Origin: a virus
Strand: one strand, 5' to 3'
Length of the DNA stretch: 64,000 nucleotides
IMG/VR virus record: IMGVR_UViG_3300045988_179014
Location: 1-64,000 of that record
Shown: piece after piece, positions 1 through 64,000 of the stretch
How the letters are laid out: each line of letters starts with the position of its first letter
Position numbering within the stretch: position 1 is the stretch's first letter
Translations under genes and position numbers: made by a program
The notes under the pieces: model-generated
Told to the model about the DNA's origin: nothing
Databases searched by the model: none
The model's input: only the letters and a program-made list of their open reading frames with translations

Positions 1-1480
1 GAAAACCCCATACTCGAAAATCCTGCCCCCTATCAGCCAATTCTGACAAATTCATGTTTACAGGACCATAAAGTTCCGCGTTCAACTGCCATACCTGAAG
101 CGAAAACAGAATGCACGCTTCTGATGGCAATGACGCACGTGCTATCAGATTTACATATGGAAACAGATAAGGCATTCGTGTGATAGCCCCTGAAAATGAT
201 TCTCTCACAGTCAATCCAGCATGTTTCCCGCCTAATATGAAATCGCGGAAATCCACAATGTCCCCGTATTCTGATTGAACCATGGCCAAATATTGTTTCA
301 CGACAATATTACGAGTTTCGAGAAGAGTTGTGATGTATTTAGCTGTTCCTCCAGTTGCTACATCATCGTCAAACACTGTATAGGTACCTGATGGAATCTT
401 TGCCACTTGTTGAAGTATTGAGGATTCACCTAATGCTGTAATTCGTCCACAAGGTTGCCATTGTCCATCATGTGCATTGAAGATGCGTGTTTGTCTAATG
501 TTGAAATCACCTGGAACGAAAGCATCCAATGAAATGGTCTCGTCGTCCCCTGATATGGATGGAGCACTCAATGATGTACAATCCACCGAACATTTAGCAG
601 CATCACCAAGCCATGTTGCCACTTTCATCACATGAGAACATGTTGGTTGCACCTCACAATCTGAAAAAGCTTCCATAGAATCATTCCGAAGAAACATTGA
701 CTCTACTGGCGATGATTGTGTGGTATCGTATTCGGTCATCATAACAGGATTGTCACGAATGAAAGACGAGGACAGTTTTATTGTGTCCTCATCAGTGACA
801 ACGATTCTGTCATGTTTCAAAATGTTGATTGTCTCGTTGTATTGTGAAGAATGTCCCCCTCTCAACACGCACACTCCATAGCCATGTTCAAGAAAAGCAT
901 TGGCAAACATGTAGTTGTCGCTACCATAGACATACCACAACTTGATGTTACGATGTGGAAACATGCTGATAAGGTGACTATTGAACCAATCATAAATGTG
1001 AGTGAAATTCATACGTCCACTGGCCCACAAGGATGGCTGTGTGTTCACTCGCAACCAATCACTTCCTGCAAGAATTCGTTGAGCTTCACTTACACGACGA
1101 ACCGCTGGCCATTCATGTATTCTCTTCACAGCCATGTAAGCATCTGAATCCGGTGAAAAATAGCCAGCAACAACAGGTACACCAGTTGCTTCCTGTACTG
1201 CTATCCGTGCTCGTTCCATGGCTTCAATGTGTCCAGCATGCAACGGAGCATATCCACCTGTAGAAATCAGAACATTGATGTCATTGTACGGGGATTGTGC
1301 AATAGGCCCCAAATCAGCGACCAAAGGCATGTCAAAAGATACGGGCGAGGGGACTGGTACCAAATCCAGCCACCCCGCCTGTATGAGAAGTTCACGGTCA
1401 TAATCAACAAGCTCCGCATATCGGGTATAAAACTTATCTACATTTGTTGATGGAACTTTCAGTGAATCCATATTCGACAT
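1..1480 (-). CDS. Partial CDS (3' end beyond window start): nucleotidyltransferase with NMN/NaMN adenylyltransferase-type motif, part of a larger multidomain protein
   Basis: Hand translation of the minus strand from ATG at 1480-1478 stays open to position 1 (not in the ORF track because there is no stop in the window). It contains ...ISTGGYAPLHAGHIEAMERA..., fitting the GxFxPxHxGH (HxGH) signature of the NMNAT/cytidylyltransferase fold (closest to NadR-type YPLHTGH). The start lies 1 nt after the stop of the upstream gene. Confidence 0.45.
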   Translation of the reverse strand, partial: MSNMDSLKVPSTNVDKFYTRYAELVDYDRELLIQAGWLDLVPVPSPVSFDMPLVADLGPIAQSPYNDINVLISTGGYAPLHAGHIEAMERARIAVQEATGVPVVAGYFSPDSDAYMAVKRIHEWPAVRRVSEAQRILAGSDWLRVNTQPSLWASGRMNFTHIYDWFNSHLISMFPHRNIKLWYVYGSDNYMFANAFLEHGYGVCVLRGGHSSQYNETINILKHDRIVVTDEDTIKLSSSFIRDNPVMMTEYDTTQSSPVESMFLRNDSMEAFSDCEVQPTCSHVMKVATWLGDAAKCSVDCTSLSAPSISGDDETISLDAFVPGDFNIRQTRIFNAHDGQWQPCGRITALGESSILQQVAKIPSGTYTVFDDDVATGGTAKYITTLLETRNIVVKQYLAMVQSEYGDIVDFRDFILGGKHAGLTVRESFSGAITRMPYLFPYVNLIARASLPSEACILFSLQVWQLNAELYGPVNMNLSELADRGQDFRVWGF

Positions 1481-1481
1481 C

Positions 1482-2228
1482 TCAAACAACTCGTTGGAAC
1501 ATGATGTCTGTACGAATAATGATTTTCTCTCCTGACCCTTTCACTTCTTGTCCGTCATGCAACATTCTATGGTCGAAAACAATTGCATCCCCCAACTCAA
1601 CTGAAGGAACAGCAAACACTTCATCCAAATTTGCAAAACGAGGTTGGTCACTCAAGTCACGGTTTTTCACTGGAATGGCTTTTTGCGGGTCATTTAGGAA
1701 ACGTGTCCCTCCACCAGTAACATCATGCTTGGAAACATAAATCACCAGACTTTGTTGTGTCATCAAACCACCAACATCAGTATTGGTTTCCACATAAGGA
1801 AAATCATAGTGAATGTAGAGTTTGTTGCCATCTGTGTATTTGATGAATCTCCACAAAGGTGATACCCCAACCGGAATCCATGTCTGTCCTTCATCCCCAT
1901 CAATGTCACAAGGATGAACAATAGTACGTGATGGAATATGATGACCTATACGTTTCCATATTTTGTCAGCATATTCTTGGTTGTGAAGAGAAATCCTCCA
2001 AGAACCAATAGGGTCACCAGGTTGGTAATCCCCTTTGATTCCAGAGTATCCCACAGGCACCCAATCCATACCTGACAGTTGTTTCTGCAACTGTGTCAAT
2101 TCATTAAGTGAAAGAATTTTGTCAATGTACAAAGCGGTTGGACTCACCTCATCCAACCCGCGAACCGTAGATTCATGGTCTTGGTCGAAATCAACATGAA
2201 ATTCTTTCAGATTGACAAATTTGTTCAT
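1482..2228 (-). CDS. 2-oxoglutarate/Fe(II)-dependent dioxygenase (prolyl-4-hydroxylase-like)
   Basis: ORF-track ORF 1482..2345. HxD...H facial triad (LYIHYD ... FDHRMLHDG) and a C-terminal Arg (KIIIRTDIMF) typical of the 2OG-Fe(II) oxygenase fold. The likely start is the ATG at 2228-2226, 1 nt after the nadE stop (2232-2230); the longer ORF-track start overlaps nadE by 116 nt. Confidence 0.6.
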   Translation of the reverse strand: MNKFVNLKEFHVDFDQDHESTVRGLDEVSPTALYIDKILSLNELTQLQKQLSGMDWVPVGYSGIKGDYQPGDPIGSWRISLHNQEYADKIWKRIGHHIPSRTIVHPCDIDGDEGQTWIPVGVSPLWRFIKYTDGNKLYIHYDFPYVETNTDVGGLMTQQSLVIYVSKHDVTGGGTRFLNDPQKAIPVKNRDLSDQPRFANLDEVFAVPSVELGDAIVFDHRMLHDGQEVKGSGEKIIIRTDIMFQRVV

Positions 2229-2229
2229 G

Positions 2230-3177
2230 TCAGTAGTACCTTTCATTCTGCCATCCTCCTGGACAGTGTGATTTTTCCACTTCCAAGAAAACCGATGGGT
2301 ATTGATGCAAATATTTATGCTTGTTATATTCGTGCATACGTTCAATTCTGGTCACAATTTGGTTGTACAGCTCATTTTGGGATAAATCAGTACTGGAATA
2401 GCCCATTTGATTCAGCATAAACAATTCCAGCGCATCATAAGTGAACCCAAACAATTCCTCATCCGCCCGTCCATCAAACATGTCACCTGTAGGCACACGT
2501 GTAACCAAATGTTCTGGCACACCCAAAAACCTAGCCATTGTCAACACTTCGCTCTTGAAAAGGTCACTGATGATTTGTACATCAGTCATTCCATCAGCTG
2601 CTTTACCTACATATCCGATATAGCCACCTTCAGAAAGATTCGTGGTACCGAAAACTGCTGCTGGAGTACCCTCATCTGTTATCATGCTGCAAGCCCCGTA
2701 CAACATAGGAGTACGCAAATATGAAGTCAACTGTCCAACAGCCCAAGGAGACATGATATGTGCCCCTTGAGACAACGAATCAACAGCAACCTTTCGCAAA
2801 TCGCCCAAACACGGAAGAGACAAAAACTCCACCCCAAAATGTTCACACAGTTCTGAAGCTGCATTGTGTGAATCATTTTGTTTCGTGCTTCCAATGTTGT
2901 CCACGTCAGTCACAGAAACCCCAACAAGTTTCTCAATTGGTGACTCTGGTGTGTTTCGAACATGATTCAACAAAGCCAATGTTGCACTACTGTCTATACC
3001 ACCACTGACCCCAACAATTGCTCCACTAAGATTCCACTCTTTCATGTATCGCACGATTTGAGCGGTTTTCTGTTTTGTATGCTCTACAGGATTGAATTGA
3101 CGAGCGTTTTTGGCCTCCATCAATGCTGTTTCAAGGACTGTATCCAAAAACAGTATGTTCTCACTGTACAGTTTCAC
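2230..3177 (-). CDS. nadE: NH3-dependent NAD+ synthetase (PP-loop ATP pyrophosphatase)
   Basis: 315 aa with the PP-loop motif GVSGGIDSSATLALL. Length and motif order fit the NadE family. Confidence 0.7.
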   Translation of the reverse strand: MKLYSENILFLDTVLETALMEAKNARQFNPVEHTKQKTAQIVRYMKEWNLSGAIVGVSGGIDSSATLALLNHVRNTPESPIEKLVGVSVTDVDNIGSTKQNDSHNAASELCEHFGVEFLSLPCLGDLRKVAVDSLSQGAHIMSPWAVGQLTSYLRTPMLYGACSMITDEGTPAAVFGTTNLSEGGYIGYVGKAADGMTDVQIISDLFKSEVLTMARFLGVPEHLVTRVPTGDMFDGRADEELFGFTYDALELFMLNQMGYSSTDLSQNELYNQIVTRIERMHEYNKHKYLHQYPSVFLEVEKSHCPGGWQNERYY

Positions 3178-3366
3178 GTAACCATGTCTCCTTGTTCCAA
3201 TGTTGTTTAAATAGTCTCTATCGAGTTACAACTTCAACGCAATGCAATGTTTCTATGGTTTGTATCGTATATTTTTGTATTGATGGACAGCTGTGACATG
3301 AAGAACAATCTGATGTAGGTAACAAACACTGAAATCAAGACATAAAGTGTAATGTTGATTGATGAA

Positions 3367-4128
3367 TTAATTGTTGAAACGTGCAGTAGCAGTCAATGCA
3401 AACACTGCCGTCAATTCATTCCGGGATACTATTTTTGGGGGATTGGATGTTTTCAACCCACTGACGTAAGCTGCTCGTTCCCAAGCTTCACGCCCGTCAA
3501 AATCGTTGGCATGACCTTTTATGTCATAGCGAACCACATTGTTCTTTTGAATCTCATAAATATGCAATAATGGATACATTCCGGGAAGTATTAAAGACAA
3601 TCGATGTCCACCGTCAGAAGCGTCCAAATTTGCTGTTTCAATACTGAGAACACAACTACCATCAGTGTTGACTCTTGAACGTTCAGTAAAAGCGTACCAG
3701 TTGTTGTTGTCCCCAGCTATGATTTTTGATAGTCCTGACATTCGTTTGGTCATGACATTTTTGAAAACAGTTGTGGAAGCTGGTTCGTGATTGTTGGAAC
3801 AGTCTTCGTCGTCCCCTGTTATCAGCTCAATGTCATATACGGCTTGTGATGTGAACTGCTCAAAAAACCTCCCCATCACCCACAACATCCCGGTAGAGGT
3901 CAAACCAACATCATTAGACACTTCTGAAGGACCAATATTGAGCACAATCTGTCCATCATCCACTGTCAGTTTCAAGGTTCCCTGTTCTGACGGCCAGTGA
4001 CCCAAATTCCTGCGCCTGAAGAAATCCGCAACATCTCGGTCACTGTATTCACCTGGTGCAGCATTCGCCAGCGCCACCAGTTCATCCTTCTTCACAATGT
4101 CCCCTTGATTCCAACATGACCAATTCAA
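3367..4128 (-). CDS. Hypothetical protein (253 aa)
   Basis: Long intact ORF with complex, non-low-complexity composition. No motif recognised. Confidence 0.5.
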   Translation of the reverse strand: MNWSCWNQGDIVKKDELVALANAAPGEYSDRDVADFFRRRNLGHWPSEQGTLKLTVDDGQIVLNIGPSEVSNDVGLTSTGMLWVMGRFFEQFTSQAVYDIELITGDDEDCSNNHEPASTTVFKNVMTKRMSGLSKIIAGDNNNWYAFTERSRVNTDGSCVLSIETANLDASDGGHRLSLILPGMYPLLHIYEIQKNNVVRYDIKGHANDFDGREAWERAAYVSGLKTSNPPKIVSRNELTAVFALTATARFNN

Positions 4129-4279
4129 TCAGTGGGCATTTTACCAATGTTCTCAATACCATAGAAAACACAAAAACAGCTCATAACCGAATGGAAACAT
4201 ATATTATTGTTGAAATATGTTGATGTTTTCCTATAGAACAAATTATGCACAGACAAAGCAAAAGAAAGGTTGACAGATT

Positions 4280-4924
4280 GTGACTGTTCCAGTTTTTGGA
4301 GTCATGTTTGGACACGGGTTTTCAGTCGGGTCTTATTTTATGTCATGTATTGAAACGGCAGCCAGAAAATTGGGTGCTGTCAAAGACCGAGATTTTCCGA
4401 AAATAGTTTTATCGTCCATAGTGACAGATTGCATGGCACACAATGGTTCCATAGTAGACCAGAACAAATTCATGGTGGAGGCAGAAACAGCACGTCGTGT
4501 GTTTGAAGCTGCTGGTGTGACAGATGTGATTAACCTTTGTGTTTCATTGAATACATACACACAACAAATAATGAATCACACAAATTGGCGGTTTCACAAA
4601 TTGGATGCTGAATTCCCAGAAACCGATTTTGTGTTCATGTCTAAAGTAGCATATGAGTCCAAGGCATTTGATTCACTTCGCACAAACAACCGATTGGTGG
4701 CAGAAAAACTCATTGATGCTGCACAATACAATGATTATTCCACGATGAATGCTGAATTCAACAAACTATTGCAACCATTCACATTTTCACATGGGTCGAT
4801 ACTTTTGGGTTGTACTGACCTTTCTGTGCACTTGAATTGGTTCCAGAACACTTTTCACAATGAGTTCTTTGACCCTGTTGCAGACATAGCATGGAAGGTC
4901 GCTCAAATGAATGCTGAATCTTGA
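4280..4924 (+). CDS. Hypothetical protein, possible Asp/Glu/hydantoin-racemase superfamily
   Basis: 214-aa ORF. C-terminal GSILLGCTDLSV resembles the xxLGCTxL motif of Asp/Glu racemase-like enzymes; the N-terminal Gly-rich segment is less convincing. The coding strand is G/T-rich, opposite to the local + strand trend. Confidence 0.45.
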   Translation: MTVPVFGVMFGHGFSVGSYFMSCIETAARKLGAVKDRDFPKIVLSSIVTDCMAHNGSIVDQNKFMVEAETARRVFEAAGVTDVINLCVSLNTYTQQIMNHTNWRFHKLDAEFPETDFVFMSKVAYESKAFDSLRTNNRLVAEKLIDAAQYNDYSTMNAEFNKLLQPFTFSHGSILLGCTDLSVHLNWFQNTFHNEFFDPVADIAWKVAQMNAES

Positions 4925-5279
4925 AAAATGACTCACATCTTAAAACATTCCAATAATACAACACTTGTGGATTCAATTGTTGCATGGTTTATGGTTCCTA
5001 TATGGCTCTTAAACATCATATACTTGCAGAATCACTTCATTGTAAAACCGCAATCAGCCAATAGGTGAGACAAAACAACGGTTGACATATGTTGTAACAT
5101 GAATTGTTCAAGAATACATTTAGAGTACAGTAAACGCCAAACTACTATTTCCAAGCATGCAAACAACAGGAAACTCGACTCGTTTTAATATTGAATCAAA
5201 CGTTGCAGGATGGAGTCACATCCTTTTGCATAGTGAACTGTACTGGACTGCCTCGGCCCATCCATGTAATACAACTCTT

Positions 5280-5471
5280 TCAGTTGTGTGACAAATACGC
5301 TTCTTTGGCAATATGATGCAACACCTCTCGAACCGTGGATTCATGAGTTTCCAACAACTCAGATACCAAAGTTAACAATTGTTCTTTGATGTCGCTGTTT
5401 GGATTGTCCGGAAGGCTTTCAATGAGCTGTTTCATAGTTTCAATGGTATTGTGCATATGGTTTTCGCTCAT
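5280..5471 (-). CDS. Small hypothetical protein (63 aa, helical/acidic)
   Basis: ORF only. Confidence 0.3.
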   Translation of the reverse strand: MSENHMHNTIETMKQLIESLPDNPNSDIKEQLLTLVSELLETHESTVREVLHHIAKEAYLSHN

Positions 5472-5637
5472 CTAAAAACTCCAAAACAATAAAAATGAAT
5501 AGACTTAAATATGGACCGTAACATGACTTGAAAACAACTAAACCTGTATTTGTTTCCATACACAAAAACACAATCAATCTTGACTAAGACGGTTCGCAAA
5601 AACACAAAGAAAAACTCCACCTCTGACAAGAGAATGA

Positions 5638-5937
5638 TTACAGAAGTGTCTTTGAATTGACGGCAGTCACCCACTCCAACAAAAAGGGGTCTACTGAGGT
5701 AGCTCCAGCTGCTTCAGAATCAGCTATGGCTCTGTCCAAATATTGAATGGCCTTGTGCGCCAGATTTCTGATGGGTTCGGTTTTTTCAAGAGGTACCCGC
5801 ATCAGGGAGCGACTCAACGTCACCCGAGCTTGCTGCAACTCATCTTTCGCAATCAGAACTTTTACCATGACACCATCATACATCAAATACAAGATTTTAT
5901 CATTCGGATGCAACTCTAAAATAATACTTGATGTCAT
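5638..5937 (-). CDS. Hypothetical protein (99 aa)
   Basis: ORF only; ordinary composition. Confidence 0.35.
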   Translation of the reverse strand: MTSSIILELHPNDKILYLMYDGVMVKVLIAKDELQQARVTLSRSLMRVPLEKTEPIRNLAHKAIQYLDRAIADSEAAGATSVDPFLLEWVTAVNSKTLL

Positions 5938-5973
5938 TTCTACTCACTGAGACACAACTGATACACTGTCAAC

Positions 5974-6210
5974 ATGCACAACAAATCATTCGATGCCGGA
6001 AAATGGGTGGCACAACAACGAATGAAAGCTACTGTTCACTTTGTTATCGCTGGAGCTGTACTGGTTGCATGGATAATACACATAATTCCAATATTGACCT
6101 GGTTAGCGCAAAACACTAATCCGGGTTTGACCACATTTGTTGCTATCGTCCCAAGTCTTGTCATTGTAATCAAATTGTATCGCGCTGCCAAACAAATTAT
6201 TACAGGATGA
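5974..6210 (+). CDS. Small membrane protein (78 aa, two hydrophobic helices)
   Basis: Two hydrophobic helices: AGAVLVAWIIHIIPILTWL and LTTFVAIVPSLVIVI. Confidence 0.3.
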   Translation: MHNKSFDAGKWVAQQRMKATVHFVIAGAVLVAWIIHIIPILTWLAQNTNPGLTTFVAIVPSLVIVIKLYRAAKQIITG

Positions 6211-6423
6211 CCCCATTAAATGTTGTATTAATTGTTTAGGCCATTGATACAGAACAGCGGTTGTGGTTTTGTTATTGGGTCATTGTCAAACTTGGATTGA
6301 AACTTATATAAAACTGAATACAAACCAATGAATACTAAAGACGAATGAGGATAACGCCCAACAAATGAACGCTACCCTCATTCCAACCAGTCTTAACAAT
6401 TCGTTGAATGTCAGTGTGCCGAA

Positions 6424-7482
6424 TCACACAATCTGACCATAATCGTCCGACGTGTTGATGTCATATGCATCGTTTACATGTGTTGTGGTATCAGTTGAAT
6501 CTGGAAACCCCATGCAACCTTTATCCAACTCAATAGCAAAGTCGTCAGCTTCATTATTCTCAACTAGCTCTTCGTCGTCCCAGTCTTCATCTGAATCATC
6601 TGGGTTATCATCCCATATGATGTCTTTTCTGTCATGAGTAAAATCACCCGGAATGTCTGACAATACTTCGTACCTGGAAACACGGCATTTCTGGTAATCC
6701 TGGTCACTAGGAACACTCACCACATCACGTGGATTCACACTAACACTGACCAATGCCCCATCCGCAAAATCTTTGGCATACTCGAAACTACCAACATGCA
6801 AACCTTGTGCACAACCGTATTCTCTACTAGTCTCCACATAAGACCTAGGAATTTCCACAACATTCCCCGGGCTGTTGTTCAAGTGCGCATTAGCGAATTT
6901 CTCCCCCTGCACAACACCCGGTCCTGCATGAATAGAAGTATAATCATGACGTAGACCTTTGAACGCAATAAAATCCCCATTTTCCCGAAGAGTCAACCCT
7001 GTACGTTGTATAAAACTGTACAAGTGTTGAATCGATTCAGTAGAAGGGTTCTGGTACAACTTTTCTAGGAAGTTGACAATAGCGCGCCATGAAGGTTTGG
7101 AGCACGTATCATCGTCCCCATCATGTTTATCAACCGCCCCACTAATGTTCTCTTGTTTTAGCGCATTCAACAGCCACGCAGCAACCGAACTGTCGATTGG
7201 GTCATTGTCAAAATAAATTGTTGACCCATCACTTGAAACGCGTTCTGATAGTTTTGTCAAACGGTTCGATACCGTGGTTGCTATACTAATCAATTCTCGT
7301 AATCGTTCCTCTGGGTTATTGTCCCCATCACGAGGGAGAAGCGGCATGTTCTCAAGGAACGAGCTAATTTCATCGAACCTAGGGTGTGTTGATGGCACGC
7401 TGAAGGTCTCTCCATCAGAAAACATCCCACTAATACTGCTTTTGCAGTTTCCTTGTTCCACACTGGACCAGAAAATACCCAT
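6424..7482 (-). CDS. Hypothetical protein with acidic Asp/Glu-rich C-terminal tail (352 aa)
   Basis: Long intact ORF. C-terminus DDNPDDSDEDWDDEELVENNEADD. Confidence 0.55.
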   Translation of the reverse strand: MGIFWSSVEQGNCKSSISGMFSDGETFSVPSTHPRFDEISSFLENMPLLPRDGDNNPEERLRELISIATTVSNRLTKLSERVSSDGSTIYFDNDPIDSSVAAWLLNALKQENISGAVDKHDGDDDTCSKPSWRAIVNFLEKLYQNPSTESIQHLYSFIQRTGLTLRENGDFIAFKGLRHDYTSIHAGPGVVQGEKFANAHLNNSPGNVVEIPRSYVETSREYGCAQGLHVGSFEYAKDFADGALVSVSVNPRDVVSVPSDQDYQKCRVSRYEVLSDIPGDFTHDRKDIIWDDNPDDSDEDWDDEELVENNEADDFAIELDKGCMGFPDSTDTTTHVNDAYDINTSDDYGQIV

Positions 7483-7691
7483 AATTTACCCCTTTCTACA
7501 TGAGTTTACAAATTAGTTTCATCCTATCACAGGCAAGACAAGACATCAATCCCAAACACATGACAACGAACCCTCATGACCAGTAAATTCAAGTTCAATC
7601 ATGCAACATTTATAGACAGAGATTGAAACAGTCCTGTCAACAACCAACTTGGTCTGGATTGGTTGGACTCGTAGACACATGAGCAAAACTC

Positions 7692-8087
7692 ATGCCCAAG
7701 ACTTGTATGTGGTTCCATGTATGCTATTATGGAGTCATGACAAAGCGGTTCGAAGTCAAGCAAACAGTCGCCACTGACCTTGCGGTGAAACTGCTGACGT
7801 CAGTAGCTTCCACAAATCATTTCAAACAGGACCGCCAAGTACGTGCGCGCCATTGCCGGAAGTCGCCCGTGTATGCGGCTTATTTGGTAGATACAGGACA
7901 CCCTGCTGGGATGGAAGTCCACGTTGTTTGCCATAATGCAGAAGTACACGTATTTAATGTACGCACTGCTAAACGCATCACTATCCTCTTTGCTCGTCCT
8001 GGCCAAATTAGGCGGTATGGGATTGATAGCACCACCATTCTTGACCATGCACACGAGAACTGTGAGCGAGGGCTCAACAAGATTTGA
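7692..8087 (+). CDS. Hypothetical protein (131 aa); alternative to overlapping minus-strand ORFs 7800..8093
   Basis: Two overlapping ORFs on opposite strands, so only one can be real. The minus-strand alternative is contiguous with the small conserved MKSLFMIPASGS ORF of the inverted-repeat module. Confidence 0.25.
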   Translation: MPKTCMWFHVCYYGVMTKRFEVKQTVATDLAVKLLTSVASTNHFKQDRQVRARHCRKSPVYAAYLVDTGHPAGMEVHVVCHNAEVHVFNVRTAKRITILFARPGQIRRYGIDSTTILDHAHENCERGLNKI

Positions 8088-8130
8088 CCTCAATGGTGAA
8101 GTTGAATCAACAGTGATGCTTGTTGCGTAT

Positions 8131-8270
8131 CAGAAACGATTTTAAGCTTGGTTTTCTTGCTTCCTGATGCAGGTATCATAAACAAGGATTTCATGTAAAA
8201 CTTCCTGAAAACACGAAAAACGCCCCTGAATAAGCTAGGTACAATCTAACCTATTCAAGAGGCGTTACAG
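8131..8270 (+). repeat. Copy A of an about 140-bp repeated module (terminator hairpin + RBS + start of small ORF MKSLFMIPASGS... on the minus strand)
   Basis: Block-by-block alignment with the reverse complement of 57531-57670 gives about 88% identity. Includes hairpin aacgcccctgaataag...ctattcaagaggcgtt followed on the minus strand by TTTTTCG, AGGAAG and ATG. Confidence 0.7.
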
Positions 8271-8357
8271 AAAGCGATTTTATGGTTTTCTCCATCAGTC
8301 AAATTGACTTAAAATCGTGCTGTTCCTCTGCCATCCGTTGATTATAGCATTATGCCT

Positions 8358-9005
8358 TTAATCATTGACACGAAACACAGGGTCAATTTCAGGGAATGGT
8401 CGATTGTCCTTATTAACTGGAACAGGCGAAACCTGAGCCAACCAGAAACGTTCCTGTTGTAGCTCTGCTGAATAACCGCTTGCTTCCAGACTGGGATTGG
8501 GTTCAGAAGCGGCAAGATACCCTTCTTCAGGTGTCAATCCCCAACCATAATAAATGGCATGTGAATCAGGTATTAGCTCCATACACTGAAAATTAGGGGT
8601 TCTCTCATCAGAAAACCTCCATTCCAATCCTTCAAACTCCCACAAAAACGGGGCACGTGCCAATTTACACACTAACTCTGGGAACATTTCAACAAAATGA
8701 GTGTTGCCATCATCTGGCAGCGTGGTTGAGCTGACATACAACGCATTTGCTGGCGTGATATGGTCTGTGGAATCAAGAGCACCAACCCGCAAGTCTGCAT
8801 GACCATATTCTTCACGGTAATAGAATGGGTACTTTTCCAACAGTCCGCTAGCTTGAAACGGCCCCAATCCACCCGCTGATGCTACAATAAGACCTGGTAC
8901 TGTTTCACGTAAAAAATCCCAATCCTCAAGTTTCTGAGCATATGGGTCCCATGAAATTTGATGGTCGCTGTTGAGCCATGCTTCCCAAACGTTAAAATCT
9001 AACAT
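8358..9005 (-). CDS. Hypothetical protein (215 aa)
   Basis: Intact ORF with complex composition. Confidence 0.55.
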   Translation of the reverse strand: MLDFNVWEAWLNSDHQISWDPYAQKLEDWDFLRETVPGLIVASAGGLGPFQASGLLEKYPFYYREEYGHADLRVGALDSTDHITPANALYVSSTTLPDDGNTHFVEMFPELVCKLARAPFLWEFEGLEWRFSDERTPNFQCMELIPDSHAIYYGWGLTPEEGYLAASEPNPSLEASGYSAELQQERFWLAQVSPVPVNKDNRPFPEIDPVFRVND

Positions 9006-9167
9006 GTCGCCACCTATTTAATGGAATAGCTATATTATAACGTTCATCATAGTTCTTGACTCATCACCACGCACACAGAATCAACTCTATAGGGTCATGG
9101 GGCCAATCCATTGTTTTGTAGACACTATTACAAAAACTCAATACTGCGGAATATAATGACAAGATAT

Positions 9168-9755
9168 TCAGTCACACAAATCCTGGTAGTACTTCGACAA
9201 CCATACAAGAGCGTCAGTCACTCTCTTCGAGTCCTCCAGTTCACCCAACGATGACCCATGACGAATCACATCCTTTTTCCACTGCTCGTAGTCTGAGTCT
9301 ACATCATCACTGATATAGGGATATGGCCAAGTATCAGGCCCACAATCATACGTTCCCGTTTTGCCGAACCACACCATGGCATGACCTAGTGATTGAACTG
9401 GGTTGTACCCATGAGCATCTTTCAGCTCACGAATCACCTCAGGAAACTGTTTCCACAGCTTTGCCAGTTCCCAGAAAGAGCGAGCAACACGGTATTTATG
9501 GGCCTCAACTTCACGCTGATAAACTGAGAATGGGTAATTCGTATACCATTCCGGGGTATGTCCAGCACGGATTAGCCAAAGAACCCACTCAGGCTCTTTC
9601 TCATCAATTGCAGCAAAGTGATGTCTGAGAGACATTCCAATAGCGGGAATCAACTCAGTGTCAGCCCCAAGAGCCGCAATGCTCCATCGGGACCACCCCT
9701 GAGATGACATTTCTTTATCATGCGCCAATTCCATCTCTCCTGGCGTGTGATGCAT
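9168..9755 (-). CDS. Hypothetical protein (195 aa, Trp/aromatic-rich)
   Basis: Intact ORF. Confidence 0.55.
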   Translation of the reverse strand: MHHTPGEMELAHDKEMSSQGWSRWSIAALGADTELIPAIGMSLRHHFAAIDEKEPEWVLWLIRAGHTPEWYTNYPFSVYQREVEAHKYRVARSFWELAKLWKQFPEVIRELKDAHGYNPVQSLGHAMVWFGKTGTYDCGPDTWPYPYISDDVDSDYEQWKKDVIRHGSSLGELEDSKRVTDALVWLSKYYQDLCD

Positions 9756-10304
9756 ATGTGTCTACCTCTCAGTTATTCGTCCTGCTTTATATAGACTAGC
9801 AGAAAATACAAGAACTAGCAACACCTTAAGATTGCTACCATTGCTGAACAGTTTCAATATATAATAATAGTTATGCTTTCAATGTCATCTACTGGCGCTC
9901 AACCTATGGGTATTGTTAACAAATGTTTTAATAGTTGGTCTGCACCATAATAACAAATCAAAACACCAGAATAGGTTCTTATGAGTTTTGAGGATTAAAA
10001 AATTATGGATAATGCACTTCAAAACAGAATGAACAAGACTTACACAATTAATTATACTTGTACCGCACGATAACCCATTCTCGATGATGTACTTTTCGAC
10101 AATCCACATATGTTTTGCATCCTTTCAATATGACAGACTTGTACATCATTTGAATATAACATGACATTAGACGGATTATAGCTGTCGCTTTTTACGCTCA
10201 CGGTATAGAAACATGAACCACACAATAACCCCTTTCTGCATATTGATTCAAAGTCCTTGGGTTCTCAACTAAGAGACACAATGAATAGTTTCTAGTCGTG
10301 AAAC

Positions 10305-10352
10305 AAGAAAAACGCCCATCAAGTGTTGAAGTTAACTTGATGGGCGTTTTTC
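10305..10352. terminator. Bidirectional rho-independent terminator
   Basis: Perfect 14-bp inverted repeat aacgcccatcaagt (10311-10324) / acttgatgggcgtt (10335-10348), flanked by AAAAA on the left and TTTTT on the right. Sits immediately downstream of the stop of minus-strand ORF 10365..10640. Confidence 0.65.
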
Positions 10353-10364
10353 ATCGCAAATAAG

Positions 10365-10640
10365 TTATCGCCATTCATTAATTATTGATTCCCGCAAATC
10401 GCCAATATCAAGCTTACAATGTTCTGGCAAAGTAACATAAGCTCCGTCCAACATGGCCCACTCTGGCAAAAGTGTTGTTACTATCTCCACTAACTGATTG
10501 GTAGCTTTTTCCAGCTCAGAATCACTGATATCGGACGCTCCATATTGGCAACACATATTTAGAACAAAGTCTTTCCATGACTCTTCTCTAAACAGGGACT
10601 GACATAAATTAATACGAGACATGATAACACCTAAAAACAA
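10365..10640 (-). CDS. Hypothetical protein (91 aa)
   Basis: ORF followed by a strong terminator. Confidence 0.4.
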   Translation of the reverse strand: MFLGVIMSRINLCQSLFREESWKDFVLNMCCQYGASDISDSELEKATNQLVEIVTTLLPEWAMLDGAYVTLPEHCKLDIGDLRESIINEWR

Positions 10641-10649
10641 TATGCGATA

Positions 10650-11627
10650 ATTTAATTGAATACAAGAATATTGTCGTTAGTCCGGTTTTTGGAGCGCTAA
10701 TTATTAACAGTGGCAAACTGTCCACCGGAATCGCACCAGCGTGCATCTTTTAATCGGGTAATGCCATCCCCGTCCAAATCGGACTAACGAGTACCCTTAT
10801 CTGGAATCGAACCAGAATGCATGGCTCCATCAAGATACACGAAAGGGAAAAAATTTTGATGGAGAAAACATGGCTCTACCATTGAGCTATAAGGGTTTGT
10901 AGAACCACCTAGACTTAGTGGTTTAGATGATAGGCTTTTGCTGGATTATGGTTTCCCAGCGTGTCCGCAACCTCCCGGCTGCACCTATCGCGCCCGGTGA
11001 CTATTGGCCACCAAATCATTACGCTGAACACTACTCTGCTCATTTTGGTTCGGACAAGGGCCGCTAAACCCCTATCCTGCACTACTCTGATACAAAACCC
11101 ATTTCACCTTGCGGGCGAAACAGACCCTTGCTTCACATGGCGTGGCAAGGTTTAGGACGCTTTCGCATCCAGCGAGGAAAGTCTTGTGCATGTTATTATC
11201 ATAGAGGTTGAAAGGAATGTGCTTTCCTGGAGGCCACACACTCTTTTGGAGTGCACGATACCTCACATTCCCATACACTTTGGTGCCACCCATCGTGTAT
11301 CATAAAACACCCGAAAATGTCTTTCCGGCTATTTGTCAATGGTTGCCGCCCTTAACTGGCATGTTTCAGACTATGCAACCTTCCTGAAACAAGATGTGGC
11401 TTGTTTTGTGTAGTCACAGCCTATACTCATCAGTATAGGTGCTTCTAACTGCTCAGCATTTGCCATTGCAGCCAACTACACCCCTCACCACACCCCAAGC
11501 CGCGGATTTTCCCGACCTGGTTGGCTTCAGGATTGCTTGAATTGCCAAAACCAAAGTTCTGGTGGCAGGGTTTCAACCACCCCCGCCTTTCACCCCCTCA
11601 CGGAGGCTTATGCGTCAAGCCGCTTTG
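10650..11627. other. About 1 kb ORF-free, GC-richer segment with stem-rich sequence; possible structured RNA gene(s)
   Basis: No credible ORF and composition distinct from the flanks. Contains the tRNA-like element and GGGGGTGAAAGG / GAGGAAAGTC-type motifs loosely reminiscent of RNase P RNA. These could not be reconciled into a known secondary structure by eye. Confidence 0.3.
10792..10886 (-). ncRNA. tRNA-like gene with canonical acceptor, D and T arms but an aberrant 56-nt central (anticodon/variable) region
   Basis: Minus-strand reading: ACCCTTA-TA-GCTC AATGGTA GAGC-[56 nt containing the 10-bp hairpin TCTCCATCAA...TTGATGGAGA and a GAGCCATG direct duplication]-TCTGG TTCGATT CCAGA-TAAGGGT-A. 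The 7-bp acceptor, 4-bp D-stem and 5-bp T-stem all pair perfectly; no CCA is encoded. Confidence 0.5.
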
Positions 11628-11705
11628 TGCCTGTCACGGGATTCGAACCCGTAATCCTTGGAACCTAAATTAGTTAGGCGCGTATACCAATTCCGCCAGA
11701 CAAGT
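11628..11705 (-). tRNA. tRNA-Leu-like (divergent; anticodon loop region CTAAT/ACTAATT, possible UAA)
   Basis: D-arm GGCGGAATTGGTATACGCGCC as in bacterial tRNA-Leu; T-arm ACGGG TTCGAAT CCCGT. Acceptor stem has one A1:C72 mismatch and the anticodon loop is non-canonical (C33). Confidence 0.5.
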
Positions 11706-11728
11706 ATTTGGATAGATTGAACTATCTC

Positions 11729-11808
11729 TACTTGCCACAGGACTCGAACCTGTATTCCTTGGGACCTGAAGGTGGTTCAGGCGCGTATACCAATTCCGCC
11801 TGACAGGC
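11729..11808 (-). tRNA. tRNA-Leu-like (divergent tandem duplicate; anticodon loop ACCACCT is non-canonical)
   Basis: Shares a 22-nt identical D-arm segment and an 18-nt spacer motif (gatagattgaactatctc) with its neighbour. T-arm ACAGG TTCGAGT CCTGT. The acceptor has a mismatch and G:U pairs; this may be a pseudo-tRNA. Confidence 0.45.
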
Positions 11809-11837
11809 ATATATTTTTGATAGATTGAACTATCTCG

Positions 11838-11919
11838 TACCTCAGATGGGAGTCGAACCCACACCCCTTATCGGGACCTGATTTTGAGTCAGGCGCGTCT
11901 GCCATTCCGCCACTGAGGC
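11838..11919 (-). tRNA. tRNA-Leu (anticodon CAA), type II with long variable arm
   Basis: GCCTCAG-TG-GCGGAATGGCAGACGCG-CCTGA CTCAAAA TCAGG-TCCCGATAAGGGGTG-GTGGG TTCGACT CCCAT-CTGAGGT-A. The anticodon loop is canonical (U33, CAA, A37); 82 nt. Confidence 0.7.
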
Positions 11920-12893
11920 CTAAGATAAATATAAGATAAGCTAAGCTAAGTAAACTAATCTAAACTAACATAATTCAAACTAATTAACTAAAAACAGTTT
12001 TGCAGTACTGTCCACCAGCCTCCCTTGTACTGCTATTCTTGCGCCTTTAGCCGTTTATCCCAACACCTCCTGACAAACAACAGCAACAAGAACAATAAGT
12101 CAATTCTTGTATTCCGCATGAGCGGCAGTCAACACCTAAGTTTCCGAACACGTCTCACGACGTTTACATCACTGTTCAACAACAGTGTCAACTCCCAGAC
12201 TTCCCTATTGACGGTACGCTCTGGTCAGCGCAGGGTCTTCCTCCCCCAGTATGCCTAACTGGGCCTCTTTATTGTATTTTTCACCTTATTGGTGTGTTTC
12301 CATTTTAGCACATTTGCCTCAGTTGTCAACTTTGGCTCATGTCTAAAATTTCTTTTTACTAGTTCTATCCAAGCAATCAGTTTTTTGTTGTTTCACCATC
12401 TTAACACATCGGTTTTGGTATGTCAACCTTATGTCAGCTGATGTTGTATATAACAACTCTATCATATCCTTTAAGAAGTTTCAACTCTTGTTGTGTGCCT
12501 CGTAGTCACTCTGGACCAGTCATCGTACACACAGAGTTATCAACTCCGTCTCGGACCTATCTTGAGTTGTTCAATACATCCATTCTGCCTGATAGATGTT
12601 TGGATGTCAAGTCGAAACCACAAGTTTTTTGATTTTTCTCAACTGGAGCCAACTTTAACGAATAACTGATTCCTCATAGTAAAACAAAGAGCACAGAATT
12701 GGGTGCTTCACGAAAATGCAGATAGAGGGGATATGACGGATACCTAGAAACTGTCAGCACTGGAATCCCATTGGTTGAGCTTTTAACCAATTGTGTTTAA
12801 CATATGTAGACACTTTTGATTTTGGCAATCAACAGAAAAGTGGCGCGGAGTAAAAAACTCCGCGCCACTGATTGAGGGCGAGGCATCATCCGC

Positions 12894-13103
12894 TCAATCA
12901 TCTTCATCTGGAAGCGCCGATTTTTCAACGGCCTCCCAGAAACCTTCCTCAGGAGTAATGATGTGAATTTTACCATTTTCCCAATAACTTACCAAGTTGG
13001 CAAGTAGGGGAATGTCCCACTTGCTATCTGTACCATCGGCTTCCTTCATGAGCAAATCAAGATAGTTGATTACATCCTGAATCGTCGTAAAAGTTCGTGA
13101 CAT
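12894..13103 (-). CDS. Small acidic hypothetical protein (69 aa)
   Basis: ORF preceded by RBS GAAAGGGAG and a canonical sigma70 promoter. Confidence 0.45.
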   Translation of the reverse strand: MSRTFTTIQDVINYLDLLMKEADGTDSKWDIPLLANLVSYWENGKIHIITPEEGFWEAVEKSALPDEDD

Positions 13104-13134
13104 GATAACTCCCTTTCATGTTTTTGCTATTTCC

Positions 13135-13163
13135 ATCATAACAGGAGAACACAGCACTGTCAA
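13135..13163 (-). promoter_or_regulatory. Sigma70-type promoter (TTGACA-17 nt-TATGAT) for ORF 12894..13103
   Basis: Minus-strand -35 TTGACA (13163-13158), 17-nt spacer, -10 TATGAT (13140-13135). RBS lies 8 nt before the ATG at 13103. Confidence 0.5.
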
Positions 13164-13686
13164 CTCTCATACGTATCTCTCATAATAGAGGTATTGATTA
13201 CATAATCACTACATACGGTTTTTCACATATTTCTGTCAAAATATTTGGCTGCAACTGTACTTTATGCAATCTTCGTCGTCCCCTATTGCAGGCTTGGAGT
13301 GCTTTCCTCAACCATGACCCCAACAATCCACTCCACAGTTGTATACACAAGTGTTTATATGCTATCTGTTGGCATCAAACAAACTCTTTAAACAGGGTAG
13401 GGTAGCGCATCAACAAACACCCAAAAACCAAAGATTCTCCATATTGAAACAAAATCCACTTGGAAACAAAACTAGTTATTTCAACACATGAAAACATTCA
13501 TCATTCAGAAACGCCCCTCCTACCCTCCAGTAACAAAAGAAGGTCCCAAGACACCAATCTCAGGACCTTCCACACGAACAATATTGGACACACCAAACAC
13601 ATGCCAACACAACATTCGCAATTTGGGAGCAACTTATACGTAAATTCTCATGTTAGTAAAACACACCAAGCCATATTCTAGACAAT

Positions 13687-13956
13687 TCAAATATTGGCTA
13701 CTTCCTCAACGAACTTTTTGAACGTGTTTTTGGACATAGCGCCTGAACGCTCCCCAAGAACTGTTCCACCGTCATCAACTATTCGAACAGTAGGAACAGA
13801 CAGAATTCCAGGTGTAGGGGTTTTGTCCACATCCACATCCTCCAAAGTGATGTTCACTCCTTCAGACCGTAATTCTTCAACTACTTTATGAACAATTGGG
13901 GCGAACTTTTTACAGGGAGCACACCACTCAGCGCTGTATTTCACAACTTTGACCAT
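13687..13956 (-). CDS. Thioredoxin
   Basis: 89 aa with the CxxC active site WCAPCK (thioredoxin WCGPCK-like). Size and fold-consistent sequence. Confidence 0.7.
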   Translation of the reverse strand: MVKVVKYSAEWCAPCKKFAPIVHKVVEELRSEGVNITLEDVDVDKTPTPGILSVPTVRIVDDGGTVLGERSGAMSKNTFKKFVEEVANI

Positions 13957-14657
13957 AACATCATCCTTTCATCAACGACAAATCTCCCAACCAAACATGA
14001 ACCAATGAGACCATCTGTCAACTTCCACAAGAACAATCTGAGTAGCTGCCACAAATTGAGGACTTCTGTTTGGTGTCATATCTGGTTTCTTCACCAGTGT
14101 AACCAATTAGCACAGGCAGAGAGACTGTTGAGTTGGCTTCAAGCACAAGCATTTTGAGGTTCACAAAACACCTGAACATTATGTTGATAGCATTTTGACA
14201 ACAAGGTAGCTATTTGTATGCATTCTGTTGAAAATGATGTTTTGCCATTTCAGTGCTGATTGTGGGCTGTTGAATCAGAAGTGTCAAAAATTGGATGCAT
14301 ATGTTCAATAAGGAACAAATCAAGACCAATCCAAATATTGACTCATGACTCATAAAACCAAGAGACGTGTCCAATTCGCCAATATTCATACAATCATATG
14401 GACGTTTAACAACCATGACCTTTTGTCGTAACTACCAAAATCGTCGTCCCCCTGTTGGGCTTCATGAACTGGTCAGGTCAATACAAGCATTTCTCATTTC
14501 ATAACAACTATGTTTGTATGTTGTTACGAAAATGTTCTCAAAACGCAAAAAGGAAACAAGCAGCTACAAACAAGGACTGGGAACTCATTCCGGTATTGTG
14601 GATGATGTGATACTTGTACCTATCCCTTTTAAAGTAGCTAGAACTTGGCACATGAAA

Positions 14658-15107
14658 CTAGGACATCAACCCCAACTCGGTAACGATTTTCCAATTGACC
14701 AACTCAATAAAATTGATTGATGGGAGACCCCTCCCACCCCATGAATCCTCATTAGGTCCAACCCAGCGCAATGACAATAAACCAATCAAGAACATATTAA
14801 TCAAGTTCTTGGCATCATTGGTCTTGTAACATGGTACCTCTGCACGAAACCATTGTCGTCCAAAAACAGTCCTGACATACAAATTACAGGAATCCAGGAC
14901 AGGTTTCAAATCCAACAATTCCCAATGGAGCGTTGGTAGGGTGTTATGGAATTCGATTGTCCCTTCCAGCCCCTCATAAAAACGAGCGGTATTGGTTACT
15001 TCTACATCTTTTACAATACGCGGAAGTAACTGTTTACATGTATCAAACACGTCTTCAGTAATCACGGAGTTTCCCATGCCCTTTCCTTGTGTGCAAGAAA
15101 ATCCCAA
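14658..15107 (-). CDS. Paralog family member 1 (conserved C-terminal INFVELVDW tail)
   Basis: C-terminus ...LPSINFIELVNWKIVTELGLMS. Internal block NLINMFLIGLLSLRWVGP; N-terminal LLPRIV...YEGLEGTIEF. Confidence 0.55.
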   Translation of the reverse strand: MGFSCTQGKGMGNSVITEDVFDTCKQLLPRIVKDVEVTNTARFYEGLEGTIEFHNTLPTLHWELLDLKPVLDSCNLYVRTVFGRQWFRAEVPCYKTNDAKNLINMFLIGLLSLRWVGPNEDSWGGRGLPSINFIELVNWKIVTELGLMS

Positions 15108-15583
15108 TCAATTAGTTCAACAAAATTGATTGATGGGGGATAACGGTCTTCTGAGGAATATTTCTGGTTCCCCTTATACAGCATTTGTTTAATACGTTGT
15201 TTCCATGATTTTGGAGAAACATCTCTCCACTTGCTGGGACCAGAGCCAGACCTCGGTACCCAAGCCAAAGACAACCATGTGGAGAGAAAAGCCAAAACCA
15301 CATCATCTGCTGAATCAACTGCAAAATATGGAATGCTTGCACTGAACCAATAACCATTCTGGATGTCCAATACGTGGCAATTCTTGGCTGTTGGTGGACT
15401 AAGAGTCAAAACCCAATGGAACTTATGTCGCAATGGAACCCGGATACGTCCAACCCAATCCCAACCAAATACGTCAGTCACAACACAACTAGGAAGTATT
15501 TGCGACAGTGTTTCGCTCGCATGATTGATTGTTTCTGGGGAGAAGATTGGTGCATTCTCACCCATGTTGGATACCTCATCCAT
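15062..15583 (-). CDS. Paralog family member 2
   Basis: C-terminus ...PPSINFVELIDWDFLAHKE. Internal DDVVLAFLSTWLSLAWVP. Confidence 0.55.
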   Translation of the reverse strand: MDEVSNMGENAPIFSPETINHASETLSQILPSCVVTDVFGWDWVGRIRVPLRHKFHWVLTLSPPTAKNCHVLDIQNGYWFSASIPYFAVDSADDVVLAFLSTWLSLAWVPRSGSGPSKWRDVSPKSWKQRIKQMLYKGNQKYSSEDRYPPSINFVELIDWDFLAHKERAWETP

Positions 15584-15677
15584 ATGTATTCCCTAAATGC
15601 GAAAACGCCCTATGGCTGGGCATTGTTGACAATTCATTGTTCAAATAGTACCAGAACTTGACTGCCAGAACAACGCG

Positions 15678-16154
15678 TCAACTATCAGACAGTCTCAATC
15701 TAGTCACCACATCCCAATCCACTAGCTCCACAAAATTAATGGATGGAAGATGGACCCTAGAGGATTGAGAATGCCTCTTGGCGATTCTACGTATCCACTT
15801 TCGGAACCAGTTGGACGGAGTTGTCATCACACACATGTCATCAGACCCAATCCAACGTAGAGTCAGAAATCCGGTCAAGAAAATGCTAATCAAATCATAT
15901 GACGAATTGATTTTGCGATATGGAATTCTCGATAGGAATATTGAGCCTGACTTCTTTGCCAACTCTAATTGGTACCAACTCGAAGAAAACCTCGGGTTTG
16001 TAAAGTACCAGCACAAATCTATATTGTATTTAGGTATTTGGATAGTGCCTTCTATCCCATCATAGAACGACGCGTCAAACACCATGCAATTTTTTATTAC
16101 ACGTGGCAGCCAATTTCTGCCATGTGTTAATAAATCAGGCATAAAGACACTCAT
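15678..16154 (-). CDS. Paralog family member 3
   Basis: C-terminus ...LPSINFVELVDWDVVTRLRLSDS. Internal YDLISIFLTGFLTLRWIG; N-terminal WLPRVIKN...YDGIEGTIQI. Confidence 0.6.
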   Translation of the reverse strand: MSVFMPDLLTHGRNWLPRVIKNCMVFDASFYDGIEGTIQIPKYNIDLCWYFTNPRFSSSWYQLELAKKSGSIFLSRIPYRKINSSYDLISIFLTGFLTLRWIGSDDMCVMTTPSNWFRKWIRRIAKRHSQSSRVHLPSINFVELVDWDVVTRLRLSDS

Positions 16155-16803
16155 CTTGAGCCAGAAAACCCCAATTCAACAACTCGCTGAAATGAATCTC
16201 GGGCAAATAACTTCGAACTGACATTTGATTATAGGCATTTTTGGGCCTAGAGGAGGTAACCGGCCTCCACTCATACTTCTCTGAGTCGTTCCATGACAAC
16301 TCATAGTGAATCAATGCATCCTGAAGGTAACCTGGAGTTACAAACTTACTTGACGGGATGTCCTCCAGCATGAGCCAGCAAGTCAGAAAAACCCAAATAA
16401 CATCATTTACATTGATGATTGGTCTGTAGTCAATTTTTGCGAATGACACAGTATCCTTACCAAATCGAATTTGCAAACCATGAGACTGTCGGGTTTCTAC
16501 AGAGCTGAGGTACAACAACCACTCAAAATGAAGTCCATTATGTTCCAATGTTCCAGTTATGCCAGACGCCTGAACATGGGAAACCGTCAGTCCCCGAATG
16601 AATTTTGGCAGTATTGAGATGAGTCGCTTGCTCATGTCCTGTCCATCCCGGTCAACGAGCATCTCAGTCATGGTTTCCCTTTCGCTGGTAATCATGAATA
16701 CATCATATACCACCCAATCCATGAAATCAACATGGACGTACACAAGTTCACAAGAAGAATCATAGACTGGATTCACACCAAGCTGCATTCTTGATTTGTA
16801 CAA
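16135..16803 (-). CDS. Paralog family member 4 (most divergent, longer N-terminus)
   Basis: C-terminus ...LPEIHFSELLNWGFLAQDECLYA. Internal VNDVIWVFLTCWLMLEDIP. Confidence 0.5.
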   Translation of the reverse strand: MYKSRMQLGVNPVYDSSCELVYVHVDFMDWVVYDVFMITSERETMTEMLVDRDGQDMSKRLISILPKFIRGLTVSHVQASGITGTLEHNGLHFEWLLYLSSVETRQSHGLQIRFGKDTVSFAKIDYRPIINVNDVIWVFLTCWLMLEDIPSSKFVTPGYLQDALIHYELSWNDSEKYEWRPVTSSRPKNAYNQMSVRSYLPEIHFSELLNWGFLAQDECLYA

Positions 16804-17422
16804 ACTTCCACATGTTTAAATGGCTAAATAGAGTATAAGGTCATTCCAAAACCGACTCAACCCAATCGAACTTGTTGTCATTACGAAACTAAAGATTAAT
16901 CTGATTGAACTTGTATTCCCAATATTGATGCTATCTCACTAATAGTCCATTATGGTTCGTTCGTGTTTTATGGATGGAATACACATACAACAAAGCCATC
17001 AACACTTTTTGTCGTCCCCCTTCATATCCAAAAACATACACCCCAAATAATCAAGACATCTTAAACAAACCCATTTCACACAATCAACAGACGCCCCAAA
17101 CCCCTCACCTCGTAATCTGTCGTCAAAGATTTTCAACCACCAACAACACTAATGGGATTACTTGCACACCTATGATTGACCAAGCAACTTCTATCAGGTG
17201 TAGTATTATTTCCAGCTCAACTATCATATAACGCAAGTATCTCATCAAATCAAAGAGTGCTCATACTCACAATTGATGAAAAACACTCCATTCTGAGTAG
17301 CAATTCTAAAAATCACACAATATACCAGTCCATCAACCCTAATCAAACATAGGAGGGATTCAAATTGATTTTCATGAACGTGTTGTATACAATTTGATTG
17401 ATTTATAGCTTGGAAGGATTGT

Positions 17423-17854
17423 ATGTTGAATACTGTCGTGCTGGAAGAAGGGTGCGAACTTCTATCCAAAACCATTCCCAGTTGTGGTGTGACTTACATG
17501 AACCGTCAGAACAGTTTGAGTGGAGAATTTGCAACACGTTCACACCATGGCATGTGGAAACTAATGCTCACCAACAATCCAGAATATAGTTACAAACTAG
17601 TTGCTTGGGTTGATAACACATCTGGGAACTTTCATACTTCCATCCAGCCCCATGTTCTGAAAACCGGAAATGACTTAATCATGGTTTTCCTCAGTGGATG
17701 GCTCAACCTGAAACCACATGCACACTCTTCACTTACTGTACCACCCCCACCAATCAATTTTGTGGAACTGGTGGATTGGGAAGCTGTGATTGAACTGGGA
17801 TTGGGAAAATACATGGAAACAACCGATTCCCCGTATAATAACACAGATGACTGA
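17423..17854 (+). CDS. Paralog family member 5
   Basis: C-terminus ...PPPPINFVELVDWEAVIELGLGK. Internal NDLIMVFLSGWLNLKP. Confidence 0.6.
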   Translation: MLNTVVLEEGCELLSKTIPSCGVTYMNRQNSLSGEFATRSHHGMWKLMLTNNPEYSYKLVAWVDNTSGNFHTSIQPHVLKTGNDLIMVFLSGWLNLKPHAHSSLTVPPPPINFVELVDWEAVIELGLGKYMETTDSPYNNTDD

Positions 17855-17928
17855 ATTCCTAACATCCAATTCCAAAAATTGCTACTATAATCGAATCAAC
17901 TCATTACAACTGAGAAACAGAGAGACCA

Positions 17929-18456
17929 ATGAACAACTTGTCAATTTATGAGCCTTTTGCTATCAGTGAAGGCAAAACAGTGTTGACAAAAGTGGTACCA
18001 AATGTTTTAACCGTTCTCGTGGCTCATCAAAGTTTCTGGGGTGGAACGTTGGAAATCCCGTCCTGTCCAGTCTTTCGTTGGGAATTCTGTCCAAATACAG
18101 AAACCTCCCAAGGTCGTTACTTTTTACGAATGATTTTAAATGAAACAATTTGGTTCAATACCCAAATCATTGATTACTCCATTAACACCATCAACGATTT
18201 TATCACACGATTCCTTGGGTGCTGGTTAACCCTTTCATGGACAGGGGGAGCCAATGAAATCACATGGCACGGATTGGTGAGGAGACGCGACAGTGTTCAT
18301 ACATCCGAAAAATCATGGGCACGACAAATCGGCGTATGTCTTGGTGGGAAACAAGTACGAGGGAAAATACGACCATCCAAGTTATGCACCCATTACTATC
18401 CATCCATTAATTTTGTGGAGCTAGTGGATTGGGATGTAGTTGCCAAATTGAAGTAG
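17929..18456 (+). CDS. Paralog family member 6
   Basis: C-terminus ...YYPSINFVELVDWDVVAKLK. Internal INDFITRFLGCWLTLSWTG. Confidence 0.6.
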   Translation: MNNLSIYEPFAISEGKTVLTKVVPNVLTVLVAHQSFWGGTLEIPSCPVFRWEFCPNTETSQGRYFLRMILNETIWFNTQIIDYSINTINDFITRFLGCWLTLSWTGGANEITWHGLVRRRDSVHTSEKSWARQIGVCLGGKQVRGKIRPSKLCTHYYPSINFVELVDWDVVAKLK

Positions 18457-18551
18457 AGGAACCAAACCCGAAATCGTTAATGTTTGGTTGTAAAATTTTT
18501 AACGTTCCGTTCGCCACTTCTAATTCTCTTGGGGTCATAATTTTGCAATGA

Positions 18552-18629
18552 GGGTTATTCACAGCCTTCCTCAAGTGCGCCCTGACTAGGTATTTTACTG
18601 GCCGCCACGCCGTCTGTGAATAAGCCTCA
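18552..18629 (+). repeat. About 80-nt hairpin element, copy 1 (10-bp stem ttattcacag/ctgtgaataa, conserved loop motifs cctcaagtg and gactag)
   Basis: Stem ttattcacag (18556-18565) pairs with ctgtgaataa (18614-18623). Homologous second copy at 19993-20070. Confidence 0.5.
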
Positions 18630-19992
18630 ATACTCCTACACGAGAAAATAAATGGCTTTCACAAACAAATCTCTAAACCAGCAAAATAAATCCATGTAAC
18701 TGGGTTCTCACAAAATTTGTCGTCGTCCCCTTTTACAAGCCACACAACAAGACGGAACAAACACCAGCAAGACAGTATGACCGTTTGTTGATGTATTGAA
18801 CCAGAGCACAAACATTACGAACAATAATCATTTGACCAATACATGAAATCACTAGCAAATGACGACAAACTGTGTTGCCATGTAAGTGCAAAATGCTTCT
18901 GTCACCATCCATGCTGAAAACAGATGATTTAATCGTATTACACTTCCTGTCGTTTCAATACATTCTTAGTACATTGGACAAACTAGCCAAATATATGTAT
19001 GCCACAATCTTGGACGAAACCCAGTATAAGTAATTCACGCATATTGACAGGTTCATTGTTCAACAATCATGACACAAACATATCCCCAAAACACAGCCAA
19101 ATTACACAGTAATCAAATCAGCCATTCAACTGTCACCCCACTCCAGAGACAACAGATGAAACAGCAGCAAACAAAAAACATCATTGGTGGTAGCACTTTC
19201 AGTCCAGTTCATTGATTCACACTAAACACACCAAAAAATGTTTGTTCATGCTCAACTAACAACCGAATATACCATACACAAAAGGTGATGAGAAGAAATT
19301 CAAGGAATCAATCAAAACGGGCATGTTCACTTCGCCCATAACTCATGAACAACAACATCTGTAGTCTCACTAGACGCCCTCAATCGGCTGTAAATCCCCT
19401 TAACAACGCCAACAGCAAAGGGGTTTAAGGGTGTGGTCATCCCAAGCTCTCAGAAACCATTCTATGGCGAATCACAGCATACTCTGTCCAAACCAAGTCA
19501 AAAGTTAAGCAAACAAATAAACAAATTACAAAACCCAATCAAATCAGTCATCAACAGGAACAAACACAAGAACTGCCCCCACCGGTTATGTTCGATGTTG
19601 GAAATCACGAAATAGACCCAATTCGATTGCCAATACCCGGAAACAATCAAGCCCAAATAATTACAATAGCACCTCTACAAAGAAGTACCAGGAGAACCAA
19701 AACCAATCTTTTGAATCTCTTGACGGGAATCCAAACAAAAACCCTAATGAAGAACCCTATCTGAAAACCAATTAACCACTCTCAACTGTTTCCAGACTGA
19801 ACCATCACATTATGAGACCGGCCAAGAGAGCTAATACGCCAACCCAACCCGAAATCAAAGTGCCTCAATTCAAAATTCACACATGTCAGTCAATACAACA
19901 TCTCTTTCGTCGTCCCTAGGTAGGTTAAAATATCTTCTTCTTGAAACAACGAATACACAATTGATTACAGGAAGAACATTAATTGTACCTAT

Positions 19993-20070
19993 GTGGCTTA
20001 TTCATAACTCCCCCTCAAGTGTGTAGGTTGACTAGAAGCCGCTTGAAATGCCGCCTGTGAATAAGCCTCC
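19993..20070 (+). repeat. About 80-nt hairpin element, copy 2
   Basis: Stem ggcttattca (19995-20004) pairs with tgaataagcc (20058-20067). The loop carries ctcaagtg...gactag...gccgc...gccgcctgtgaataagcctc, as in copy 1. Confidence 0.5.
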
Positions 20071-23000
20071 ATGATTCGCTACATTGTTTTCCTTCCAGAT
20101 TCAAAACAAGAATTCAAACAAGTAACTATCGTCCCAACCAGTTCATTGGATTGTTGTTGTATTTACCTGTACTCCATTCATTGAAGACCTCAAATCTTGA
20201 CTCACCCAGTCTCCAAATCATGTGACAACATTTGTATCAGCTTTAGCATTACCCCCTTTAGTATTACCCATCCACTTATGTAGCGAAGGTAAATTCGGCA
20301 AATACAATAGGTAAAACCACAAGTTTTCTGCTACAAATGTCAACACAGTACTTGTAGCGAGAAAACAATGAGTTCATGATTAAGCAAGATTCTACCGCAC
20401 GTTTTTAGATAACAGGAGAATTGTTCACTTTTGTAGCGAAGAACCAATTGAAATAAGATAGAGGGGTATTTTGAAACGGGAATAAAGCCCATAACTCTAA
20501 CTCACTTCATTCAACCACAACACAAACTGAACAGGGGGTAAACCTCTCTTGAAACAAAAACCAAATCAGCATGTTACATGTAATGAGACCCTGAACCCAG
20601 ACATCTCTTACAACACCATAATAGTCAAATGTTCCAGTCCCATAAAAACATCAATCATCTCATTCATATATATTCTCAGCTTTTTGAGACTTTTTCAAAC
20701 TGCTCCACTCCACAGAAGCTCAACACACAAGCCATCAAGTTCTAAACACATGCTTTAACCCTGTTGTCAATCGTCGTCCCCAGTTGTTCGAAAACTATCA
20801 ATCATACACACTTGCCCCAAAGTCAAAACAGGCATCAAAAATACTGCAAATGCGCCCTCGTCAACATCCGCCAACCCAAACAATCAAAAACACAACCCAC
20901 TGCACCCCAATAAACCCCATCCATTCAAAACCAAACAACAATAAACAAAAATACAACATGACAGCAACTTCACTACTGTCACAGAACCAACTACTAATCA
21001 AACAACTTCTCTTGTCGTCACTTCATTCAACAACAAGCCCAAATTCGAATAAAGACATCAACGCAGCAGCCAAATTCAACCAACACGCTCGTCACAATTC
21101 CAAAAACCAAACAGTAACCATCTCTCCCACTGAATCCAACAACATGCTGACAATCAACAAGAAACACACTACTCCACGCACCTACCAAACTGCATTACCT
21201 GATTCAAACAGTATGTCATCATTGAAACACTCTTCCTCGTAACACAACCCCCTTCACACATCAAGCAAACACCATTTTTACAATTAAATGGGATTCAGCC
21301 GCCGTTCAACCAAAATCAATACATCAAATCAACATTCACCAACCAGCATGCAACATGTACAAAGCAAACACTCAAATCATTGTTGATGCTATTGACAAAA
21401 TCTAAGCAATGCAATTCAACGAAAACGATACAACAGCAATTGCAACACCCTCAACAACATGTAATACTCGCACACGCTTAGAGCAAAAACAAACAATTGG
21501 TACAGGACAAACAGACTTCTCGCTATGAAACAATCGAAACAGATTCCATCAACCTTGTAGAATTGCAGAACTCCTTCATTCAGGGAGGTGCAATCATGAG
21601 AACACCATCACAGTCCCCCCCCACCACCAAGACCGCAAATCAAGCAAAGATTCAGTACCAAACTGTATACAACCGCTCCTATCAATGCACTTCTGCACTA
21701 ATAAGCTCAGGAATCACTGTTGAACAAGTTGAATAGTATGGACACACCACTGGATTGTGTGCATTGTATTCAACAATTGGAACACTCGCCTACATTGATG
21801 AAATACAGCACACATCATATTATGAAAAAACACATTCCACAACACTTGATACATGACAAATAACACACACCTGAAAACAACAAGCAATCATCAACACTGT
21901 TCATACAGCGGTCACGCCATTGTTCACACTAGTCATTGAAAATCAAATTCAACAAAACGGCAAATCAACACCCCACTATCTCGCCAGTATTCATAACAGG
22001 TCAACAACTGTATCCAACCCATAAAGCAATGAAAACAAGCCCACTTCACCAAACATCAACTACCTGAACCTGCATCAGCGAGAAACAGTTCCATCAGTTT
22101 TGTCGTCCCCTCCCACTCCACAACCAATCCTACTTCATGATAAGCCAATAACGTTTATACATCCCCCATGAAACAAACACCAAAAACACACATACGGTTT
22201 CACATCACGTGTTTCAGAAAACCACAAAGATTCACCAACACACAAAACACCAACAGTTCAAGAAACCCCAACCTCGAATCCAGAACCCAGACAATCAAGA
22301 CTTGGATTCACAACATGCTCCCATATATACCTTGTATGGGGGTAAACTCAACCCTTCATCCAATACCCAAACCCATCCCGCCAGCAATTTAAAGCAACAA
22401 CAAAAACAAACTACACAAACAGACATCACAATGGGTATATGAACAAATTATGCTTTGATGAAAAGACATACTTGAACTGTATTCACAGTATCCAAAACAT
22501 TATTTCAGAATTGAACCATGTGAACAGTAGACAATACAAAACCACACTGACAAAAACTCCAACAAGTGCACAGTTCACATTCACGGTAATCGCGCCCAAC
22601 TGAAGAAACCAATAATCCAGCTTACACAGCAACTATAGACATTACCAGCCAAATCCAAAGCACCACAAAGATTCTATTGCTCAAGACATGCAAAAACAAA
22701 CCCAAGGAAATCAGCATCTACCCAAAGCACGCCCACTGTCAACACTTGCATGCACATCAAGACACAAACACCTGGAACCAATCAACAAAATCCCCAAGCA
22801 TCCAACTAGCCCCAAAACGATGCAACCTAATACAAACTTTTCATATTTCGTCGTCCCCGAGCAAGCAGTGAACACAAACCGCAATGAAACACCACATCTC
22901 AACAAACAAGGACGTAAAAACAAAAGAGGCAACAGTTGGCCACGAATCATTTGCGCTCATCAACAACACAAACAATCTATCATGGAATCAATACCAACTG

Positions 23001-26000
23001 TATCCATTCATGCCACCACATACTGACAATTTGAATCATGGTCAAACTACGTACTCTTTACACTCCACAATAATTCATTACCATGGCATGATTACAGCTC
23101 AATGGAAGCATCTTTCCCCAACTTGATTTGTTCACACTTGGTTCTGAATCATGAACTGTTGGTGAGTGTTCGTTTTTGTTTCACAGTTGTATGAAATGTT
23201 CGCAAGTTTGAGTGGGAGCAAGAAATACAGGGAAAGATTTGAAACATGGGGCCATTGTGCTCTGATGTGTGTTTTGTTGTTGTCAGTACTGAATGTCAAC
23301 ATGACCAAAGTTGTATGGTTGTGAGAATTCAATAACTGGTTTTGTGCATGTGCAGTAGAAGCTGCATGTTTTCGTGATTGTGTTTGCGGTTTTTGTATGC
23401 AATTGCCAATGAATGTAAGTGTAAAACATCAATCCTGTGGTCAATAGGGACAAATCATTTGCTGGAAAGTATCAAATGGTCATGAGTGCTTGCAGAATGA
23501 GCGTGTTTAGTGTGTGATGGCAGCATTTTTGTCAACAAGTGTATGTATTGATTTATTCTGATGGTTTATAGTTTTTGACAGGTTGGTGGGAAACTTTGGG
23601 AACAGAATGTTTTTCAAACCATGGTAATGCAGTGTAAACAAACCCACACTATAATCTAAGATTCACATCAACAGTTATCCGTCGTCCCCAGTACGGCTAC
23701 ACTTTTTGGCTATTGAAGACAGCATTTCAGTTTACAACGAAAGCAAACCAGTCAAACACATTGAAAAATCAAGAACCACAAAACCCAAACTCTTGCATCA
23801 AACACCTATAACAAATCACCAACATTCTGCCCTCACACATCCCAGCAATCAATACACCAACTCATGTATTGCGTGTTGCATCCAAAAACAAAACCAGAAA
23901 CAGCAACAAGAGAACTGTATCTCATTGTTGACATCACAGACTCAACAGGAGCACTATTTGTTACCCCCACTTTTCATACATCTGAACACGGCCCGAAATC
24001 ATAGCACTGTAATTCTCTCACACCCACCAATACCTCATTCTTACAGCACCACAACTCACACCCTGTTCTGGGCAAACACTCGTTGACCCTACACCCCCAA
24101 CCGTGCTACAAAACCCAAAATGTAAACAAAACCAGCAAAGAAACCCAATAAACCATCCCCAAAAAGAAACACTCTCAAAACCTCACCCAAACACGCAAAT
24201 ACACAAACACATGAAACACAACAACCCATACTCCCCAATAAGCAATCTCCGTAGAAACATACAAACCACTACCTATACCGAACCAAGCACATCTCAATCC
24301 AGACACAACACAACCAAATACTTCAATGAACCACAATTTCACAAACCATTCCCCCACAAACCGAATCGAGAAAAAACAATAAACAAGCAATCATATGAAC
24401 AGACTGATTAATACCAGGCAATGGACAACAAACGAAGACTGACAGCAATTCAAAATCTTCTATCGTCCCCCATTCAAACAGAAAATCTTCTCTACCACTG
24501 AAAACTATGTCCAATCATGTTTTTGAAACACCACAAAACCACGAACCGGACTCATACAGTTTCATCCAAGCCCCTTGAAGATGCATAACTCAAAGAAAGT
24601 GATAAACAACACATTGTGTTCATACACTGTCGTAATCGAACTTGTCACATAACACCAAAAGCACACGCGTTTTTTACAGAACCAACAATTTCAAACATAC
24701 TCCATCATATGTTTTCAATTTGGACAAGTAATCGCTGCTATGAAAAACATGTAATCAACCTTTAACACTTGAACCACATAACACGTAATTAGATTAACAG
24801 GGTTCAGCAAAATTCGCAGGTTCAACAGCCGCCAACCCCAGTTCACACAATGTTTCAATGATTCATCAACTATACATAAAGAAGATGTGCATATAACCAC
24901 ACAATACACAACGCCCATTTGCAATCACAATCATGGACACACTATGAACCGAACACACCTGACTACTGCACACACTTACTCTGTATCAACTCATGCCATG
25001 ACCATCACCACCAAAACCATGTGAATCATATATACGTTGACTGCAAACAAATCATTACCACAACATTTAACTTTGGTCACAACTTGATTAACGTCTTATC
25101 TCGCCCCAACTCACACCATTGCGACTTAAAACACTGACATCTCCCAACGTGCTGAGAATCCCACAAATGCACATAACATCAACCTGTAATGCCAACATGT
25201 GCAGATAGACAAACTCCCACCACCTACAAACATGCTCCTCAGAAAGAATGATTTGTCAACATCTGTGCACCATCAAAACCAAACATGTTCACCCAATCAA
25301 TTTCGTTTGTGACAGTTGACTTCCTCATAAACTTTAATACTCAAAATTCAAAGAAGATTTTTGCATCCCATTAGCACTAGACAAAACACTCTCATCAGTT
25401 TCATCATCACTCAGCAAACCACCCAACAAAACCGCAAAACCATCAACACCCACATCCCACACATAGTCCATTGACAATCAATAACATGAGCAGAAACCCA
25501 AAACCCAACTCAACCAATACCATCCCCCTCAAAACCGTCGTCGTCCCCAAGCAAAACAAACCAAACACCCAACCAGTAAGCTTTTCCAGACAGCAAAAAC
25601 ACAACCCACAACAATAACCAACATCAGAACCAAACCATTGAAACATGCTATACATCATTAGTTCATGTACATTCATAGTTTCCAACTACTTACAACAATC
25701 TTTGTCAACAGTCATAATCATGATGAGGGCAGCACATAGTCAACTAAATCTTTTCAAAAACAAGTTGATTCAAATTGATTACAAAACCCCATAATCTTTG
25801 GCGACCCCTCAAAACCAAAACCCAATACTACAAAACCCAGAAACAACAAAGTCAAAATATAGCAAATTCAACCGTTTACAAAGCAGGAGGGAATATTTTC
25901 AGCACAGACAAGACATTCAACAGGGTAACGTGTATTGTCAAGAGGCATATAGGTCGGGTTGTTGAAACTGTAGACGATGAATACAATATGCAAACATAGA

Positions 26001-26982
26001 ACATATAGGTTTTGCCGGTTTGTGCATGACCATTGAAAATTCACAGTGAGTTTGAAGATGTTGACATCTGGTTTCAGGTTTGTGGGCTCTGTAAAGGTTG
26101 AATGACTCATGGTTTTCATTACAAAGTCCACATATCTTTTTCATTGGTTGTGTTTTTGTGTGAAGCAAAGATTGGATGAACTTTGTTTGAGGAAAGATTA
26201 TTCAAACTGGTGAGACCGTGTTTGCTCGTTCAAACTGATAGAGTTATGTTTGTTCAATAAGTGATTTTTGCCATTTGAGATAGTTGATGTTCCTCAATTG
26301 CTGCGGTTGATGTTTGAGATACGGTTTCACTTCTATCATATTAGCGCTCATTGGGTGGTATCAAATTATCAAAACCCGATACGACAACACACAATTCTGT
26401 ACAACATGCAAACAGTCTCAACATTCACATCACACAAATCCACAAAACACACAAGCTTTCGTCGTCCCCATACTATAAAGACCACAAACAACTAACACTC
26501 CCATATGCATTTGAACCCACCCAACACAAGCGACCAAAAACACAAACAAACTCCACAAGAACAAAAACCAATTCTCTGACATCCCCAACCATGCTCTCAG
26601 TCACTTAGAACCAAGCACCCATGCTATTTGTCAACAAAGTAGTACCCAACAACACAAACAAAAATCACCATTCAACTCGAACCCCACACAGCATCTCCCC
26701 CCATCATGACCAAAACACAGTTCATACATACTCAACCAAACACAAAACAATGCCAAACCACACTCACACGTTTTTACAAAGTATTCCCACACACTAACCC
26801 ACAAACCAAAGAAACCAAACACTAATTCAACAACCAACACCATTAGAACCATAACAAGAAACAACAACCATTGAACACAAAAACCAACCCCACACCCAGT
26901 CACCAACCAAACACAGAAACAACAACAGAGTCATGTTTCCATATTTGTCAGCCATAAGTAAAAGACAGCAACCCAATGTATC

Positions 26983-27004
26983 CATGTTCATATGTCAACA
27001 CTGG
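26983..27004 (+). repeat. 22-mer catgttcatatgtcaacactgg (copy 1) followed by ttgttgtgtgaaat
   Basis: Exact repeat of the 22-mer at 29567-29588; the minus strand reads ccagTGTTGACAtatgaacatg (contains TTGACA). Confidence 0.45.
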
Positions 27005-29566
27005 TATTTGTTGTGTGAAATGCGTTCAACTCGCAACTTGACACGATTGAACACATGTACAGCAAAGCAGTGTTCATCAATAAGGTCAAAGTCTACCAAT
27101 GATAAGATTCCAGAACACTACATTGACCACCCAATTCCCAAACACTGTCTACATGTTGGTTGTATCCAGTACAATCCCTGATTAGCCTCAACAACATGTT
27201 TGCTTTCAGTTCAAGTATGATGCTCGCTTCTATCAGTAGGAAGATAAGACAACACTAACATCCCCATACATCACCCAACAGAAACACATTCAAACAAGAA
27301 AACCATAGACCCATTTCTGACAACACAATCAGCCACTCATTGGATGAAACTGCTCGTATCAGATTAAAGCGCATAGAGGTCACACTACTAACATTCACAG
27401 CCTCATCCATCACATTGACACATTCTCGCATCCAAAACAGCTGAAACACAAGAATACTATCCAATCACCAAACCCATAAAATGTTACAAAACCTCTCCAC
27501 AACGATTCACAAAAACATTCCCGTAGAAACCTTGTTCACATCAACACCAGAACAATAACAAACACCAATACAGAAGGATTGCAAAGAAAACACAAGAAAG
27601 CGACAAACCAACAAACATCCTCCCCATAACCATGTAACTGTTTCACACCATTATTTCACTTGCAGCCCAAATACCGACTGAACACAAATTTACACAGCTC
27701 AATTTCATCTACCGCCACTTTCACCAATTGGAAATCCAGCTCATCATAACCCATTCCCACCAACTACTTATCTCACTCATCATGTAACACCAGTTGACCT
27801 AATATATTCATTATGGCCCTACACAGTTCAAGGAATAATGTTTTCTGTTGTATGGGTGTTTAATAGTATTACGACTGTTGTCTTTCGTTCTTTTTGTTCA
27901 TTGGTTGCCTGAACAGTACAACTACTTGTCAACAATAGAACAAATGCTACAAAGGTTGAAAATCATAGATGTGTTATTTATAGGGGGCACATAGGTTTTC
28001 CTGTACTTGTTGAAAATATTTTCGTATGTTCTATGGTAGTAGTCATGGAACCTGGTTCATCAAGCGACAGGAACAAGGTATTGATTACATGTCCACACAA
28101 ACCATAATTTCACACAGACGGATAAACAAACAACAAAACAAATACACCCCTGTAACAAATCGTTGTCAGAAGCCATGGCAGTTATCAACAACCCATACTA
28201 AAACAGTAAACAGAGACAACCTTCATTGCACAGAATATTACAGTTGGCAACGTTTTGAATCCACATCACCATGCACTACTCTCTTTGCATGTTTTGAAAT
28301 CAACCAGCAATCTGAACAAACACAGAATCACCATACTGGCACACATTGATGAAAGAGTATCAACTGAGCCAAAAACATTACCTCACAACCATCAACCGTT
28401 TTCCATCTATTGACAGAATCCCAACCACTCAAAATTCTTCAACACCACAATTGCCCACGACATTGACAGTAGTAGACATCAACCAACAATAAACAGCGGT
28501 ACTCAACAATCAATCACATACAACACAAACACGAAACGAATTCATATCCTTCAAATATGCCTCAACCAGACTCTTCCACAATAGTTGGGAAACTAACTGT
28601 TACACATTATGTCATCATGCTGTAGTTCTCTCACCAGTTTGTTTTTCACATCCCTGTTTGGCATCCTATTCAAAAATACATTCAAGGTTAAACTCTGCAA
28701 CAACAATGTATTACAAGAGAGACATCCGTTTTATTACCCGTTTACTCATCCATGTGAAATTGTGTTTTTGTTAACATTTAGTCAGTACCATGTTCGTGTT
28801 GTTTGGCGGACTAGGTTTGGTAATTACTGTCGTAAGATGTGCAAAGATGTTTTCAGCCAATGTCGGAAACTCATTCAACCCACTATGAATAAACACCTGC
28901 GATTTTGAATTTTTGAGCCCCTGTTCTACCGTCGACGAGTTACCGTACTTTTTGGGTAATCAATGAATGAAAACGAAAGAAGAGGCAACAGTTGCAATGC
29001 TGTAAATCACTGAGATAGCGGAAAACATTTATTTGTCAAACTCCATAGACCCCCAATGGGAATGGTCACTCAGTATTACATGATGAAGAATTGACGGAAT
29101 AGACTATGATGACAAGTTTGACTGTTAATAAGCGAAAACAGCAACAGAGACAACCAAACCCGTATTAATTGGTATCCATCCAGTACTTGAAACACAAGCA
29201 AAGTAAAGACGCAAAACAACCACAGGAAGAACATTCATTGATTCTTTGCTATCCTGTGTTTCTCTGCAATCTCCTGCACCAATTTTTTACTGTTGCGATG
29301 CTGATGCAAACAGAACTCTACAAAGATGGCTCATAAATTGTTGTGAGAAAAGGTTACAACATTTCATGGGCTCAAACGATTGATGTTACACTCTCATGTT
29401 TTCAGCTGCTTCTGATGCAAAAATATACCAATGCGGCAAATGAAACACCGAAAGCAAACGACGCAACCACCACTCACCTTAATCCAATACAAACAGTTTC
29501 CTCCAACAGGCTACTTGATTATGTTGTCAGAAACAGGTCACAGTCTTCCTGTTCAAATACTGTGTT

Positions 29567-29588
29567 CATGTTCATATGTCAACACTGG
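29567..29588 (+). repeat. 22-mer catgttcatatgtcaacactgg (copy 2) followed by gttgttgtgtaata
   Basis: Exact match to 26983-27004. Confidence 0.45.
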
Positions 29589-30354
29589 GGGCGGCAGTCG
29601 GGCTGGTTTATAATCTTGAGTGGGTTGTTGTGTAATAGAGTTGTTGAGTGTAATCAGAGGTGTTGAATGCAGTTGTTATATTTCCGGGTTTGTTTTCATT
29701 GTGTAAAAACTGTAATCTGATGTGTTCATGCCGATGGATGACTAGAACACTGTATTACCAAAATCATCTTTCCCAATGAAGATTGAACAAAAACACAGTG
29801 AACAACTGACTATCATGTTTGGGCCGTTTAATTATGTATAGCGCAGCAGTTTTCGTTGACAGTGTTCATTATCAGAAATGAACCGCCACAATGCCACATT
29901 GACCATCCAGCACCAAAACACTATTAACACGACATCATCACCTCTGTGCCTGGTTCGCATGCAATCACGATGAACACATTACTGTTATGTTTGAGAACCG
30001 GTAATTATGCATGCTTGATGATTGAACACCAGAATCAACTGTGTTCATTCTTGTATTCGTGGTATCAATAATGTTTCAAGCCAGAATTCATTCATGTAAA
30101 CAATGAGCATATACACCAACTGGGGAAACAACACGCAAGCCACGAACAAAACCAAAAACACAAAATTACCAACCCAACCTCTCTTGACAACACAATGGAA
30201 ACAACAATCAACAAATAAACACAACTGAAAACATTGAACAAAAAAGAAAAAGAGGGACCAAACACACATCCGCACAATTCAACCCCACTCAACAACTCGT
30301 TCCCCACAACTCACACCCCAACCACCTGCCAACACTTCCCCCACCTTCCACCAT

Positions 30355-30393
30355 TTGTAAACACTTGCCCCCATTGTAAACACTTGTAAACAA
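30355..30393 (+). repeat. 3x direct repeat TTGTAAACA(CTTG) at the compositional-polarity switch point
   Basis: ttgtaaacacttg at 30355-30367 and 30374-30386, and ttgtaaaca at 30385-30393. + strand A/C-rich polarity ends and G/T-rich polarity begins at about 30400-30420. Confidence 0.6.
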
Positions 30394-30704
30394 TACTCGC
30401 ACAGCTCGTTCACTGTTTGTTCCAATCATCGGTGGCTGTTTTTACTGCTGCCGTTTTGTGCTTCTTCTGTCTTCGGGCTTGACCCCATCGTTTCGCTCCC
30501 GCCTTCTTCTCTCCCTACGGTCGGTCATCGGCGTCCGCTTCACTGTGGTTCCTGCACCCAACTTTGTTGCTTTCATTGGTTGCTGTTGTTGGCTGCTTGT
30601 GTTGATTGTTTTCAATTGTGTTGGTGCTGTGTGTTGTTGTATTGGTTTTTACTGCTTGGTTGTGTGTTGTTCTTGTTTTGTACATATGTTTGTTGTGTTG
30701 TTCT

Positions 30705-31036
30705 GCGCACACTTGTTTTCGTTTGTTGTTTGGTTGTTGGGTGGTTTTTCTTTCCTTTGTCGCTCTCTTCTATACTGTGTAGCGCACACTTCTGTTTCCC
30801 CATGTTTCATTTCTTCTATCATGTGTATTGTTGTTTGCTTGTTTCCATTTGTTGTCAATCATGTGCGCATACTTCTTTTCATCATATTGTGTTGGCTATT
30901 ATGTGTAGTATTGGTTGTGGCGATTGGATTGTTTTTGTTCATCATCACTACTGTTGACATTCTGTTTCCGTTTGTGTGTTGTGTACATGTGTTGGCGGTT
31001 GTTTTCGTCCTGCTTCCATGGTGGTGCGCACACTTT
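30705..31036 (+). repeat. Four phased iteron-like repeats GCGCA(C/T)ACTT (core palindrome GTGCGCAC)
   Basis: gcgcacacttg at 30705, gcgcacacttc at 30782, gcgcatacttc at 30865 and gcgcacacttt at 31026. Spacing is 77, 83 and 161 bp (about 80-bp phasing). Confidence 0.55.
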
Positions 31037-31164
31037 CTTGTATTCATTTTTGTGTTGGTGTGGCAGGTTTGTTGTGGAATCAGTTTGGGTGCTTTTGTTT
31101 TCATTTTGGTTGCTCGGGTCGGATTCCGCGGCTTCGGTTTTTGCGGCGATTTCCGTGGTAGCGT

Positions 31165-31310
31165 ATTCTTGAGATAATTTACATATGAACTATTTTCACA
31201 GATATAAAATGTGATTTCTTCAAAATTTGATATTTTTTTGTAACCATTTTGGGGCATTTTTATGTGTGTATTTTAGTACACTTGATTGCATTTTTGAGCA
31301 TTTTGTGTGC
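31165..31310. promoter_or_regulatory. AT-rich tract (candidate DNA-unwinding element / promoter region) upstream of the rep-relaxation gene
   Basis: gagataatttacatatgaactattttcacagatataaaatgtgatttcttcaaaatttgatatttttttgtaaccattttgg... Locally much more AT-rich than the flanks. TTGACA at 31326-31331 and GGAGG RBS at 31343-31347 precede the GTG start at 31357. Confidence 0.4.
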
Positions 31311-31356
31311 TTTTGTGTACATGTGTTGACAGTGTTTGTGCTTGTGAGGAGTTATT

Positions 31357-33357
31357 GTGGAGTTCAAACGATTGGATTTCGGGGTTGGGTCGGTTTCTGG
31401 GACTGATGGGACCGAGAATACGGTTGATGCATATGTTGACAATGTGTCTGAAGATGATGCGCACATGTCTGATTCGGCGGATTCTGCTGTTTTGCCTCAT
31501 TTTCGTCGTTTGGTTTTACCAGGTATGGGGGATTCCAACGGTTCTAATGATTCCAATAATTCTGAGGATGGTTCTGTTGTGAATGATTGTTCTGTGAATG
31601 GTTCATTTGCTGCTGAGTTGGTGGATGAAGATTTTGGCAGTGATTCTTCTGATGCTTCTAATGTTGATGGGGTTGGACATGATTCGTTGGTGAGTGATTC
31701 TGGAAACAGTGTTAACAGTGGTGTTTATGTTAATACTGGTTTGGGTGATGGTGCTGCAAATGTGGTTGGCGGTTCGTTTTCTGAGGTTGGGGGTGTTTCT
31801 TCGGGCGAGGTTTTACACAGTGTGGACAATGTTGTGGATAAGTCTGTGGATAATGTGGTGACGGGTTCGTTGGGGTCTTGTGCTGGTTCTGGTGTGCGGG
31901 ATTCTTTGTTGGGGGATGATGTTTCTGTGACATGTCAGACTTCAGGTGCCGTCATGAGGGGTGAAGAAAATGCTGTGGGTTCGGTGGTGGATTCAGGACA
32001 TGATGCTTCTTTTGGGATATCTTCTGCTGTTGAGAATACCTACGATGATGTCAATGATGGGGATGTGGGCGTTGATGGTTTTGGGGTTTTGTTGGGTGGT
32101 TTGTTGAGTGATGACGAAACTGATGAGAGTGTTTCGGTTGTTGTTGATGGTGCTGGGCGGGAGCGTGTTGGTGAGGGTGCTCCGGGGGTTGGGGTGCACC
32201 GGAATGAGTCTGTTGGCGGACGTGAGAAGACTGAGGTTGTTCGTGGTGCGGTGAGGATGAATGTGCGGGAGTTGGGGTTTTTCCGTAATTTGTCTTCAAC
32301 CAAGAGTGGTGTTTTGAATGATGAGTCGTTGGTTCGTGCGTTACGTGGACCGGTTTCGGGTAAGGAATCTGCTGGGGAACGTCGTGAGCGTTTGCGTTTG
32401 CACGGTCAAGGGTTGCGGGGTCGGCGAGTGTTTGAGCGGGGGTCTCGGTTGAGGTTCAGTGGACGTGACCGTGAGGTGTTGCGGTTTCTGGCAATGTTCC
32501 GGTATGCAACGGATTCTCAGTTGTCTCGTATGTTCTCTGTTGTTCCTCGTACCATGCTGAACCGTTTACTGAAGCTGCGGAAACAGGGTTTGGTTATTGA
32601 CCGTAAAATGTATGGTGCTCGTCCTATTTGGTTTTTGACTGAGGCTGGGTTGTTGTTGTCTGGTTTGGATTTGCCTCGGGTGACTGAATCCAAGTTGACT
32701 TTTTCCATGTTTCCACATCAGTTCACTGTTAATCATGTGGCTGCTAATTTGTGGGGGGCGAATGTGAACGTGTTGGGGTTGAAGGATTTTCCGGCAAAGA
32801 ATCGGGTTGATGGTCAGGGTGTTGTAACGTTTGGCGAGGAGCTTGTTTCAGAGTTGGAGATTCAGTCTTCATTCGGAAAGATTAAAATGTTCGACAAAGC
32901 TGAGGTGTATCGCCCTGGTTTGTTGAAGTCTATTGCGAATGAGTTTCAGGTGTGGGAGGAGTCTGGTGGGGTTTCGTTTGGGCCTTCTCCGGAAATGGTT
33001 TTGGGTAATGAGTACATGTGGGCTTTGATGCCTCCTACTATTGTCGGGTTGGCATATCATGTGCCGGATTTGGTTGTGAAACGTGAACGTGCTGCTGATG
33101 GGTCGCCTCGTAGTATTGCTGTTGAAGTGGAAATCAACAACAAACCTACACACAATTATGAGAAAACTTTGCGTGCTTATCGTGATGATATGAGATTGTA
33201 TGAGAAGGTTGTGTGGGTGTGTAAAAACATTGGTCCTGCTCGGAAACTTGAAAACATTGCCAAGGAGATTGGTTTGTGGCAGGAGGGGCGGATTGAGATT
33301 TTGCCTATTGTTACTGCGGATGGTGTTTTCAAGGAGAGGGATTTGTGGACAATTTGA
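31357..33357 (+). CDS. Replication-relaxation family protein (putative replication initiator / relaxase accessory) with about 330-aa acidic disordered N-terminal extension
   Basis: The C-terminal half starts with the wHTH pattern typical of the Replic_Relax (PF13814) family: VLRFLAMFRYATDSQLSRMFSVVPRTMLNRLLKLRKQGLVIDR, followed by FPHQFTVNHVAANLW. The N-terminal 330 aa are Asp/Ser/Val/Gly-rich low complexity, yet the frame stays open despite a stop-prone composition. GTG start with GGAGG RBS. Confidence 0.55.
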   Translation: MEFKRLDFGVGSVSGTDGTENTVDAYVDNVSEDDAHMSDSADSAVLPHFRRLVLPGMGDSNGSNDSNNSEDGSVVNDCSVNGSFAAELVDEDFGSDSSDASNVDGVGHDSLVSDSGNSVNSGVYVNTGLGDGAANVVGGSFSEVGGVSSGEVLHSVDNVVDKSVDNVVTGSLGSCAGSGVRDSLLGDDVSVTCQTSGAVMRGEENAVGSVVDSGHDASFGISSAVENTYDDVNDGDVGVDGFGVLLGGLLSDDETDESVSVVVDGAGRERVGEGAPGVGVHRNESVGGREKTEVVRGAVRMNVRELGFFRNLSSTKSGVLNDESLVRALRGPVSGKESAGERRERLRLHGQGLRGRRVFERGSRLRFSGRDREVLRFLAMFRYATDSQLSRMFSVVPRTMLNRLLKLRKQGLVIDRKMYGARPIWFLTEAGLLLSGLDLPRVTESKLTFSMFPHQFTVNHVAANLWGANVNVLGLKDFPAKNRVDGQGVVTFGEELVSELEIQSSFGKIKMFDKAEVYRPGLLKSIANEFQVWEESGGVSFGPSPEMVLGNEYMWALMPPTIVGLAYHVPDLVVKRERAADGSPRSIAVEVEINNKPTHNYEKTLRAYRDDMRLYEKVVWVCKNIGPARKLENIAKEIGLWQEGRIEILPIVTADGVFKERDLWTI

Positions 33358-33389
33358 GCAAGTTTTCAAAGAGTTGGAGGATGTTGTCC

Positions 33390-35072
33390 ATGTTGGGTTC
33401 TGATGTGAGTAATCCTTTGTTGGATGATGAGGATGAAGTTTATCCAGTTGTTGAAAATCCTGTTGTTGAGCGGTCTGGAATGTCACAGCGGGGTTCATCA
33501 ACTCGTGGTGGGGAATCCATTGTTGAGGAGCATTTACCAAAAGAGGATTCGTTTTTTGGTTATGGGGCTTTTTCTGGTTCGGGTGTTTCCTCTGCTGTAA
33601 TTGATGCGAATGATAACACGTTTGATGATGTGGCACGTTTTGAACAGGATTTTCCGGATGGCCATGGGAACTGGGTGGAATCTGTTCATAGGATGGATAA
33701 ATCTTTTGATGATGTGTCTGATACTGTTGTAGCGGGATTTGATTCTTCTTCTACTGACGATTTCGTTGACAGTGTTGGTGTTTCTGATGGGTTGTCAAGC
33801 GATGATGCTGAACCATTGTCTTTTGGTGGGGATTCGTTGGAGGATTTGTTGGGTCCGGTTGATGGGTCTGATGATGTTGCTGCGTCGGAGGATTTGTATG
33901 ACAGTATGGATTCCATTTTAGCGGCTGCTGATGGGGCTTTGAATGAGGATGATTCCAGTTATTATGCTGTGACTGATGATGACGATGAGTTGGGTGGCTT
34001 GTCATTGGATGCAATTATTGGTCAGGCGATTGAGATGGAGGCGTCGGATATTCATCTTTCATCGGACGACATGGTTGCGTTCACTATTCTGGGGGAGATT
34101 CATCGGATACCGGATTGGGGGGTTTTGAATTCGGTTCAGGTTCAGCGAATTTATACGTCTATTGCATCGCACGTTTCTCAGGACGATTTTGCGAAAGATT
34201 TGGAGTTGGATACGTCATATGTTGTGAAGACTGGTAGGCATCGTGGGCGTCGTTTGCGTTTGTCGGTTGGTAGGTCTTTTCACAATGTTTTCATGGTTTT
34301 TCGTGTGATTGCTGATGTGATTCCGACGCCTCAGGAGTTGGGTGTTTCTGGGAGTTTGTTGGAGTGGTGTAATTTGCCTAATGGTTTGGTGATGATGAAT
34401 GGTCCGACTGGTACGGGTAAATCAACTACTTTGGCTTCGTTGTTGCGGCAGATTCAGTTGACTCGTCCTGCGAAGATTATCACGATTGAGAAACCTATTG
34501 AGTTTGTGTATGGCACTGATGGTAAGGCGTTGGTGACTCAGCGTGAGGTTGGTGGTCGTGATACTCGAACTTTTGCTGGGGCTTTGACTTCTGCGATGCG
34601 TCAGGCTCCGGATATCATCATGTTGGGTGAGGTTCGAAATCAGGTTGAGGTGAATGAGCTGTTGCGTGCTGCTGAGACTGGGCATTTGGCGATTTCCACG
34701 ATGCACACAAATTCGGCTCCTGCTACTGTGAACCGTATCAAGGGTTTGTATCAGGGGGATGACCAGATTCGTATTTTGGGGTCTTTGTCTGAGGTGGTTC
34801 GTGGTTTTGCGAATCAGGTTTTGTTGAAGACTCCTGATGGTAGTGGCAGGTTTGCGGTGCGCGAGGTCTTGGACGTTGATGAAACTGTGTCGCGTATGAT
34901 TCTGCGTGGGGATGTCGAGGGTATCAAAAACTATCAAATGTCCAATGGTATCACGATGGAACATGAGTTGGTGAAAGTTGTGTTGGATGGTCGTGCGAAT
35001 CGTGAGGAAGCCCGTAGAGCAACTTCGAATGTGGCTCGTTTTGACCATTTGTTGAAACAAGCTATGCAGTGA
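33390..35072 (+). CDS. PilT/PilB-family (type II/IV secretion) ATPase with about 230-aa acidic N-terminal extension
   Basis: Walker A GPTGTGKSTT, Asp box ITIEKPIEFVY...TQREVG, Walker B DIIMLGEVR, His box HLAISTMHTNSA. T2SSE N-domain-like segment EASDIHLSSDDMVAFTILGEIHRIP. The ORF track starts at GTG 33345 (overlapping the upstream stop); ATG 33390 has GGAGG 9 nt upstream. Confidence 0.7.
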   Translation: MLGSDVSNPLLDDEDEVYPVVENPVVERSGMSQRGSSTRGGESIVEEHLPKEDSFFGYGAFSGSGVSSAVIDANDNTFDDVARFEQDFPDGHGNWVESVHRMDKSFDDVSDTVVAGFDSSSTDDFVDSVGVSDGLSSDDAEPLSFGGDSLEDLLGPVDGSDDVAASEDLYDSMDSILAAADGALNEDDSSYYAVTDDDDELGGLSLDAIIGQAIEMEASDIHLSSDDMVAFTILGEIHRIPDWGVLNSVQVQRIYTSIASHVSQDDFAKDLELDTSYVVKTGRHRGRRLRLSVGRSFHNVFMVFRVIADVIPTPQELGVSGSLLEWCNLPNGLVMMNGPTGTGKSTTLASLLRQIQLTRPAKIITIEKPIEFVYGTDGKALVTQREVGGRDTRTFAGALTSAMRQAPDIIMLGEVRNQVEVNELLRAAETGHLAISTMHTNSAPATVNRIKGLYQGDDQIRILGSLSEVVRGFANQVLLKTPDGSGRFAVREVLDVDETVSRMILRGDVEGIKNYQMSNGITMEHELVKVVLDGRANREEARRATSNVARFDHLLKQAMQ

Positions 35073-36043
35073 TTCCATGTGTATAGCAATGTTGGCAATG
35101 ATGACTGTATGTTGACTTTGAGTACTGTTTGCAAATAATACGGCTTGGGTTAGTAATGCTTTAGGCGCAATAATTCTGGTGGATGAATGTCAACATTTTT
35201 CAACGAATGTTTCAATGTGGTTATGTTAATGGTTGTGGACAGATAGACATAATGGCTCTTCGTGAATTGAACAATTTTAAGTCATGTGCGGGTTGTCATA
35301 TTTTAAAACATGAAAATGGTTCCCAGCTTCAACCACGGAACCACGGAAACATGAACCAACAAACGTCACACTGCTCATCAATGAAAACATATTCCCAAAC
35401 AACAATCTGTTTATTGCATGTTCTTCTACTATGTGTTGTAACAATGTTTACACTAAACCCCACAATAATCACAAAACATGGATTGATACCTTATGTAGTT
35501 GGCCGGAGGGTCCCAGTTGTCAGTCAATAATAGACGTGATGGCTATATTCAGAGTGATTACAATTTAGCTCAGTTCTCATCTACACCGTTTTGAAGAATA
35601 GCTGTAAGTTTATATAATTCCAGTATGAAAGCGGCCAAACTGTAACAGCTCTACGGTCATTGTTGTATAACTCGTTTTTGGAGCACATCTGGACATCAAT
35701 GTTTCCTGTTGTTTTCAACTTTGTTTCAATCATGTGGATTCAGTTACGAGAATATGGTTCGGTGTTTTCATGTAGTCACTAATTCGTGCTTCTGTTTTTC
35801 ATTGTGTGTTGCGTATCGTATAAGGTTTATTACTATGGTTGTCTTCTGTTTTGTTGTAAGCAGGTTGTATGAAAATGTTGGGAGAATCGTTTGTGCAGGA
35901 CAGATTGGTTGCGAATTGACAATATTGGGGTTTTGCTTGTTTGGTTGATGGTGCTGGTATTGCGAAGTTCAGTTCATGGGTCTTGTTGAGTATGTTTGTG
36001 AGAAGAATTGGGACTTGTGGTTTTGTTGCGCTTCTTTGATGGG

Positions 36044-36080
36044 TTGTTGAATTCTAGTTGTTGAATTCTAGTTGTTGATT
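36044..36080 (+). repeat. Tandem repeat (ttgttgaattctag)x2.6
   Basis: 36044-36057 and 36058-36071 are identical 14-mers; a partial third copy ends at 36080. Inside the ORF-poor stretch 35.1-38.4 kb. Confidence 0.6.
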
Positions 36081-36374
36081 TTTGGCGTTCTGATTTTATG
36101 GTTCTGTTGACAAGTATGTTGGTGGATATGTATGGAATTCAGGTTGGTGGTATGGTTTATCAGGTTCTATGTATCCAAATATGATTGATTGCCTCAAACG
36201 GGCGATGAGACTGGTTTGTAGTAATGCAGTTCCTCCCCCCCCCTGTCACAGAAGCAGACATCTATATCCTATACAGTGGCGGGTTGACCTTTCATGGGTT
36301 TGTTCCTCTAGCACATAAGTCCGGATTCAACGAATACAGCTGGAATCAGGGCTTGTATGTGTTTTGGCTCAGAA

Positions 36375-36620
36375 TTATGTGGAGGAGGAAGACGGTAAGG
36401 TGTCAATTAAGTAGCCCAGAGAACTCAATGTGTCCATCAAGTGCGCGAGGATTTCTTTGAATCTGCTTTTGGTGGCTTCAACATTGGAAGCAGTGACTTC
36501 AATTCCAAAATCTCTCATGAAGTTGACCAAATACTCATCTTCATAATCGGATTGTCGTAGCATCCACCATACTGCTTCTCGTGATGCTTTATCAATCATT
36601 CTTGCTTGCTCTTCTGTCAT
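36375..36620 (-). CDS. Small hypothetical protein (81 aa)
   Basis: Isolated ORF in the otherwise ORF-poor G/T-rich stretch. Confidence 0.3.
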   Translation of the reverse strand: MTEEQARMIDKASREAVWWMLRQSDYEDEYLVNFMRDFGIEVTASNVEATKSRFKEILAHLMDTLSSLGYLIDTLPSSSST

Positions 36621-38349
36621 GTTCTTTCTCTATATTGTTGGTTTGCTTGGTGTTAAATTCAGTATACAGCATGGTCTGTTTGGGGCTGTTCATATGGTTG
36701 GGAACTGATGGTTGAGAATGTAGTCTGTGTGACAAGGAGTTTTGAAAACAAATGTTGACATAATCAATTGAATCAGTCACCGGTCATCATGTATCAAACA
36801 GTTTAGTTCGGGTTCGTATTGGTCAGCTGAAGGAAGTAACATGTATCCAAATTGTCGTTCAACAGATGAATGAAGCAACAGGTGGTTTTACAGAACCAAT
36901 AACTTTTGAACATCACGAAAGGTCAATACAACGATTTATTGCAACCATGTCTAAATGTTTTCACTATAGACAGATGTTAATGGTTTCGCTTTGTCAATTC
37001 ATTATAGTTGGGTAGCGTGATTTTGGCAGAACGTATTACTGGCGTTTTAACCATCAGTAGGGCAATGATTGTTGACTTTTGGGGATACATGATTTTGCAT
37101 CATTCTTCCATACAATAGAGTTTGTTGTGTTAATTGGTATGAAGTCTCTAACATTGTGGGGCCCTATTTAAAGGAAACAATGGTGTTTTGTTCTATAAAC
37201 ACGGTTAGCTCTGTTATCCAACATGATGAAAATATGAAAACACTCTTCGGGTCATAGATGCTAGTAACACAAGGTTCAATGTTTCTGTCATCTGCAACAA
37301 CCAGTTCACGCTTCATCCATTGTATTCAATTTAATCAAACTCAATCAGTGAAGCACTTGTTTCATGATGTAATCATGTTTGAATATACAAAGAAGCATAA
37401 TCGTGAAGGGATGGCGTTCTTCCCCCATTTGCAAAAATAATGTACGCTATGAGACGGTCGATTCCGAAGAATACAACAGTAACATTGTTCATGATGCAAC
37501 ATTGAACCATGTGAAAGTAGCGTCTTCAGATGATGTATTTCGTTCAGGGTGAATTCATATCAAGGATTGGGGTTTCAATCTTCTCAAATAGTAATGCTGT
37601 CTGGTTAGCTTAATATGACCAGCCCATAATGTTTTCGTCAGTGTTCACTCTTGCGTTAACAGATTCTTGACAAGTTGAATACATTCGGTACTGGTTGTTT
37701 TTCCTCTTGGTTCTTGATTGTTCACTGTTCATTGACTTTGTTTGGAGCGATTGGGGCTGAAACCGTGTATGCTCAAGATAAGGTTTTTGGTGTTCATGTG
37801 TTTGAGATTCTGTTGTGCTTTTGAGTTGTTAAGGTTTGAAGATGTCATCGGATTACATTGCTTATACTGGTTGATAGATTGTTTGCAATGTTTTCTGTGT
37901 TGGTTTGTATTGTTGTGTTATTGGGCTATGTTGGTCGTATCAGTGATTATCTGCATAGGATGTCATGATTGAATGAGCATGGGGTGTTGTGGGAATACAT
38001 GATTGTGTTCTTTTGGAAGTAAGCGATTATGACTACTATGAGCTGTTTTCCCTGATTGCTTTTGGAGTCTGGAATCGCTTCCTGTAACGTCCCTAAAAAA
38101 CCTTGGTGGCATCAAGCATAAATAGGTACATAATGCCGTAATTGATTAAAATTTGTTTCAAAATGCTTACTGTGAACAAGGACATTGCAAATTGAGCTGA
38201 AAAGGCTTCTTGTTACGTTTGTTCATGTTGTTTGGTGTTTACAGATTATGTTTACAAATTTGCGGGTTGATAGATTTTTGTTGACATTGTTTTGATTCTA
38301 CAATGTGTATGAGCAATGATTAACCAATTTTCCCAGTGATGTTTCGTAT

Positions 38350-38394
38350 GGAATAGAATAATCCCCACCTCAATTTGGCATCTTGGGTGGGGAT
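38350..38394 (-). terminator. Putative terminator hairpin downstream of ligA
   Basis: atccccacc (38361-38369) pairs with ggtggggat (38386-38394) around a 16-nt loop. The minus strand continues TTATTCTATTCC, 24 nt after the ligA stop. Confidence 0.4.
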
Positions 38395-38417
38395 TGTATT
38401 ACTGTGGGGTCTTGAAC

Positions 38418-40535
38418 CTATTGTGTATATTGGGTTGTGAATTCTCTGGGGCTGATGAAACTGATTCCTAGGTCGTGTGCTTTTTGAATCTTGCTTGATG
38501 TTCCATTTGGGTTGGCTATCATGTGTGTGGTGTTGGCTTTTGGTGTTGAGTGGAATGCTCCTCCATGGGATTCAATATATGCGATTAGACTGTTTCGATT
38601 GGAGAACGGTTCTGGCACTGGTCCACTGATGGAGAATGCCAATCCATTGAGGTCTATTTTTGACATATTGGTGTTGTGGTTGGTGTCTGTATCAGTTGTT
38701 TCAATAGTTGTTTCAGTTTGTCCGAAAGTGACTCCGCCTGCTGCCATTGCTTCCAAAACGGGTTGACGGTCTTTGAGTCCTTGATGAATTGAGTGTGCTT
38801 TTACAGTTCCAAGACCGGGGATGTTTTCCAATTCTTCAATGTTGGCTTGTTGCAATGCTTCCAAAGTGGGATAACGATTGACCAGTATTCTTGCGGTTCG
38901 GTTTCCTAGTGTTGGAATGGCAAGTGCAGGAAGAATTCGTGTCAGTGGGAGATGGCGGGATTGTTCAATATGTTTCATGATGTGAGCAGCAGTTTTTCGT
39001 CCCAGTTTACGAATATTTCCAGTTGATGTTGTTCCTATTTCAGCATTGGCCAAATCGTCTTCAGTGAGATAATACAGGTCAGCTATACTGTTTATTTTGC
39101 CTGTTTCGTGTAAATACGCCAGTGTTGCTTCTGAGAGTCGGTCAATGTCCAAAACGGTTCTTCCTACAGCCGCTTTGAGAGCAGAAAAATCACGACTGGC
39201 ACATGCATTGTTGGGGCATAGCAATGTTTTGGGTGGCCATATGTTTCCAGGGTGTTCCAATTGTTTGTTACATACTGGACATATGATAGGTGTTTCAACT
39301 GGTTCGCTGTTTAGGGATTGGTTGATTACTGCAACAATTTGTGGAATGATTTCGTTGGCTTTTTCTACTATTACTGTACTTCCTACACGAATGTCTTTTT
39401 GTGCAATGAGGTGAAAGTTGTGAAGTGATGCTTGTGAAACTGTGCTTCCGTCCAACTTGATGGGGTCAAAAGTAGCGACAGGTGTGATTCGTCCAGTTTT
39501 ACCTACTGTAATATTAATACTTCGAACAGTGGTTGTGCCTTGTTCAGCAGGATATTTCCATGCAATCTGGGATACAGGATGATGGGATGTGGAGCCCATA
39601 CGGTTGTGCATTATGCTTTCATGATGAGGTTTCAGCACAATACCGTCAGTTGGAAAACTCAAGGTGTCTCTAATTTCTCCAAATGTGTCAATGGTGTTGT
39701 ATATTTCCTCATTTGTTTGTAAATTAGTGAATTGTATGGCGGGGGCTTCTTTGGTGGTTAACTGATTCACTGTGATGAAGTTGGTGTCTTCAGCCAGTAT
39801 GTCCACACCTGCTAGTGAACCATTGACAACAGTAGAATAGGCGGCAAAAGTTAGATGTATTTCATGAGGGAGCCCATATCCGGCTTTTTTGATTATTCCA
39901 CTGGCTGCATTACGAGAGTTCTCAAATGGCGCGTTACCAGTATTGATACGTGCTGTGTTCGCTTTATGAAATTGTTCTTGAGTGAAGAAAATTTCGCCGC
40001 GTACTTCAAATTTCTGTTTGATACTGGTCGTGTGTGGGAGTCCAGCAATATACAGTTTTTCTGTATTCAACAAGTAGCTGATGTTTTCTCCTGTTGTTCC
40101 ATCACCTCGGGTTGCCAACAAAACTATATGACCATTGTTGTAGTGGGCACTGAGCGCGATGCCGTCAATTTTTGCTTGAAGGTGAAATGTGGTTTCTCCG
40201 GCTTCACGGATACGACGAATTCTTGCATCCAGTTCGGTTCGAGTTTTGGCTTTGGCGAGGGATAGCATTGGAACATGATGAGTTACTGGTTCAGTATTCG
40301 GTCGGGTTGGTACGGCTCCTAAAAGCGGCTCCCCTTCCAATATTCTGGCTCCAATGGTTCCTGGTTCGAACAGGTCTGGAAACTGGTTCACGAAAGTCAT
40401 CAGATAGGTTTGTTTTGCATCAAATTCTGCATCAGTGAGTGGAGAATTCGTTCCTTCCAAATAGTACTGCTGTGATGCGTCTTGAAGTTCTTGGATAAGG
40501 CTTTGAACGGCTTCTCTGGTCATTGTTGTTCTCAT
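38418..40535 (-). CDS. ligA: NAD+-dependent DNA ligase
   Basis: 705 aa with adenylation motif LQAKIDGIALS (KxDG), Cys4 zinc finger CPVCNKQLEHPGNIWPPKTLLCPNNACAS, an HhH region and a C-terminal BRCT (ISGPVP...KIQKAHDLGISF). Canonical LigA domain order. Confidence 0.9.
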   Translation of the reverse strand: MRTTMTREAVQSLIQELQDASQQYYLEGTNSPLTDAEFDAKQTYLMTFVNQFPDLFEPGTIGARILEGEPLLGAVPTRPNTEPVTHHVPMLSLAKAKTRTELDARIRRIREAGETTFHLQAKIDGIALSAHYNNGHIVLLATRGDGTTGENISYLLNTEKLYIAGLPHTTSIKQKFEVRGEIFFTQEQFHKANTARINTGNAPFENSRNAASGIIKKAGYGLPHEIHLTFAAYSTVVNGSLAGVDILAEDTNFITVNQLTTKEAPAIQFTNLQTNEEIYNTIDTFGEIRDTLSFPTDGIVLKPHHESIMHNRMGSTSHHPVSQIAWKYPAEQGTTTVRSINITVGKTGRITPVATFDPIKLDGSTVSQASLHNFHLIAQKDIRVGSTVIVEKANEIIPQIVAVINQSLNSEPVETPIICPVCNKQLEHPGNIWPPKTLLCPNNACASRDFSALKAAVGRTVLDIDRLSEATLAYLHETGKINSIADLYYLTEDDLANAEIGTTSTGNIRKLGRKTAAHIMKHIEQSRHLPLTRILPALAIPTLGNRTARILVNRYPTLEALQQANIEELENIPGLGTVKAHSIHQGLKDRQPVLEAMAAGGVTFGQTETTIETTDTDTNHNTNMSKIDLNGLAFSISGPVPEPFSNRNSLIAYIESHGGAFHSTPKANTTHMIANPNGTSSKIQKAHDLGISFISPREFTTQYTQ

Positions 40536-40737
40536 GGTGTAAAAAGGTGTTCCTAGGTGCTGTAAATGCGTCCAAGCGGCTTTATAAGGCCATTGAGGAC
40601 AAGTTTAGAAGAATATGGTGCAGCGAATAGGTTAATGTTTGATGTATGTTTTTGGTTTTGAATGGTTTAATTGCAATGATTGTGTCATTCTTGCTGTATT
40701 GTATCTGTTTGATGATGAATATAAATGTGGACATAGC

Positions 40738-40780
40738 AAAGTGGCACACAACCCCCTACCACTGAGGTGTGTGCCACTTT
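40738..40780. other. 13-bp perfect inverted repeat aaagtggcacaca / tgtgtgccacttt downstream of the tad cluster's last gene
   Basis: Strong hairpin (17-nt loop) but no adjacent T-run on either strand. Could be a terminator variant, a REP-like element or a protein-binding palindrome. Confidence 0.35.
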
Positions 40781-40800
40781 GGGGCTCCCGGAAAGGGAAG

Positions 40801-42201
40801 TCAGTTGATGTTTTCGCTGAGACGGTATCTTTTACCAATGACGGCACGAGCCAATCGTCTGACGGCATCACGAAGGTCTGGATGTTTCAGCACTGTTTCC
40901 ATGGATTGAAGATTAGCAGCATGGGCCAACAGTTTTGCATTATTGGGGATAACGGTCACTACGGGGAGACCTAGTGCGGAACGAGCAATCCGGTCTCCAC
41001 TCATGTTGATGTTGTCCATCGCTTTGTTGACGACAATACCGATTTTCTTCTTGGAGATGCCCATGCCTTGTTCAGCTTTGGATTTGGTTACTTCTTGAAT
41101 CCATCGGGTCATGGAGAAAACAGAATGAACCACGATATCACTGACGAAAATGATTTGGTCAGCTAGTGGGTAAGCAACTTTCTCCAGTAATGGGTCTAGA
41201 TAATTGACTGAGGTGTCCAAAATTACGTAATCATAGTGCCGTTTTAGGAATTGGATTAGTTCAAGATAGAATTCAGCTGGGGTGTCCATGGAAAGGCGTG
41301 GACGTTTCGGAGCCAACAATAGGTCAAGTTTTAGGCGGTCACTGTGAATAACTGTTTCCTGTAGTGTGTCTAAAGCAATACCACTGGAGCGCATGTGTAG
41401 TACGGTTGGTTTTAAATGACCCGTCAGGAATCCAATTTGACCATCACGCACGTCGAGGTCAAGAATAACAATCTTCAGGGGTCGTTCTTCCAATCCTTCA
41501 GCTACAGCGTTACTGGAAGCATGTGCCAAATATGTTCCCAGAGTAAGTGCAACCGTGCTTTTACCTGACCCGCCTTTACTGGAGGTAACTGCAACCACTT
41601 GCCCTAGATAGTTTTCATCAAGTTCATCTTCCCAATCGTATTTTGGAGGTTGCTGTGCATGAACGGGCTCCATGGAAGTTGGAGTAGTTGTTTGAACATC
41701 ATTGACTAGTTCAGGGTCTTGTCCACTTAGGATTGCCACTACTTCAGTGTTGTCGCTGTTGTAAAGGTAATTGTCAATTGCTCTGTCTAAGCTGGAGTTT
41801 GGTTTTTGGGGGTCAATAAAGTACAGTTCTCGGATGTCTCCTTGACCTATTGTTGCTGATTCAATTGAAACACGCTGACGAATTTGGTCTTGATATGCTG
41901 GATGGTAGGAGATTATGGCGAAGAAACAGTATGGTGTCATTGCGGCCACTAACTGTTCCAGTGCAAAGTCTTTACCTTCTGGGTCAAAGAAACTGTCCAG
42001 TGTGATGATTATTTGAACATCATCATCAATGGTTTGTGCTGATAGTCCATCCCATAATTCTTGAATGGTGTCAACTATGGCTACAAAGTTCCAGTTTGGT
42101 CGCTTGTTTACAAAGAATTGTCCTATTTGAGCAGGGCCGACAAAAATTGCTTTAGGTGTTGGCATTGGATTACCTTTTCTTTCTGGCAACGAGGAGACCA
42201 T
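40801..42201 (-). CDS. TadZ/CpaE-like pilus assembly ATPase (ParA/MinD fold with N-terminal receiver-like domain)
   Basis: Deviant Walker A VVAVTSSKGGSGKSTVALTLGTYLA in the C-terminal half and a roughly 190-aa N-terminal domain. Sits in the Tad-like cluster. Confidence 0.6.
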   Translation of the reverse strand: MVSSLPERKGNPMPTPKAIFVGPAQIGQFFVNKRPNWNFVAIVDTIQELWDGLSAQTIDDDVQIIITLDSFFDPEGKDFALEQLVAAMTPYCFFAIISYHPAYQDQIRQRVSIESATIGQGDIRELYFIDPQKPNSSLDRAIDNYLYNSDNTEVVAILSGQDPELVNDVQTTTPTSMEPVHAQQPPKYDWEDELDENYLGQVVAVTSSKGGSGKSTVALTLGTYLAHASSNAVAEGLEERPLKIVILDLDVRDGQIGFLTGHLKPTVLHMRSSGIALDTLQETVIHSDRLKLDLLLAPKRPRLSMDTPAEFYLELIQFLKRHYDYVILDTSVNYLDPLLEKVAYPLADQIIFVSDIVVHSVFSMTRWIQEVTKSKAEQGMGISKKKIGIVVNKAMDNINMSGDRIARSALGLPVVTVIPNNAKLLAHAANLQSMETVLKHPDLRDAVRRLARAVIGKRYRLSENIN

Positions 42202-42214
42202 GATTTAACATTGG

Positions 42215-43156
42215 TCAGCCTTCCTCGTCGTTGGTGGTAGACGAAGAATTGGTGGGGGTTGGAGTTGAAGAGGATTCTGTTGATGGGTTGCAGTCCTCTC
42301 CGTTGACCTTGGCGTTTCCATGTCCACAGTTTTCCACTTGTTCGACAGGGCGTCCAAAATTGTCACGTTTAACATTGGAGAAGGTTTGGTCAGTTACTTC
42401 ACCATTATCGCTCTTACCTGGCCAGATAGGTCCTTGGTTTTGTTCATAAGAAAACATTCCATTGTAAGAGGCAAGTTGTGGTTTGTCGTATTCGTTTTGG
42501 CGCGGGGAAAGAACCAAGCGCACGTTACCATTACCGTATTTCTGCATAATGTTTTGTAGTCGTGCAGCATCACCAGGAGTCATCCCCACAACATATTGAG
42601 TGGTTTGTCCTTTGTGTGCTTCTTCAGAATCGGCAGCTGAAGCAGATGATGCATTGTTTAGGTCAACAGTGGTGTCCAAAGCCAAAACGTTCACAAATGG
42701 GTAAAAAGACCCGTTTTCGGTGGTTACCATCATGTCAAAGTATGTTCCACGTTTGATACGACCACCAACAGCATTGTCAGCTGATACGGAAAAGTTTGTC
42801 ACTACCCATGAATCAGGAATACCAGTGGCGATGTCTTCCATCCCTCCCACGTTTGATTTGGTTAGGATGTCACCAGCCAACAAGGGATATTGAGTATACA
42901 AATTACCTGTTTGAATTTCTGCAAGTCCAATAGCAGCTTTAGGTGCAGTACCTTCTGAAGCTACCACAGGTTCCAACATGTCAGGAGTAACTTGAGTGCG
43001 TGTTGGAACATCTTCTTTGAGAACGTAGTAAGTTTCTGTTTGGAACAGTTTACTTGCCAGAATAGTTACGCCAACAAAGATAGCCAAGGCAACTAGCACA
43101 ATGGCACTGAGAAGTAGGACGTTTTTGTTTGTGCCCTTGGCTTTGATGTTCGCCAT
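42215..43156 (-). CDS. CpaB/RcpC-like Flp pilus assembly protein
   Basis: N-terminal TM helix (LLLSAIVLVALAIFVGVTILA), then a SAF-like segment YYVLKEDVPTRTQVTPDMLEPVVAS. Ser/Thr-rich C-terminal tail. Confidence 0.55.
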   Translation of the reverse strand: MANIKAKGTNKNVLLLSAIVLVALAIFVGVTILASKLFQTETYYVLKEDVPTRTQVTPDMLEPVVASEGTAPKAAIGLAEIQTGNLYTQYPLLAGDILTKSNVGGMEDIATGIPDSWVVTNFSVSADNAVGGRIKRGTYFDMMVTTENGSFYPFVNVLALDTTVDLNNASSASAADSEEAHKGQTTQYVVGMTPGDAARLQNIMQKYGNGNVRLVLSPRQNEYDKPQLASYNGMFSYEQNQGPIWPGKSDNGEVTDQTFSNVKRDNFGRPVEQVENCGHGNAKVNGEDCNPSTESSSTPTPTNSSSTTNDEEG

Positions 43157-43247
43157 GTTTAGTCATTTCCTTCCTACAAAACTATTTCTGTAGTAGTTGG
43201 TTATTTCGGTTAGCAATATCGGAAACAGTAGATTAATTCATGTATGT

Positions 43248-44432
43248 TCAATTGTTCGATACAGAATCCTGTTGTTTGGCCTCTGCCATTTTTCTGCGAC
43301 GTTCTGCACGCATTTTTTCCAAAGGATTTGTTTCAAAAGCTGTGGTCCATTTTTCTTTCCAATCAGACACATGTATTGTGGAATAGCGTCCCATCCAGTC
43401 ACGCATTAAACATTCCCCTGGATTCAAATTGGTTAATGCCGCTTCAAATCCTTCACCAGGGGGCAACTGCATACCTTCAACAATTTGTGTAGCTTCTTTA
43501 GGGTCAGTGTTGAATGCAAAACGTGTGGTAATGGTGTTTTTAATGTTCAAATCGCCCAAATCTCTATCGTTTTGTGTTATCAATACAAGTGCGAGCGCTC
43601 TTGAACGACCTAAACGAGCTGCTGCCTCAATACAGTCAGCTCCAGCCGAACTTGCAAGAACAGCCCATGCCTCGTCAATAATGAGGGTTTTCGGATTTTG
43701 TGATTCGTCATGATGCATAATACGACGGATAAAATCTGTAATCAGGAAAAAGACTGTGGCACTTAACCGAGAAATGTTCCCAATATTTGATTTCAGCTCT
43801 AATCCAACCATGGTCACCACAGTAAGTCCTGAATCAAGTTTTAAAGTGGCTCGACGTCTGTTGCCAGGAGCAAAACATAAACTGGCAAAAGGCAGTCGCC
43901 GGATAAGGTCCAAACTGGCTCCAAGGTTTCTGGCTTCATCTTTATCTGACATGAGCAATGCTTCCGTTACTGCCAACAAGGAAGGTACATCGCTTTCAAT
44001 TACATCTTTTACAATGGGGGATAATACCGTGAATTGTTCATCTTTGATTCCACCTACGAGCATGTCAATAACGTTGATGACCAAGTTTAATTGTTCACCT
44101 TTGTCGCTCGCCATGTAGAAGGGGTCTAATATGCCTTTTTTCTTTGGGTCACTCAGATTCCAGAAGTTGATATCTCCGATTTCATCTTTCAATGACATCA
44201 AAGAGATAAAATCACCTTTGGGGTCCAACACGATGGTGGTTTTCCCTAAAATTGAACAAATAGTCGTGAGAGTCAAGGCCAGGAAAGTTTTACCGGAACC
44301 GGGCTTGCCTGTAATGATTGTACCTGGTGGTTGATTGTTAAAAATGGCAGTGTGTGTGTCAAAGAAAACTGGTTGGGCGACGCCTTGAGTGGTTTCCCCG
44401 ATAAACATGCTGGTGGAGTAGTTGATGTCCAT
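43248..44432 (-). CDS. VirB4/VirD4(TraG)-family conjugation-type AAA ATPase (short, cytoplasmic)
   Basis: Walker A GKPGSGKT and DPKGD (the DPKGE motif of coupling proteins), Walker B LIIDEAW, and GRSRALALVLITQ resembling the VirD4/VirB4 arginine finger/Q region. 394 aa with no TM segment. Confidence 0.55.
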   Translation of the reverse strand: MDINYSTSMFIGETTQGVAQPVFFDTHTAIFNNQPPGTIITGKPGSGKTFLALTLTTICSILGKTTIVLDPKGDFISLMSLKDEIGDINFWNLSDPKKKGILDPFYMASDKGEQLNLVINVIDMLVGGIKDEQFTVLSPIVKDVIESDVPSLLAVTEALLMSDKDEARNLGASLDLIRRLPFASLCFAPGNRRRATLKLDSGLTVVTMVGLELKSNIGNISRLSATVFFLITDFIRRIMHHDESQNPKTLIIDEAWAVLASSAGADCIEAAARLGRSRALALVLITQNDRDLGDLNIKNTITTRFAFNTDPKEATQIVEGMQLPPGEGFEAALTNLNPGECLMRDWMGRYSTIHVSDWKEKWTTAFETNPLEKMRAERRRKMAEAKQQDSVSNN

Positions 44433-44494
44433 ACTGCCGTATCTCTCTTAATTGGTGATTATTGTCTGAATTGGTTTGAAGTTGATGGATGATT

Positions 44495-44998
44495 CTACTT
44501 TTTACGCTTTTTATTGCGGAAAGTTACATTACCGGAGGCTAAATCTTCCCGTTCTTTCATGTCAGCCAGCATTTGCAGTTCCCGACGTCGAGAAATCCAA
44601 ATTTCACTTTCCGTGAAGTACACAGTTCGGTCCAGTAAATTGTTGGCATTGAGGTCGGTCCATCCTTTGGGTTCTTTGATGTAATTGACTGTTGTTTTCA
44701 AATAATCAATCAGGCCTCGTCCACCCCATACTGGTTTTGCAGCCAGATTTCCTAAAATGATGGGTGGAGCAAATGCCAAAACAGCAAACAAGAAGTTGAA
44801 TTGAAGTCCCAAAAACACTATTACTGGCACTGTCCACAAAATAAGGAATGCGGTTGTGTAAGCAACTTTTTTCAGTGAAACAGGCTTCCGGAATTTGATG
44901 TCGCCCAGACTGTACATGTATAGTTCACGATTGAAAAAGTTTGTCATGTTGACTACATGAACATATTGAGGTTCCGTCATTCTCCTTGGCCCTTCCAA
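44495..44998 (-). CDS. Membrane protein, TcpE-like (conjugative-transfer small membrane protein) candidate
   Basis: N-terminal YMYSLGDIKFRKPVSLKKVAYT followed by two TM helices (FLILWTVPVIVFLGL, FLFAVLAFAPPIILGNLA). This resembles the TcpE/ConD family layout; the call comes from pattern memory only. Confidence 0.35.
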   Translation of the reverse strand: MEGPRRMTEPQYVHVVNMTNFFNRELYMYSLGDIKFRKPVSLKKVAYTTAFLILWTVPVIVFLGLQFNFLFAVLAFAPPIILGNLAAKPVWGGRGLIDYLKTTVNYIKEPKGWTDLNANNLLDRTVYFTESEIWISRRRELQMLADMKEREDLASGNVTFRNKKRKK

Positions 44999-45172
44999 TC
45001 TTTTTAAACATTAAATCATCCAATACCAATATCCACACATCAGACGTAATCAAAAGGCTTACTTATTCCAATAAGTAATTGTTTTGAGTTTTTACACCTG
45101 TCTCATTGGAACAGTTTTGGAACAATATTCGGATTACAAAATATACTGAGAACCATATGTGAGATTATGCCC

Positions 45173-45790
45173 TCAGAAGTAATTGTGGGTTTGGATTTCT
45201 GGCGTGGTTACATATTGTGTAGGGTCTACTGATTCAATGTCCAAAACAATGGTGTATGTGTCTTTAATTCCTGACAATCCCCCGTAATGGAATGCGGTTT
45301 CTACTAAATGACTGAAATCATCATCATCCCACCAACTGGCATCGCTGAGTCCATCAACAAGAGCTTTCACAGTAGGATAAAAGTTTGGTGGGTCTATTCG
45401 CCGTTTAGTAGGGGCCAGTATGGTAACTGTAATACGAAAATGATGAAACATGACGGGTACTTCAACTGGTTCCGTATTGTTACTACGAGAATTGAATTCA
45501 CGTATAACTTTTTGGATGGCTTCATCGATTTCTTCCGTACTGGCTTTCATCTTGTTCAGACGTTTGGTGATACGTGCTTTGCGTACAGAAAGTTCAGCAG
45601 CATCCAAAATTTGATTGTATCGTTCTTCTGCTAATTGTGGGTGGTCGTGATTTTCCAGCCCTTTTTTTGCACCTTGTTCGCGAATATAATTAGCCATTTT
45701 GGATTTGACCACGAATTGGTTTGGCATGCGATTCGAGTTGAGTGTTTCTTTCCCTGAAAAGTTGAAACGTAATTGTTTATGTGTTGTCAT
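45173..45790 (-). CDS. Hypothetical protein (205 aa)
   Basis: Intact ORF inside the pilus/transfer operon. Confidence 0.5.
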   Translation of the reverse strand: MTTHKQLRFNFSGKETLNSNRMPNQFVVKSKMANYIREQGAKKGLENHDHPQLAEERYNQILDAAELSVRKARITKRLNKMKASTEEIDEAIQKVIREFNSRSNNTEPVEVPVMFHHFRITVTILAPTKRRIDPPNFYPTVKALVDGLSDASWWDDDDFSHLVETAFHYGGLSGIKDTYTIVLDIESVDPTQYVTTPEIQTHNYF

Positions 45791-45814
45791 GTGTGGTAGT
45801 TTTCGTTTGTTAGG

Positions 45815-46765
45815 TTACAGGTTTTTGATGGCGTCGACTTGTCTTTTCACCAAGAACAATCCGCCAGCATAGAGTAGTCCGGTTGCTGCTAATGCCGCCC
45901 AGGACAAAGGCTCTTGGAACCAGAAGTCTTTAGCAGCACCATCAAAGAAGAAGCTGAACAGGAATGCACCAGGAATTGCTATAGTGGCTATAATCATGGC
46001 TGGCATAGCGGATTGTACAGCGCGATTGATTTCATCTTGAACTTTTCGACGTTGTTCCAGCACTTTTTGAATGTTAACCAGCTGACTTTCCATATTTGCT
46101 CCGCTTGTTGTTGCTTGAATGAGACAAGCAGTCAAAAATTGAAGGTCACGTGAAGCAGTTTTACGGGACAATTCCTCCAACGCTTCACGGAAAGACGAAC
46201 TGGCCAAGAGTTTGTGTTTTACAACAACCAAATCTTCGTACAAAGGTGAGGGCATGTTGTCAATAATTTTCAGCATTGCACGTTCGTAGGTGTCAGATGC
46301 TTGAATATTGGCTTTAAGTGCTGAGATGAAACCTGGTAGTTGATAGTTAATAGCGTTTGATTTACGGTTTGCCATTCCTCGGGTCAACATGATAATGCCA
46401 CCAGTTAAAGCGAATGCCAAAACTATACCGGCAATAGCGTTTTGAGTTACTAATCCTATGATGAGCGCTATTGTCACTATTCCAATCAGCACATCACGAC
46501 CAGCATTATTGTTTTCTTCCCCATAGCGAGACAATCCAGCACCACGAAACAGTTTCCCCCAATAGCTATTCCATCGTTGGGTGAGAGTTAGCTTGGGTTC
46601 TGGTTTTTCGCCATGCTCATCTTCAAGTAGTTCCTGAAGCTGTTCATCATAGTTTTTACGGCCAGCACTGGAACGAATATAGAAGAAAATGAGCACACCC
46701 AAGAGAACCAGCAAAACAGTAAATATGGCAGCTACTAGAATTGGAAACAGTTGTATGTTCATCAT
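45815..46765 (-). CDS. TadB/TadC-type (T2SSF/GspF family) inner-membrane platform protein
   Basis: Cytoplasmic T2SSF-like domain (...LSRKTASRDLQFLTACLIQATTSGANMESQLVNIQKVLEQRRK...) flanked by TM helices. 4-nt ATGA overlap with the cpaF stop. Confidence 0.6.
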   Translation of the reverse strand: MMNIQLFPILVAAIFTVLLVLLGVLIFFYIRSSAGRKNYDEQLQELLEDEHGEKPEPKLTLTQRWNSYWGKLFRGAGLSRYGEENNNAGRDVLIGIVTIALIIGLVTQNAIAGIVLAFALTGGIIMLTRGMANRKSNAINYQLPGFISALKANIQASDTYERAMLKIIDNMPSPLYEDLVVVKHKLLASSSFREALEELSRKTASRDLQFLTACLIQATTSGANMESQLVNIQKVLEQRRKVQDEINRAVQSAMPAMIIATIAIPGAFLFSFFFDGAAKDFWFQEPLSWAALAATGLLYAGGLFLVKRQVDAIKNL

Positions 46766-48480
46766 GCGTTTGGTAGCTCCTGTTCCACGATGCTGCTTAA
46801 TTCTTGAAGTTCTGCCCAGTCAAGGTCTTCTTCGATATCCAGCAGTTTATTGGCTCTTCTTTCAGGGCTAATATCACCGACTTTGACCCAATGCCCCGTC
46901 ACTTTGTTGTTTGCGTCCAAACCGTCATCAACGAATTTCCAGATTGGGTTCACAGGAAGCGTGAGTCGCCCGTTGATTTCCATTGGTTCGCGGCCAACTT
47001 CATCAACAGATATGATTCGTCTTGAACCATCCAGAGGAAAGTGTTTCAAGGAGACGATAAAATCAAAAGCGGAAGCAATGAGTTCCAAGGCCCCCTCTGT
47101 GGTCACCAATCCGCCTTGTGCAATAAGTGATGACAAACGTGGAATAGCCTCTTGTGAGCTGTTGGCGTGAATAGTGGAAGCACCAGCATGTCCAGTGTTC
47201 AGAGCTTGGCACAAATCATACGCGGCATCATCAGTAACCTCACCCACAATGATGACATCAGGACGCATTTGTAGTGATGCTTTGACCAAATCACGCATCG
47301 TCACACCATGGTCATTTCCCCGGTCCATTGCAGGCATACGACATTCCATTGCAGCAGCCAACAGTTTTTTAGGATTTGGTTTCATTTCAATATTGTCTTC
47401 TAGCGTCAAAATACGCACAGCAGGTTTGTAAAACCCTGTAATAGCATTCAACATGGAGGTTTTTCCACTGTGTGTACCTCCAGACACCAGAAAGCTGGCT
47501 CCTTTGTGAACCATGTTTCCAATGAATGACATCACTTCTTCTGAGGATGAGCCGCGACGTACTAGAGCACTGGGTGTCCAGAAAGTACTTGGGTGTCTAC
47601 GAATGGAAAAATTGGGTCCATCTGGAGCAATAGTTGGATGCACTGCAAACATTCTGCTTTTATCGTGTAAACGTCCTTTTACAAGAGGAGTTGTTTGACT
47701 GACGGTTTTACCAATGGCGCTATAGAGTCGGTCAATCAAATCCAACAAATGTTTACTGTTTTTGAATTTGCATCCTGGAACTTTTCGAACTTCCCCGCGA
47801 ATTTCCACTTGCACATCCCGAGGGCCATTGCACATGATTTCATCAATAGAAGAATCACGCCACAAGGGCTCTAAACGTCCAAATCCAACAACCTCATTAC
47901 ATATAAAACTGAGGATTGTCGCACGTTGTATCTCTCCCCATCCTTTACGGGAACGAGACATGTATTCAGACGCCAAACTCTGCACTTTGAAGAATGCTTT
48001 ATCTTGATATGCGTCATCAGTTGGATTGTCTTGTGCATCCCTGATTACATCTGATGCGCCAGAACCAGCCAATTCGTCACGAACATACTGGACCCCGTTT
48101 TGAATTTCATCCTCAAACACATCGAAGTACCCGTCTGGTGCTTTCATGAGAACCGCTGCGGTAATGTAACGAGATGCTTTGATACCGCCTGTTGGATAAC
48201 GTTTCTTCAATTCATTCATGTTATTCTGAATTGCCAACAGTGTGGGGTCATTGGCATCATTCAAATAATTGGATACATGACTGATTCTTCCTGCTTTTTG
48301 AGCTTGCTGAAAAGCAGTTTCCTCATCATCCTGGTCATCAATCAACGGGTTCCGATTTGCATTCATGTGTGGTAATGTATTGGGAATACGTGATGAGGCA
48401 TTGGTGATACTGGTGGGTAATCTACTGCTGCGCATATCGGATTCTTGCGTATCGGGTTTTTTGAGAGGGTTTAAAGACAT
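46762..48480 (-). CDS. CpaF/TadA-type pilus assembly ATPase
   Basis: Walker A VSGGTHSGKTSMLNA, ILTLEDNIEM, Walker B PDVIIVGEV, His box GHAGASTIHANS. Start reassigned to ATG 48480 (MSLNPLKK..., GGAAG RBS), 4 nt after the upstream gene's stop; the ORF track extends to 48537. Confidence 0.8.
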   Translation of the reverse strand: MSLNPLKKPDTQESDMRSSRLPTSITNASSRIPNTLPHMNANRNPLIDDQDDEETAFQQAQKAGRISHVSNYLNDANDPTLLAIQNNMNELKKRYPTGGIKASRYITAAVLMKAPDGYFDVFEDEIQNGVQYVRDELAGSGASDVIRDAQDNPTDDAYQDKAFFKVQSLASEYMSRSRKGWGEIQRATILSFICNEVVGFGRLEPLWRDSSIDEIMCNGPRDVQVEIRGEVRKVPGCKFKNSKHLLDLIDRLYSAIGKTVSQTTPLVKGRLHDKSRMFAVHPTIAPDGPNFSIRRHPSTFWTPSALVRRGSSSEEVMSFIGNMVHKGASFLVSGGTHSGKTSMLNAITGFYKPAVRILTLEDNIEMKPNPKKLLAAAMECRMPAMDRGNDHGVTMRDLVKASLQMRPDVIIVGEVTDDAAYDLCQALNTGHAGASTIHANSSQEAIPRLSSLIAQGGLVTTEGALELIASAFDFIVSLKHFPLDGSRRIISVDEVGREPMEINGRLTLPVNPIWKFVDDGLDANNKVTGHWVKVGDISPERRANKLLDIEEDLDWAELQELSSIVEQELPNA

Positions 48481-48484
48481 TGTT

Positions 48485-49390
48485 TCAACTTCCAAGTGTT
48501 CCGAGCATTGAGAAAAGCGATGGTGCAAGCACAACAATAAGAAGTGCAGGCATGAGAGTAGGTGTTAACGCAATAAAGATTTTGGATTCCAATTGGCCGG
48601 TTTTTTGGTGAATCAAGGCAAAAAACTCTTGTCGACTGGCATCCACTTGATTTGCTAATGTTTCCACCATTGGAGAGTTTACCGCTACGGCGCTTTGGAT
48701 TGCTCGAATGAATGAAATGATGCTCTCATTTGGTGCACGAGTAGCAAAATTGTCTAATACTTCATCCAATGTTTTACCCGTGTCCATTCCTTTAACCATG
48801 GTGCGGAATTCCTCTTTCAATACACTTTCCTCCATGGTGGGAATAATTTCACGCAATGATTGAGCAAAAGTACGTCCACCAGAAAGAGAAATAATGAGCA
48901 AATCCAATGCTTCTGGTAGTTCACGTTTGAATTCCAAGTCACGGCGTTTGGCTTCATCACGGTAGCGAATTCGGGGAAAGAAAAAACCAAATAATGTTAC
49001 CAGTGGAACCACAATCCACCATGCTAGACCAGTGAAAGGAGTGGTGGCGACCCAGAGGAACCATCCAGCAACGAAACCTATTATTCCACTCAAGTATTGC
49101 ATGAAAATGAATTCATCTGGTCTCAACCCCCATGGATTACCAGACTTTATCAACAATGTTTCAATTTGTGGATGCACACGATTACGACGATTTGCAACCA
49201 TGCCAGCGGGAAGTGCTTTGTAAAAATCATTCCCCAAAACATTCATTAACCGCAGCATTGGTTTTTTAGCGGCTTGTTCCTCATTGTTGGGGTTGAATGT
49301 ACGATTACCTTTAGGCACAAACAATGTATACAGTATCAACACAGACAGGAGTGATACCAACCCGCTTATTACCAGAATTGAGGTGTCCAT
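48485..49390 (-). CDS. TadB/TadC-type (T2SSF family) membrane protein
   Basis: T2SSF-like segment LDLLIISLSGGRTFAQSLREIIPTMEE...MVETLANQVDASRQEF with N- and C-terminal TM helices. Confidence 0.6.
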   Translation of the reverse strand: MDTSILVISGLVSLLSVLILYTLFVPKGNRTFNPNNEEQAAKKPMLRLMNVLGNDFYKALPAGMVANRRNRVHPQIETLLIKSGNPWGLRPDEFIFMQYLSGIIGFVAGWFLWVATTPFTGLAWWIVVPLVTLFGFFFPRIRYRDEAKRRDLEFKRELPEALDLLIISLSGGRTFAQSLREIIPTMEESVLKEEFRTMVKGMDTGKTLDEVLDNFATRAPNESIISFIRAIQSAVAVNSPMVETLANQVDASRQEFFALIHQKTGQLESKIFIALTPTLMPALLIVVLAPSLFSMLGTLGS

Positions 49391-49445
49391 AAATGTCCTT
49401 TACGGTCAAAGAGCTTTATGAGCGAAATATCGAATGGTTAGGGCA

Positions 49446-49480
49446 AATATAAAAAGGGAGAGGTTATTATCCCTCTCCCT
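49446..49480 (-). terminator. Rho-independent terminator immediately after the pilin-like gene
   Basis: agggagagg (49455-49463) pairs with cctctccct (49472-49480) around an 8-nt loop. The minus strand continues TTTTTATATTT. 18 nt downstream of the stop of 49498..49797. Confidence 0.6.
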
Positions 49481-49497
49481 AGTGCTTAAGCGACAAA

Positions 49498-49797
49498 TCA
49501 GCCGAAACGTCCCTTGTAGGCGCCATCTTTCTTGAATGAATTGTCTTTGGAATGGTCAGTGTTCTTACAAATTTCAGCGGAATTAGATGATTTGTATGTA
49601 TTGGACCCTTCAATGCAGGTAGCAGTGTCAGCGGCCTTGTTTAGGATTGCGGTTGAGAACCAGTTGACCAATGTTAACGCAGCAATGGCGAATCCAGCGG
49701 TCAAAATGAGAGTCTGCACTAGGTCGCCACGGTCACGGTCGATTTCTGTAACCGCATCAGCGGCGAAAGACTCCTTAATGTTGTTGATAAAGGTCAT
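49498..49797 (-). CDS. Flp/Fap-type pilin-like protein (candidate major pilin)
   Basis: Charged leader ...EIDRDRG followed by a hydrophobic helix DLVQTLILTAGFAIAALTLVNWF. This mimics the class-III prepilin (G | hydrophobic) architecture. It is the first gene of the operon and is followed by a terminator. Longer than typical Flp, and the EY motif is absent. Confidence 0.4.
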   Translation of the reverse strand: MTFINNIKESFAADAVTEIDRDRGDLVQTLILTAGFAIAALTLVNWFSTAILNKAADTATCIEGSNTYKSSNSAEICKNTDHSKDNSFKKDGAYKGRFG

Positions 49798-49955
49798 GGT
49801 CGTTCTGTCCTCGTGTGTAGAATAGGATTTTATGATGTTTTGTGTTCATGACAAGGCATCATGGCACAAATATCAATACGATGATTTCAATTCTGTCACA
49901 GAAAGTAATGGTCACTACCCTACAAAGAGATAGTGACCATTAAAAGCCGTTTTAT

Positions 49956-50951
49956 TTATGACAGCTTATCTATTTCAGACATACTCCACTTCCACATTTT
50001 ATATGCTTTTTCTTTGACGTTTTCCACCCAAGTTTTGAAGTGTTTACCGTCAGAGACAACATCACTAGAAAGAGGATAGCTGCTTTTAATAACTTCAAAA
50101 ATAATAGCACGAGCACGCACGTGGCTGCCTAACGACAAATCCGGTTTCTCAAGTGGTATAGTACGATTACTGTATACATCTATTTGCAGTTGATTGGCAA
50201 TACTGAGCATCGCCTTCGCTATCGCGATTCTTTCTTTTTCGCTGAAGCTGATGTTGTGTTCTCGTTCCCATTCTGTTACGTACCCATAATTTGTGATAAG
50301 GATACCAACGGAACGGTCACCAGGGTCGACTTTACCATCCGAGTTACGAGCAGACCACGGCATGGATTCAGGCGAGTTCTTTGAGGATGTGGATTGATTG
50401 GATGATGTTTTCTTGTTGTTGAGTTCGTCATTGCTCATGGTGTTGGCTGAATAAATTCCTCCAGGAGCAGGGTCTTCTTTCATATTGGTGCGAGCCATTG
50501 AACTAATAGTCCATTCAGACTCATCATCAAACCGAACAGCTGCAAGAGATTTGAAAATGTTGGATTTGGCTGCATTCATGTCACCAGGTGGAGCAACTTC
50601 TGACATTGGCAACGACCGGTCAACGCCTTCTTTACGATGGTTCTCCAATCGAAAATGAATAGGCTCATTGTTGTCATGAGCTTTTTTGACTTTGCTGAGA
50701 ATGGCTTGGTCAGGAACCCATCCAGAAGGCAAATATTGACTGTTGTCAACTTTGAATTTAATGTTGTGTGAATTTCCTTTTTTGGAAGTTTCGATTTCTG
50801 CTACATGACCGAAGCCGGTAATGACTTTGACTTCTGCTCGCACCCCTTTCTCATCTACTCCATCATAGGAAATAAAGGGTTTCCGGCTGAAGGTTTTCAT
50901 GTCGCCATTATTGTTGGTCATGCGATTCTCCTTGCTTACTTGGCGCGGCAA
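49956..50951 (-). CDS. Hypothetical protein (331 aa)
   Basis: Intact ORF; no motif recognised. Confidence 0.5.
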   Translation of the reverse strand: MPRQVSKENRMTNNNGDMKTFSRKPFISYDGVDEKGVRAEVKVITGFGHVAEIETSKKGNSHNIKFKVDNSQYLPSGWVPDQAILSKVKKAHDNNEPIHFRLENHRKEGVDRSLPMSEVAPPGDMNAAKSNIFKSLAAVRFDDESEWTISSMARTNMKEDPAPGGIYSANTMSNDELNNKKTSSNQSTSSKNSPESMPWSARNSDGKVDPGDRSVGILITNYGYVTEWEREHNISFSEKERIAIAKAMLSIANQLQIDVYSNRTIPLEKPDLSLGSHVRARAIIFEVIKSSYPLSSDVVSDGKHFKTWVENVKEKAYKMWKWSMSEIDKLS

Positions 50952-51051
50952 TTATAGTGTTCAGATACTTCCCTATTTTACCAAAACCCTCTAATACAGA
51001 CATCACATAAACTGTATAAGGGCCAATAAAGATAAAAAAATGACTGTTTAA

Positions 51052-51267
51052 TCATGGGGTGAAAAGTTTCCGAAACCAGCTTTGACCAGAAAACCAATCT
51101 GAAATACCTGTAATAATCCCAACAACACTATTCCAAATCCAAGTGATAACACTGAACGGATTCCAATGAAAGATTTTAAAAACGGCAACCAACAATCCTG
51201 CTAAAACAAGATATAACAAAATTCGTCCAGCTCCTTTAAATACACCGTTTCCGGTTCTTGTCGCCAT
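51052..51267 (-). CDS. Small membrane protein (71 aa)
   Basis: Two hydrophobic helices. Confidence 0.35.
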   Translation of the reverse strand: MATRTGNGVFKGAGRILLYLVLAGLLVAVFKIFHWNPFSVITWIWNSVVGIITGISDWFSGQSWFRKLFTP

Positions 51268-51321
51268 TTCTTACAATCTCCCTAATGAATTTAAATCATG
51301 TTGTTTTCTAACAAAGAATGA

Positions 51322-51855
51322 TTAATCTTCATCTGATGCATCTTCCATATCGTGGATGGCTTCTTGCAATCGAGCATAATCTTCCTCCTGTTTCTTTGCT
51401 CTCATACGGCGCAACTCTCGAAGCTGTTCCCGTTCCGCACGGTCAGGAGGTACACGCAAATGAGCCAGAAAACGGTTTGCGGAAGAGTTTAAATCCATAT
51501 CATCAATGTCAATTTGAAGTTTTGGTCTGCCATCTTCGTCCAACTCGCTTTTAGGAATCAGTTCATAGATTTTTCCAGTTCTTTTATCTCGAACCATATC
51601 AGGCCCTAATTCTGGCATGAACTCATATTTTAACTGTTTAGGTGTAGTATTGTGTTTAGATGTTTTAGTTCGTTTAGCAGATGAACCAGAACTGCTACGT
51701 GTCTTAGACGGTTTTTCAGCAGTTGGTTTAGAAGAGATACCATCAACTACCCTATCTGATTCATCTTGAGAAAGTTTGGAGGCATTCTGGGAGCGTTGAA
51801 GAGGCTTTCTGGGTACACGTGAAGACCCAGAAGGTCTTTGACTGGGAATTGGCAT
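51322..51855 (-). CDS. Hypothetical basic/acidic disordered protein
   Basis: ORF-track ORF 51322..51909. The likelier start is ATG 51855 (MPIPSQRPSG...) with GAGAGG 9 nt upstream. Lys/Ser/Arg-rich N-half and acidic C-terminus. Confidence 0.45.
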   Translation of the reverse strand: MPIPSQRPSGSSRVPRKPLQRSQNASKLSQDESDRVVDGISSKPTAEKPSKTRSSSGSSAKRTKTSKHNTTPKQLKYEFMPELGPDMVRDKRTGKIYELIPKSELDEDGRPKLQIDIDDMDLNSSANRFLAHLRVPPDRAEREQLRELRRMRAKKQEEDYARLQEAIHDMEDASDED

Positions 51856-51919
51856 AATCAATAGCCTCTCTTCTACATTAAACAAACATTGATTAAGGCA
51901 AAATATCAATGGTTTCTAT

Positions 51920-53311
51920 TTACGAACCAAGTAGAGAACCTAGCTCTTTGACTGATGTTATCGTATTGATTTGAATATTAATATGAGCGGTAAGATGCTT
52001 TTGAGCAAATTTTGGAATAATAATACGTTCAAACCCTAAACGTTCTGCTTCCTTGACTTTTTGTTCCACCATGAAAGAACCTCGAACCTGTCCTGTAAGA
52101 CTCAATTCACCAACAAAAGCGGTACGCGTTCTAAATGCTTTTTCTTTGAGAGAGGAAAGAATCGCAGCTGCCAATGCCAAATCCGTTAATGGGTCTTTAA
52201 CATGAATACCGGAAACAGTGCTCATGAAAACATCATTCTCATATAATCTGGTGTTACAGAATTTATCCAAAATAGCACATACAATTTGTCCTCGATTATA
52301 ATTAACTCCACTGAATTGTTTACGTGGTGTGGGCAAATTTGATGAAGTGACCAATGATTGTATCTCAACTGGGATTTGTCTTATACCCTCACTGATGAAA
52401 CTACACGCAGTACCAGGAAGTTTGATTTCATCATCTGTTTCAAGAAGAATGCCACTTGGGTCAGTTACTTCCTGAAGCCCGTTTTCTGCATGTTGAAACA
52501 CTCCCACTTCAGTAGTATCTCCAAAACGATTTTTGGTAGCTCGAAGAAACTTCAAGGGTGTTTCTGAATCCGATTCTAACATGAGTGCGGCATCAACTAT
52601 GTGCTGAATGGACTCTGAACCGGAAAACTCCCCTGACTTGACAATTTGGTTGATGAGAAACATGGTAATTCCCCGAGTTTTGGCCAAATGTGTCAAAGTG
52701 TGTGCTGCTTCTTTGGATTGAGCAACAGAACCAATGGAACTATTGATTGCAGTACTGGCCAGAGTTTGCAAAGAATCCACAATGAGAAAATCTGGTTTTT
52801 CAGCATCAATATGTCCTAATAGTGTTTCCAGATTGGTTTCATTGATGATTCGAATACTGGGATTGCTAACACCCATTCGCTGAGCCCGTAATCCAATTTG
52901 TTGTTCTGATTCTTCCCCTGATGAGTACAGAACTTTCCGGCCCAGAGCAGCAAATCTTTCTGCCATGGCCAACGCGAGGGTGCTTTTGCCGGCCCCTGGT
53001 TGTCCTGCACATAGAACAACTTCTGCATCCACAAAACCTCCACCCAAAACCCTATCCAATTCATTGATTCCCGTTTTGGTTCGTTGTATAGGAGTACTGT
53101 TTAATTCACTGATTGTAGCTGCTCTTTTTAATGGTTTCACAGCTCCAGAAGTTTTCAGCCCTGCACGAGATGGATTGGAGGGACCTTTTGGGGTTGTTGC
53201 TTCTTCCACAAATGTTTGAAATGACCCACAATTAGAACATTTCCCCATAGGTCTTCTAGTGTGTATTGTTTGACATTCAGTACATCTATAAACAGTGGTC
53301 GGTTTAGCCAT
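51920..53311 (-). CDS. radA: DNA repair protein RadA/Sms
   Basis: N-terminal zinc finger CTECQTIHTRRPMGKCSNCG, Walker A GQPGAGKSTLAL, RadA-specific KNRFG motif (ATKNRFGDT) and a Lon-protease-like C-terminal domain; 463 aa. Confidence 0.85.
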   Translation of the reverse strand: MAKPTTVYRCTECQTIHTRRPMGKCSNCGSFQTFVEEATTPKGPSNPSRAGLKTSGAVKPLKRAATISELNSTPIQRTKTGINELDRVLGGGFVDAEVVLCAGQPGAGKSTLALAMAERFAALGRKVLYSSGEESEQQIGLRAQRMGVSNPSIRIINETNLETLLGHIDAEKPDFLIVDSLQTLASTAINSSIGSVAQSKEAAHTLTHLAKTRGITMFLINQIVKSGEFSGSESIQHIVDAALMLESDSETPLKFLRATKNRFGDTTEVGVFQHAENGLQEVTDPSGILLETDDEIKLPGTACSFISEGIRQIPVEIQSLVTSSNLPTPRKQFSGVNYNRGQIVCAILDKFCNTRLYENDVFMSTVSGIHVKDPLTDLALAAAILSSLKEKAFRTRTAFVGELSLTGQVRGSFMVEQKVKEAERLGFERIIIPKFAQKHLTAHINIQINTITSVKELGSLLGS

Positions 53312-53420
53312 GTTAGCATTCTATCAACCAAGACTATTTTGTTACTGAATTGTTGTGGTTTTCACATATACAACAATCCGTGTTTTGAAGTATTGACTTA
53401 ATGATTGAACAGCTCTAATT

Positions 53421-53969
53421 CTAGGAAACATCTTCCAGTATTGTCACTGAACTGACATTGGAGTGAATATTTTGGTCTGACACATCATTGTTTATGCTAG
53501 AAACAGTGTTGAGTGCGAAACCTCTGAAACACAATGAACCAATAGCGTGCTTCGTTGCCTCAGTCAATTCTGCATCCTCAACTATCAACTTACGAAAACT
53601 ATCATAACTTGTTTTGTTGCCAACAAAGTATTGATTGATTATGTCATTGGTATTGGCGATAGAGTCAATGGCTTGAACAGGCATTTTCCCATAAGTGTTT
53701 AATGCAGCAAGAATACGTTCTTGTTCAGCTGTAAGAAGAGTTGATGTAGTAGTACCATGAGAGGTCGCGGTTGAACAAGAATTTTGAATTGGTTTTTCTG
53801 CTTTGTTCAATGTCTCGTCCAAATTGTTGGAATAGTTCGTGCTGTTGTTCTCGTCATGAAGATGATGACAAGTTTCCTCTGTTGTTGAACAAGGTTTTAC
53901 TTTTTGGTGATTGTTAGTGTGGTATTTCATCATGTTGCGCCTCCTCTCCATAATATCTTGTTTCGTCAT
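53421..53969 (-). CDS. Hypothetical protein (182 aa; His/Asn/Thr-rich N-terminus)
   Basis: ORF; LTAEQERILAAL weakly resembles an HTH-like segment. Confidence 0.4.
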   Translation of the reverse strand: MTKQDIMERRRNMMKYHTNNHQKVKPCSTTEETCHHLHDENNSTNYSNNLDETLNKAEKPIQNSCSTATSHGTTTSTLLTAEQERILAALNTYGKMPVQAIDSIANTNDIINQYFVGNKTSYDSFRKLIVEDAELTEATKHAIGSLCFRGFALNTVSSINNDVSDQNIHSNVSSVTILEDVS

Positions 53970-53975
53970 CTTTAT

Positions 53976-54863
53976 TCATTGTCCAATAGTCATGTCTAAA
54001 ATGATTTTTCCCAAAGATACTAAACTCAATACAAGAAAAGCAGGAACAAAAAGGTAATTCTCTACGGGTCCTCCTGCTTTGATGGGCAGGAAGCGTGTCG
54101 TCCACCAGAATTTTCCTCTTAGAACAGCTGATAAAGGAAACAGAATAGGGGCTCCTGCGGTGGTGAAACAATCCCCTAAAACATGGATGGCGCTCCCAAA
54201 AGCTACCGCAACACCGAGCCACCAGAAATCGGTTTCGACAGGAATATTGGTCATGATAAGCACAGCAATGATAGCTGAAACTGTTAATGCAACTATTTCA
54301 CCTATTGCAACAGATTTCTTGATTTTATCCATTGCCTCTTTCATCAAGGTGGACAATGTCAAATGTACCAGAACAGCAAGAATCAAAAAGGCAAAGAAAG
54401 CCCCCCAAGTAATGTTGCCCAAGAATGGAAGTGTTATGTTGCCTTCAATTCGCGTCAACATCCACACAATGAAACCCAGAAGTAAACACGCAGGAAGAGT
54501 GTGCCATGCTCCTCGGTGTGGATTAGGGTCAGGGTCATCACGTTTGGTGCGAATGGTTGTTTGCAAAACAGTTGATGTAGTTCGGAACAAACCACTGAGA
54601 ACAATACCAAAAGGACCTAAATCACTTTTGGCTCTGGATGATGTGTTGTCAAGGTCAGGGATGAGAACACTCCCTGTAGCGGCAAGAATCGCAGCAGCAA
54701 AAACCCAGCCATTGTGCGTATTGAGAACATTTCCCACAACGCCAGGAACAAAAGCAATACAGGCCAAGGTGATTCCAAGAGCACTGATGGCATGTGTATA
54801 GCCCATGAAACCATCATCAGATTTCGTTCTTGTTCCCATATGGTGCCGTAACAGATGCAACAT
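53976..54863 (-). CDS. Polytopic membrane protein (possibly membrane-bound metal-dependent hydrolase, YdjM-like)
   Basis: 295 aa with 7 or more hydrophobic helices and His-rich ends. Family assignment is tentative. Confidence 0.4.
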   Translation of the reverse strand: MLHLLRHHMGTRTKSDDGFMGYTHAISALGITLACIAFVPGVVGNVLNTHNGWVFAAAILAATGSVLIPDLDNTSSRAKSDLGPFGIVLSGLFRTTSTVLQTTIRTKRDDPDPNPHRGAWHTLPACLLLGFIVWMLTRIEGNITLPFLGNITWGAFFAFLILAVLVHLTLSTLMKEAMDKIKKSVAIGEIVALTVSAIIAVLIMTNIPVETDFWWLGVAVAFGSAIHVLGDCFTTAGAPILFPLSAVLRGKFWWTTRFLPIKAGGPVENYLFVPAFLVLSLVSLGKIILDMTIGQ

Positions 54864-54950
54864 TTTTACAACCCTTCTTGTTGTGGGAAAATCATTGGAA
54901 AAATATCACAGAAATAGAATTCCAATTCATCCTGTTTCAACAAGTGTTTA

Positions 54951-57422
54951 TTACATTGTGAATACATCATAGCTTCCCAAAATTACATCCATTGTGAAAT
55001 CCACACCCCTGTATGAACGTTTTACAACAGGTGGAAGGTTTATAGTGTTGTGTGTTGCTCGGGAGACACATGCTGCAACATTTGTACCTGCATAAGCTGT
55101 TACCAGTTTTTCTTCTCCTGGTTTGAAGATTTGAGTTGCTACACCCATTGTGCCTTTCCCTTTAGGCGGAATCTCAGACAACAATGTACGTTTAATAGTT
55201 TTTCCAGAATAAGTCACTATCATATTCTCAGTGTTTTTAAGGGAATCGGCCCAACCAAAACTGATAACTGCATCATCGTCTGATTTCAGCTTCATGCCTC
55301 GCACACCACCAGCTTTGTGTCCAGTTTCTCGAACACTCTTGGCATCAAACACCAAAACATTACCAGCTTTGGAAACGAATACGAAATAGCTCCCTGTCAA
55401 TGCTCTACCAAGCCAACGACAATCCACCACTTCATCTTTTTCGTCCAATGTGATAACTGGAAATTCTTCACGGTTTGGAAAATCACATTTGGAAATTTTC
55501 ACTCCACCATTGCGTGTTCCCAAAGCTAAACCAACATCTGATTTCATTGGGTCTACTTTGGCCATTCCAACAATGTGAACACTTTTATCAAGTTCCAACC
55601 CCAAATCAACAGCATTAACAGCTCTATCAGTGCCCAAGAATGACAGAGGAACTTTGTGCCCTATACCATCACTGCTGACAATAACCAGACTATCTTTGGT
55701 TTTCATCTTGATTTGTTCAACAACTGGAGTGTGAAGAAGTTTTCTGCTGTTGGGTTCATAACCAAATGGGCTTTCGCTTTTCAGGAGTGTACCATTGGCG
55801 AATCGTGTCACATAGCAGGTCAAGTTCTTGTCACCATTACGATTGGCTGCGGCGACTTCTTTTGCTTGAGCTTTCACATCTTCAGAGGTCAGACCCAAGA
55901 TTTTGCTACGACGTGTGTCCCCAATGGTTTTCAACGTGGAGCGAAGGTCAGCATCCACACGCTCAATCAGCTTGTTCGCATCAGACATAACCGCTTGTTC
56001 ATTGGTTTTTTCCGTATCCAATTTCGCTTTCTCTTCTTTGATGGCCAACGAATCTGCTTTGGTAAGCCGACGTAACTGCATGGAAAGAATGTATTCAGCT
56101 TGTTCTTTGCTGATTTTGAAGGTTTTCTGCAATTTGACACATGCAGTCTCCGAAGTGTCAGCTTTACGAATAATGGAAATAGCCTTATCAATGTCAACCA
56201 GTACAGCTAACATTGCGTCCAGTTGTATTAATCGTTCCTCAATCTTACCCAGTCTGTGTTCAGCTTTTTGCATAGTGCAGGTTTTACGGAACTCAATGAA
56301 ACCGCGAAGCATATCCAAAATGGGGGATTGTACTGGATGGTTGTCCAACAGAACCGTATTGTTCACTGAGAATGGAATTTGCAGTGGTGTGGTTTTGAAC
56401 AGCTCATTGATTACTTGTAAATGGTTTGACCCTTGAGTGGTTTCAAACACCAACCGTAATCCGTGTTTCATATCAGTCAAATCTTTTACTGATGAAATGC
56501 CTTTTGTCAGCTTTTCGTTGGCAGGAACACTGACTTTCTTTCCACGTACTGTTTTCTCTTGTGAGGTTCTCAATTCAGACACTTTGGTCATGACTTGTTC
56601 TGCTGACACTCCATAAGGAAGTTCATGGAAAATGATTTTTACACGTCCGCGAGTCAAATGTTCAATTTTGTAACGTGCACGAATAATAAACCTGCCATTG
56701 CCAGTTTCATAATAGTTTTTGATTCCATCTATCTCCAGAATCTCCCCACCTGTTGGAAAATCAGGACCAGGCATTATTTTGAGCAATTCGTCAACAGTCA
56801 ATTCCGGATTGTGCAGTAGAGCAATACAGGCTTCCATGACCTCTGTGGGATTATGGCTTGGTATTTTGGATGCAAAACCAACGGCGAGTCCTTGTGTACC
56901 GTTGATGATGTCATTTGGCCAACGAACGGGAAGCAGTACAGGTTCCACTTTGGTTCCATCAAAATTGGGAACCAACTCAACAGCTCCTTCTTTGCTTTCT
57001 TGAAGAAGCTCCATTGCCGCTTTAGTGAGTCTGGCTTCCCAGTACCGTGGAGCGGCTGGTTTGTCACCTGTTACGAAACCTACTGTTCCCGATGGCTCAA
57101 TCAACGGAACACGGAGAGAGAAGTTCTGGGCCATTCGTGCCAAAGCGTCCGAGATTGAAGCATCACCATGAGGGTGGTAATTGTTGGCATCAGATGCAAC
57201 AATCTGAGCTTTCTTGTGACTAGAGTTGGGACCCAAACCTGAATCATACATGCTCCACAAAATACGACGATTAACAGGCTTCAATCCATCCTCAGCCAAT
57301 AATGCTCGGTCACGGATGGTGTAAAGAGCATAAACAATGTACTCATTAGGTAACCACTCATGTACTGGTTGACGAACAATTTCAGCAGCAATTTGATTTG
57401 TGGTCTTTTTCTCTTTAGCCAT
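54951..57422 (-). CDS. Type IIA topoisomerase subunit A (GyrA/ParC family)
   Basis: 823 aa with YHPHGDASI, active-site region AAPRYWEARLTKAAMEL (catalytic Tyr in the RYxE context) and a C-terminal beta-pinwheel region. No gyrB/parE is adjacent in the window, so GyrA and ParC cannot be told apart. Confidence 0.85.
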   Translation of the reverse strand: MAKEKKTTNQIAAEIVRQPVHEWLPNEYIVYALYTIRDRALLAEDGLKPVNRRILWSMYDSGLGPNSSHKKAQIVASDANNYHPHGDASISDALARMAQNFSLRVPLIEPSGTVGFVTGDKPAAPRYWEARLTKAAMELLQESKEGAVELVPNFDGTKVEPVLLPVRWPNDIINGTQGLAVGFASKIPSHNPTEVMEACIALLHNPELTVDELLKIMPGPDFPTGGEILEIDGIKNYYETGNGRFIIRARYKIEHLTRGRVKIIFHELPYGVSAEQVMTKVSELRTSQEKTVRGKKVSVPANEKLTKGISSVKDLTDMKHGLRLVFETTQGSNHLQVINELFKTTPLQIPFSVNNTVLLDNHPVQSPILDMLRGFIEFRKTCTMQKAEHRLGKIEERLIQLDAMLAVLVDIDKAISIIRKADTSETACVKLQKTFKISKEQAEYILSMQLRRLTKADSLAIKEEKAKLDTEKTNEQAVMSDANKLIERVDADLRSTLKTIGDTRRSKILGLTSEDVKAQAKEVAAANRNGDKNLTCYVTRFANGTLLKSESPFGYEPNSRKLLHTPVVEQIKMKTKDSLVIVSSDGIGHKVPLSFLGTDRAVNAVDLGLELDKSVHIVGMAKVDPMKSDVGLALGTRNGGVKISKCDFPNREEFPVITLDEKDEVVDCRWLGRALTGSYFVFVSKAGNVLVFDAKSVRETGHKAGGVRGMKLKSDDDAVISFGWADSLKNTENMIVTYSGKTIKRTLLSEIPPKGKGTMGVATQIFKPGEEKLVTAYAGTNVAACVSRATHNTINLPPVVKRSYRGVDFTMDVILGSYDVFTM

Positions 57423-57530
57423 TCTTTCTCCATCGGATTATGCTCTGGTGTCAAACAACTCTAGTATTTTATCGAAAACAGCTTCCAACAGGACAAAACA
57501 ACCCAATACAGCCAGCAACGAAAAGCTCTC

Positions 57531-57670
57531 CTGTAACGCCCCTTGAATAGGTCAGATTCCACCTAGCTTATTCAGGGGCGTTTTTCGTGTTTTCAGGAAA
57601 TTTTACATGAAATCCTTGTTTATGATACCTACATCAGGAAGCAACAAAATCTTGCTTAAAACGACTCCTG
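57531..57670 (-). repeat. Copy B (inverted) of the about 140-bp repeated module
   Basis: Reverse complement aligns to 8131-8270 at about 88% identity. Contains hairpin aacgccccttgaatag...cttattcaggggcgtt + TTTTT, then AGGAAA RBS and an ATG at 57607. Confidence 0.7.
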
Positions 57671-57792
57671 ATGTGCTTGGACAAGAACGTGTCAAACGTG
57701 TATTTCAAAAACATGGTAGATACCCAGAAAACGAAATAACCACTAATGAAGAAAAATTAAAACAACCATATGGTATTGAGTATGTCATATGA
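57607..57792 (+). CDS. Small ORF (61 aa) with N-terminus MKSLFMIPTSGS conserved with the small ORF in repeat copy A
   Basis: The first 12 codons match the copy-A small ORF (MKSLFMIPASGS...; minus strand about 8196-8095), then diverge. RBS present. Confidence 0.3.
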   Translation: MKSLFMIPTSGSNKILLKTTPDVLGQERVKRVFQKHGRYPENEITTNEEKLKQPYGIEYVI

Positions 57793-58088
57793 ATTGTGAT
57801 TACACATTCATGAATACACAGTGAATCATGTCACAATCAAAAAATGGATGGCGACTGGTTTGTTTGTTGGTTTGCAAGGTTTTATCCTGTTTATTGTCTT
57901 GAACCAATTCGATTGACTAAGACAATTCAAATAAGTTCGTAAAGAACAGTAAAACTTGTGTACACATTCAACAATCAATGATGTAATATACAAAGTATTA
58001 ACAATTTGGAACGTCATGTGTATGGAAACAGAATGTTCATAAATTCCAAACAATGAACAACAAACTGGTTGTATTGTCACGAATGGTT

Positions 58089-58577
58089 TCAGCGGAAGTC
58101 ACGCATAGCATCCAAATTCAAACCGCTGGATAAACATGGTTGCACATTTGGTTTGTCTTCAACCACTGTGCCCAACATTGAAACCATCAAACTAGGAGGC
58201 ATGCCATTACTGCTTTCACGGAAAACTTCCATCAAATCGTTAGCACTCAAACGAAGGCCTTCTTGAGCTGCATTCTCCAAACCAGAAACCGCTTCTTTCA
58301 ACTCGGTTTCATCCACATCCAATGAATCCAACAGAAACAAAACAACATGTAGTGGCTGAACATATGGTGACAATTTATTAACAAACTGAACAAGCCCACT
58401 GGGTATTAGTCCATCAATAATTCGCAAACTGTCACGTTGTTCCAAGAGCTGTGATTCCTGCCCACTGATAGGAGAAGCAGGCGTTCCTTGTTCAATCAAT
58501 TTACGAAGAAAAACAGGTCGTAATTCTAGTTCGCTGAAATCATTCATGTTATTTGCCTTCTTGTTTTCTATCGGCAA
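58089..58577 (-). CDS. Hypothetical protein (162 aa)
   Basis: Intact ORF. Confidence 0.45.
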   Translation of the reverse strand: MPIENKKANNMNDFSELELRPVFLRKLIEQGTPASPISGQESQLLEQRDSLRIIDGLIPSGLVQFVNKLSPYVQPLHVVLFLLDSLDVDETELKEAVSGLENAAQEGLRLSANDLMEVFRESSNGMPPSLMVSMLGTVVEDKPNVQPCLSSGLNLDAMRDFR

Positions 58578-58592
58578 ATATCAATGCTGAAA

Positions 58593-59165
58593 TCAGTCGA
58601 AGTTCTTAGAAACCCAATTCATGACATCACTCATGGAAAATCCGCGTCCCACCAAATGCCGTACAGCTTTTTGTCGTGCTTTAACTGTATCCAATTTTTG
58701 AAATGATGATGAATGAAGAAGTTTGCTCCCCACCCTGTTCAAAGCATCCAGTTCCGCTTCCTCATCTTTCAACACTTCATCCAAAGCATGATTGACTTGC
58801 TCCATGCTGAACTTTTGCTCATAAAGTTTGGAACGTATGACTGTTGCGCCTTTACCCTGTCTCAACAATGATTCCGCTCTATTGATTGCCAAAGAAAAAT
58901 CATCCAGAATCAGCAGGTCTTTCAACTTTTGGATACACTCTTCCACCATGTCATGTGATGTTGTGGTCCCATCAGATTGAGCAACTGATACTGATTCTTT
59001 TGGATAACCTTTCATATAGAGTTTTTCCCGAATTTGGTTACTGTTGCGACCATAATTCATTGTGTAGTATAAAGCGCTATTGTAGGCATGGCGACTCAAT
59101 TCATCATATTCTTCCAATGCCAATGGCCGGTCAAATAGAACATGTACTTTCTTGGCTCTTTTCAT
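58593..59165 (-). CDS. RecX-like regulatory protein
   Basis: 190 aa built from three-helix repeats with the RecX signature spacing: ...REKLYMKGYPKE..., ...LLRQGKGATVIRSKLYEQKFSMEQVNHAL..., ...KARQKAVRHLVGRGFSMSDVMNWV. No recA in the window. Confidence 0.5.
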   Translation of the reverse strand: MKRAKKVHVLFDRPLALEEYDELSRHAYNSALYYTMNYGRNSNQIREKLYMKGYPKESVSVAQSDGTTTSHDMVEECIQKLKDLLILDDFSLAINRAESLLRQGKGATVIRSKLYEQKFSMEQVNHALDEVLKDEEAELDALNRVGSKLLHSSSFQKLDTVKARQKAVRHLVGRGFSMSDVMNWVSKNFD

Positions 59166-59185
59166 GTTTTCATTTTCTCAAACAT

Positions 59186-59482
59186 TCACGACACTTTGGT
59201 CAGTTCATCCTGAAATGTAGCAGAAACATGTCCATGGCGTATTTTCTCAACTTGGTTACTGACAACTTGGGGGTCAAATGTTGGAGGGTTGGTATCAGAC
59301 AAACCCATAATGAAACCAATAACAAACAACACCAAAACATAAACTACAGGAATAACAATCCCTATAATCAAAACACGGCGCAGAAGCTTTTCTTTACGAT
59401 AAATGATGTTATCATTGTCAACAGATGTGGATACAGTATCAACATCAACAGTAGAAGACGAATGCTGTATAGAAGAATCCAT
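59186..59482 (-). CDS. Small membrane protein (98 aa, one TM)
   Basis: Hydrophobic helix LIIGIVIPVVYVLVLFVIGFIMGL. Confidence 0.4.
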   Translation of the reverse strand: MDSSIQHSSSTVDVDTVSTSVDNDNIIYRKEKLLRRVLIIGIVIPVVYVLVLFVIGFIMGLSDTNPPTFDPQVVSNQVEKIRHGHVSATFQDELTKVS

Positions 59483-59662
59483 TACAGTGAACCTCCAATG
59501 ATTGGTTACTGTTTAAACATATCCACCACATCATTTAGCAGTCAGTCGTATTTGTGCCTAATACCAAAACATTACAGCAGTTATTGGTTCTCAAGATGAC
59601 TTTGAATAGTCAGAAACCAGTTACAATCAAATGTTGGCACACTCGATTGTTTCGTTGTATAT

Positions 59663-60655
59663 TTATAGTAGTTCCACGCCTTTTAGCAGAACTTCAGTTT
59701 CAGGTTGAGCTGCAAACGCTTCCTGCATCTTTGCATACGGTTTGACCATCGCTTGAGGACAGGCACGAACCAAAGGACACCAACTGCAAAGAAAAGATGG
59801 ACTGAACTCAAACCAATTCGTTTCAATCATGTTGTCAAGACGGGTGTCAGCTTCCTCAACATTTTTGATAACCCGTTGCATCAATGCCTCATCAGTACAG
59901 TCAACATTCACAATTGTTCGTGCTACAGGGTAAATGAGTCGTGCTCCACTCACCTGAATCCCGTGTTGTTCCAGCAGCATTTTGTACATCAACTGTTGGC
60001 GCTGCTCAGCCAAACCCTCCTCAGATTTTGTTGTAGGGTTCCATCGCTTTGCCTTGCTCCCAGTTTTCCAGTCTTCAATGAGAACTGAACCATCATTCTT
60101 TCGAACATCCAACACCAAACGGTCCACAAACCCCACCACAGGTCGTTTTGCAGTCCCAATAGTCCCTTTGACGAAAACTTCCAAACCTTTCTGTACTGTA
60201 TCGGTTTTGTCTCCAATGGCAATATTGGCCACAATCACTTTTTGAGGGTCCCCACCCATTCTGTAATACCCATTCACAGCTTCACGGACCCAATTCAGTA
60301 CATCTTTATTGTCACGCAAATCCCTGAAATCATCACTGTCCAATGTTGCAGTTACCAGTTCTTTCACTTGAGCTTTGGTGCGCTGTTCAGGCTCCAATGC
60401 GAACAAATCTTCCATTATCTTGTGGAAAATGGACCCACGACGTGCAGCTGTATCTGACAATTCCTCAATAATCTCATCCTTGACAAAAGATTCAAACAAC
60501 CAGCGAGCAGCACAACTGGTTTCACCTACCAAAGCTGTTACCAACGAAGCGGAAAGATTCTTTTTCTCTAGTTTGTCAGACACTTTCTGTGATAATACAT
60601 GCAAACCGTGTTCATCCATAGACACCAAGGGCAAAGGGTTAAGAACGTCTTTCAT
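59663..60655 (-). CDS. PD-(D/E)xK nuclease with Fe-S cysteine cluster (Cas4/AddB/RecB-nuclease-domain-like)
   Basis: N-terminal Cys (ETSCAARW). Nuclease motifs GFVDRL (motif II D), LIEDWKTG (motif III E-x-K) and QLMYKML (QxxxY). C-terminal CSWCPLVRACP (CxxCxxxxxC), the Cas4/AddB 4Fe-4S arrangement. Confidence 0.6.
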   Translation of the reverse strand: MKDVLNPLPLVSMDEHGLHVLSQKVSDKLEKKNLSASLVTALVGETSCAARWLFESFVKDEIIEELSDTAARRGSIFHKIMEDLFALEPEQRTKAQVKELVTATLDSDDFRDLRDNKDVLNWVREAVNGYYRMGGDPQKVIVANIAIGDKTDTVQKGLEVFVKGTIGTAKRPVVGFVDRLVLDVRKNDGSVLIEDWKTGSKAKRWNPTTKSEEGLAEQRQQLMYKMLLEQHGIQVSGARLIYPVARTIVNVDCTDEALMQRVIKNVEEADTRLDNMIETNWFEFSPSFLCSWCPLVRACPQAMVKPYAKMQEAFAAQPETEVLLKGVELL

Positions 60656-60921
60656 ACCAACATTTTACCTGCTGCAAACACCTAAACTAGCAAAAACCTC
60701 CATTTAATGAGCGTATTTGCTGCCCAATGTTCTTTCTTAAAGATTGTAGATAGTCAATGCCGACCGAACCACATACTCGTTTCATATGTTGTTGGAAAAC
60801 AAATGCAAATTAGCAGTATTCACCAATCCGAGAATAAGTTGTTTCATGTCATCAGATTCGTATTGTGAATAATTAGGAGAATTAGCAACATATCACTATG
60901 AATAACGAATTCAGTTATTTA

Positions 60922-61659
60922 CTATGCCAAAGTAATCAAAACGACTGTGAGCAAATTATAGGTCACGTGTAACGCATATGATGGATAAATGGAATCCGTC
61001 TTCCACAGAAACAATCCTGTCACCAAACCCATGACAGTACTCCATGCGATGACGAAAAAATCGCTAACCGTTGAGAACCCTTGAGTGTGAGCCAAACCAA
61101 ATGCCACTGAAGAAACAATTAAACCAACAATAGCGCCCTTTTTCTTATCACTGAAAGAATCCTGAACAAACCCCATTGTGTAGCCACGGAAGAAAACCTC
61201 TTCAACGAATGGTACAACAATTGGAGCCACCAGAAGCATGATGAAATAACGCCAGAAGCCATCCAACTGACCAATAGAAGCGGATGTATTACTGGATGCC
61301 AACGAAACACCCATACTCTTCAACACAATCGCAATACATTGAAGCAAAACTAGCATGAAAACACCAGCAAAAGCTCCAAACATGATAGTTTTCCACTGGA
61401 AGTTCTGAATTCTTAGTTTTTGTTTCCAATCAGAGACGACCTCAGCTGTATTCAAGCCAACATAAATAACCAGTACTTCAGCTGCAACAGTGGCTATAAC
61501 CGCTGTTCCTACATTGAGCATGTTTAAAATTGCAAACGGAACAACCATAACCGCGCTTGTCAATAAAAGCATTGGTAATGAAAAAAGGCCCAACAATCTG
61601 TTACGCATTGCATAATCTTTCACCACAACAACACGTGGCTCCTGAAGAGGTTCGCTCAT
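60922..61659 (-). CDS. CPBP-family intramembrane metalloprotease (CAAX protease / Abi-domain protein)
   Basis: Motif 1 EEVFFRGY (PFVEEVFFRGYTMGF), motif FGLAH, and about 7 TM helices. Confidence 0.65.
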   Translation of the reverse strand: MSEPLQEPRVVVVKDYAMRNRLLGLFSLPMLLLTSAVMVVPFAILNMLNVGTAVIATVAAEVLVIYVGLNTAEVVSDWKQKLRIQNFQWKTIMFGAFAGVFMLVLLQCIAIVLKSMGVSLASSNTSASIGQLDGFWRYFIMLLVAPIVVPFVEEVFFRGYTMGFVQDSFSDKKKGAIVGLIVSSVAFGLAHTQGFSTVSDFFVIAWSTVMGLVTGLFLWKTDSIYPSYALHVTYNLLTVVLITLA

Positions 61660-62206
61660 ATTCCTCGTACACCTTTCCTATGGATGAAACCACTGTACCC
61701 TGAACACACGGGTTTCATCATCTACCATCCTAGTTTATCAGGAACACAACAATTCAACCAACACAGAAACCATGAATGCAAACACAAACCCAAACAAGTA
61801 TGAGAAAAGCAACAAGAGTCCATGCGCTGTCAACCAACACCTAAAAAAGAGAACGTTGAGTCATTTAATCGGGTAAACATGACGTAACACCAACAATATA
61901 CAATCTAATAGCAAATTACATCAAAGATTAACCAACATGGAAACAAAACAAGTATGCGAATACGATTCGAGCTTGTGAAGGCGTGAACCTACTTTGACAA
62001 CGGAATTTGAGGACTGTGAGAATCAAGTAATTGTTAGTAGTGGATTAACAAGTGGTCAAAACAAGCAACAACTACATTGACCAAAAGATGAAACTCTCTA
62101 GTCAGATTGCTTTTACTTCTATGGGGAGGACACAATGATAAATACAACCCAAATAAGAACAACATCAAGTAATAAGTGTTGATTCATTCAGTTGTGTAGC
62201 ATTCAA

Positions 62207-63313
62207 TCAGTCATTGTTTTCAGCTATCAGGTCTTCTAGTTCCATGTCCCACGAATCCTCAGGACGGGAGAAGTCCTTCTTTTCCCCAAGACCCAACTCT
62301 GGTCTTCCCAGCTTGTCTTCAGAAGCGTCAGCTGTCACATCATCATTGAGACCGAATTCCTCCAAATCCAACTCGTCATCATCCATGTTGTTGGATTCCT
62401 CTTGACGGATTTGTTCAATCACGGAAGAATTGTCAACACCTTCCCGTGAATCCAAATCACCTTCCTCAAATTGAGACATGTCAACAACAGTAGCAAGTTT
62501 GGAACGCTTCTTACTGATAGGAGTTCCATCCGGGTTAAGTCCTTTACGGGCCAAATATTCATCAATCCAAGCTGGGTCAGCAAAAAGCCCTTGACCATGA
62601 TTACCAACACCATAAATACTAAGATAAAGACGGCCACGTGGGTTGGCTCTTACACGTAACCCCTCACTATTACCCAGAATCATGAGAGAAGCGTTGGTGT
62701 CAGTTCGTCCACAGTTGATACGTACACCCAAGTTGGCTTTGGTTTCACCTTTGAGAATCGTGGCATCAGGACGCTGAGTGGCAACAACAAGATGAACCCC
62801 AGCAGCACGACCAAGACGGGCAATGGAACCAAGAATCATGGCTGCTTCGCCTTTCAACTCATCATTGGCTTTACCTTCTTCGGTTTTCACTCCTTCAGGT
62901 GAGAGGAGCTCCCCCATTTCATCAACCATGACCATAAGCGCTTGCCCCTTTTCTGGCAGGTCGAGGAAGTTCTTGATTCCAAGTTGTTCCATCTCAGAAT
63001 AGCGTTTCATCATGGTCTGCTGTGCGAAACGCAATACCGTCAAAGCATCCTCCAGAGTAGTGGCAACACCTAAAACCACATTGCTGTAGGCACGAAAATC
63101 GCTTAGTTCCACTCGTTTGAGGTCAATTCCCAAGAACCGCCAATGTTCTGGACGAAGAATACACCCAAGAACAATGTTTCGTTGAACAACCGAATTGTGG
63201 GTTATCACTGAATGCCCATCATCACCACCCGCAGCGAACAACCGGTCTGGACTGTCCACGGAAATACAGCGTGATGGTACAGGGGTGATTTCTCGGGCTG
63301 ATTTTATTCGCAC
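62207..63313 (-). CDS. FtsK/SpoIIIE-family protein with degenerate Walker A (C-terminal motor-like domain)
   Basis: VHLVVATQRPDATILKGETKANLGVRINCGRTD matches the FtsK LVLATQRP...IPTRIAF region. Walker B-like MVMVDEMGEL. The position where GxTGSGKS should be instead reads RLFAAGGDDGHSVIT. Acidic C-terminal tail. Confidence 0.55.
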   Translation of the reverse strand: MRIKSAREITPVPSRCISVDSPDRLFAAGGDDGHSVITHNSVVQRNIVLGCILRPEHWRFLGIDLKRVELSDFRAYSNVVLGVATTLEDALTVLRFAQQTMMKRYSEMEQLGIKNFLDLPEKGQALMVMVDEMGELLSPEGVKTEEGKANDELKGEAAMILGSIARLGRAAGVHLVVATQRPDATILKGETKANLGVRINCGRTDTNASLMILGNSEGLRVRANPRGRLYLSIYGVGNHGQGLFADPAWIDEYLARKGLNPDGTPISKKRSKLATVVDMSQFEEGDLDSREGVDNSSVIEQIRQEESNNMDDDELDLEEFGLNDDVTADASEDKLGRPELGLGEKKDFSRPEDSWDMELEDLIAENND

Positions 63314-63394
63314 AGAAAATCCTCGTTTCAGATTTTGTCAGGATTCCAATGCCTCAAATATCAACGAATTCTTCTAATTGTTTTGATTTGTGTT

Positions 63395-63916
63395 TCAACG
63401 AGTCCATATAAAAGTTTTGGTTCCAGCATCATGAACTGGTAGATATCCTTCGTTCAGAAGAATTTGAGCATTACTGATTGGGTTTCCTGAAGAATCCTCC
63501 AAACTATAGCGTTCCCCAACCTTGAAACCAAGAATTCTGTCAGCTGATACACGTCTGGCTGTGTTGTCTCGGATGTATGCTGGTTTACTTGTATCATTGT
63601 TCATGCGCACCCAAGTAATGCTGGGTTTGTTGTGTTTCAATGCTTTCCATCCAGAGAATTTGGATTCCGTGTTTCCATGACTTGTGTTCATATCCACATA
63701 ACTGATAACAGATGTGGGGTTTTTAGTTCTGAAAAAATGCGTGTCACAACGACTGAAAGCACCTGGAATATGATGTCTTATCTTGCTGCACGACCTGATG
63801 GCCTCCCATTCTGCTGAAGTGTTGAAACGACTTTTACCATAAGTTTGAACATGTACCAGCATATCGTCATGAAACATTCCCAGACAGAAAGTTTGTTTGT
63901 TGGATGCTCCCAGCAA
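63395..63916 (-). CDS. Hypothetical protein (173 aa) upstream of the FtsK-like gene
   Basis: Intact ORF in a different frame from 62207..63313 with an 81-nt gap. Could be a separate gene or the frameshifted N-terminal part of the FtsK-like protein. Confidence 0.35.
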   Translation of the reverse strand: MLGASNKQTFCLGMFHDDMLVHVQTYGKSRFNTSAEWEAIRSCSKIRHHIPGAFSRCDTHFFRTKNPTSVISYVDMNTSHGNTESKFSGWKALKHNKPSITWVRMNNDTSKPAYIRDNTARRVSADRILGFKVGERYSLEDSSGNPISNAQILLNEGYLPVHDAGTKTFIWTR

Positions 63917-64000
63917 ATGATTTTCTCGGAGAAAACGATTTGCTTCTGATTGGGTTATTTCTTTTACAACACATGTACGTCCATGAATACAGATTGGCAG

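Follow-up and report, generated by a model that had tools for sequence, protein, structure and literature searches.

The word GGGGACGACGA is held by selection on one strand of a 27-kb arm adjoining a likely replication or transfer origin

Why does one short word recur, always in the same direction, along one side of an origin-like switch in strand composition? The window analyzed here (the whole stretch of 64,000 nucleotides) is part of an uncharacterised giant phage/plasmid-like element, with a contig of 337 kb, relatives of up to 727 kb, and a mixture of phage-like and conjugation-like genes. The conjugation-type genes encode VirB4-like AAA_10, TcpE, FtsK-like and, adjoining the iterons, Replic_Relax-like proteins; gyrase genes are also present. 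The strand composition switches at 30200-31200, a region that contains iterons (TTGTAAACACTTG three times and AAGTGTGCGC four times), and an equivalent switch is found in the relatives L005, L007 and L011. This switch (~30.4 kb) is likely to be an origin of replication and/or transfer. The plus-strand gene at 31357-33357 encodes a protein of 666 aa, with a G/S/V/D-rich disordered N-terminal half and a conserved C-terminal domain matching Replic_Relax weakly, which we used as the marker to find relatives. The arm that bears the motif extends leftward from the switch and carries NAD-salvage and rIIB-like genes. Its ORF-poor part (19000-30200) has a G/T-rich, C-poor minus strand (C 13.9%); the test for coding covered 22.9-30.4 kb and showed this stretch to be genuinely non-coding. 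The initial annotation rightly saw the motif as the mark of a special, largely non-coding zone. In 19000-30200 there are 7 intact and 2 degenerate copies (20136, 24470), at ~0.9-kb spacing.

The minus strand of the window has 14 occurrences of the 8-mer core GGGACGAC, and the plus strand has none. All these copies lie within 549-26468, and the other 37 kb have none. When the 13-mer TTTCGTCGTCCCC was searched with at most 2 mismatches, there were 15 matches, exclusively on the plus strand, for 0.80 ± 0.85 in shuffled sequences (largest value 3), an enrichment of ~20-fold or more. The pattern search across the window thus bears out the one-strand orientation described initially and the view that this is neither a compositional accident nor a window-wide word of the Chi/KOPS type. 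It had also been noted that copies are absent right of 30.4 kb; we find none right of 26.5 kb. The coordinates of the 12 copies first listed were right within 1-4 nt, but the one at 24463 is degenerate (GGGGACGATAGAA) and four copies at 0.5-7.1 kb had been missed, so that the series extends left of 13.3 kb.

The four additional copies, like all the others on the minus strand, are GGGGACGACGAGA at 538-550, GGGGACGACGAAG at 3804-3816, TGGGACGACGAAG at 6570-6582 and the variant GGGGACGATGATA at 7107-7119. The next one, again GGGGACGACGAAG (13271-13283), has one substitution in strain L041 and lies 120 nt from the best promoter match of the arm (TTGACA-17-TATGAT), which is downstream of it. As initially described, GGGGACGACGATT at 14439-14451 precedes the ATG of ORF 14210-14416 by ~22 nt, and GGGGACGACAAAA at 17007-17019 occupies the divergent gap of a paralog cluster. 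The latter has GACAAAA instead of GACGAAA, as has the copy of the same sequence at 22098-22110; at 17007 L041 has GACGAAA, nearer the consensus. The pattern further matched GGGGACGACGACA (18718-18730), AGGGACGACGAAA (19905-19917), GGGGACGACGATT (20769-20781) and GGGGACGACGACG (25536-25548). The remaining copies are GGGGACGACGAAA at 22846-22858 and at 26457-26469, the latter nearest to the switch, GGGGACGACGGAT at 23677-23689, and the degenerate one at 24458-24470.

Spacing along the whole 27-kb arm is ~0.9-3 kb, with the highest density beside the switch. Between 19.9 and 26.5 kb it is 748-1329 bp, in agreement with the ~1 kb first reported, and in this region without genes it is regular (936 bp, CV 0.22, P = 0.0003). 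Copies ~1 kb apart on one strand could anchor a decayed tandem duplication, as had been proposed, or represent a compositional or chance word. We rejected both ideas as very improbable. When units were anchored on the motif, their local alignment scores (mean 29.3, maximum 38) were no better than those of shuffled units (mean 27.0, maximum 47), and no repeat family extends beyond the core: the units between copies have no homology to each other. Chance is also at odds with the enrichment, with a core kept while its flanks diverge, and with the presence of the word in a relative whose arm is unrelated in sequence. We found no conserved sequence upstream of the word, no conserved flank, and no hairpin, attC-like structure, inverted repeat or common secondary structure at the copies. 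The lack of a conserved flank and of a shared structure suggests that the site is a bare asymmetric word of 11-13 nt, such as a DNA-binding protein acting as a monomer would recognise.

Purifying selection acts on the word. In a strain 90-96% identical to the window, only 1 of 88 core positions changed, versus 12.2% of the positions in the flanks (±40 nt; P = 1.4e-4). In the other strain, two variant copies come nearer the consensus, and the copy at 24458-24470, degenerate in the window, has decayed further, to GGGGATGATAG. In the sister strain, the copies at 22846 and 23677 have intact cores, with 28 heavily diverged nucleotides upstream of the former and a local 100-nt window merely 67% identical around the latter, and the 75 nt downstream of the copy at 26457 are identical.

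Selection on the word is also apparent inside genes, where it acts at the nucleotide level. The word had been described as exclusively intergenic or non-coding, whereas about a quarter of the copies are intragenic: the four at 0.5-7.1 kb lie in real ORFs, invariably in the frame G/W-D-D-E/D. Those at 538 (in the NMN-adenylyltransferase-like ORF 2-1540) and 3804 (in ORF 3367-4128) read G-D-D-E and are kept in strain L038. The two in the rIIB-like ORF 6424-7482, at 6570 (W-D-D-E) and 7107 (G-D-D-D), fall in variable, non-conserved acidic linkers. The two GDD tripeptides of the motif-bearing left-arm ORFs are both written GGG-GAC-GAC, and a third one GGG-GAC-GAT, against a background where GGG makes 22% of the Gly codons and GAC 38% of the Asp codons.

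The word recurs, at a matching place and in a matching orientation, in one distant relative, L011, and is absent from closer ones; the relatives without the motif have 5 matches over both strands in 433 kb. The marker protein of L011 is 65% identical and its arm has no DNA homology to ours. It has six copies on one strand, all in the arm adjoining the iterons, and five of them lie 20-110 nt past a stop codon. Two follow strong hairpin-plus-T-run terminators by ~45 nt and precede a -35 hexamer by 99-122 nt. Their position between terminator and promoter is an expected untranscribed spacer, which argues for a role at the DNA level. These two copies have in common a repeated block of ~110 nt comprising terminator, spacer and word; two other intergenic regions of L011 lack the word. 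More generally, none of the window's left-arm proteins has a counterpart in the arm next to the origin in any relative (homologues of three are encoded elsewhere in the L039 genome), and the right arm is syntenic. The one reversed copy, at position 17785 of L038 (~6 kb left of the window), is in a gene of opposite orientation and on that gene's sense strand, which indicates that motif orientation follows transcription.

Promoter-like sites, called as consensus matches, are not enriched overall (49 found, 47.7 in shuffles), but for 12 of 17 non-coding copies the top sigma-70-like match falls 80-125 nt downstream, a number that random anchors (3.6 ± 1.7) reached in none of 400 trials. The site at 26364 has an altered -10 in the sister strain. 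No copy overlaps a promoter-like site. With nothing conserved upstream of the word and these sites ~100 nt downstream rather than at it, the earlier proposal of a promoter or TSS element in the strict sense finds no support. The distance varies (83-122 nt) without helical phasing, which argues against the geometry of a classical activator. Strains diverge by 15% upstream of the word and 9% downstream (P = 0.01), and the G+T content peaks directly upstream and drops beyond ~+100.

Several roles could account for such a word. It might be a single-strand initiation signal, for priming or helicase loading, to which a primase or primosome would be drawn about once per kb of an exposed minus strand. 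That strand would be the lagging-strand template or the displaced strand of forks or R-loops, or the first-transferred strand if the iteron region is an oriT, and each newly exposed or newly entered stretch would be converted to double strand. The word does lie on the G/T-rich, C-poor strand, a composition expected of often single-stranded DNA, and is limited to one side of the switch, densest beside it, in genes and spacers alike, with Okazaki-like regularity where no genes set the unit length. A primer started just past gene ends, where the L011 copies are, and extended toward the origin would render the entire unit upstream double-stranded. The conjugation-type genes would suit this role, and a lineage-limited presence fits dependence on a particular primase. 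We nonetheless regard it as rather unlikely, since we identified no primase gene in the window, the exposed strand of the equally skewed right arm has no such word, the promoter-like sites are left unexplained, and the transfer of the element as single-stranded DNA is itself hypothetical. Moreover, known primase recognition sites have 3-5 nt and known ssi signals are hairpins of 40-300 nt. The ssi, Frpo and primosome assembly sites of plasmid leading regions resemble the word as strand-specific non-coding signals repeated on the exposed strand near an origin or oriT, and in standing upstream of early or anti-defence genes, with NAD-salvage and rIIB-like genes in the present arm. They differ from it in being structured, the word being a bare 11-nt sequence without shared hairpin, and here the exposed strand is the sense strand of the genes and not their template. 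An RNA-level signal, GGGGACGACGA(A) in leftward transcripts, is unlikely too, as little RNA should cover the two L011 copies that stand past a strong intrinsic terminator and ahead of the next promoter. It would be a binding or cleavage site at which an RNA-binding protein or nuclease processes, stabilises or antiterminates long C-poor transcripts. This would explain why every copy, even the reversed one, is on the sense strand, and ACGACGA forms one of the few islands with C in RNA of ~14% C. Terminator-like hairpins are nearly absent from the non-coding array of the window, so the word there is probably transcribed. On the other side, it has no conserved structure or flank, no complementary partner anywhere in the window and no fixed position relative to start codons, and there is no Rfam match within 12-31.5 kb.

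Ter and KOPS-type sites are defined by their strict polarity, and the word, too, could give a direction to machinery working on DNA, other than RNA polymerase. It might orient FtsK/SpoIIIE-type translocases (KOPS- or SRS-like), or form one-way fork barriers, Ter-like or as in rDNA spacers, that keep forks from meeting a heavily transcribed arm head-on or make replication one-directional. Like KOPS, it heads away from the origin along the leading strand, which is G-rich; it follows the unit end and precedes the next promoter, as rDNA barriers do, and the element has FtsK-like and gyrase genes. Still, this seems distinctly unlikely. The right arm, as skewed as the motif arm and bearing outward-pointing TTGACA words, has no mirror-image set, whereas the word TGTTGACA does flip at the switch. 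The motif occupies only ~27 kb of an element that is 337 kb or longer, we recognised no Tus- or RTP-like gene, and we know of no similarity between the word and known Ter, KOPS or SRS sequences. Chi, KOPS/SRS and the uptake sequences DUS/USS are also over-represented short words, accepted in coding DNA only in permissive frames and positions; of these, Chi and KOPS also have a polarity and lie on the leading strand, the G-rich one. However, all of them are genome-wide, Chi and KOPS flipping at the origin or terminus and DUS/USS lacking strand bias, whereas the word is local to one arm, with none in 37 kb of the window or in 10 kb past its left end. Finally, a recombination core site could bound exchangeable units and allow gain, loss and shuffling of accessory DNA, following integron logic or that of the cassettes in T4-type hyperplastic regions. 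The arm is indeed hyperplastic next to a syntenic right arm, the word stands at unit borders, and the ~110-nt block is common to two L011 copies. PeSL cassettes of T4-type phages and integron attC sites are likewise co-oriented intergenic repeats flanking small, fast-evolving accessory units. A PeSL, however, is a block of tens of nucleotides made up of a promoter and a stem-loop, and an attC site is an imperfect palindrome, whereas here 11-13 nt are shared, too short a core for homologous exchange, without stem-loop or inverted repeat. The array is colinear across strains differing by 8-10%, with no shuffling of units; neither of the two strain-specific deletions (16157-16681 and 21195-21657) ends at a motif copy, no recombinase was found in the window, and four copies are in frame within essential-looking ORFs. 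The integron-like boundary suggested initially is accordingly quite improbable.

The initial annotation had also listed a processing or termination signal, and part of this idea survives in the best explanation, in which the word would mark the ends or borders of arrayed non-coding transcription units and act as a protein-binding site in DNA. We tentatively propose, with a probability of about one in three, that the word is an orientation-dependent protein-binding site at transcription-unit borders, similar to the stoperators of cluster A mycobacteriophages. Stoperators are asymmetric 13-mers, present in more than 20 copies per genome in short intergenic spaces, whose orientation tracks transcription and whose reversal abolishes function (PMC9283540). 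The likeness of these sites of L5 gp71-type immunity repressors to our word extends to their ~13-bp asymmetric form, their tens of copies per genome (~one per 1.7 kb), most of them in the short gaps without coding that separate co-oriented genes, with orientation following transcription, and their lineage-specific sequence. The monomeric cluster A repressor on its 13-bp sites is our model for how the bound protein would work. The word differs in being unrelated in sequence, limited to one 27-kb arm beside the origin of a 0.3-0.7 Mb element, largely gene-free in its surroundings and partly intragenic. No repressor with HTH and stoperator domain was found, and the lack of promoter-overlapping sites counts against the reading, since stoperator systems include true operators. 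The same holds for the confinement to one of two equally skewed arms, for the four mid-gene copies distant from any promoter-like site, for the two copy-less intergenic regions of L011, for the absence of an overall enrichment of promoter-like sites and for the regular 0.9-kb spacing in gene-free DNA, which a protein-binding site does not need. The search for a candidate binding protein found none, and the two plus-strand ORFs of the arm are not regulator-like (4280-4924, racemase-like by eye, and 7692-8087, without family match).

Two other systems offer parallels to a protein-binding site. The Sal-box/TTF-I and Reb1 sites of rDNA spacers are short asymmetric words repeated in one orientation between heavily transcribed tandem units; they are polar terminators and fork barriers, placed after the unit end and 100-200 bp before the next promoter. 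They differ in being eukaryotic, in serving RNA polymerase I and in having a known binding factor, and the units here are not homologous repeats. The KorB operator (OB) network of the IncP plasmid RK2 also has about a dozen copies of a 13-bp site across the plasmid, and many OB sites lie 80-190 bp from the promoters they control. OB is palindromic and without polarity, and no ParB/KorB gene was recognised here.

Both the binding of a protein to the word and the effect that it would have are inferred here. The arm left of the switch would be a series of co-oriented leftward transcription units, non-coding close to the switch and with accessory or early genes further out. Each unit would run from its promoter through a better-conserved 5' part and a poorly conserved G/T-rich tail to the word, followed by ~100 nt of T-rich DNA and the next promoter. 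A sequence-specific protein, encoded by the element or by the host and present in some lineages only, would bind the asymmetric word. Because all sites share the same direction relative to transcription, it may act as a polar boundary or operator that halts or silences RNA polymerase arriving from the upstream unit and/or controls the promoter ~100 nt downstream. Such a protein roadblock would be sensible in this arm, because G+C hairpin terminators and Rho loading sites are not expected in its C-poor transcripts.

The left arm of the window carries on its minus strand an asymmetric word of 11-13 nt (duplex form GGGGACGACGAAA), which is a real, selected and strand-polar signal in the origin-flanking non-coding arm of unstudied giant elements. 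The pattern search proposed in the initial annotation gave 15 matches to TTTCGTCGTCCCC with at most 2 mismatches, every one on the + strand, against 0.80 +/- 0.85 in dinucleotide-preserving shuffles of the window. The core GGGACGAC, in minus-strand reading, occurs 14 times between 549 and 26468, never on the plus strand and nowhere right of 26.5 kb in the window. By our count 14 copies are intact and 2-4 are degenerate, and the density is about one per 1.7 kb. The initial annotation had listed twelve same-strand positions (13273 to 26459), which are accurate to within 1-4 nt. The copy taken as consensus at 24463 is degenerate (GGGGACGATAGAA), those at 17007 and 22098 read GACAAAA, and the series was incomplete, as it lacked the copies at 538-550, 3804-3816 and 6570-6582 and a variant at 7107-7119. 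These four lie inside real ORFs, always in the frame G/W-D-D-E/D, so the word is not restricted to non-coding DNA as had been thought.

Tallied position by position, 25 copies (19 in the window and six in one relative, some only loose matches to the search pattern) leave GGGGACGACGA and two A-rich positions as the only conserved positions, i.e., a non-palindromic core of 11 nt plus 2 A-rich positions. In the same tally there is no conservation upstream or downstream of the word, in agreement with the early remark that its flanks vary, and no repeat family reaching past the core was found. Folds of the -90..+100 regions revealed no secondary structure common to the copies, which led us to discard a shared RNA or single-stranded DNA structure as the signal. 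A hairpin is found near the word in two copies only, both in the distant relative L011, and this hairpin is a terminator.

The word is confined to one arm. In the leftward arm of the window it is always the sense strand that carries the word, and the copies occupy about 27 kb on one side of a switch in strand composition at about 30.4 kb. As initially noted, there are none to its right (30.4-64 kb, 33.6 kb, either orientation); locus L001, which runs 3.4 kb past the right end of the window, also lacks the word, and a search of the right arm for a mirror motif found none. On the other side, the word ends about 3 kb beyond the left end of the window. The one reversed copy, some 6 kb outside the left end of the window, is in the sense strand of a gene that runs the other way; with n = 1, it is possibly a chance run of D-rich codons. 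Between 19.9 and 26.5 kb the spacing is regular, with a mean of 936 bp and a CV of 0.22 (P = 0.0003, or P = 0.017 without the degenerate copy). The decayed tandem unit of about 1 kb that had been suggested as its source does not hold, since the units separated by the word show no homology (mean local score of 29.3 vs 27.0 in shuffles). A tandem repeat or satellite was rejected because units are not homologous along their length and no repeat family extends past the core. Chance, composition and a decayed tandem repeat are thus excluded as the origin of the word.

Comparison with a sister strain indicates that the word is selected. Over eleven aligned copies, the 8-nt core has 1 difference in 88 positions, whereas the +/-40-nt flanks of the same copies differ by 12.2% (P = 1.4e-4). 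The copies at 22857 and 23688 are intact despite neighbourhoods that are only about 60-67% identical in the sister strain. In the other strain, two variant copies come nearer the consensus and the degenerate one has decayed further. The two strains diverge more on the upstream side of the word (15%) than on its downstream side (9%, P = 0.01). Within ORFs, codon usage and placement show that the word is selected as DNA. Both GDD tripeptides of the motif-bearing left-arm ORFs are written GGG-GAC-GAC and a third GGG-GAC-GAT, in a background where glycine is encoded by GGG in 22% of cases and aspartate by GAC in 38%; the three GDD tripeptides found in the rest of the window are spelt with different codons. 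Both copies in the rIIB-like protein map to acidic linkers that are not conserved.

The DNA in which these copies are embedded is unusual in itself. GC and AT skew flip sign at about 30.4 kb, the absolute GC skew reaches up to 0.45 on both sides of the switch (19000-38400), and the G/T-rich strand points outward. The skewed zone takes in the disordered, G/S/V/D-rich N-terminal half of a 666-aa protein (31357-33357, +) whose conserved C-terminal domain served as a marker to find relatives. A matching switch is present in relatives, and L005, L007 and L011 have the same skew pattern. Iterons lie at the switch (30200-31200), three copies of TTGTAAACACTTG and four of AAGTGTGCGC, and their core AGTGTGCG is found again beside the marker gene in L004, L005, L010 and L011. 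The iteron-bearing switch, next to a Replic_Relax-like gene, is likely an origin of replication and/or transfer. Between 19 and 30.2 kb, minus-strand composition is 26% G, 36% T and only 14% C, with almost no ORFs under any reassignment of stop codons; recoding was therefore dropped as an explanation, as no code reading TGA, TAG or TAA as sense yields clean long ORFs on one strand. Nearly all ORFs of at least 45 aa in 22.9-30.9 kb are broken by indels or stops in a 92% identical strain, substitutions there show no third-position bias, and this comparison shows 22.9-30.4 kb to be non-coding. This non-coding region has blocks of 95-100% identity between strains. A second ORF-poor stretch lies at 35.1-38.4 kb.

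A different polar word, TGTTGAC(A), does flip at the switch, with 12 minus and 2 plus copies in 19-30.4 kb and 8 plus and 1 minus in 30.4-38.4 kb, about ten times the compositional expectation (19000-38400). It contains a perfect -35 hexamer, often with no good -10, and a version extended to 28 nt (CCAGTGTTGACATATGAACATGG...) is present at 26977 and again at 29561. An inverted duplicate of 75 nt, 94.7% identical, also spans the switch (25384-25458 and 32060-32134), one copy in the non-coding left arm and the other in the disordered N-terminal region of the Replic_Relax-like gene.

The word recurs outside this strain group. In L011, on a 727-kb contig and with a marker protein 65% identical, we found six copies on one strand, all in the iteron-adjoining arm, which has neither DNA nor protein homology to the arm in the window. 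Closer relatives (marker 74%, 71% and 68% identical) lack the word, and relatives without the motif have 5 matches in 433 kb, both strands summed. The arm of L011 still has genes, and five of its six copies are 20-110 nt past a stop codon; two lie about 45 nt past strong hairpin-plus-T-run terminators and 99-122 nt ahead of a good -35/-10 pair. No different but analogous word was detected in L005, L007, L009, L010, L015, L016 or L026, the top word being the origin iteron in L005 and an 18-nt tandem repeat in L007 (1134-1530, in the corresponding arm and unrelated to the word). The corresponding arm of L027 has many copies of TCCATATTT and TCCACCACT at 600-5500, also unrelated. Loci of +/-10 kb are too short to reveal a factor common only to the lineages with the motif.

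A link with promoters is seen in position. The best sigma-70-like match within +12..+260 of the word falls at 80-125 nt in 12 of the 17 non-coding copies of the window and L011, against 3.6 +/- 1.7 for random anchors (0 of 400 trials reach 12), the calls being consensus matches with no overall enrichment. Promoter-like sites lie 45-164 nt downstream of the word and never over it, and one of them is not conserved between strains. G+T content is highest just upstream of the word and falls after about +100. The initial annotation had considered a promoter or TSS element; nothing is conserved upstream of the word, and the -10-like TATAGT ahead of the copy at 26468 is not conserved, which leads us to reject a phage-type promoter or TSS at the word. 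Known RNA families were likewise discarded as content of the arm, as covariance models of Rfam 15 have no match in 12000-31500 at E-values up to 1; GOLLD and tRNAs at 10.8-11.9 kb account for all Rfam matches in the window.

The source is an uncharacterised family of giant phage/plasmid-like elements. We conclude this because relatives carrying the C-terminal domain of the marker are on contigs of 309-727 kb, the marker protein has no match among 72,556 plasmid and 50,697 phage records, and a G+C content of about 41% sets the element apart from the Inocle elements of oral Streptococcus (24-32%, PMC12340149), with which identity was rejected. The GyrA protein is encoded on a 337-kb metagenomic contig, the sister strain (90-96% identical) is a 189-kb contig in IMG/VR, and elements bearing the word are on contigs of 189-727 kb. 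The DNA at 13-27 kb of the window has no match among the phage records, and the neighbouring T2SSE ATPase has no close relatives among GTDB species genomes. The marker C-terminal domain matches Replic_Relax weakly (9 of 22 family members, best E 3.4e-5).

The genes in the right half of the window look ordinary and encode an NAD-dependent ligase, GyrA, a RadA-like protein, Tad-type ATPases and platform proteins, TadZ-like, RcpC-like, VirB4-like AAA_10 ATPase, TcpE and FtsK-like proteins. Genes right of the switch are syntenic among relatives, with a backbone beside it (38418-50951: T2SSE ATPase, (ligase), TadZ-like, RcpC-like, VirB4-like AAA_10, TcpE, T2SSF/T2SSE) conserved in L005, L007, L010, L011, L015, L016 and L027. 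The backbone genes are of pilus and conjugation type, and IMG/VR classes the elements as viral. Among relatives, no origin-proximal arm encodes a homologue of any left-arm protein of the window; three such proteins have homologues elsewhere in the genome of one relative (L039), where the rIIB-like gene is about 200 kb away from the marker. The left part of the window has a rIIB-like gene (phrog_609, 6.7e-48), an NAD synthase, an NMN-adenylyltransferase-like ORF, a GOLLD RNA and tRNAs. The first three, in the motif arm at 2-3177 and 6424-7482 (-), look like an early or anti-defence (NAD-restoring) gene set. The GOLLD RNA (RF02032, 175.9 bits, 10907-11273) lies at 10792-11919 (-) beside four tRNA-like genes, of which ARAGORN calls two only (Leu-TAA and Leu-CAA) and two are found by Rfam only, one of these being 105 nt long. 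A cluster of small paralogous genes at 14658-18456 has six members, four of them minus-strand and two plus-strand, with a conserved block of about 55 nt at their 3' ends in common; the sister strain lacks 16157-16681 of this cluster, and recombination between the paralogs is the probable cause. The left arm (8140-8270) and a site just upstream of gyrA (57531-57661) share an inverted repeat of 131 nt at 92% identity, and neither copy has an Rfam match.

What the word does is best, if tentatively, read as an orientation-dependent protein-binding site bordering tandem co-oriented transcription units, by analogy with the stoperators of cluster A mycobacteriophages (probability of roughly one in three). 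This reading draws on the bare asymmetric form of 11-13 nt, the sense-strand polarity, the placement past the ends of units and about 100 nt ahead of promoters, the lineage specificity and the density of about one copy per 1.7 kb. A role at the DNA level is favoured because two L011 copies lie between a terminator and the next promoter and RNA structure is absent. A protein roadblock would suit transcripts that may be too C-poor for hairpin terminators or Rho. A genome with stoperators has more than twenty of these asymmetric 13-mer sites, placed in short gaps between genes; their orientation is tied to transcription and inversion abolishes function (PMC9283540). The word is likewise asymmetric, about 13 bp long and present in many copies. 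However, stoperators occupy intergenic spaces genome-wide, in both arms, whereas the word is found in one arm of about 27 kb with four copies in ORFs, and stoperator systems have at least one copy over an early promoter, as a true operator, whereas the word never overlaps a promoter-like site. Because these two defining features are absent, the word is not a member of the stoperator family. The boundary-site reading is weak on several counts: no binding protein turned up, promoters are never overlapped by a copy, four copies are mid-gene, only one arm is involved, and the promoter calls are unenriched consensus matches, one of them not conserved. The stoperator model calls for a cognate monomeric repressor, with an HTH and a stoperator domain, that the element encodes and that blocks elongation from the site; no regulator was recognised among the window ORFs scanned (64 kb of an element of at least 337 kb); two plus-strand ORFs were considered as repressors and set aside, 4280-4924 being racemase-like by eye and 7692-8087 giving no informative match.

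Among the alternatives, a priming or loading signal on a strand exposed as single-stranded DNA is rather unlikely. It accounts for the restriction to one strand and one arm, for copies in coding and non-coding DNA alike, and for the Okazaki-like regular spacing in gene-free DNA, but leaves unexplained both the link with promoters and the equally skewed right arm that lacks the word. Its fuller form, a sequence-defined periodic signal that would load a priming or helicase assembly on the exposed strand that adjoins the origin or oriT in a giant hybrid of phage and plasmid, is unlikely; each stretch of about 0.9 kb would be made duplex, and hence expressible, on displacement or cell entry, and the extreme G/T skew would be a mutational footprint of single-strand exposure. 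The ssi/Frpo elements have extended conserved secondary structure in the single strand, mimicking a promoter or primosome site, whereas the regions around the word share none, which lowers the case for membership of that group and leaves that for a priming signal as it was. We consider an RNA signal improbable as well. A polar fork barrier or translocase-orienting word seems still more doubtful. Ter sites arrest forks from one side through a bound Tus/RTP-type protein; the polarity of such sites is present here, and no Tus/RTP-like family matches the ORFs scanned. Chi and KOPS words spread along replichores and switch at the origin and terminus, whereas the word has no copies right of the switch; without a mirror set in the other arm, and with TGTTGAC(A) flipping at the switch, a word of this type is unlikely.

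A recombination site is very improbable. The ORFs scanned have no recombinase domain, the array is colinear in a strain differing by 8-10%, and the ends of two strain-specific deletions are not at copies of the word. The integron attC sites are imperfect inverted repeats (R''-L''...L'-R') folding as single-stranded hairpins at the 3' end of every cassette, whereas the word has neither hairpin nor conserved flank; integron arrays adjoin intI and attI and their cassettes vary between close strains, and neither pattern is seen here. The integron-like cassette site raised in the initial annotation is thus unlikely, given the absence of a hairpin, the colinear array and the two deletions not ending at copies. 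In its possible mode of action the word is like known polar operators or boundary sites, and it is a member of none of the tested families.

The carriers of the word are essentially unstudied and combine phage-type with conjugation-type genes, and their origin is flanked by as much as about 10 kb of DNA that is poor in ORFs and extremely strand-skewed. As the only discrete selected signal found in the skewed arm, the word offers the most direct route to the role of this arm, and its presence or absence among close lineages predicts a cognate factor. If the copies are a set of polar roadblocks or operators, they would extend the stoperator principle far beyond mycobacteriophages, and a roadblock would show how units are insulated that neither hairpin terminators nor Rho could serve. 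If the word is instead a priming or loading signal, such signals would gain a new class, which acts in replication or establishment without the hairpins of known ssi elements.

Follow-up and report, generated by a model that had tools for sequence, protein, structure and literature searches.

The 12-kb stretch at positions 18460-30400 of the window (the whole 64,000 nucleotides of DNA that were analysed) is without genes and non-coding. It probably flanks, on the left, the vegetative replication origin of a giant element, and would owe its A/C richness on the + strand to mutational equilibrium. The source of the window is best explained as an extrachromosomal element of ~190 kb, plasmid- or phage-like. 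The window has a GC content of 41%, and its genes include AAA_10/VirB4-like, TcpE, T2SSE and T2SSF genes. It was compared with a close relative, an independent IMG/VR contig that is ~98% protein-identical and collinear over the whole of 18460-30400 and the composition switch at its right end, and with about 15 wider relatives on contigs of 26-727 kb. The close relative is filed as viral in IMG/VR.

Coding tests and internal structure of the gene-free stretch

The gene-free stretch of 12 kb proposed by the initial annotation was borne out by periodicity, ORF shuffles, alternative codes and indels. No 3-nt periodicity was detected across 18.0-31.5 kb (peak/median at most 2.8, against 6-38 in the flanking genes). 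The longest stop-to-stop frame was 184 codons on the + strand and 99 on the - strand, while block-wise shuffles gave longest frames of 126 codons on average on the + strand (95th percentile 170, maximum 221) and 106 on the - strand. The ORFs had been taken for chance products of composition, and their lengths indeed fell within the shuffles without being conserved in the close relative. There, 29 of the 125 ORFs of at least 35 aa were intact, the longest of these having 79 aa or less; synonymous bias between the two sequences was absent from all 29, and the 152-aa ORF at 20784-21242 was broken. Alignment to the close relative contained 113 indels in the region (17 multiples of 3 and 96 frameshifting) and no gaps in five flanking genes.

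Coding hidden by stop-codon reassignment or heavy editing, or an assembly artefact, has next to no probability. With TAA as the sole stop, - strand frames reached 469 codons, and the stop-codon recoding that occurs in huge phages (PMC7162821) is a precedent. However, 469 codons are not unusual at this composition by an estimate made without shuffles, convincing long ORFs were not found in the region with TGA, TAG or TAA reassigned, periodicity was absent, and the flanking genes read normally in code 11. The frameshifting indels, about one every 120 nt in the region, hold as evidence under any genetic code, and hidden coding is effectively refuted. Mis-assembly was ruled out by the independent contig, which is collinear through the region, both junctions and the switch.

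The stretch and the elements within it are listed below; strand is given where one applies.

18460..30400: non-coding stretch free of ORFs, A/C-rich on +, flanking the skew switch on its left (composition, periodicity, indels, ORF tests)
18550..18628: 79-nt MITE-like element with 15-nt terminal inverted repeats, missing from the close relative (82-nt indel)
18700..26900: distal part, apparently neutral A/C-rich DNA (substitution rate, ts/tv, 4-fold-site composition)
19993..20069: second copy of the MITE-like element (repeat comparison)
21183..21657: 473-nt segment absent from the close relative (alignment)
23100..23650: island of opposite polarity, G/T-rich on + (A.265, C.134, G.252, T.348)
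25368..25458, - strand: inverted copy of 32060-32150, the N-terminal low-complexity coding part of the Rep-like gene (91 nt, 88% complementary)
25950..26350: opposite-polarity island (A.259, C.135, G.237, T.369)
27276..29570: large imperfect palindrome, centre near 28430 (inverted repeat I4)
27390..27646: block conserved in the close relative, with 188 identical nt; neither strand has a significant RNA fold
27830..28080: opposite-polarity island by composition, and in an old inverted duplication the left arm
28600..28900: T-rich island, polarity opposite but weaker (A.276, C.206, G.166, T.352)
29247..29569: block conserved in the close relative, with 220 identical nt; neither strand has a significant RNA fold
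29570..29720: opposite-polarity island (A.219, C.106, G.298, T.377)

The five islands of opposite polarity reported initially are real by composition; their best reading is local inversion or inverted duplication long ago. The island at 23100..23650 carries four 1-nt indels relative to the close relative and is therefore not coding. Self-comparison by blastn and tblastx disclosed no cryptic tandem units and instead the imperfect palindrome, in which 27276-27446 pairs with 29400-29570, and 27837-28166 pairs with 28700-29029 (67% identical to its reverse complement). In the same type of comparison the inverted copy at 25368..25458 reached 94.7% over 75 nt. One of the short-repeat families noted earlier corresponds to the 79-nt MITE-like element, whose copy at 18550..18628 appears to be a recent insertion; a copy was found at another place in one relative (L012).

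Strand composition and the putative origin

The earlier figures of about 40% A and 30% C fit the clean A/C segments (A.375-.397, C.27-.30) and are slightly high for the whole of 18460-30400 (A.364, C.258, G.139, T.240). Between 19 and 28 kb the GC skew was -0.29 to -0.48 and the AT skew +0.17 to +0.38. The composition at 18.7-26.9 kb (A.39, C.29, G.11, T.21) is that of 4-fold sites, which in the genes at 1-10 kb had A.35-.45, C.20-.29, G.08-.13 and T.25-.31 on the + strand. The A/C richness therefore looks like a mutational equilibrium and not like a designed feature. It had been presented as a property of the region, but the same equilibrium composition is common to the whole left side of the switch, including the 4-fold sites in genes as distant as 30 kb.

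The substitution rate at 18.7-26.9 kb was near-neutral: 8.0% relative to the close relative, against 3.6-8.7% at 4-fold sites of neighbouring genes, and with one close relative at ~8% neutral divergence tolerated junk, a selected spacer and a sequence-insensitive transcribed function look alike. Substitutions in the region were transition-dominated (ts/tv ~3.3), and A<->G and C<->T changes were each symmetric in number, which a composition at equilibrium would predict. The region is collinear in the close relative, while 18.7-26.9 kb had neither DNA nor protein similarity to the left arms of the more distant relatives. Substitutions became fewer toward the switch: 26.9-30.1 kb had 5.2% and 30.1-31.36 kb had 3.6%.

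The polarity switch that the initial annotation had placed near 30400 is sharp at 30400/30401, the composition changing within 100 nt, and is origin-like. The elements around it are the following.

30400..30401: sharp strand-composition switch (73% A+C in 30301-30400; 9% A in 30401-30500)
30705..31040, + strand: four co-oriented iteron-like repeats GCGCAYACTT (starts 30705, 30782, 30865 and 31026)
31170..31300: AT-rich tract that directly precedes the Rep-like gene and may serve as unwinding element, promoter or both (by sequence)
31357..33357, + strand: Replic_Relax-type (PF13814-related) gene, putative initiator (95 homologues, two annotated PF13814)

The switch and the repeat clusters occur family-wide. 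In about 15 relatives the sign of the skew flips upstream of the homologous gene, at the same relative place. All four repeat positions are kept in the close relative, and in each of the six other relatives that were checked a separate cluster of 5-9 direct repeats occupies this place, so that the window, the close relative and these six all carry lineage-specific clusters of 4-9 co-oriented repeats. The zone at 30.1-31.36 kb is conserved relative to the close relative, with 100% identity over 31066-31232. The Replic_Relax-type gene is followed by a T2SSE ATPase gene at 33345-35072 (Pfam T2SSE match); it is syntenic in the relatives, and its divergence is dominated by third positions. No DnaA boxes were found at the switch, and the sole DnaA-box cluster (31821-31853) lies inside the ORF and is not conserved past the close relative. 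From these data the switch would be an iteron-type oriV and the Replic_Relax-type gene would encode its initiator.

The skew depends on position and not on transcription. In the - strand genes at 38-44 kb the + strand is still G/T-rich at 4-fold sites (GC skew +0.49 to +0.29), and in one relative (L002) the skew fades smoothly across a change of gene orientation. The right-hand skew fades to ~0 within 13-27 kb and the left-hand skew lasts at least 30 kb, an asymmetry that calls for something further to be assumed, for example a terminus placed asymmetrically or a right replichore that is short. In the co-oriented genes at 31.4-35 kb the 4-fold sites (T.55, G.31) are more skewed than non-coding DNA, so transcription or another local process contributes as well.

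According to the explanation preferred here, the origin would comprise the switch, the four iteron-like repeats, the AT-rich tract and the putative initiator. A replication-type, strand-asymmetric and transition-dominated mutation, consistent with C->U and A->I deamination of a strand exposed as single-stranded DNA, would bias weakly selected sites on both sides of the switch. To its left such sites would be pushed to the + strand composition found at 18.7-26.9 kb, and to its right to the mirror image. The distal part would lie at equilibrium because it is under essentially no sequence constraint, and its extreme A/C richness would be this equilibrium and nothing more. A few selected elements would sit within the drifting DNA, namely an 11-mer about every kb and the origin-proximal zone. 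The latter spans 3.4 kb (27-30.4 kb), is better conserved, contains the old palindrome together with DNA of mixed polarity, and is a probable site of elements for origin control or regulation; at 27-31.3 kb, the blocks of higher conservation look functional.

The co-oriented 11-mer array

540..26469, + strand: co-oriented array of the 11-mer (T)TCGTCGTCCCC (matches at <=1 mismatch)

The oriented motif array described initially is real and extends outside the region. All 15 matches of TCGTCGTCCCC at <=1 mismatch lie on the + strand (0.32 expected), with starts at 540, 3806, 6572, 7109, 13273, 14441, 17009, 18720, 19907, 20771, 22100, 22848, 23679, 25538 and 26459; a degenerate copy lies at about 24462. 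Within the region the spacing is 0.75-1.3 kb, and on the leftward strand the motif reads GGGGACGACGA. No copies were found in 26.5-64 kb or in the 9 kb past the right end of the window, and one opposite-strand copy lies ~6 kb past its left end. Besides the close relative, one relative (L013) shares the motif, with three + strand copies that lie 141-167 nt upstream of leftward ORFs. In the window, a leftward gene begins at 16803, and the copy at 17009 lies 206 nt upstream of this start. The ~1-kb units between the 11-mers share no similarity, even in purine/pyrimidine space, and a satellite-like tandem array is not supported.

The core of the 11-mer appears to be conserved while its flanks drift, as judged from a single pairwise comparison: it was unchanged in the close relative at all eight exact non-coding sites, 64 core bases showed no change where ~5 changes were expected (P ~0.003, an estimate), and conservation did not extend past ~12 nt into the flanks. 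The motif looks functional; a promoter, a regulatory site or a polar recognition site serving a leftward process is its likeliest role. That 11-mers should be conserved where no ORF follows them sits badly with pure junk, which counts against the preferred explanation.

The strongest competitor, although the odds are against it, is a graveyard of decayed cassettes, in which small leftward genes with upstream 11-mers would have been destroyed beyond recognition by a high, biased mutation load beside the origin. The homologous arm of the relatives contains leftward genes of 100-270 aa at an ORF coverage of.38-.82, compared with.20 in the window. The spacing of the 11-mers is cassette-like, a six-member paralog family (14.6-18.46 kb) adjoins the region, and in L002 a paralogue array turns Gly/Val-rich toward the switch. 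Relics of the pseudogene graveyard suggested by the initial annotation were nevertheless not detected: a profile of the paralog family found no match among six-frame fragments of the region, left-arm proteins of the relatives had no tblastn match, 2,913 aa of - strand fragments were unmatched in phage genomes and 5.8 billion proteins, and residual periodicity was absent. The decay would also be far older than the divergence of the window from its close relative, and one would still have to explain why the DNA persists.

An unlikely alternative is that about nine leftward transcription units, each headed by GGGGACGACGA, give non-coding G/U-rich RNAs of ~0.75-1.3 kb, or that one long origin-proximal transcript makes R-loops or primers. 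A function in transcription or composition, and not in primary sequence, would make the DNA look neutral. The conservation of the 11-mer amid drifting flanks, its distance from the leftward ORFs in L013 and at 17009, and a somewhat lower divergence 150-450 nt downstream of the 11-mers on the - strand agree with such units, and the same arm carries the - strand RNA genes GOLLD and tRNAs. G-rich non-template strands favour R-loops, as in ColE1, mitochondrial and class-switch regions, a further point in favour. However, Rfam gave nothing at E<=1 in the region, and the best-conserved blocks folded no more stably than shuffles on either strand (z-scores -1.4 to +1.2), so the array of known or structured RNA genes considered initially was not upheld. 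Neither sigma-70-like promoters (31 versus 37 expected) nor intrinsic terminators (7 versus 12 expected) were enriched, most of the sequence changes as fast as 4-fold sites and is dense in indels, and it is not conserved in the 62-71% relatives.

More doubtful still is a DNA-handling signal, with the 11-mers acting as KOPS/SRS/TRS-like translocase guides, Chi-like sites, T5-like strand-specific nick sites or a dispersed centromere-like array. The strict single orientation over 26 kb, on the G-rich strand running away from the switch, would suit such a role, as would a short (~11 nt) motif without conserved flanks, the kind of site that a protein recognises. Among the genes of the element are those for an FtsK/SpoIIIE-family protein (62207-63313), a ParA/TadZ-like ATPase and two T2SSE ATPases. 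Yet mirror-image copies to the right of the switch, which KOPS or Chi would have, are absent, the array is local (~26 kb) and not genome-wide within the 83 kb examined, and L013 alone among the wider relatives has the motif. Such a signal would account for the motif but not for the 12 kb of drifting DNA between its copies.

Overall, the non-coding character, the chance ORFs and the origin-like neighbour stood from the initial interpretation, which was partly supported; of the explanations it had offered, a satellite-like array, a pseudogene graveyard and known or structured RNA genes were not supported.

Comparison with known systems

Like KOPS, SRS, Chi, the nick sites of T5 and phiKMV and phage-specific promoters, the 11-mer is a short G-rich oligomer, strongly over-represented, with all copies on one strand, and co-oriented with presumed fork movement or transcription. 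It differs from them in lacking mirrored copies across the origin, in its limitation to ~26 kb and in its unrelated sequence. As to the centromere-like region suggested initially, parS forms a compact cluster, whereas the 11-mer is dispersed at ~1-kb spacing in a single orientation.

Inocles are giant circular plasmid-like extrachromosomal elements of oral Streptococcus with a single conserved marker gene containing a replication-relaxation (PF13814) domain, and their origin and terminus were predicted from GC skew (PMC12340149). They share with the window a Replic_Relax-domain marker gene and VirB4-type transfer genes (PMC12340149). InoC, however, averages 454 aa with an N-terminal domain, while the window protein has 666 aa and its conserved domain in the C-terminal half; GC contents are 24-32% and 41%, respectively (PMC12340149), and the viral filing of the close relative is a further difference. 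A gene-free, skew-saturated flank is not mentioned in the passages searched (PMC12340149).

The putative origin resembles, as far as sequence can tell, the iteron plasmid origins of R6K, RK2, P1 and F. Co-oriented direct repeats and an AT-rich tract lie directly upstream of a conserved putative initiator, the repeat sequence varies by lineage at a constant position, and strand composition flips at the site. The shortness of the skew domain on the right would be accommodated by a terminus placed asymmetrically, as it is in R6K. The differences are a Replic_Relax-type (PF13814-related) putative initiator instead of a classical RepA, Pi or TrfA, the absence of a conserved DnaA-box cluster at the switch, a replicon of 190-727 kb, and a local skew (GC skew up to +-0.7) far above expectation for such plasmids. 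To our knowledge, a gene-free flank of 12 kb is no known feature of iteron plasmid origins.

The replication strand asymmetry of bacteria and of the H and L strands of vertebrate mitochondria is similar in the G+T excess on the strand running 5'->3' away from the putative origin, in the sign flip exactly at that site, and in being strongest at 4-fold and non-coding sites. The transition-dominated spectrum is also that expected from deamination of C and A on an exposed strand. The skew of the window differs in being partly local, fading over 13-27 kb on the right, and its magnitude is mitochondrion-like and not bacterium-like.

Coding capacity of the 18460-30400 tract

The window belongs to a large mobile replicon, either plasmid-like or a huge phage. 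Its close relative, the IMG/VR contig UViG_3300045988_187329 (188,933 bp), was collinear with it over 8.1-45 kb, with about 98% identity in coding DNA and 90-92% in the gene-free tract at 18460-30400. The same gene order was found in remoter relatives, whose contigs measure 190-727 kb. When an exact 20-mer taken from the switch, the change of strand composition at 30400/30401, was used to look for further close relatives, its sole match was the already known contig. A search of genome contigs matched only a 3.6-kb contig of a Tissierella MAG, which was uninformative on the host, and the exact-sequence look-up of the T2SSE protein returned no record.

Genes and RNAs on both sides of the gene-free tract
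Left side: rIIB-like gene, thioredoxin and NAD synthase genes
10.8-11.9 kb, - strand (left side): GOLLD RNA and tRNAs
14.6-18.46 kb: family of six paralogs, abutting the tract
31357-33357, + strand: Rep-like gene (putative initiator), 666 aa; C-terminal half with 95 homologues, two of them annotated as PF13814 Replic_Relax
33345-35072, + strand: type II/IV-secretion (T2SSE) ATPase gene
Farther right: genes for NAD-dependent ligase, ParA/TadZ-like ATPase, RcpC-like, AAA_10 (VirB4-like) and TcpE proteins
Also farther right: genes for two T2SSF proteins, a second T2SSE, and RadA-like, GyrA, RecX and FtsK/SpoIIIE-family proteins

The GOLLD RNA (10907-11273, - strand; 175.9 bits, E 1e-47) lies within a cluster of four tRNA-like genes at 10792-11919. 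ARAGORN backed two of the four, tRNA-Leu TAA and CAA; the 105-nt match at 10792-10896 may be intron-bearing or degenerate. The six paralogs at 14658-18456 (143-222 aa, four on the - and two on the + strand) share the C-terminal motif PSINFVELVDW and had no Pfam or PHROG match. Their 4-fold-site skew was weaker than that of the surrounding sequence, which suggests a recent arrival or inversion. Two assemblies of relatives, L003 (13935-15779) and L002 (13760-15841), have an identical Rep-like protein; in one of them eight tiny + strand ORFs are called in place of the NAD-ligase gene, which may reflect a disrupted ligase or a difference of assembly or annotation.

The claim of the initial annotation that 18460-30400 holds no credible gene was borne out by ORF lengths, periodicity, indels and ORF conservation. 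The longest stop-to-stop frames, 184 codons on the + strand and 99 on the - strand, were within the range of block-wise shuffles, as expected if the ORFs are chance products of the composition. The 3-nt periodicity remained at background level throughout 18.0-31.5 kb, while known genes scored 6-38 on the same measure. Stop-to-stop ORFs were also scanned with six stop sets, and the longest frames under reassigned stops (285 codons with TGA=W, 217 with TAG=Q and 232 with TAA reassigned) were scattered over both strands. Nothing convincing was found among them, periodicity was absent and the indels were mostly frameshifting.

Alignment with the close relative gave 113 indels in the tract, 17 of them multiples of three, and one frameshifting indel per about 120 nt. 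Five flanking genes (7.3 kb in total) had no gaps in this comparison and diverged mainly at third codon positions. Only 29 of the 125 ORFs of at least 35 aa were intact in the close relative; all of these were 79 aa or shorter, and none had a synonymous excess. These comparisons do not depend on the genetic code and are the strongest evidence that the tract is non-coding. Mis-assembly, which had been considered as a source of error, was discarded because an independent contig is collinear with the window. Both recoding and mis-assembly are effectively refuted.

Strand asymmetry and the switch at 30.4 kb

The tract as a whole contained A.364, C.258, G.139 and T.240, and its clean A/C segments A.375-.397 and C.27-.30, so that the values of about 40% A and 30% C given initially apply to the clean segments and are slightly high for the whole. 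The five islands of opposite polarity were G/T-rich on the + strand, as described. They are read as old inversions rather than genes, because they are near mirror images of the local equilibrium composition and at least one, at 27.83-28.08 kb, is an arm of an inverted duplication; island 1 carries four 1-nt indels.

In the distal part of the tract (18.7-26.9 kb) 8.0% of sites differed from the close relative, compared with 3.6-8.7% of the 4-fold degenerate sites of adjacent genes. Transitions made up 76% of the substitutions, and the counts were symmetric (A->G 113 vs G->A 90, T->C 116 vs C->T 94), which is what compositional equilibrium predicts. In genes at 1-10 kb the 4-fold sites, read on the + strand, matched the gene-free DNA in composition (A.35-.45, C.20-.29, G.08-.13, T.25-.31). 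The mirror image was found right of 30.4 kb, where 4-fold sites of + strand genes at 31.4-35 kb contained T.55, G.31, A.08 and C.06. Across the - strand genes at 38-44 kb the + strand was still G/T-rich, with a 4-fold GC skew of +0.49 falling to +0.29. The asymmetry is therefore set by position relative to the switch and not by the transcribed strand or by amino-acid selection.

The G+T excess lies on the strand running 5' to 3' away from the switch, which is the direction of a replication-associated asymmetry from a bidirectional origin, and the dominance of transitions fits deamination of a transiently single-stranded strand. We infer that these two processes cause the skew. The right-hand skew fell to about zero by 43-58 kb, whereas the left-hand skew reached the start of the window; an asymmetric terminus could account for this unequal extent. 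By reasoning rather than computation, exposure of single strands by resection of double-strand breaks was rejected, as it predicts the opposite polarity, and so was one-way conjugative T-strand exposure, which predicts no change of sign at the switch. Both the - strand genes at 38-44 kb and the relative L002 contradict an asymmetry due to transcription alone.

In L002 (GCA_020054605.1, contig JAHZTR010000020.1) the left arm, 1-8476, is an array of leftward paralogs, eight or more in number and each about 200 aa long, which carry the motifs VPEWA and FGLVTR and become increasingly Gly/Val-rich toward the skew switch. GC skew there was -0.64 and then +0.70, and the mutational bias visibly shifts real genes.

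The switch itself is abrupt, with 73% A+C in 30301-30400 and 9% A in 30401-30500. Rightward from it, two elements precede the Rep-like gene:

30705-31040: four co-oriented GCGCAYACTT repeats, preceding the gene at 31357 by 0.3-0.65 kb
31170-31300: AT-rich tract, 100% conserved in the close relative

All four repeat positions were present in the close relative, and the 1.3-kb zone of repeats and AT-rich tract had 3.6% substitutions and was thus better conserved than neutral sites. Each of six other relatives checked (L013, L009, L027, L018, L017 and L035) had its own cluster of 5-9 co-oriented direct repeats of 8-10 nt at the corresponding place, the skew switch at about 7.3-8.3 kb of the locus. 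Clusters overall had 4-9 co-oriented copies, and the sequences in relatives were lineage-specific (GCGCACAC, CGCTGACGC or GTGTCACAC). Repeats that keep their position and differ in sequence between lineages are a hallmark of iterons co-evolving with their initiator. The repeats can lie to the left or to the right of the switch, the cluster of L013 being on the A/C-rich side and that of the window on the G/T-rich side. In about 15 relatives with GC contents from 32% to 61%, the sign of the skew flipped at the corresponding position with respect to the homologous gene, with amplitudes of +-0.2 to +-0.7. The sharp skew change, the co-oriented repeats and the adjacent Rep-like gene make the switch region look like an iteron-type origin, in agreement with the initial placing of the tract next to an origin.

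DnaA boxes were rejected as evidence for the origin. The sole perfect boxes in 64 kb form a cluster at 31821-31853 (- strand) of three tandem 9-mers with 12-nt spacing, two perfect TTATCCACA and one near-perfect, which falls within the low-complexity N-terminal portion of the Rep-like ORF. It was given little weight because it is kept in the close relative and absent from all remoter ones. The N-terminal third of the Rep-like protein (31357-32256) is of low complexity, rich in Gly, Val, Ser and Asp, and differed between close relatives through large indels that keep the reading frame, with 45, 21 and 399 gap positions in the alignments. The contigs of L005, L006 and L012 stop either 0-8 kb from the skew switch or in the 5' low-complexity stretch of this gene, and assemblies may be prone to break at this locus.

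With moderate confidence, we favor the reading that the tract would be the largely unconstrained, non-coding left flank of an iteron-type origin, punctuated by a conserved, oriented 11-mer and by origin-proximal control sequences. Its A/C richness would then be the neutral composition of the left side of the switch, a by-product of strand-asymmetric mutation. The compositional anomaly would have an ordinary explanation, the mutational equilibrium that neutral DNA reaches on one replichore, which needs neither an exotic coding system nor a satellite.

Repeats, residual similarity and the oriented 11-mer

Self-comparison of the tract by blastn detected two inverted pairs only and no tandem units, and tblastx against the window gave sum-statistics noise apart from these pairs. 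Pairwise local alignments of nine motif-delimited units did not exceed shuffles either in ACGT space or in purine/pyrimidine space, a collapse that undoes transitions. The units are thus dissimilar even after this collapse, and neither cryptic tandem periodicity nor the suggested satellite-like array was supported.

A near-identity DNA search of the tract among 50,697 phage records had no match. Left-arm proteins of nine relatives, compared with the window, gave no match within the tract, and the profile of the six-member paralog family gave none among all its six-frame fragments. Concatenated - strand fragments (2,913 aa) had no match in phage genomes and 5.8 billion proteins; this protein search covered the - fragments, the + fragments being low-complexity ORFs that are not intact in the relative. 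Residual similarity, as a pseudogene graveyard might show, was absent in these searches, a result with which very old gene decay is compatible.

Nor was the tract recognizable in the remoter relatives. No DNA similarity to the homologous arm of the 62-71% relatives was found, and the tract was alignable only in the close relative. These arms carry leftward genes, with an ORF coverage of.38-.82 compared with.20 in the tract. Small gene cassettes such as the relatives possess may once have formed an array here whose decay produced the gene-free DNA, a tentative possibility that we regard as somewhat unlikely; as a history, it is compatible with an origin flank shaped by mutation.

Rfam searches with gathering and permissive (E<=1) filters gave no match in 18.0-38.5 kb, the only matches being GOLLD and tRNAs outside the tract. 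For neither strand of the two longest conserved blocks was the RNA fold significant (z = -0.63, +0.19, +1.24 and -1.40). The suggested array of known or structured RNA genes is thus without an Rfam match or a stable fold in the conserved blocks. Sigma-70 promoters and intrinsic terminators were fewer than in shuffles.

The zone at 26.9-30.1 kb was better conserved than the distal part, with 5.2% divergence from the close relative and stretches without any difference at 29283-29502 (220 nt) and 27413-27600 (188 nt). It is of mixed polarity and includes an old 2.3-kb imperfect palindrome centred near 28430. Turnover was evident from a 473-nt indel at 21183-21657 relative to the close relative, and the following elements were found:

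18550-18628 and 19993-20069: MITE-like element, 79 nt, with 15-nt terminal inverted repeats CTGTGAATAAGCCTC
25368-25458, - strand: 91-nt inverted duplicate of a piece of the Rep-like gene, located 5 kb to the left of the switch

The MITE-like element appears mobile because its copies are variably placed: the one at 18550 is a recent insertion absent from the close relative, and a third (L012 3884-3962) is inserted at the window equivalent of about 36060.

A second ORF-free stretch of 3.3 kb, at 35073-38417, also lacked 3-nt periodicity and had no Rfam match. Substitutions relative to the close relative amounted to only 0.9%, far fewer than the 3.6-8.7% found at the 4-fold sites of neighbouring genes; L012 differed by about 7%. 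The stretch represents either non-coding DNA under constraint or a tract of recent recombination.

The 11-mer reads (T)TCGTCGTCCCC on the + strand and GGGGACGACGA on the opposite, G/T-rich strand, which points away from the switch. Fifteen copies with at most one mismatch were found (0.32 expected), all on the + strand and all within 540-26469, with a spacing of about 1 kb in the gene-free part and 0.75-3 kb across the 26-kb array. Copies were absent from 26.5-64 kb and from the 9 kb that follow, as represented by the close relative; the 8.5 kb beyond the left end of the window contained a single copy, in opposite orientation. All eight exact cores in gene-free DNA were unchanged in the close relative while their flanks differed. 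These 64 bases would be expected to carry about five changes (P about 0.003, an estimate from a single pairwise comparison). L013, a 62% relative, has three + strand copies of the 11-mer, and each precedes a leftward ORF by 141-167 nt. Over-representation, restriction to one strand, unchanged cores between differing flanks and the position before ORFs in L013 argue that the 11-mer is under selection, and its probable role is that of a promoter, a regulatory site or a polar recognition site for some leftward process.

The 11-mers might head leftward non-coding transcription units, or the tract might be transcribed for R-loop priming. The position before leftward ORFs in L013 is in line with the former, the lack of promoter and terminator enrichment is not, and we consider either unlikely. 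A more radical proposal, and quite an improbable one, is that in giant elements with this Replic_Relax-type gene the origin zone acts as a local mutator with a skew of mitochondrial strength (GC up to +-0.7; 4-fold T.55, G.31) that rapidly diversifies and destroys arrays of small genes or paralogs, the tract being maintained, for example as a transcribed R-loop, primer or buffer region marked by 11-mers, and not passive junk. If it were a true mutational hot zone near an origin, it would offer a natural system for localised, strand-specific mutagenesis and for gene birth and death in mobile elements.

Overall, the initial picture of non-coding DNA next to an origin stands, its satellite and RNA-gene arrays are unsupported, and the composition has an ordinary mutational cause.

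Comparison with known systems

The 11-mer resembles KOPS and Chi in being an over-represented oligomer co-oriented with presumed replication on the leading strand. Unlike them, it has no mirror-image copies on the other side of the switch and is not replicon-wide in the 83 kb examined. parS sites are compact repeats beside a parAB operon, whereas the 11-mer is dispersed over 26 kb, and the sole ParA-like gene in Pfam scans of 30 ORFs (40801-42201) belongs to a Tad/T4SS-like cluster. It is very unlikely that the 11-mers guide a translocase, nickase or partition system.

The only described elements found with both a Replic_Relax marker and origins defined by GC skew are the Inocles. According to their description (PMC12340149), these giant plasmid-like elements have a Replic_Relax-domain marker gene and origins predicted from GC skew, and their InoC protein is given as about 454 aa, with more than 70% identity within the family and an N-terminal PF13814 domain. 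The protein of the window has 666 aa and its conserved domain in the C-terminal half, which suggests a lineage other than InoC. For the poorly known elements of 190-727 kb, a sharp skew flip together with lineage-specific iterons and a Replic_Relax-type gene can serve as a marker of the probable origin. The tract would be an origin-flanking non-coding region with replication-type skew, of unusual size and amplitude, in a poorly characterised family of giant elements.

Follow-up and report, generated by a model that had tools for sequence, protein, structure and literature searches.

A candidate DNA-processing origin beside a TraX-like gene at a strand-composition switch in an Inocle-related element of the human mouth

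Introduction

Iteron-regulated plasmid origins, including those of RK2, pSC101, R6K and P1, combine direct repeats and an AT-rich element, in part with DnaA boxes, beside the gene for the repeat-binding protein. Rep iterons are 17-22 bp long and phased. Beside these origins stands strand displacement, of which RSF1010 is a plasmid example and which is also employed by vertebrate mitochondrial DNA, adenovirus and phi29-type linear genomes, where strand asymmetry is graded.

In Enterococcus faecalis, the MOB_C relaxase TraX is reported to possess an N-terminal winged helix and to bind five direct repeats 70-120 bp from nic (pAD1/pTEF1 oriT2; PMC12857230). pTEF1 is typed as MOBC and carries 5-6 direct repeats, TTAGGCA(C/T)AC(C/T)T, upstream of traX. 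Inocles, elements of human oral origin with a size range of 245-395 kb, share VirB4-type transfer genes and a single universal marker gene, inoC, whose product contains a replication-relaxation-type domain, and an origin candidate has been placed from GC skew; the terms iterons, oriT, initiator and DnaA have zero occurrences in the main text of that study (Kiguchi et al. 2025, PMC12340149).

Here we analyse, by computation throughout, a window of 64,000 nucleotides from IMG/VR record IMGVR_UViG_3300045988_179014, in which a repeat-bearing module at 30.35-31.36 kb lies at a switch of strand composition.

Results

The element and its genes

The window is part of a giant extrachromosomal, uncultured, plasmid-like element of the human mouth that is related to the oral Inocles. 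Its family occurs on recurrent oral-metagenome contigs of 337-347 kb and on IMG/VR contigs, and was not found among 185,579 GTDB species genomes. Contigs of the close relatives measure ~345 kb, which falls in the Inocle range, whereas the GC content here is 41.7% as against 32% or 24% in Inocles (PMC12340149). Transfer genes in the window encode VirB4/TcpF-like AAA_10, TcpE, FtsK/TcpA-like ATPase and T2SSE/T2SSF proteins; the element is thereby tied, as are pAD1/pTEF1, to a TcpE/VirB4-type Gram-positive transfer system and, in common with Inocles, has VirB4-type genes. Housekeeping-type genes are also present (gyrA, ligA, radA, recX and nadE), although dnaA, dnaN and ribosomal genes were not found within the 64 kb, nor was any other Rep-like gene. 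Features of the module and its surroundings are collected in Table 1.

Table 1. Coordinates of features at and around the module (positions in the window)
Feature	Position	Strand	Remarks
Gene desert of ~11 kb, A/C-rich (+ strand), left arm of switch	19000..30350	.	ORF absence, indel pattern, identity
Three TTGTAAACA direct repeats	30355..30392	+	Exactly at A-to-T flip
Polarity switch zone	30395..30600	.	A/T flip ~30400, G/C flip ~30600, C/T-rich segment between; 100-nt base counts, keto skew
Second repeat family TTGTGTACATGTGTTG, 3 copies (30676, 30979, 31313)	30676..31333	+	Last copy 44 nt before start codon
Box 1 ttctGCGCACACTTgt	30699..30716	+	Invariant in three strains
Box 2 tgtgtaGCGCACACTTct	30776..30793	+	Invariant in three strains
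Box 3 tcatgtGCGCATACTTct	30859..30876	+	Invariant in three strains
Box 4 ggtggtGCGCACACTTtc	31020..31037	+	Invariant in three strains
AT-rich tract, 26.0% GC	31165..31310	.	Lowest-GC 146-nt stretch of window; candidate unwinding element and/or operon promoter
Shine-Dalgarno GAGGAG	31346..31351	+	5 nt before GTG start; read from sequence
InoC-like / TraX-like protein, 666 aa	31357..33357	+	Indels, profile matches, AlphaFold2
Variable low-complexity N-terminus of 666-aa protein	up to ~32208	+	
Three DnaA-box matches TTGTCCACA, TTATCCACA, TTATCCACA, 12 nt apart	31821..31853	-	Within N-terminal coding region
Winged helix of 666-aa protein	~32458-32745	+	
PD-(D/E)XK nuclease domain of 666-aa protein	~32690-33354	+	
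PilT/VirB11-type hexameric ATPase (T2SSE)	33345..35072	+	Co-operonic with upstream 666-aa protein gene

The downstream winged-helix nuclease

The gene that follows the module had been read in the initial annotation as a rep gene of the replication-relaxation family. Its indels relative to L002 (an author's label, as are the other L numbers, for a related locus) are multiples of 3, and its pairing with the T2SSE ATPase gene is kept across all clades. The PF13814 search that the annotation called for yields 18 bits, below the cut-off of 25.3, and distant members of the family likewise score below threshold. The protein matches NCBIfam MobC_subf (E 6.4e-6) and, in AlphaFold2 models with pLDDT of 88.6 and 89.1, joins a winged helix to a PD-(D/E)XK nuclease. 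Alignment to the pTEF1/pAD1 TraX family by hhalign covers 184 columns (E 1.4e-5), with the invariant H, D, ExE, K and Y of the two families aligning; at a profile-profile probability of 80.1%, which is not above 95%, the protein is best regarded from its sequence as a homologue of the MOB_C relaxase TraX and not as a Rep. The nuclease active site is intact and is invariant in 70 homologues.

Despite the shared architecture of an N-terminal winged helix and a PD-(D/E)XK catalytic domain, the window protein differs from TraX in its length of 666 aa, in a variable low-complexity N-terminus of ~285 aa and in an insertion of ~80 aa in the nuclease domain. The likeness to InoC is one of description, each element having one conserved gene with a replication-relaxation-type domain, and the window protein is longer with its domain in the C-terminal half (PMC12340149). 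Low-GC IMG/VR loci, which may be Inocles, show just 30-31% identity to it.

Repeats of the module

The motif GCGCAYACTT occurs four times in the 64 kb, always on the + strand (30705, 30782, 30865 and 31026), against a chance expectation of 0.10; four copies were reached in 0 of 100 shuffles. These boxes, with the consensus (T)GTG(T/N)GCGCA(C/T)ACTT and the palindromic core GTGCGCAC, had been noted previously together with the three TTGTAAACA repeats, and both sets are real. Four to five same-strand boxes are kept at the switch in L001 and L005 (64-74% protein identity) and, as the lowest identity at which they were found, in L006 (51%); a 15-mer of Box 2, CTGTGTAGCGCACAC (30775-30789), is also present in L001. 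The iteron phasing of ~80 bp that had been proposed did not survive, as the spacings are 77, 83 and 161 nt in the window, 149, 40, 46 and 57 nt in L001 and 81, 129, 67 and 65 nt in L006, so that the boxes are not phased in the manner of classical iterons. Other clades possess arrays of their own, with ~10 copies of TGTTATCT at a period of ~10 nt in L007 and at least 12 copies of TGTATCATTACA in L019, which is the co-variation expected of a cognate protein-site pair.

In common with pAD1/pTEF1, where ~5 direct repeats lie upstream of the relaxase gene, the boxes contain the core GCA(C/T)AC(C/T) (PMC12857230), a likeness that was spotted post hoc. The boxes are, however, longer, partly palindromic and 77-161 nt apart, whereas the pTEF1 repeats are contiguous with a 12-bp period. 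Neither a nic site nor a large inverted repeat was detectable in the window module, the latter being a further difference from the pAD1/pTEF1 oriT. In L001 and L005 the boxes are followed by a hairpin cluster (single-stranded DNA fold z = -9.3), which parallels the pTEF1 layout of repeats plus inverted repeat.

The TTGTAAACA repeats have just two further copies elsewhere in the window; L002 and L003 carry two exact copies and one variant (10-nt deletion), and none were found in more distant relatives. The TTGTGTACATGTGTTG repeats may be a promoter or operator element.

AT-rich tract, DnaA boxes and constraint

The AT-rich tract, already picked out in the initial annotation, does turn out to be richer in AT than any other stretch of its length in the window (a fraction of 0.0003 of such stretches have a GC as low or lower), and 95-96% of its columns are invariant across three strains. 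The DnaA-box trio, which holds the only perfect TTATCCACA copies of the window, falls in a conserved island where 97% of the columns do not vary. The same trio recurs in L006, there in the non-coding DNA that separates its boxes from its AT-rich tract. Compared with L003, the module has 3 indels at an identity of 96.4%, the non-coding block next to it has 103 at 91.3%, and the genes are 97.6-98.3% identical; this conservation marks the module as a genuine cis-acting region that is under constraint.

The strand-composition switch and its left arm

Across 19-29 kb the 1-kb profile gives a GC skew of -0.22 to -0.48 and an AT skew of +0.11 to +0.38; at 31-32 kb the values are +0.41 and -0.38. The previously reported flip of the + strand from A/C-rich to G/T-rich stands, at ~30.40 kb, but the A/C-rich block before it is broken at 23-24 kb and 29-30 kb. 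In 100-nt bins, A content falls from 29-52% to 7-9% between 30301-30400 and 30401-30500, the change from C to G follows ~200 nt later, near 30600, and the keto-skew contrast is maximal at ~30420. This order of A/C, then C/T, then G/T is common to the switches of L001, L006 and L021.

At third codon positions, the GC skew of the + strand ranges from -0.07 to -0.35 in the genes before the switch, two + strand genes included, and is +0.55 to +0.68 in two + strand genes to its right; for the minus-strand ligA, tadZ-like and cpaB-like genes it is +0.45, +0.37 and +0.34, fading to ~0.1. As the sign is unchanged whichever strand encodes the gene, the switch is not an effect of gene orientation and is independent of it, as a replication-type asymmetry would be. 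The skew weakens smoothly with distance, and the G-rich third-position polarity spans 30.4 to ~57 kb and is reversed past 58 kb, in agreement with the earlier remark that non-coding DNA at 57.4-58.1 kb is A/C-rich again. In 11 metagenomic loci that are related to the window, of differing clades and GC contents, a switch likewise adjoins the homologous gene. The asymmetry pattern of the window recurs in L001, L005-L008, L021 and L023, the switch lying ~7 kb upstream of the gene in L021 and L023.

Within the desert on the left arm, no long ORF was found under the standard code or any single stop-codon reassignment, no protein-level conservation with L001 and no Rfam match. Over 100 indels separate it from each close strain, just 15-18% of them multiples of 3. 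Its transitions are strand-asymmetric, with G>A at 0.14 against C>T at 0.09, and T>C at 0.09-0.11 against A>G at 0.06, per base on the + strand. Both the extreme local skew and the 11-kb non-coding desert next to it are unusual.

Discussion

A relaxase-type processing site

The reading that we favour, to which we give about an even chance, is that the module is an array of bind sites for a relaxase, a DNA-processing origin of the oriT type, in a giant conjugative element resembling the Inocles. The four same-strand GTGYGCGCACAC boxes would be binding sites for the protein encoded directly downstream, the predicted binder being a MarR-like winged helix joined to a nuclease homologous to TraX. 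If events follow those at the pAD1 oriT, the protein, once bound, would nick one of the strands close by, and the DNA would be passed to the Tcp/VirB4-type apparatus encoded 8-30 kb rightward, which would make the module primarily an oriT-type relaxosome site. The repeats and their conservation, the homology of the protein and the geometry of the skew are shown by the sequence data, whereas binding, nicking, transfer and any function in replication are inferred.

The strand asymmetry counts against this reading, as the transfer of one T-strand cannot on its own produce opposite polarity on two sides. Unlike the window, pTEF1 lacks a skew flip, a gene desert and an extreme AT tract at traX/oriT; an oriT alone is thus insufficient for the asymmetry and a second process must be assumed. 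On either side of the module the G/T-rich strand leads away from it, an indication that DNA is repeatedly exposed in single-stranded form, on one strand to the left and on the opposite one to the right. As in strand-displacement genomes, the keto (G+T) excess would lie on the displaced strand, peaking near the start and fading with distance, and this would-be displaced strand shows deamination-type transitions (C>T and A>G). In contrast to those genomes, the asymmetry extends to both sides of a point inside a large replicon that is presumably circular, and no strand-displacement machinery was identified for the element.

Alternative readings

A classical iteron-type vegetative origin, in which the boxes are iterons, the downstream protein is the Rep initiator, host DnaA and the AT tract open the DNA and replication is bidirectional, is rather unlikely, although several features favour it. 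The switch has the polarity of an origin, as at iteron-regulated origins, is independent of gene orientation and is kept beside the gene across the family; the AT-richest 146 nt adjoin the boxes; the window group and L006 both have a DnaA-box trio, that of L006 standing in the classical order of boxes, DnaA boxes and AT tract; and the 64 kb hold no other Rep-like gene. InoC is, moreover, the single universal Inocle marker (PMC12340149). Against this, the presumed binding protein is a TraX/MOB_C-type winged-helix nuclease and not an initiator of the Rep_3, RepA or TrfA type, and the boxes, at 13-15 nt, are shorter than iterons, partly palindromic and irregularly spaced. The DnaA boxes are missing in L001, L005, L007, L008 and L021-23, and those of the window lie within an ORF, 1.4 kb from the switch. 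In L001, L007 and L008 the positive skew turns negative again at a distance of 10-13 kb from the switch (in the window, at ~57.5 kb), which leaves an origin on the scale of a replichore unsupported, and every gene at 38-64 kb would face the fork head-on. The oriV layout of the initial annotation is therefore retained as a constrained cis-acting module with conserved repeats, an orientation-independent switch, an AT tract and a DnaA-box trio, but without its Rep initiator and its iterons, the boxes resembling the relaxase repeats of a pAD1-type oriT.

Still less probable is a purely regulatory role, with the boxes as autoregulatory operators of a MarR-like repressor domain and the skew as the outcome of mutation linked to transcription, which would affect the non-template strands of two strong units that diverge, a leftward unit for a long non-coding RNA and a rightward operon with read-through. 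Proteins with a MarR-type winged helix typically bind palindromic operators ahead of the genes that encode them, the TTGTGTACATGTGTTG family reaches close to the start codon, and the two + strand genes agree with a G/T-rich sense strand; a search of 34.9-38.5 kb for intrinsic terminator-like sites was negative, which allows for read-through. The minus-strand genes on the right, however, have a G-rich + strand at third positions, opposite to the effect of their own transcription, and the conserved nuclease active site also tells against this account. No promoter-like excess was found, and a 766-nt G/T-rich segment has no more structure than its shuffles (z = -0.03). GC3 skew reaches 0.9, to our knowledge far above known transcription-coupled asymmetries, which again argues against a transcriptional cause.

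An inverted or integrated segment at 30.4-57.5 kb (an ICE or plasmid in a chromosome), which the initial annotation had kept open because non-coding DNA past 57.4 kb is A/C-rich again, or a host oriC, might be favoured by the reverse switch at ~57.5 kb and by the housekeeping-type genes. Either is very improbable given that 11 other loci, of varied clades and GC contents, have their switch next to this gene too, the lack of dnaA, dnaN and ribosomal genes in the window, a skew that decays smoothly and not as a step block, and a family that was not found among GTDB species genomes and occurs on IMG/VR and recurrent 337-347 kb oral contigs.

Implications for the element

For the oriT-type reading, the simplest account of the two-sided asymmetry would be that DNA synthesis, vegetative or nick-primed, starts at the module and runs in both directions, and a point source of strand asymmetry at this site suggests that DNA synthesis does start there too. 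With a conserved non-coding region of 1 kb and four boxes beside a relaxase-type gene at a flip in composition, the module is probably where DNA transfer and/or replication of this giant oral element starts.

Strand asymmetry and the ORF-free block

The abrupt switch in strand composition that the initial annotation placed near 30.4 kb is borne out on the + strand, where GC skew falls as low as -0.48 and AT skew rises as high as +0.38 between 19 and 29 kb, to become +0.41 and -0.38, respectively, at 31-32 kb. Across position 30400 the A content drops from 29-52% to 7-9%, and the change from C to G follows ~200 nt later, leaving a C/T-rich transition zone. Cumulative GC skew reaches its minimum at 30-31 kb, a local minimum in that 64 kb of about 345 kb are covered. 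GC skew at third codon positions (GC3 skew), expressed on the + strand, lies between -0.07 and -0.35 in all genes of 1-18.5 kb, including two + strand genes (-0.10 and -0.11), and at +0.55 to +0.68 in the two + strand genes at 31-35 kb; it is +0.45, +0.37 and +0.34 in the minus-strand ligA, tadZ-like and cpaB-like genes at 38-43 kb, and about +0.1 in the minus-strand genes of 44-57 kb. After 58 kb the minus-strand genes have values of -0.2 to -0.3, so that a second, reverse polarity switch separates these last two groups. The skew is local and is not an effect of gene orientation. Its polarity is that of an origin, since on either side of the module the G/T-rich strand points outwards. The reverse switch is intergenic, contains a terminator-like hairpin and the second lowest-GC stretch of the window, and carries the only copy of TTGTGTACA outside the module, where this sequence occurs twice.

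The same decay of skew with distance, whatever the orientation of the genes, is found in related metagenomic loci, falling from +0.92 to +0.30 over 13 kb in L006 and returning to about -0.05 to -0.37 only 10-13 kb from the flip in L001, L007 and L008. This limited range argues for a local process over a simple replichore boundary.

To the left of the flip lies an 11-kb block that is truly non-coding, fast-evolving and strongly A/C-rich. It shares 91.3% identity with the close strain L003 and has accumulated over 100 indels per close strain, 15-18% of which are multiples of 3. Reassignment of TGA, TAG or TAA yielded no coherent long ORFs, and hidden genes or pseudogenes were likewise rejected, as tblastx against L001 revealed no conserved protein segments and the indel lengths are those of non-coding DNA. 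A tblastn search with two neighbouring proteins recovered one 30-aa fragment only, and no Rfam family was detected at E <= 0.1 in 18.5-31.5 kb or in seven related loci. A corresponding desert, 5-9 kb long or longer, is present in L001, L002/L003, L007 and L008. When transitions in the desert are polarised among the three strains, the per-base values on the + strand are 0.14 for G>A versus 0.09 for C>T, and 0.09-0.11 for T>C versus 0.06 for A>G; on the G/T-rich strand C>T and A>G are accordingly in excess, the mark that deamination leaves where DNA is exposed in single-stranded form. The desert skew is interrupted in two places, where GC skew is near 0, and the block also contains an inverted repeat of 330 nt that is imperfect; inserted DNA or functional elements may underlie these features. 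ORFs are also sparse in a second zone of 3.3 kb, flanked by the convergent ATPase and ligA genes, where GC skew is +0.16 to +0.20 and neither strand has a terminator-like site.

Coordinates of features in the window and, where named, in related loci
Feature	Coordinates	Strand	Details
RIIB-like lysis inhibitor	6424-7482	-	PHROG 609, E 6.7e-48
GOLLD RNA	10907-11273, within 10792-11919	-	RF02032, 175.9 bits, full length
Five small paralogous ORFs	14658-18456	both	143-222 aa
ORF-free block (desert)	19000-30350		~11 kb, left of flip
Skew interruptions in desert	23000-24000; 28500-30050		
75-nt inverted repeat	25384-25458; 32060-32134	-; +	94.7% identity, copies 6.6 kb apart
330-nt inverted repeat	27837-28166; 28700-29029		67% identity
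Largest keto contrast	about 30420		
GCGCA(C/T)ACTT boxes	30705-31035 (starts 30705, 30782, 30865, 31026)	+	four copies
AT-rich tract	31165-31310		26% GC
666-aa InoC-like gene	31357-33357	+	GTG start
DnaA-box trio	31821-31853		boxes 12 nt apart
Second ORF-poor zone	35100-38400		
RusA-like resolvase	45173-45790	-	
Reverse polarity switch	57423-58088		intergenic
Terminator-like hairpin	57537-57590	+	at reverse switch
Second lowest-GC stretch	57.7-57.93 kb		at reverse switch
L005 hairpin cluster	8085-8310 (= L001 about 9470-9690)		226 nt
L021 and L023 G/T stretches	2300-4700 (L021); 2860-5300 (L023)		

Repeats and AT-rich tract of the module

In common with the skew switch, the repeats and the AT-rich tract described initially were recovered, with the exception of their phasing. 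Four GCGCA(C/T)ACTT boxes, all on the same strand, occur in the window against 0.10 expected by chance, a count of four that no shuffle reached; they sit 320-650 nt upstream of the start codon of the 666-aa protein. Three copies of the direct repeat TTGTAAACA lie within 38 nt at the flip, the tract is the AT-richest stretch of the whole window, and a third repeat family, TTGTGTACATGTGTTG, is present in three copies, the last of them 44 nt before the start codon. The iteron-like phasing of about 80 bp did not hold, the box spacings being 77, 83 and 161 nt and different again in relatives. The conserved box unit spans ~13-15 nt with a palindromic core, and GTGTAGCGCACACTT is the box sequence predicted as the target of the winged-helix domain of the adjacent protein.

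Sequence constraint applies to the module but not to the adjoining block on the left. Between 30400 and 31356 it is 96.4% identical to L003, with 1-3 indels, single-nucleotide only, relative to L002 and L003, and the four boxes and the AT-rich tract are invariant across all three strains; neighbouring genes are 97.6-98.3% identical to those of L003. No inverted repeat of at least 16 nt was found in 30250-31420, where local single-stranded DNA hairpins are not significant, and a search for a structured leader or primer RNA in 30400-31165 gave a fold z of -0.03. A 75-nt inverted repeat, also present in L003, has one copy in the desert and the other in the N-terminal region of the InoC-like ORF, where it encodes DVGVDGFGVLLGGLLSDDETDESV; it could be a duplication relic or a substrate for inverting the module-bearing segment.

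The neighbouring protein

The full 666-aa protein has no significant Pfam match. Against the replication-relaxation family (PF13814), to which it was initially assigned, the conserved C-terminal 318 residues score only below threshold and over the HTH part alone (E 0.0032; 18.0 bits, the cut-off being 25.3). This family is matched at E <= 1 by 7 of 16 homologues, and no match at E < 0.01 was obtained in other clades. The NCBIfam model MobC_subf, 'MobC family replication-relaxation protein', aligns with residues 368-463 (E 6.4e-6, far below its cut-off). PF13814 has been placed in the PD-(D/E)XK superfamily, in most cases joined to an HTH domain (PMC3424549), and is the domain of MOB_C relaxases (PMC5357655, PMC12857230). 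The AlphaFold2 models have high confidence (pLDDT 88.6 and 89.1), and a winged helix-turn-helix DNA-binding domain is present in the former and in the MobC_subf match. It is followed by a PD-(D/E)XK catalytic domain in which 70 homologues all retain H284, P286, D287, E306, E308, K312 and Y317 (numbering of the 382-aa construct) and whose motifs align with the TraX-family invariant residues D152, E170, E172, K176 and Y181.

The 'replication-relaxation family protein' of pTEF1, a plasmid typed MOBC, is a pAD1-type TraX homologue, and as a single sequence reaches E 0.0025 against the InoC-like profile. A 29-member TraX-family profile aligns with the InoC-like profile over 184 columns (probability 80.1%, E 1.4e-5), covering the winged helix and the catalytic motifs, with the invariant residues of both families coinciding. 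Because of this profile match, the predicted fold and the aligned invariant residues, the protein is most probably a divergent, enlarged MOB_C relaxase homologue and not a Rep-family initiator, the role first proposed for it. Rep families gave no match in Pfam, NCBIfam or PHROGs, and a sequence search against solved structures returned weak MarR-type HTH matches only. The variable, low-complexity N-terminal third of the ORF is translated: its indels relative to L002 come only in multiples of 3, and a ribosome-binding site, GAGGAG, precedes the GTG start by 5 nt.

These results bear directly on the iteron oriV layout that had been suggested for the module, of which the AT-rich element beside repeats stands, whilst the phased iterons, which measure 17-22 bp in such origins, and the Rep-family initiator do not. 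A pure iteron/Rep oriV is possible, and is the likeliest of three rival explanations. Second among them, and also possible, is that the module serves purely as an operator or promoter region and that transcription drives the skew, which would be compatible with repeats placed upstream of a start codon; set against it are the independence of the skew from gene orientation and the scan of the module for sigma-70 promoters, which, like that for terminators, gave no excess over shuffles.

Conservation across the family

In 11 further loci (L001-L008 and L021-L023, 36-55% GC), keto skew likewise flips sharply at a point upstream of the gene homologue. A rearrangement boundary, for which the reverse switch of the window might serve as a counterpart and against which this recurrence of the flip speaks, is possible and the least likely of the three rivals. 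At the flip, 4-5 same-strand copies of the box motif (A/T)GT(G/A)T(N)(G/C)CGCACAC(C/T)(C/T) are present in L001/L005 and L006, the proteins of which are 64-74% and 51% identical, respectively, to that of the window; one L006 box is the perfect palindrome GTGTGCGCACAC. AT-rich tracts occupy the equivalent place in L001 and L006. In other clades the same place is taken by different arrays, namely TGTTATCT repeated about ten times, roughly every 10 nt, in L007 and at least twelve copies of TGTATCATTACA in L019 (25% GC). Arrays that are clade-specific and track the clade of the neighbouring protein are the pattern expected of a cognate protein-site pair. The pair formed by the InoC-like gene and a following PilT/VirB11-type ATPase gene is kept in all clades.

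Between the box array and the AT-rich tract, L001 and L005 carry a cluster of long hairpins, with a single-stranded DNA fold of -68.1 kcal/mol (z = -9.3) in L005 and no Rfam match. The cluster may represent the inverted repeat of an oriT, a site of single-strand initiation or an RNA with secondary structure. The G/T-rich arm of L021-L023 has GC skew up to +0.7 and AT skew down to -0.9. Within the family, strand asymmetry is at its most extreme in L021 and L023, where almost pure G/T coding-like DNA with these same values directly follows an A/C-only stretch and contains Gly/Val/Trp/Phe-rich low-complexity ORFs of ~760 aa.

Comparison with TraX-type oriT

TraX is reported to bind five oriT direct repeats, 70-120 bp from nic, via its N-terminal winged helix (PMC12857230). 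Upstream of traX, pTEF1 has a perfect inverted repeat of about 140 bp, adjoined by 5-6 direct repeats TTAGGCA(C/T)AC(C/T)T with a 12-bp period. The core of these repeats, GCA(C/T)AC(C/T), is also found inside the window box GCGCA(C/T)ACTT and inside GCGCACACC of L001/L006, a similarity spotted post hoc, whose chance probability we estimate, without a tool, at roughly 0.003-0.01. The InoC-type box GTGTGC|GCACAC looks like a pair of TraX-type half-sites in inverted orientation, an arrangement to be expected for a dimeric winged-helix protein, and the set of direct repeats beside the gene resembles an oriT with the binding site of its putative relaxase. The boxes and hairpin cluster of L001/L005 also echo the repeats-plus-inverted-repeat layout of pTEF1. 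In the window module, neither a large inverted repeat such as that of pTEF1 nor a nic site is detectable near the boxes.

Conversely, pTEF1 has no skew flip at traX/oriT, and a MOB_C oriT alone therefore does not produce the skew pattern. Exposure of a single T-strand during conjugation was rejected as the sole source of the skew because it would leave the sign unchanged across the nick, and also because pTEF1 lacks the flip. A double-strand break at the palindromic boxes followed by 5'-3' resection was also rejected, by reasoning only, as the strands it would expose are the opposite of those seen. We know of no plasmid in which a local, orientation-independent and decaying asymmetry is combined with a gene desert.

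Origin-type features and a model for the module

On the best-supported reading of these sequence features, the module provides the cis-acting site array for the TraX-like winged-helix nuclease encoded beside it, and would serve a giant conjugative element as a DNA-processing origin of the oriT type. The asymmetry found at the same place suggests that divergent DNA synthesis, or the opening of strands, starts at the module. Since the strand asymmetry coincides with it, a role of the module in replication is plausible, via the same protein or via host factors acting on the AT-rich tract.

DnaA boxes offer a suggestive hint of an origin that is not family-wide. TTATCCACA has only two perfect copies in the window, which together with TTGTCCACA form a trio located inside a conserved island of the variable N-terminal coding region. 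The same three boxes are non-coding in L006, where they lie between the repeat array and the AT-rich tract. They are absent from L001/L005, L007, L008 and L021-L023, and DnaA boxes were accordingly rejected as a feature of the whole family. A bacterial chromosomal oriC is also unlikely, there being no dnaA or dnaN in the window, DnaA-box matches that fall inside an ORF, and no relative found in GTDB genomes.

A more specific proposal, which we consider unlikely, is that replication starts at the module by a novel mechanism. A PD-(D/E)XK nickase of the relaxase type, bound to the palindromic boxes, would prime divergent, limited-range strand-displacement synthesis, which would repeatedly expose opposite strands 10-25 kb either side of the module. 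If true, divergent strand displacement would explain the extreme, distance-decaying keto skew (in relatives, GC3 skew up to +0.9 and AT3 skew down to -0.9), the deamination-type mutation asymmetry and the presence, beside the locus family-wide, of a rapidly evolving gene desert of 9-11 kb.

The element and its relation to Inocles

The window (41.7% GC) encodes genes of DNA metabolism (nadE, ligA, radA, gyrA, recX, a Cas4-like nuclease and an FtsK-like ATPase), a Tad/type-IV-pilus-like set (TadZ-like, CpaB-like, T2SSE and two T2SSF) and Gram-positive-type transfer genes (a VirB4/TcpF-like AAA_10 protein and TcpE), alongside many ORFs without a family. No dnaA, dnaN, Rep, ParB or ribosomal genes were found in these 64 kb. 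Two phage-type matches, a RIIB-like lysis inhibitor and a RusA-like resolvase, sit on this otherwise plasmid-like element. A GOLLD RNA is flanked by four tRNA-like genes, two of them recognised by ARAGORN (Leu-taa and Leu-caa) and two added by Rfam, one of 105 nt. The five small paralogous ORFs share the C-terminal sequence PSINFVELVDW and belong to no Pfam family.

Homologues of the 666-aa protein come from metagenomes only. Near-identical copies are carried by contigs of 337-347 kb in several assemblies, one of which is a human oral metagenome, and more distant relatives by contigs of 0.4-0.8 Mb; IMG/VR contains 20 loci of the family on contigs of 35-440 kb, and E <= 1e-3 is attained by 765 clusters (50% identity). 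In two pattern-based scans, 185,579 GTDB species genomes yielded no relative and hence no host, and a set of 72,556 plasmids had no match at either the DNA or the protein level.

Inocles are giant, circular, plasmid-like oral elements of 245-395 kb, defined by one conserved single-copy gene, InoC, with a PF13814 domain, and Inocle-type elements have been reported in about 74% of people (PMC12340149). About 95% of their genes are without function and their replication and spread are not understood; iterons, oriT and initiators are not mentioned in the published description (PMC12340149). Close relatives of the present element occupy oral-metagenome contigs of comparable length, which would fit an Inocle-like element. 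The window protein matches PF13814 below threshold, and, because Inocle GC content is about 32% (alpha, beta and gamma) or 24% (delta) (PMC12340149), the element would be at most a relative of the described Inocle taxa.

Implications

Origin and transfer modules are known from plasmids, and the finding is a variant of these in an unusual setting, which consists of extreme local skew and a fast-evolving 11-kb desert, both kept across a large uncultured family. This family, with its 765 protein clusters and contigs of up to 0.8 Mb, reaches well beyond the described low-GC Inocles. For the Inocle-type hallmark gene, the comparison suggests a candidate function as a TraX-like MOB_C relaxase or nickase, with the module as its likely site of action and a specific box sequence. 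If the asymmetry reflects a start of DNA synthesis, it would provide a signature by which the origins of such elements could be recognised in metagenomic sequences.
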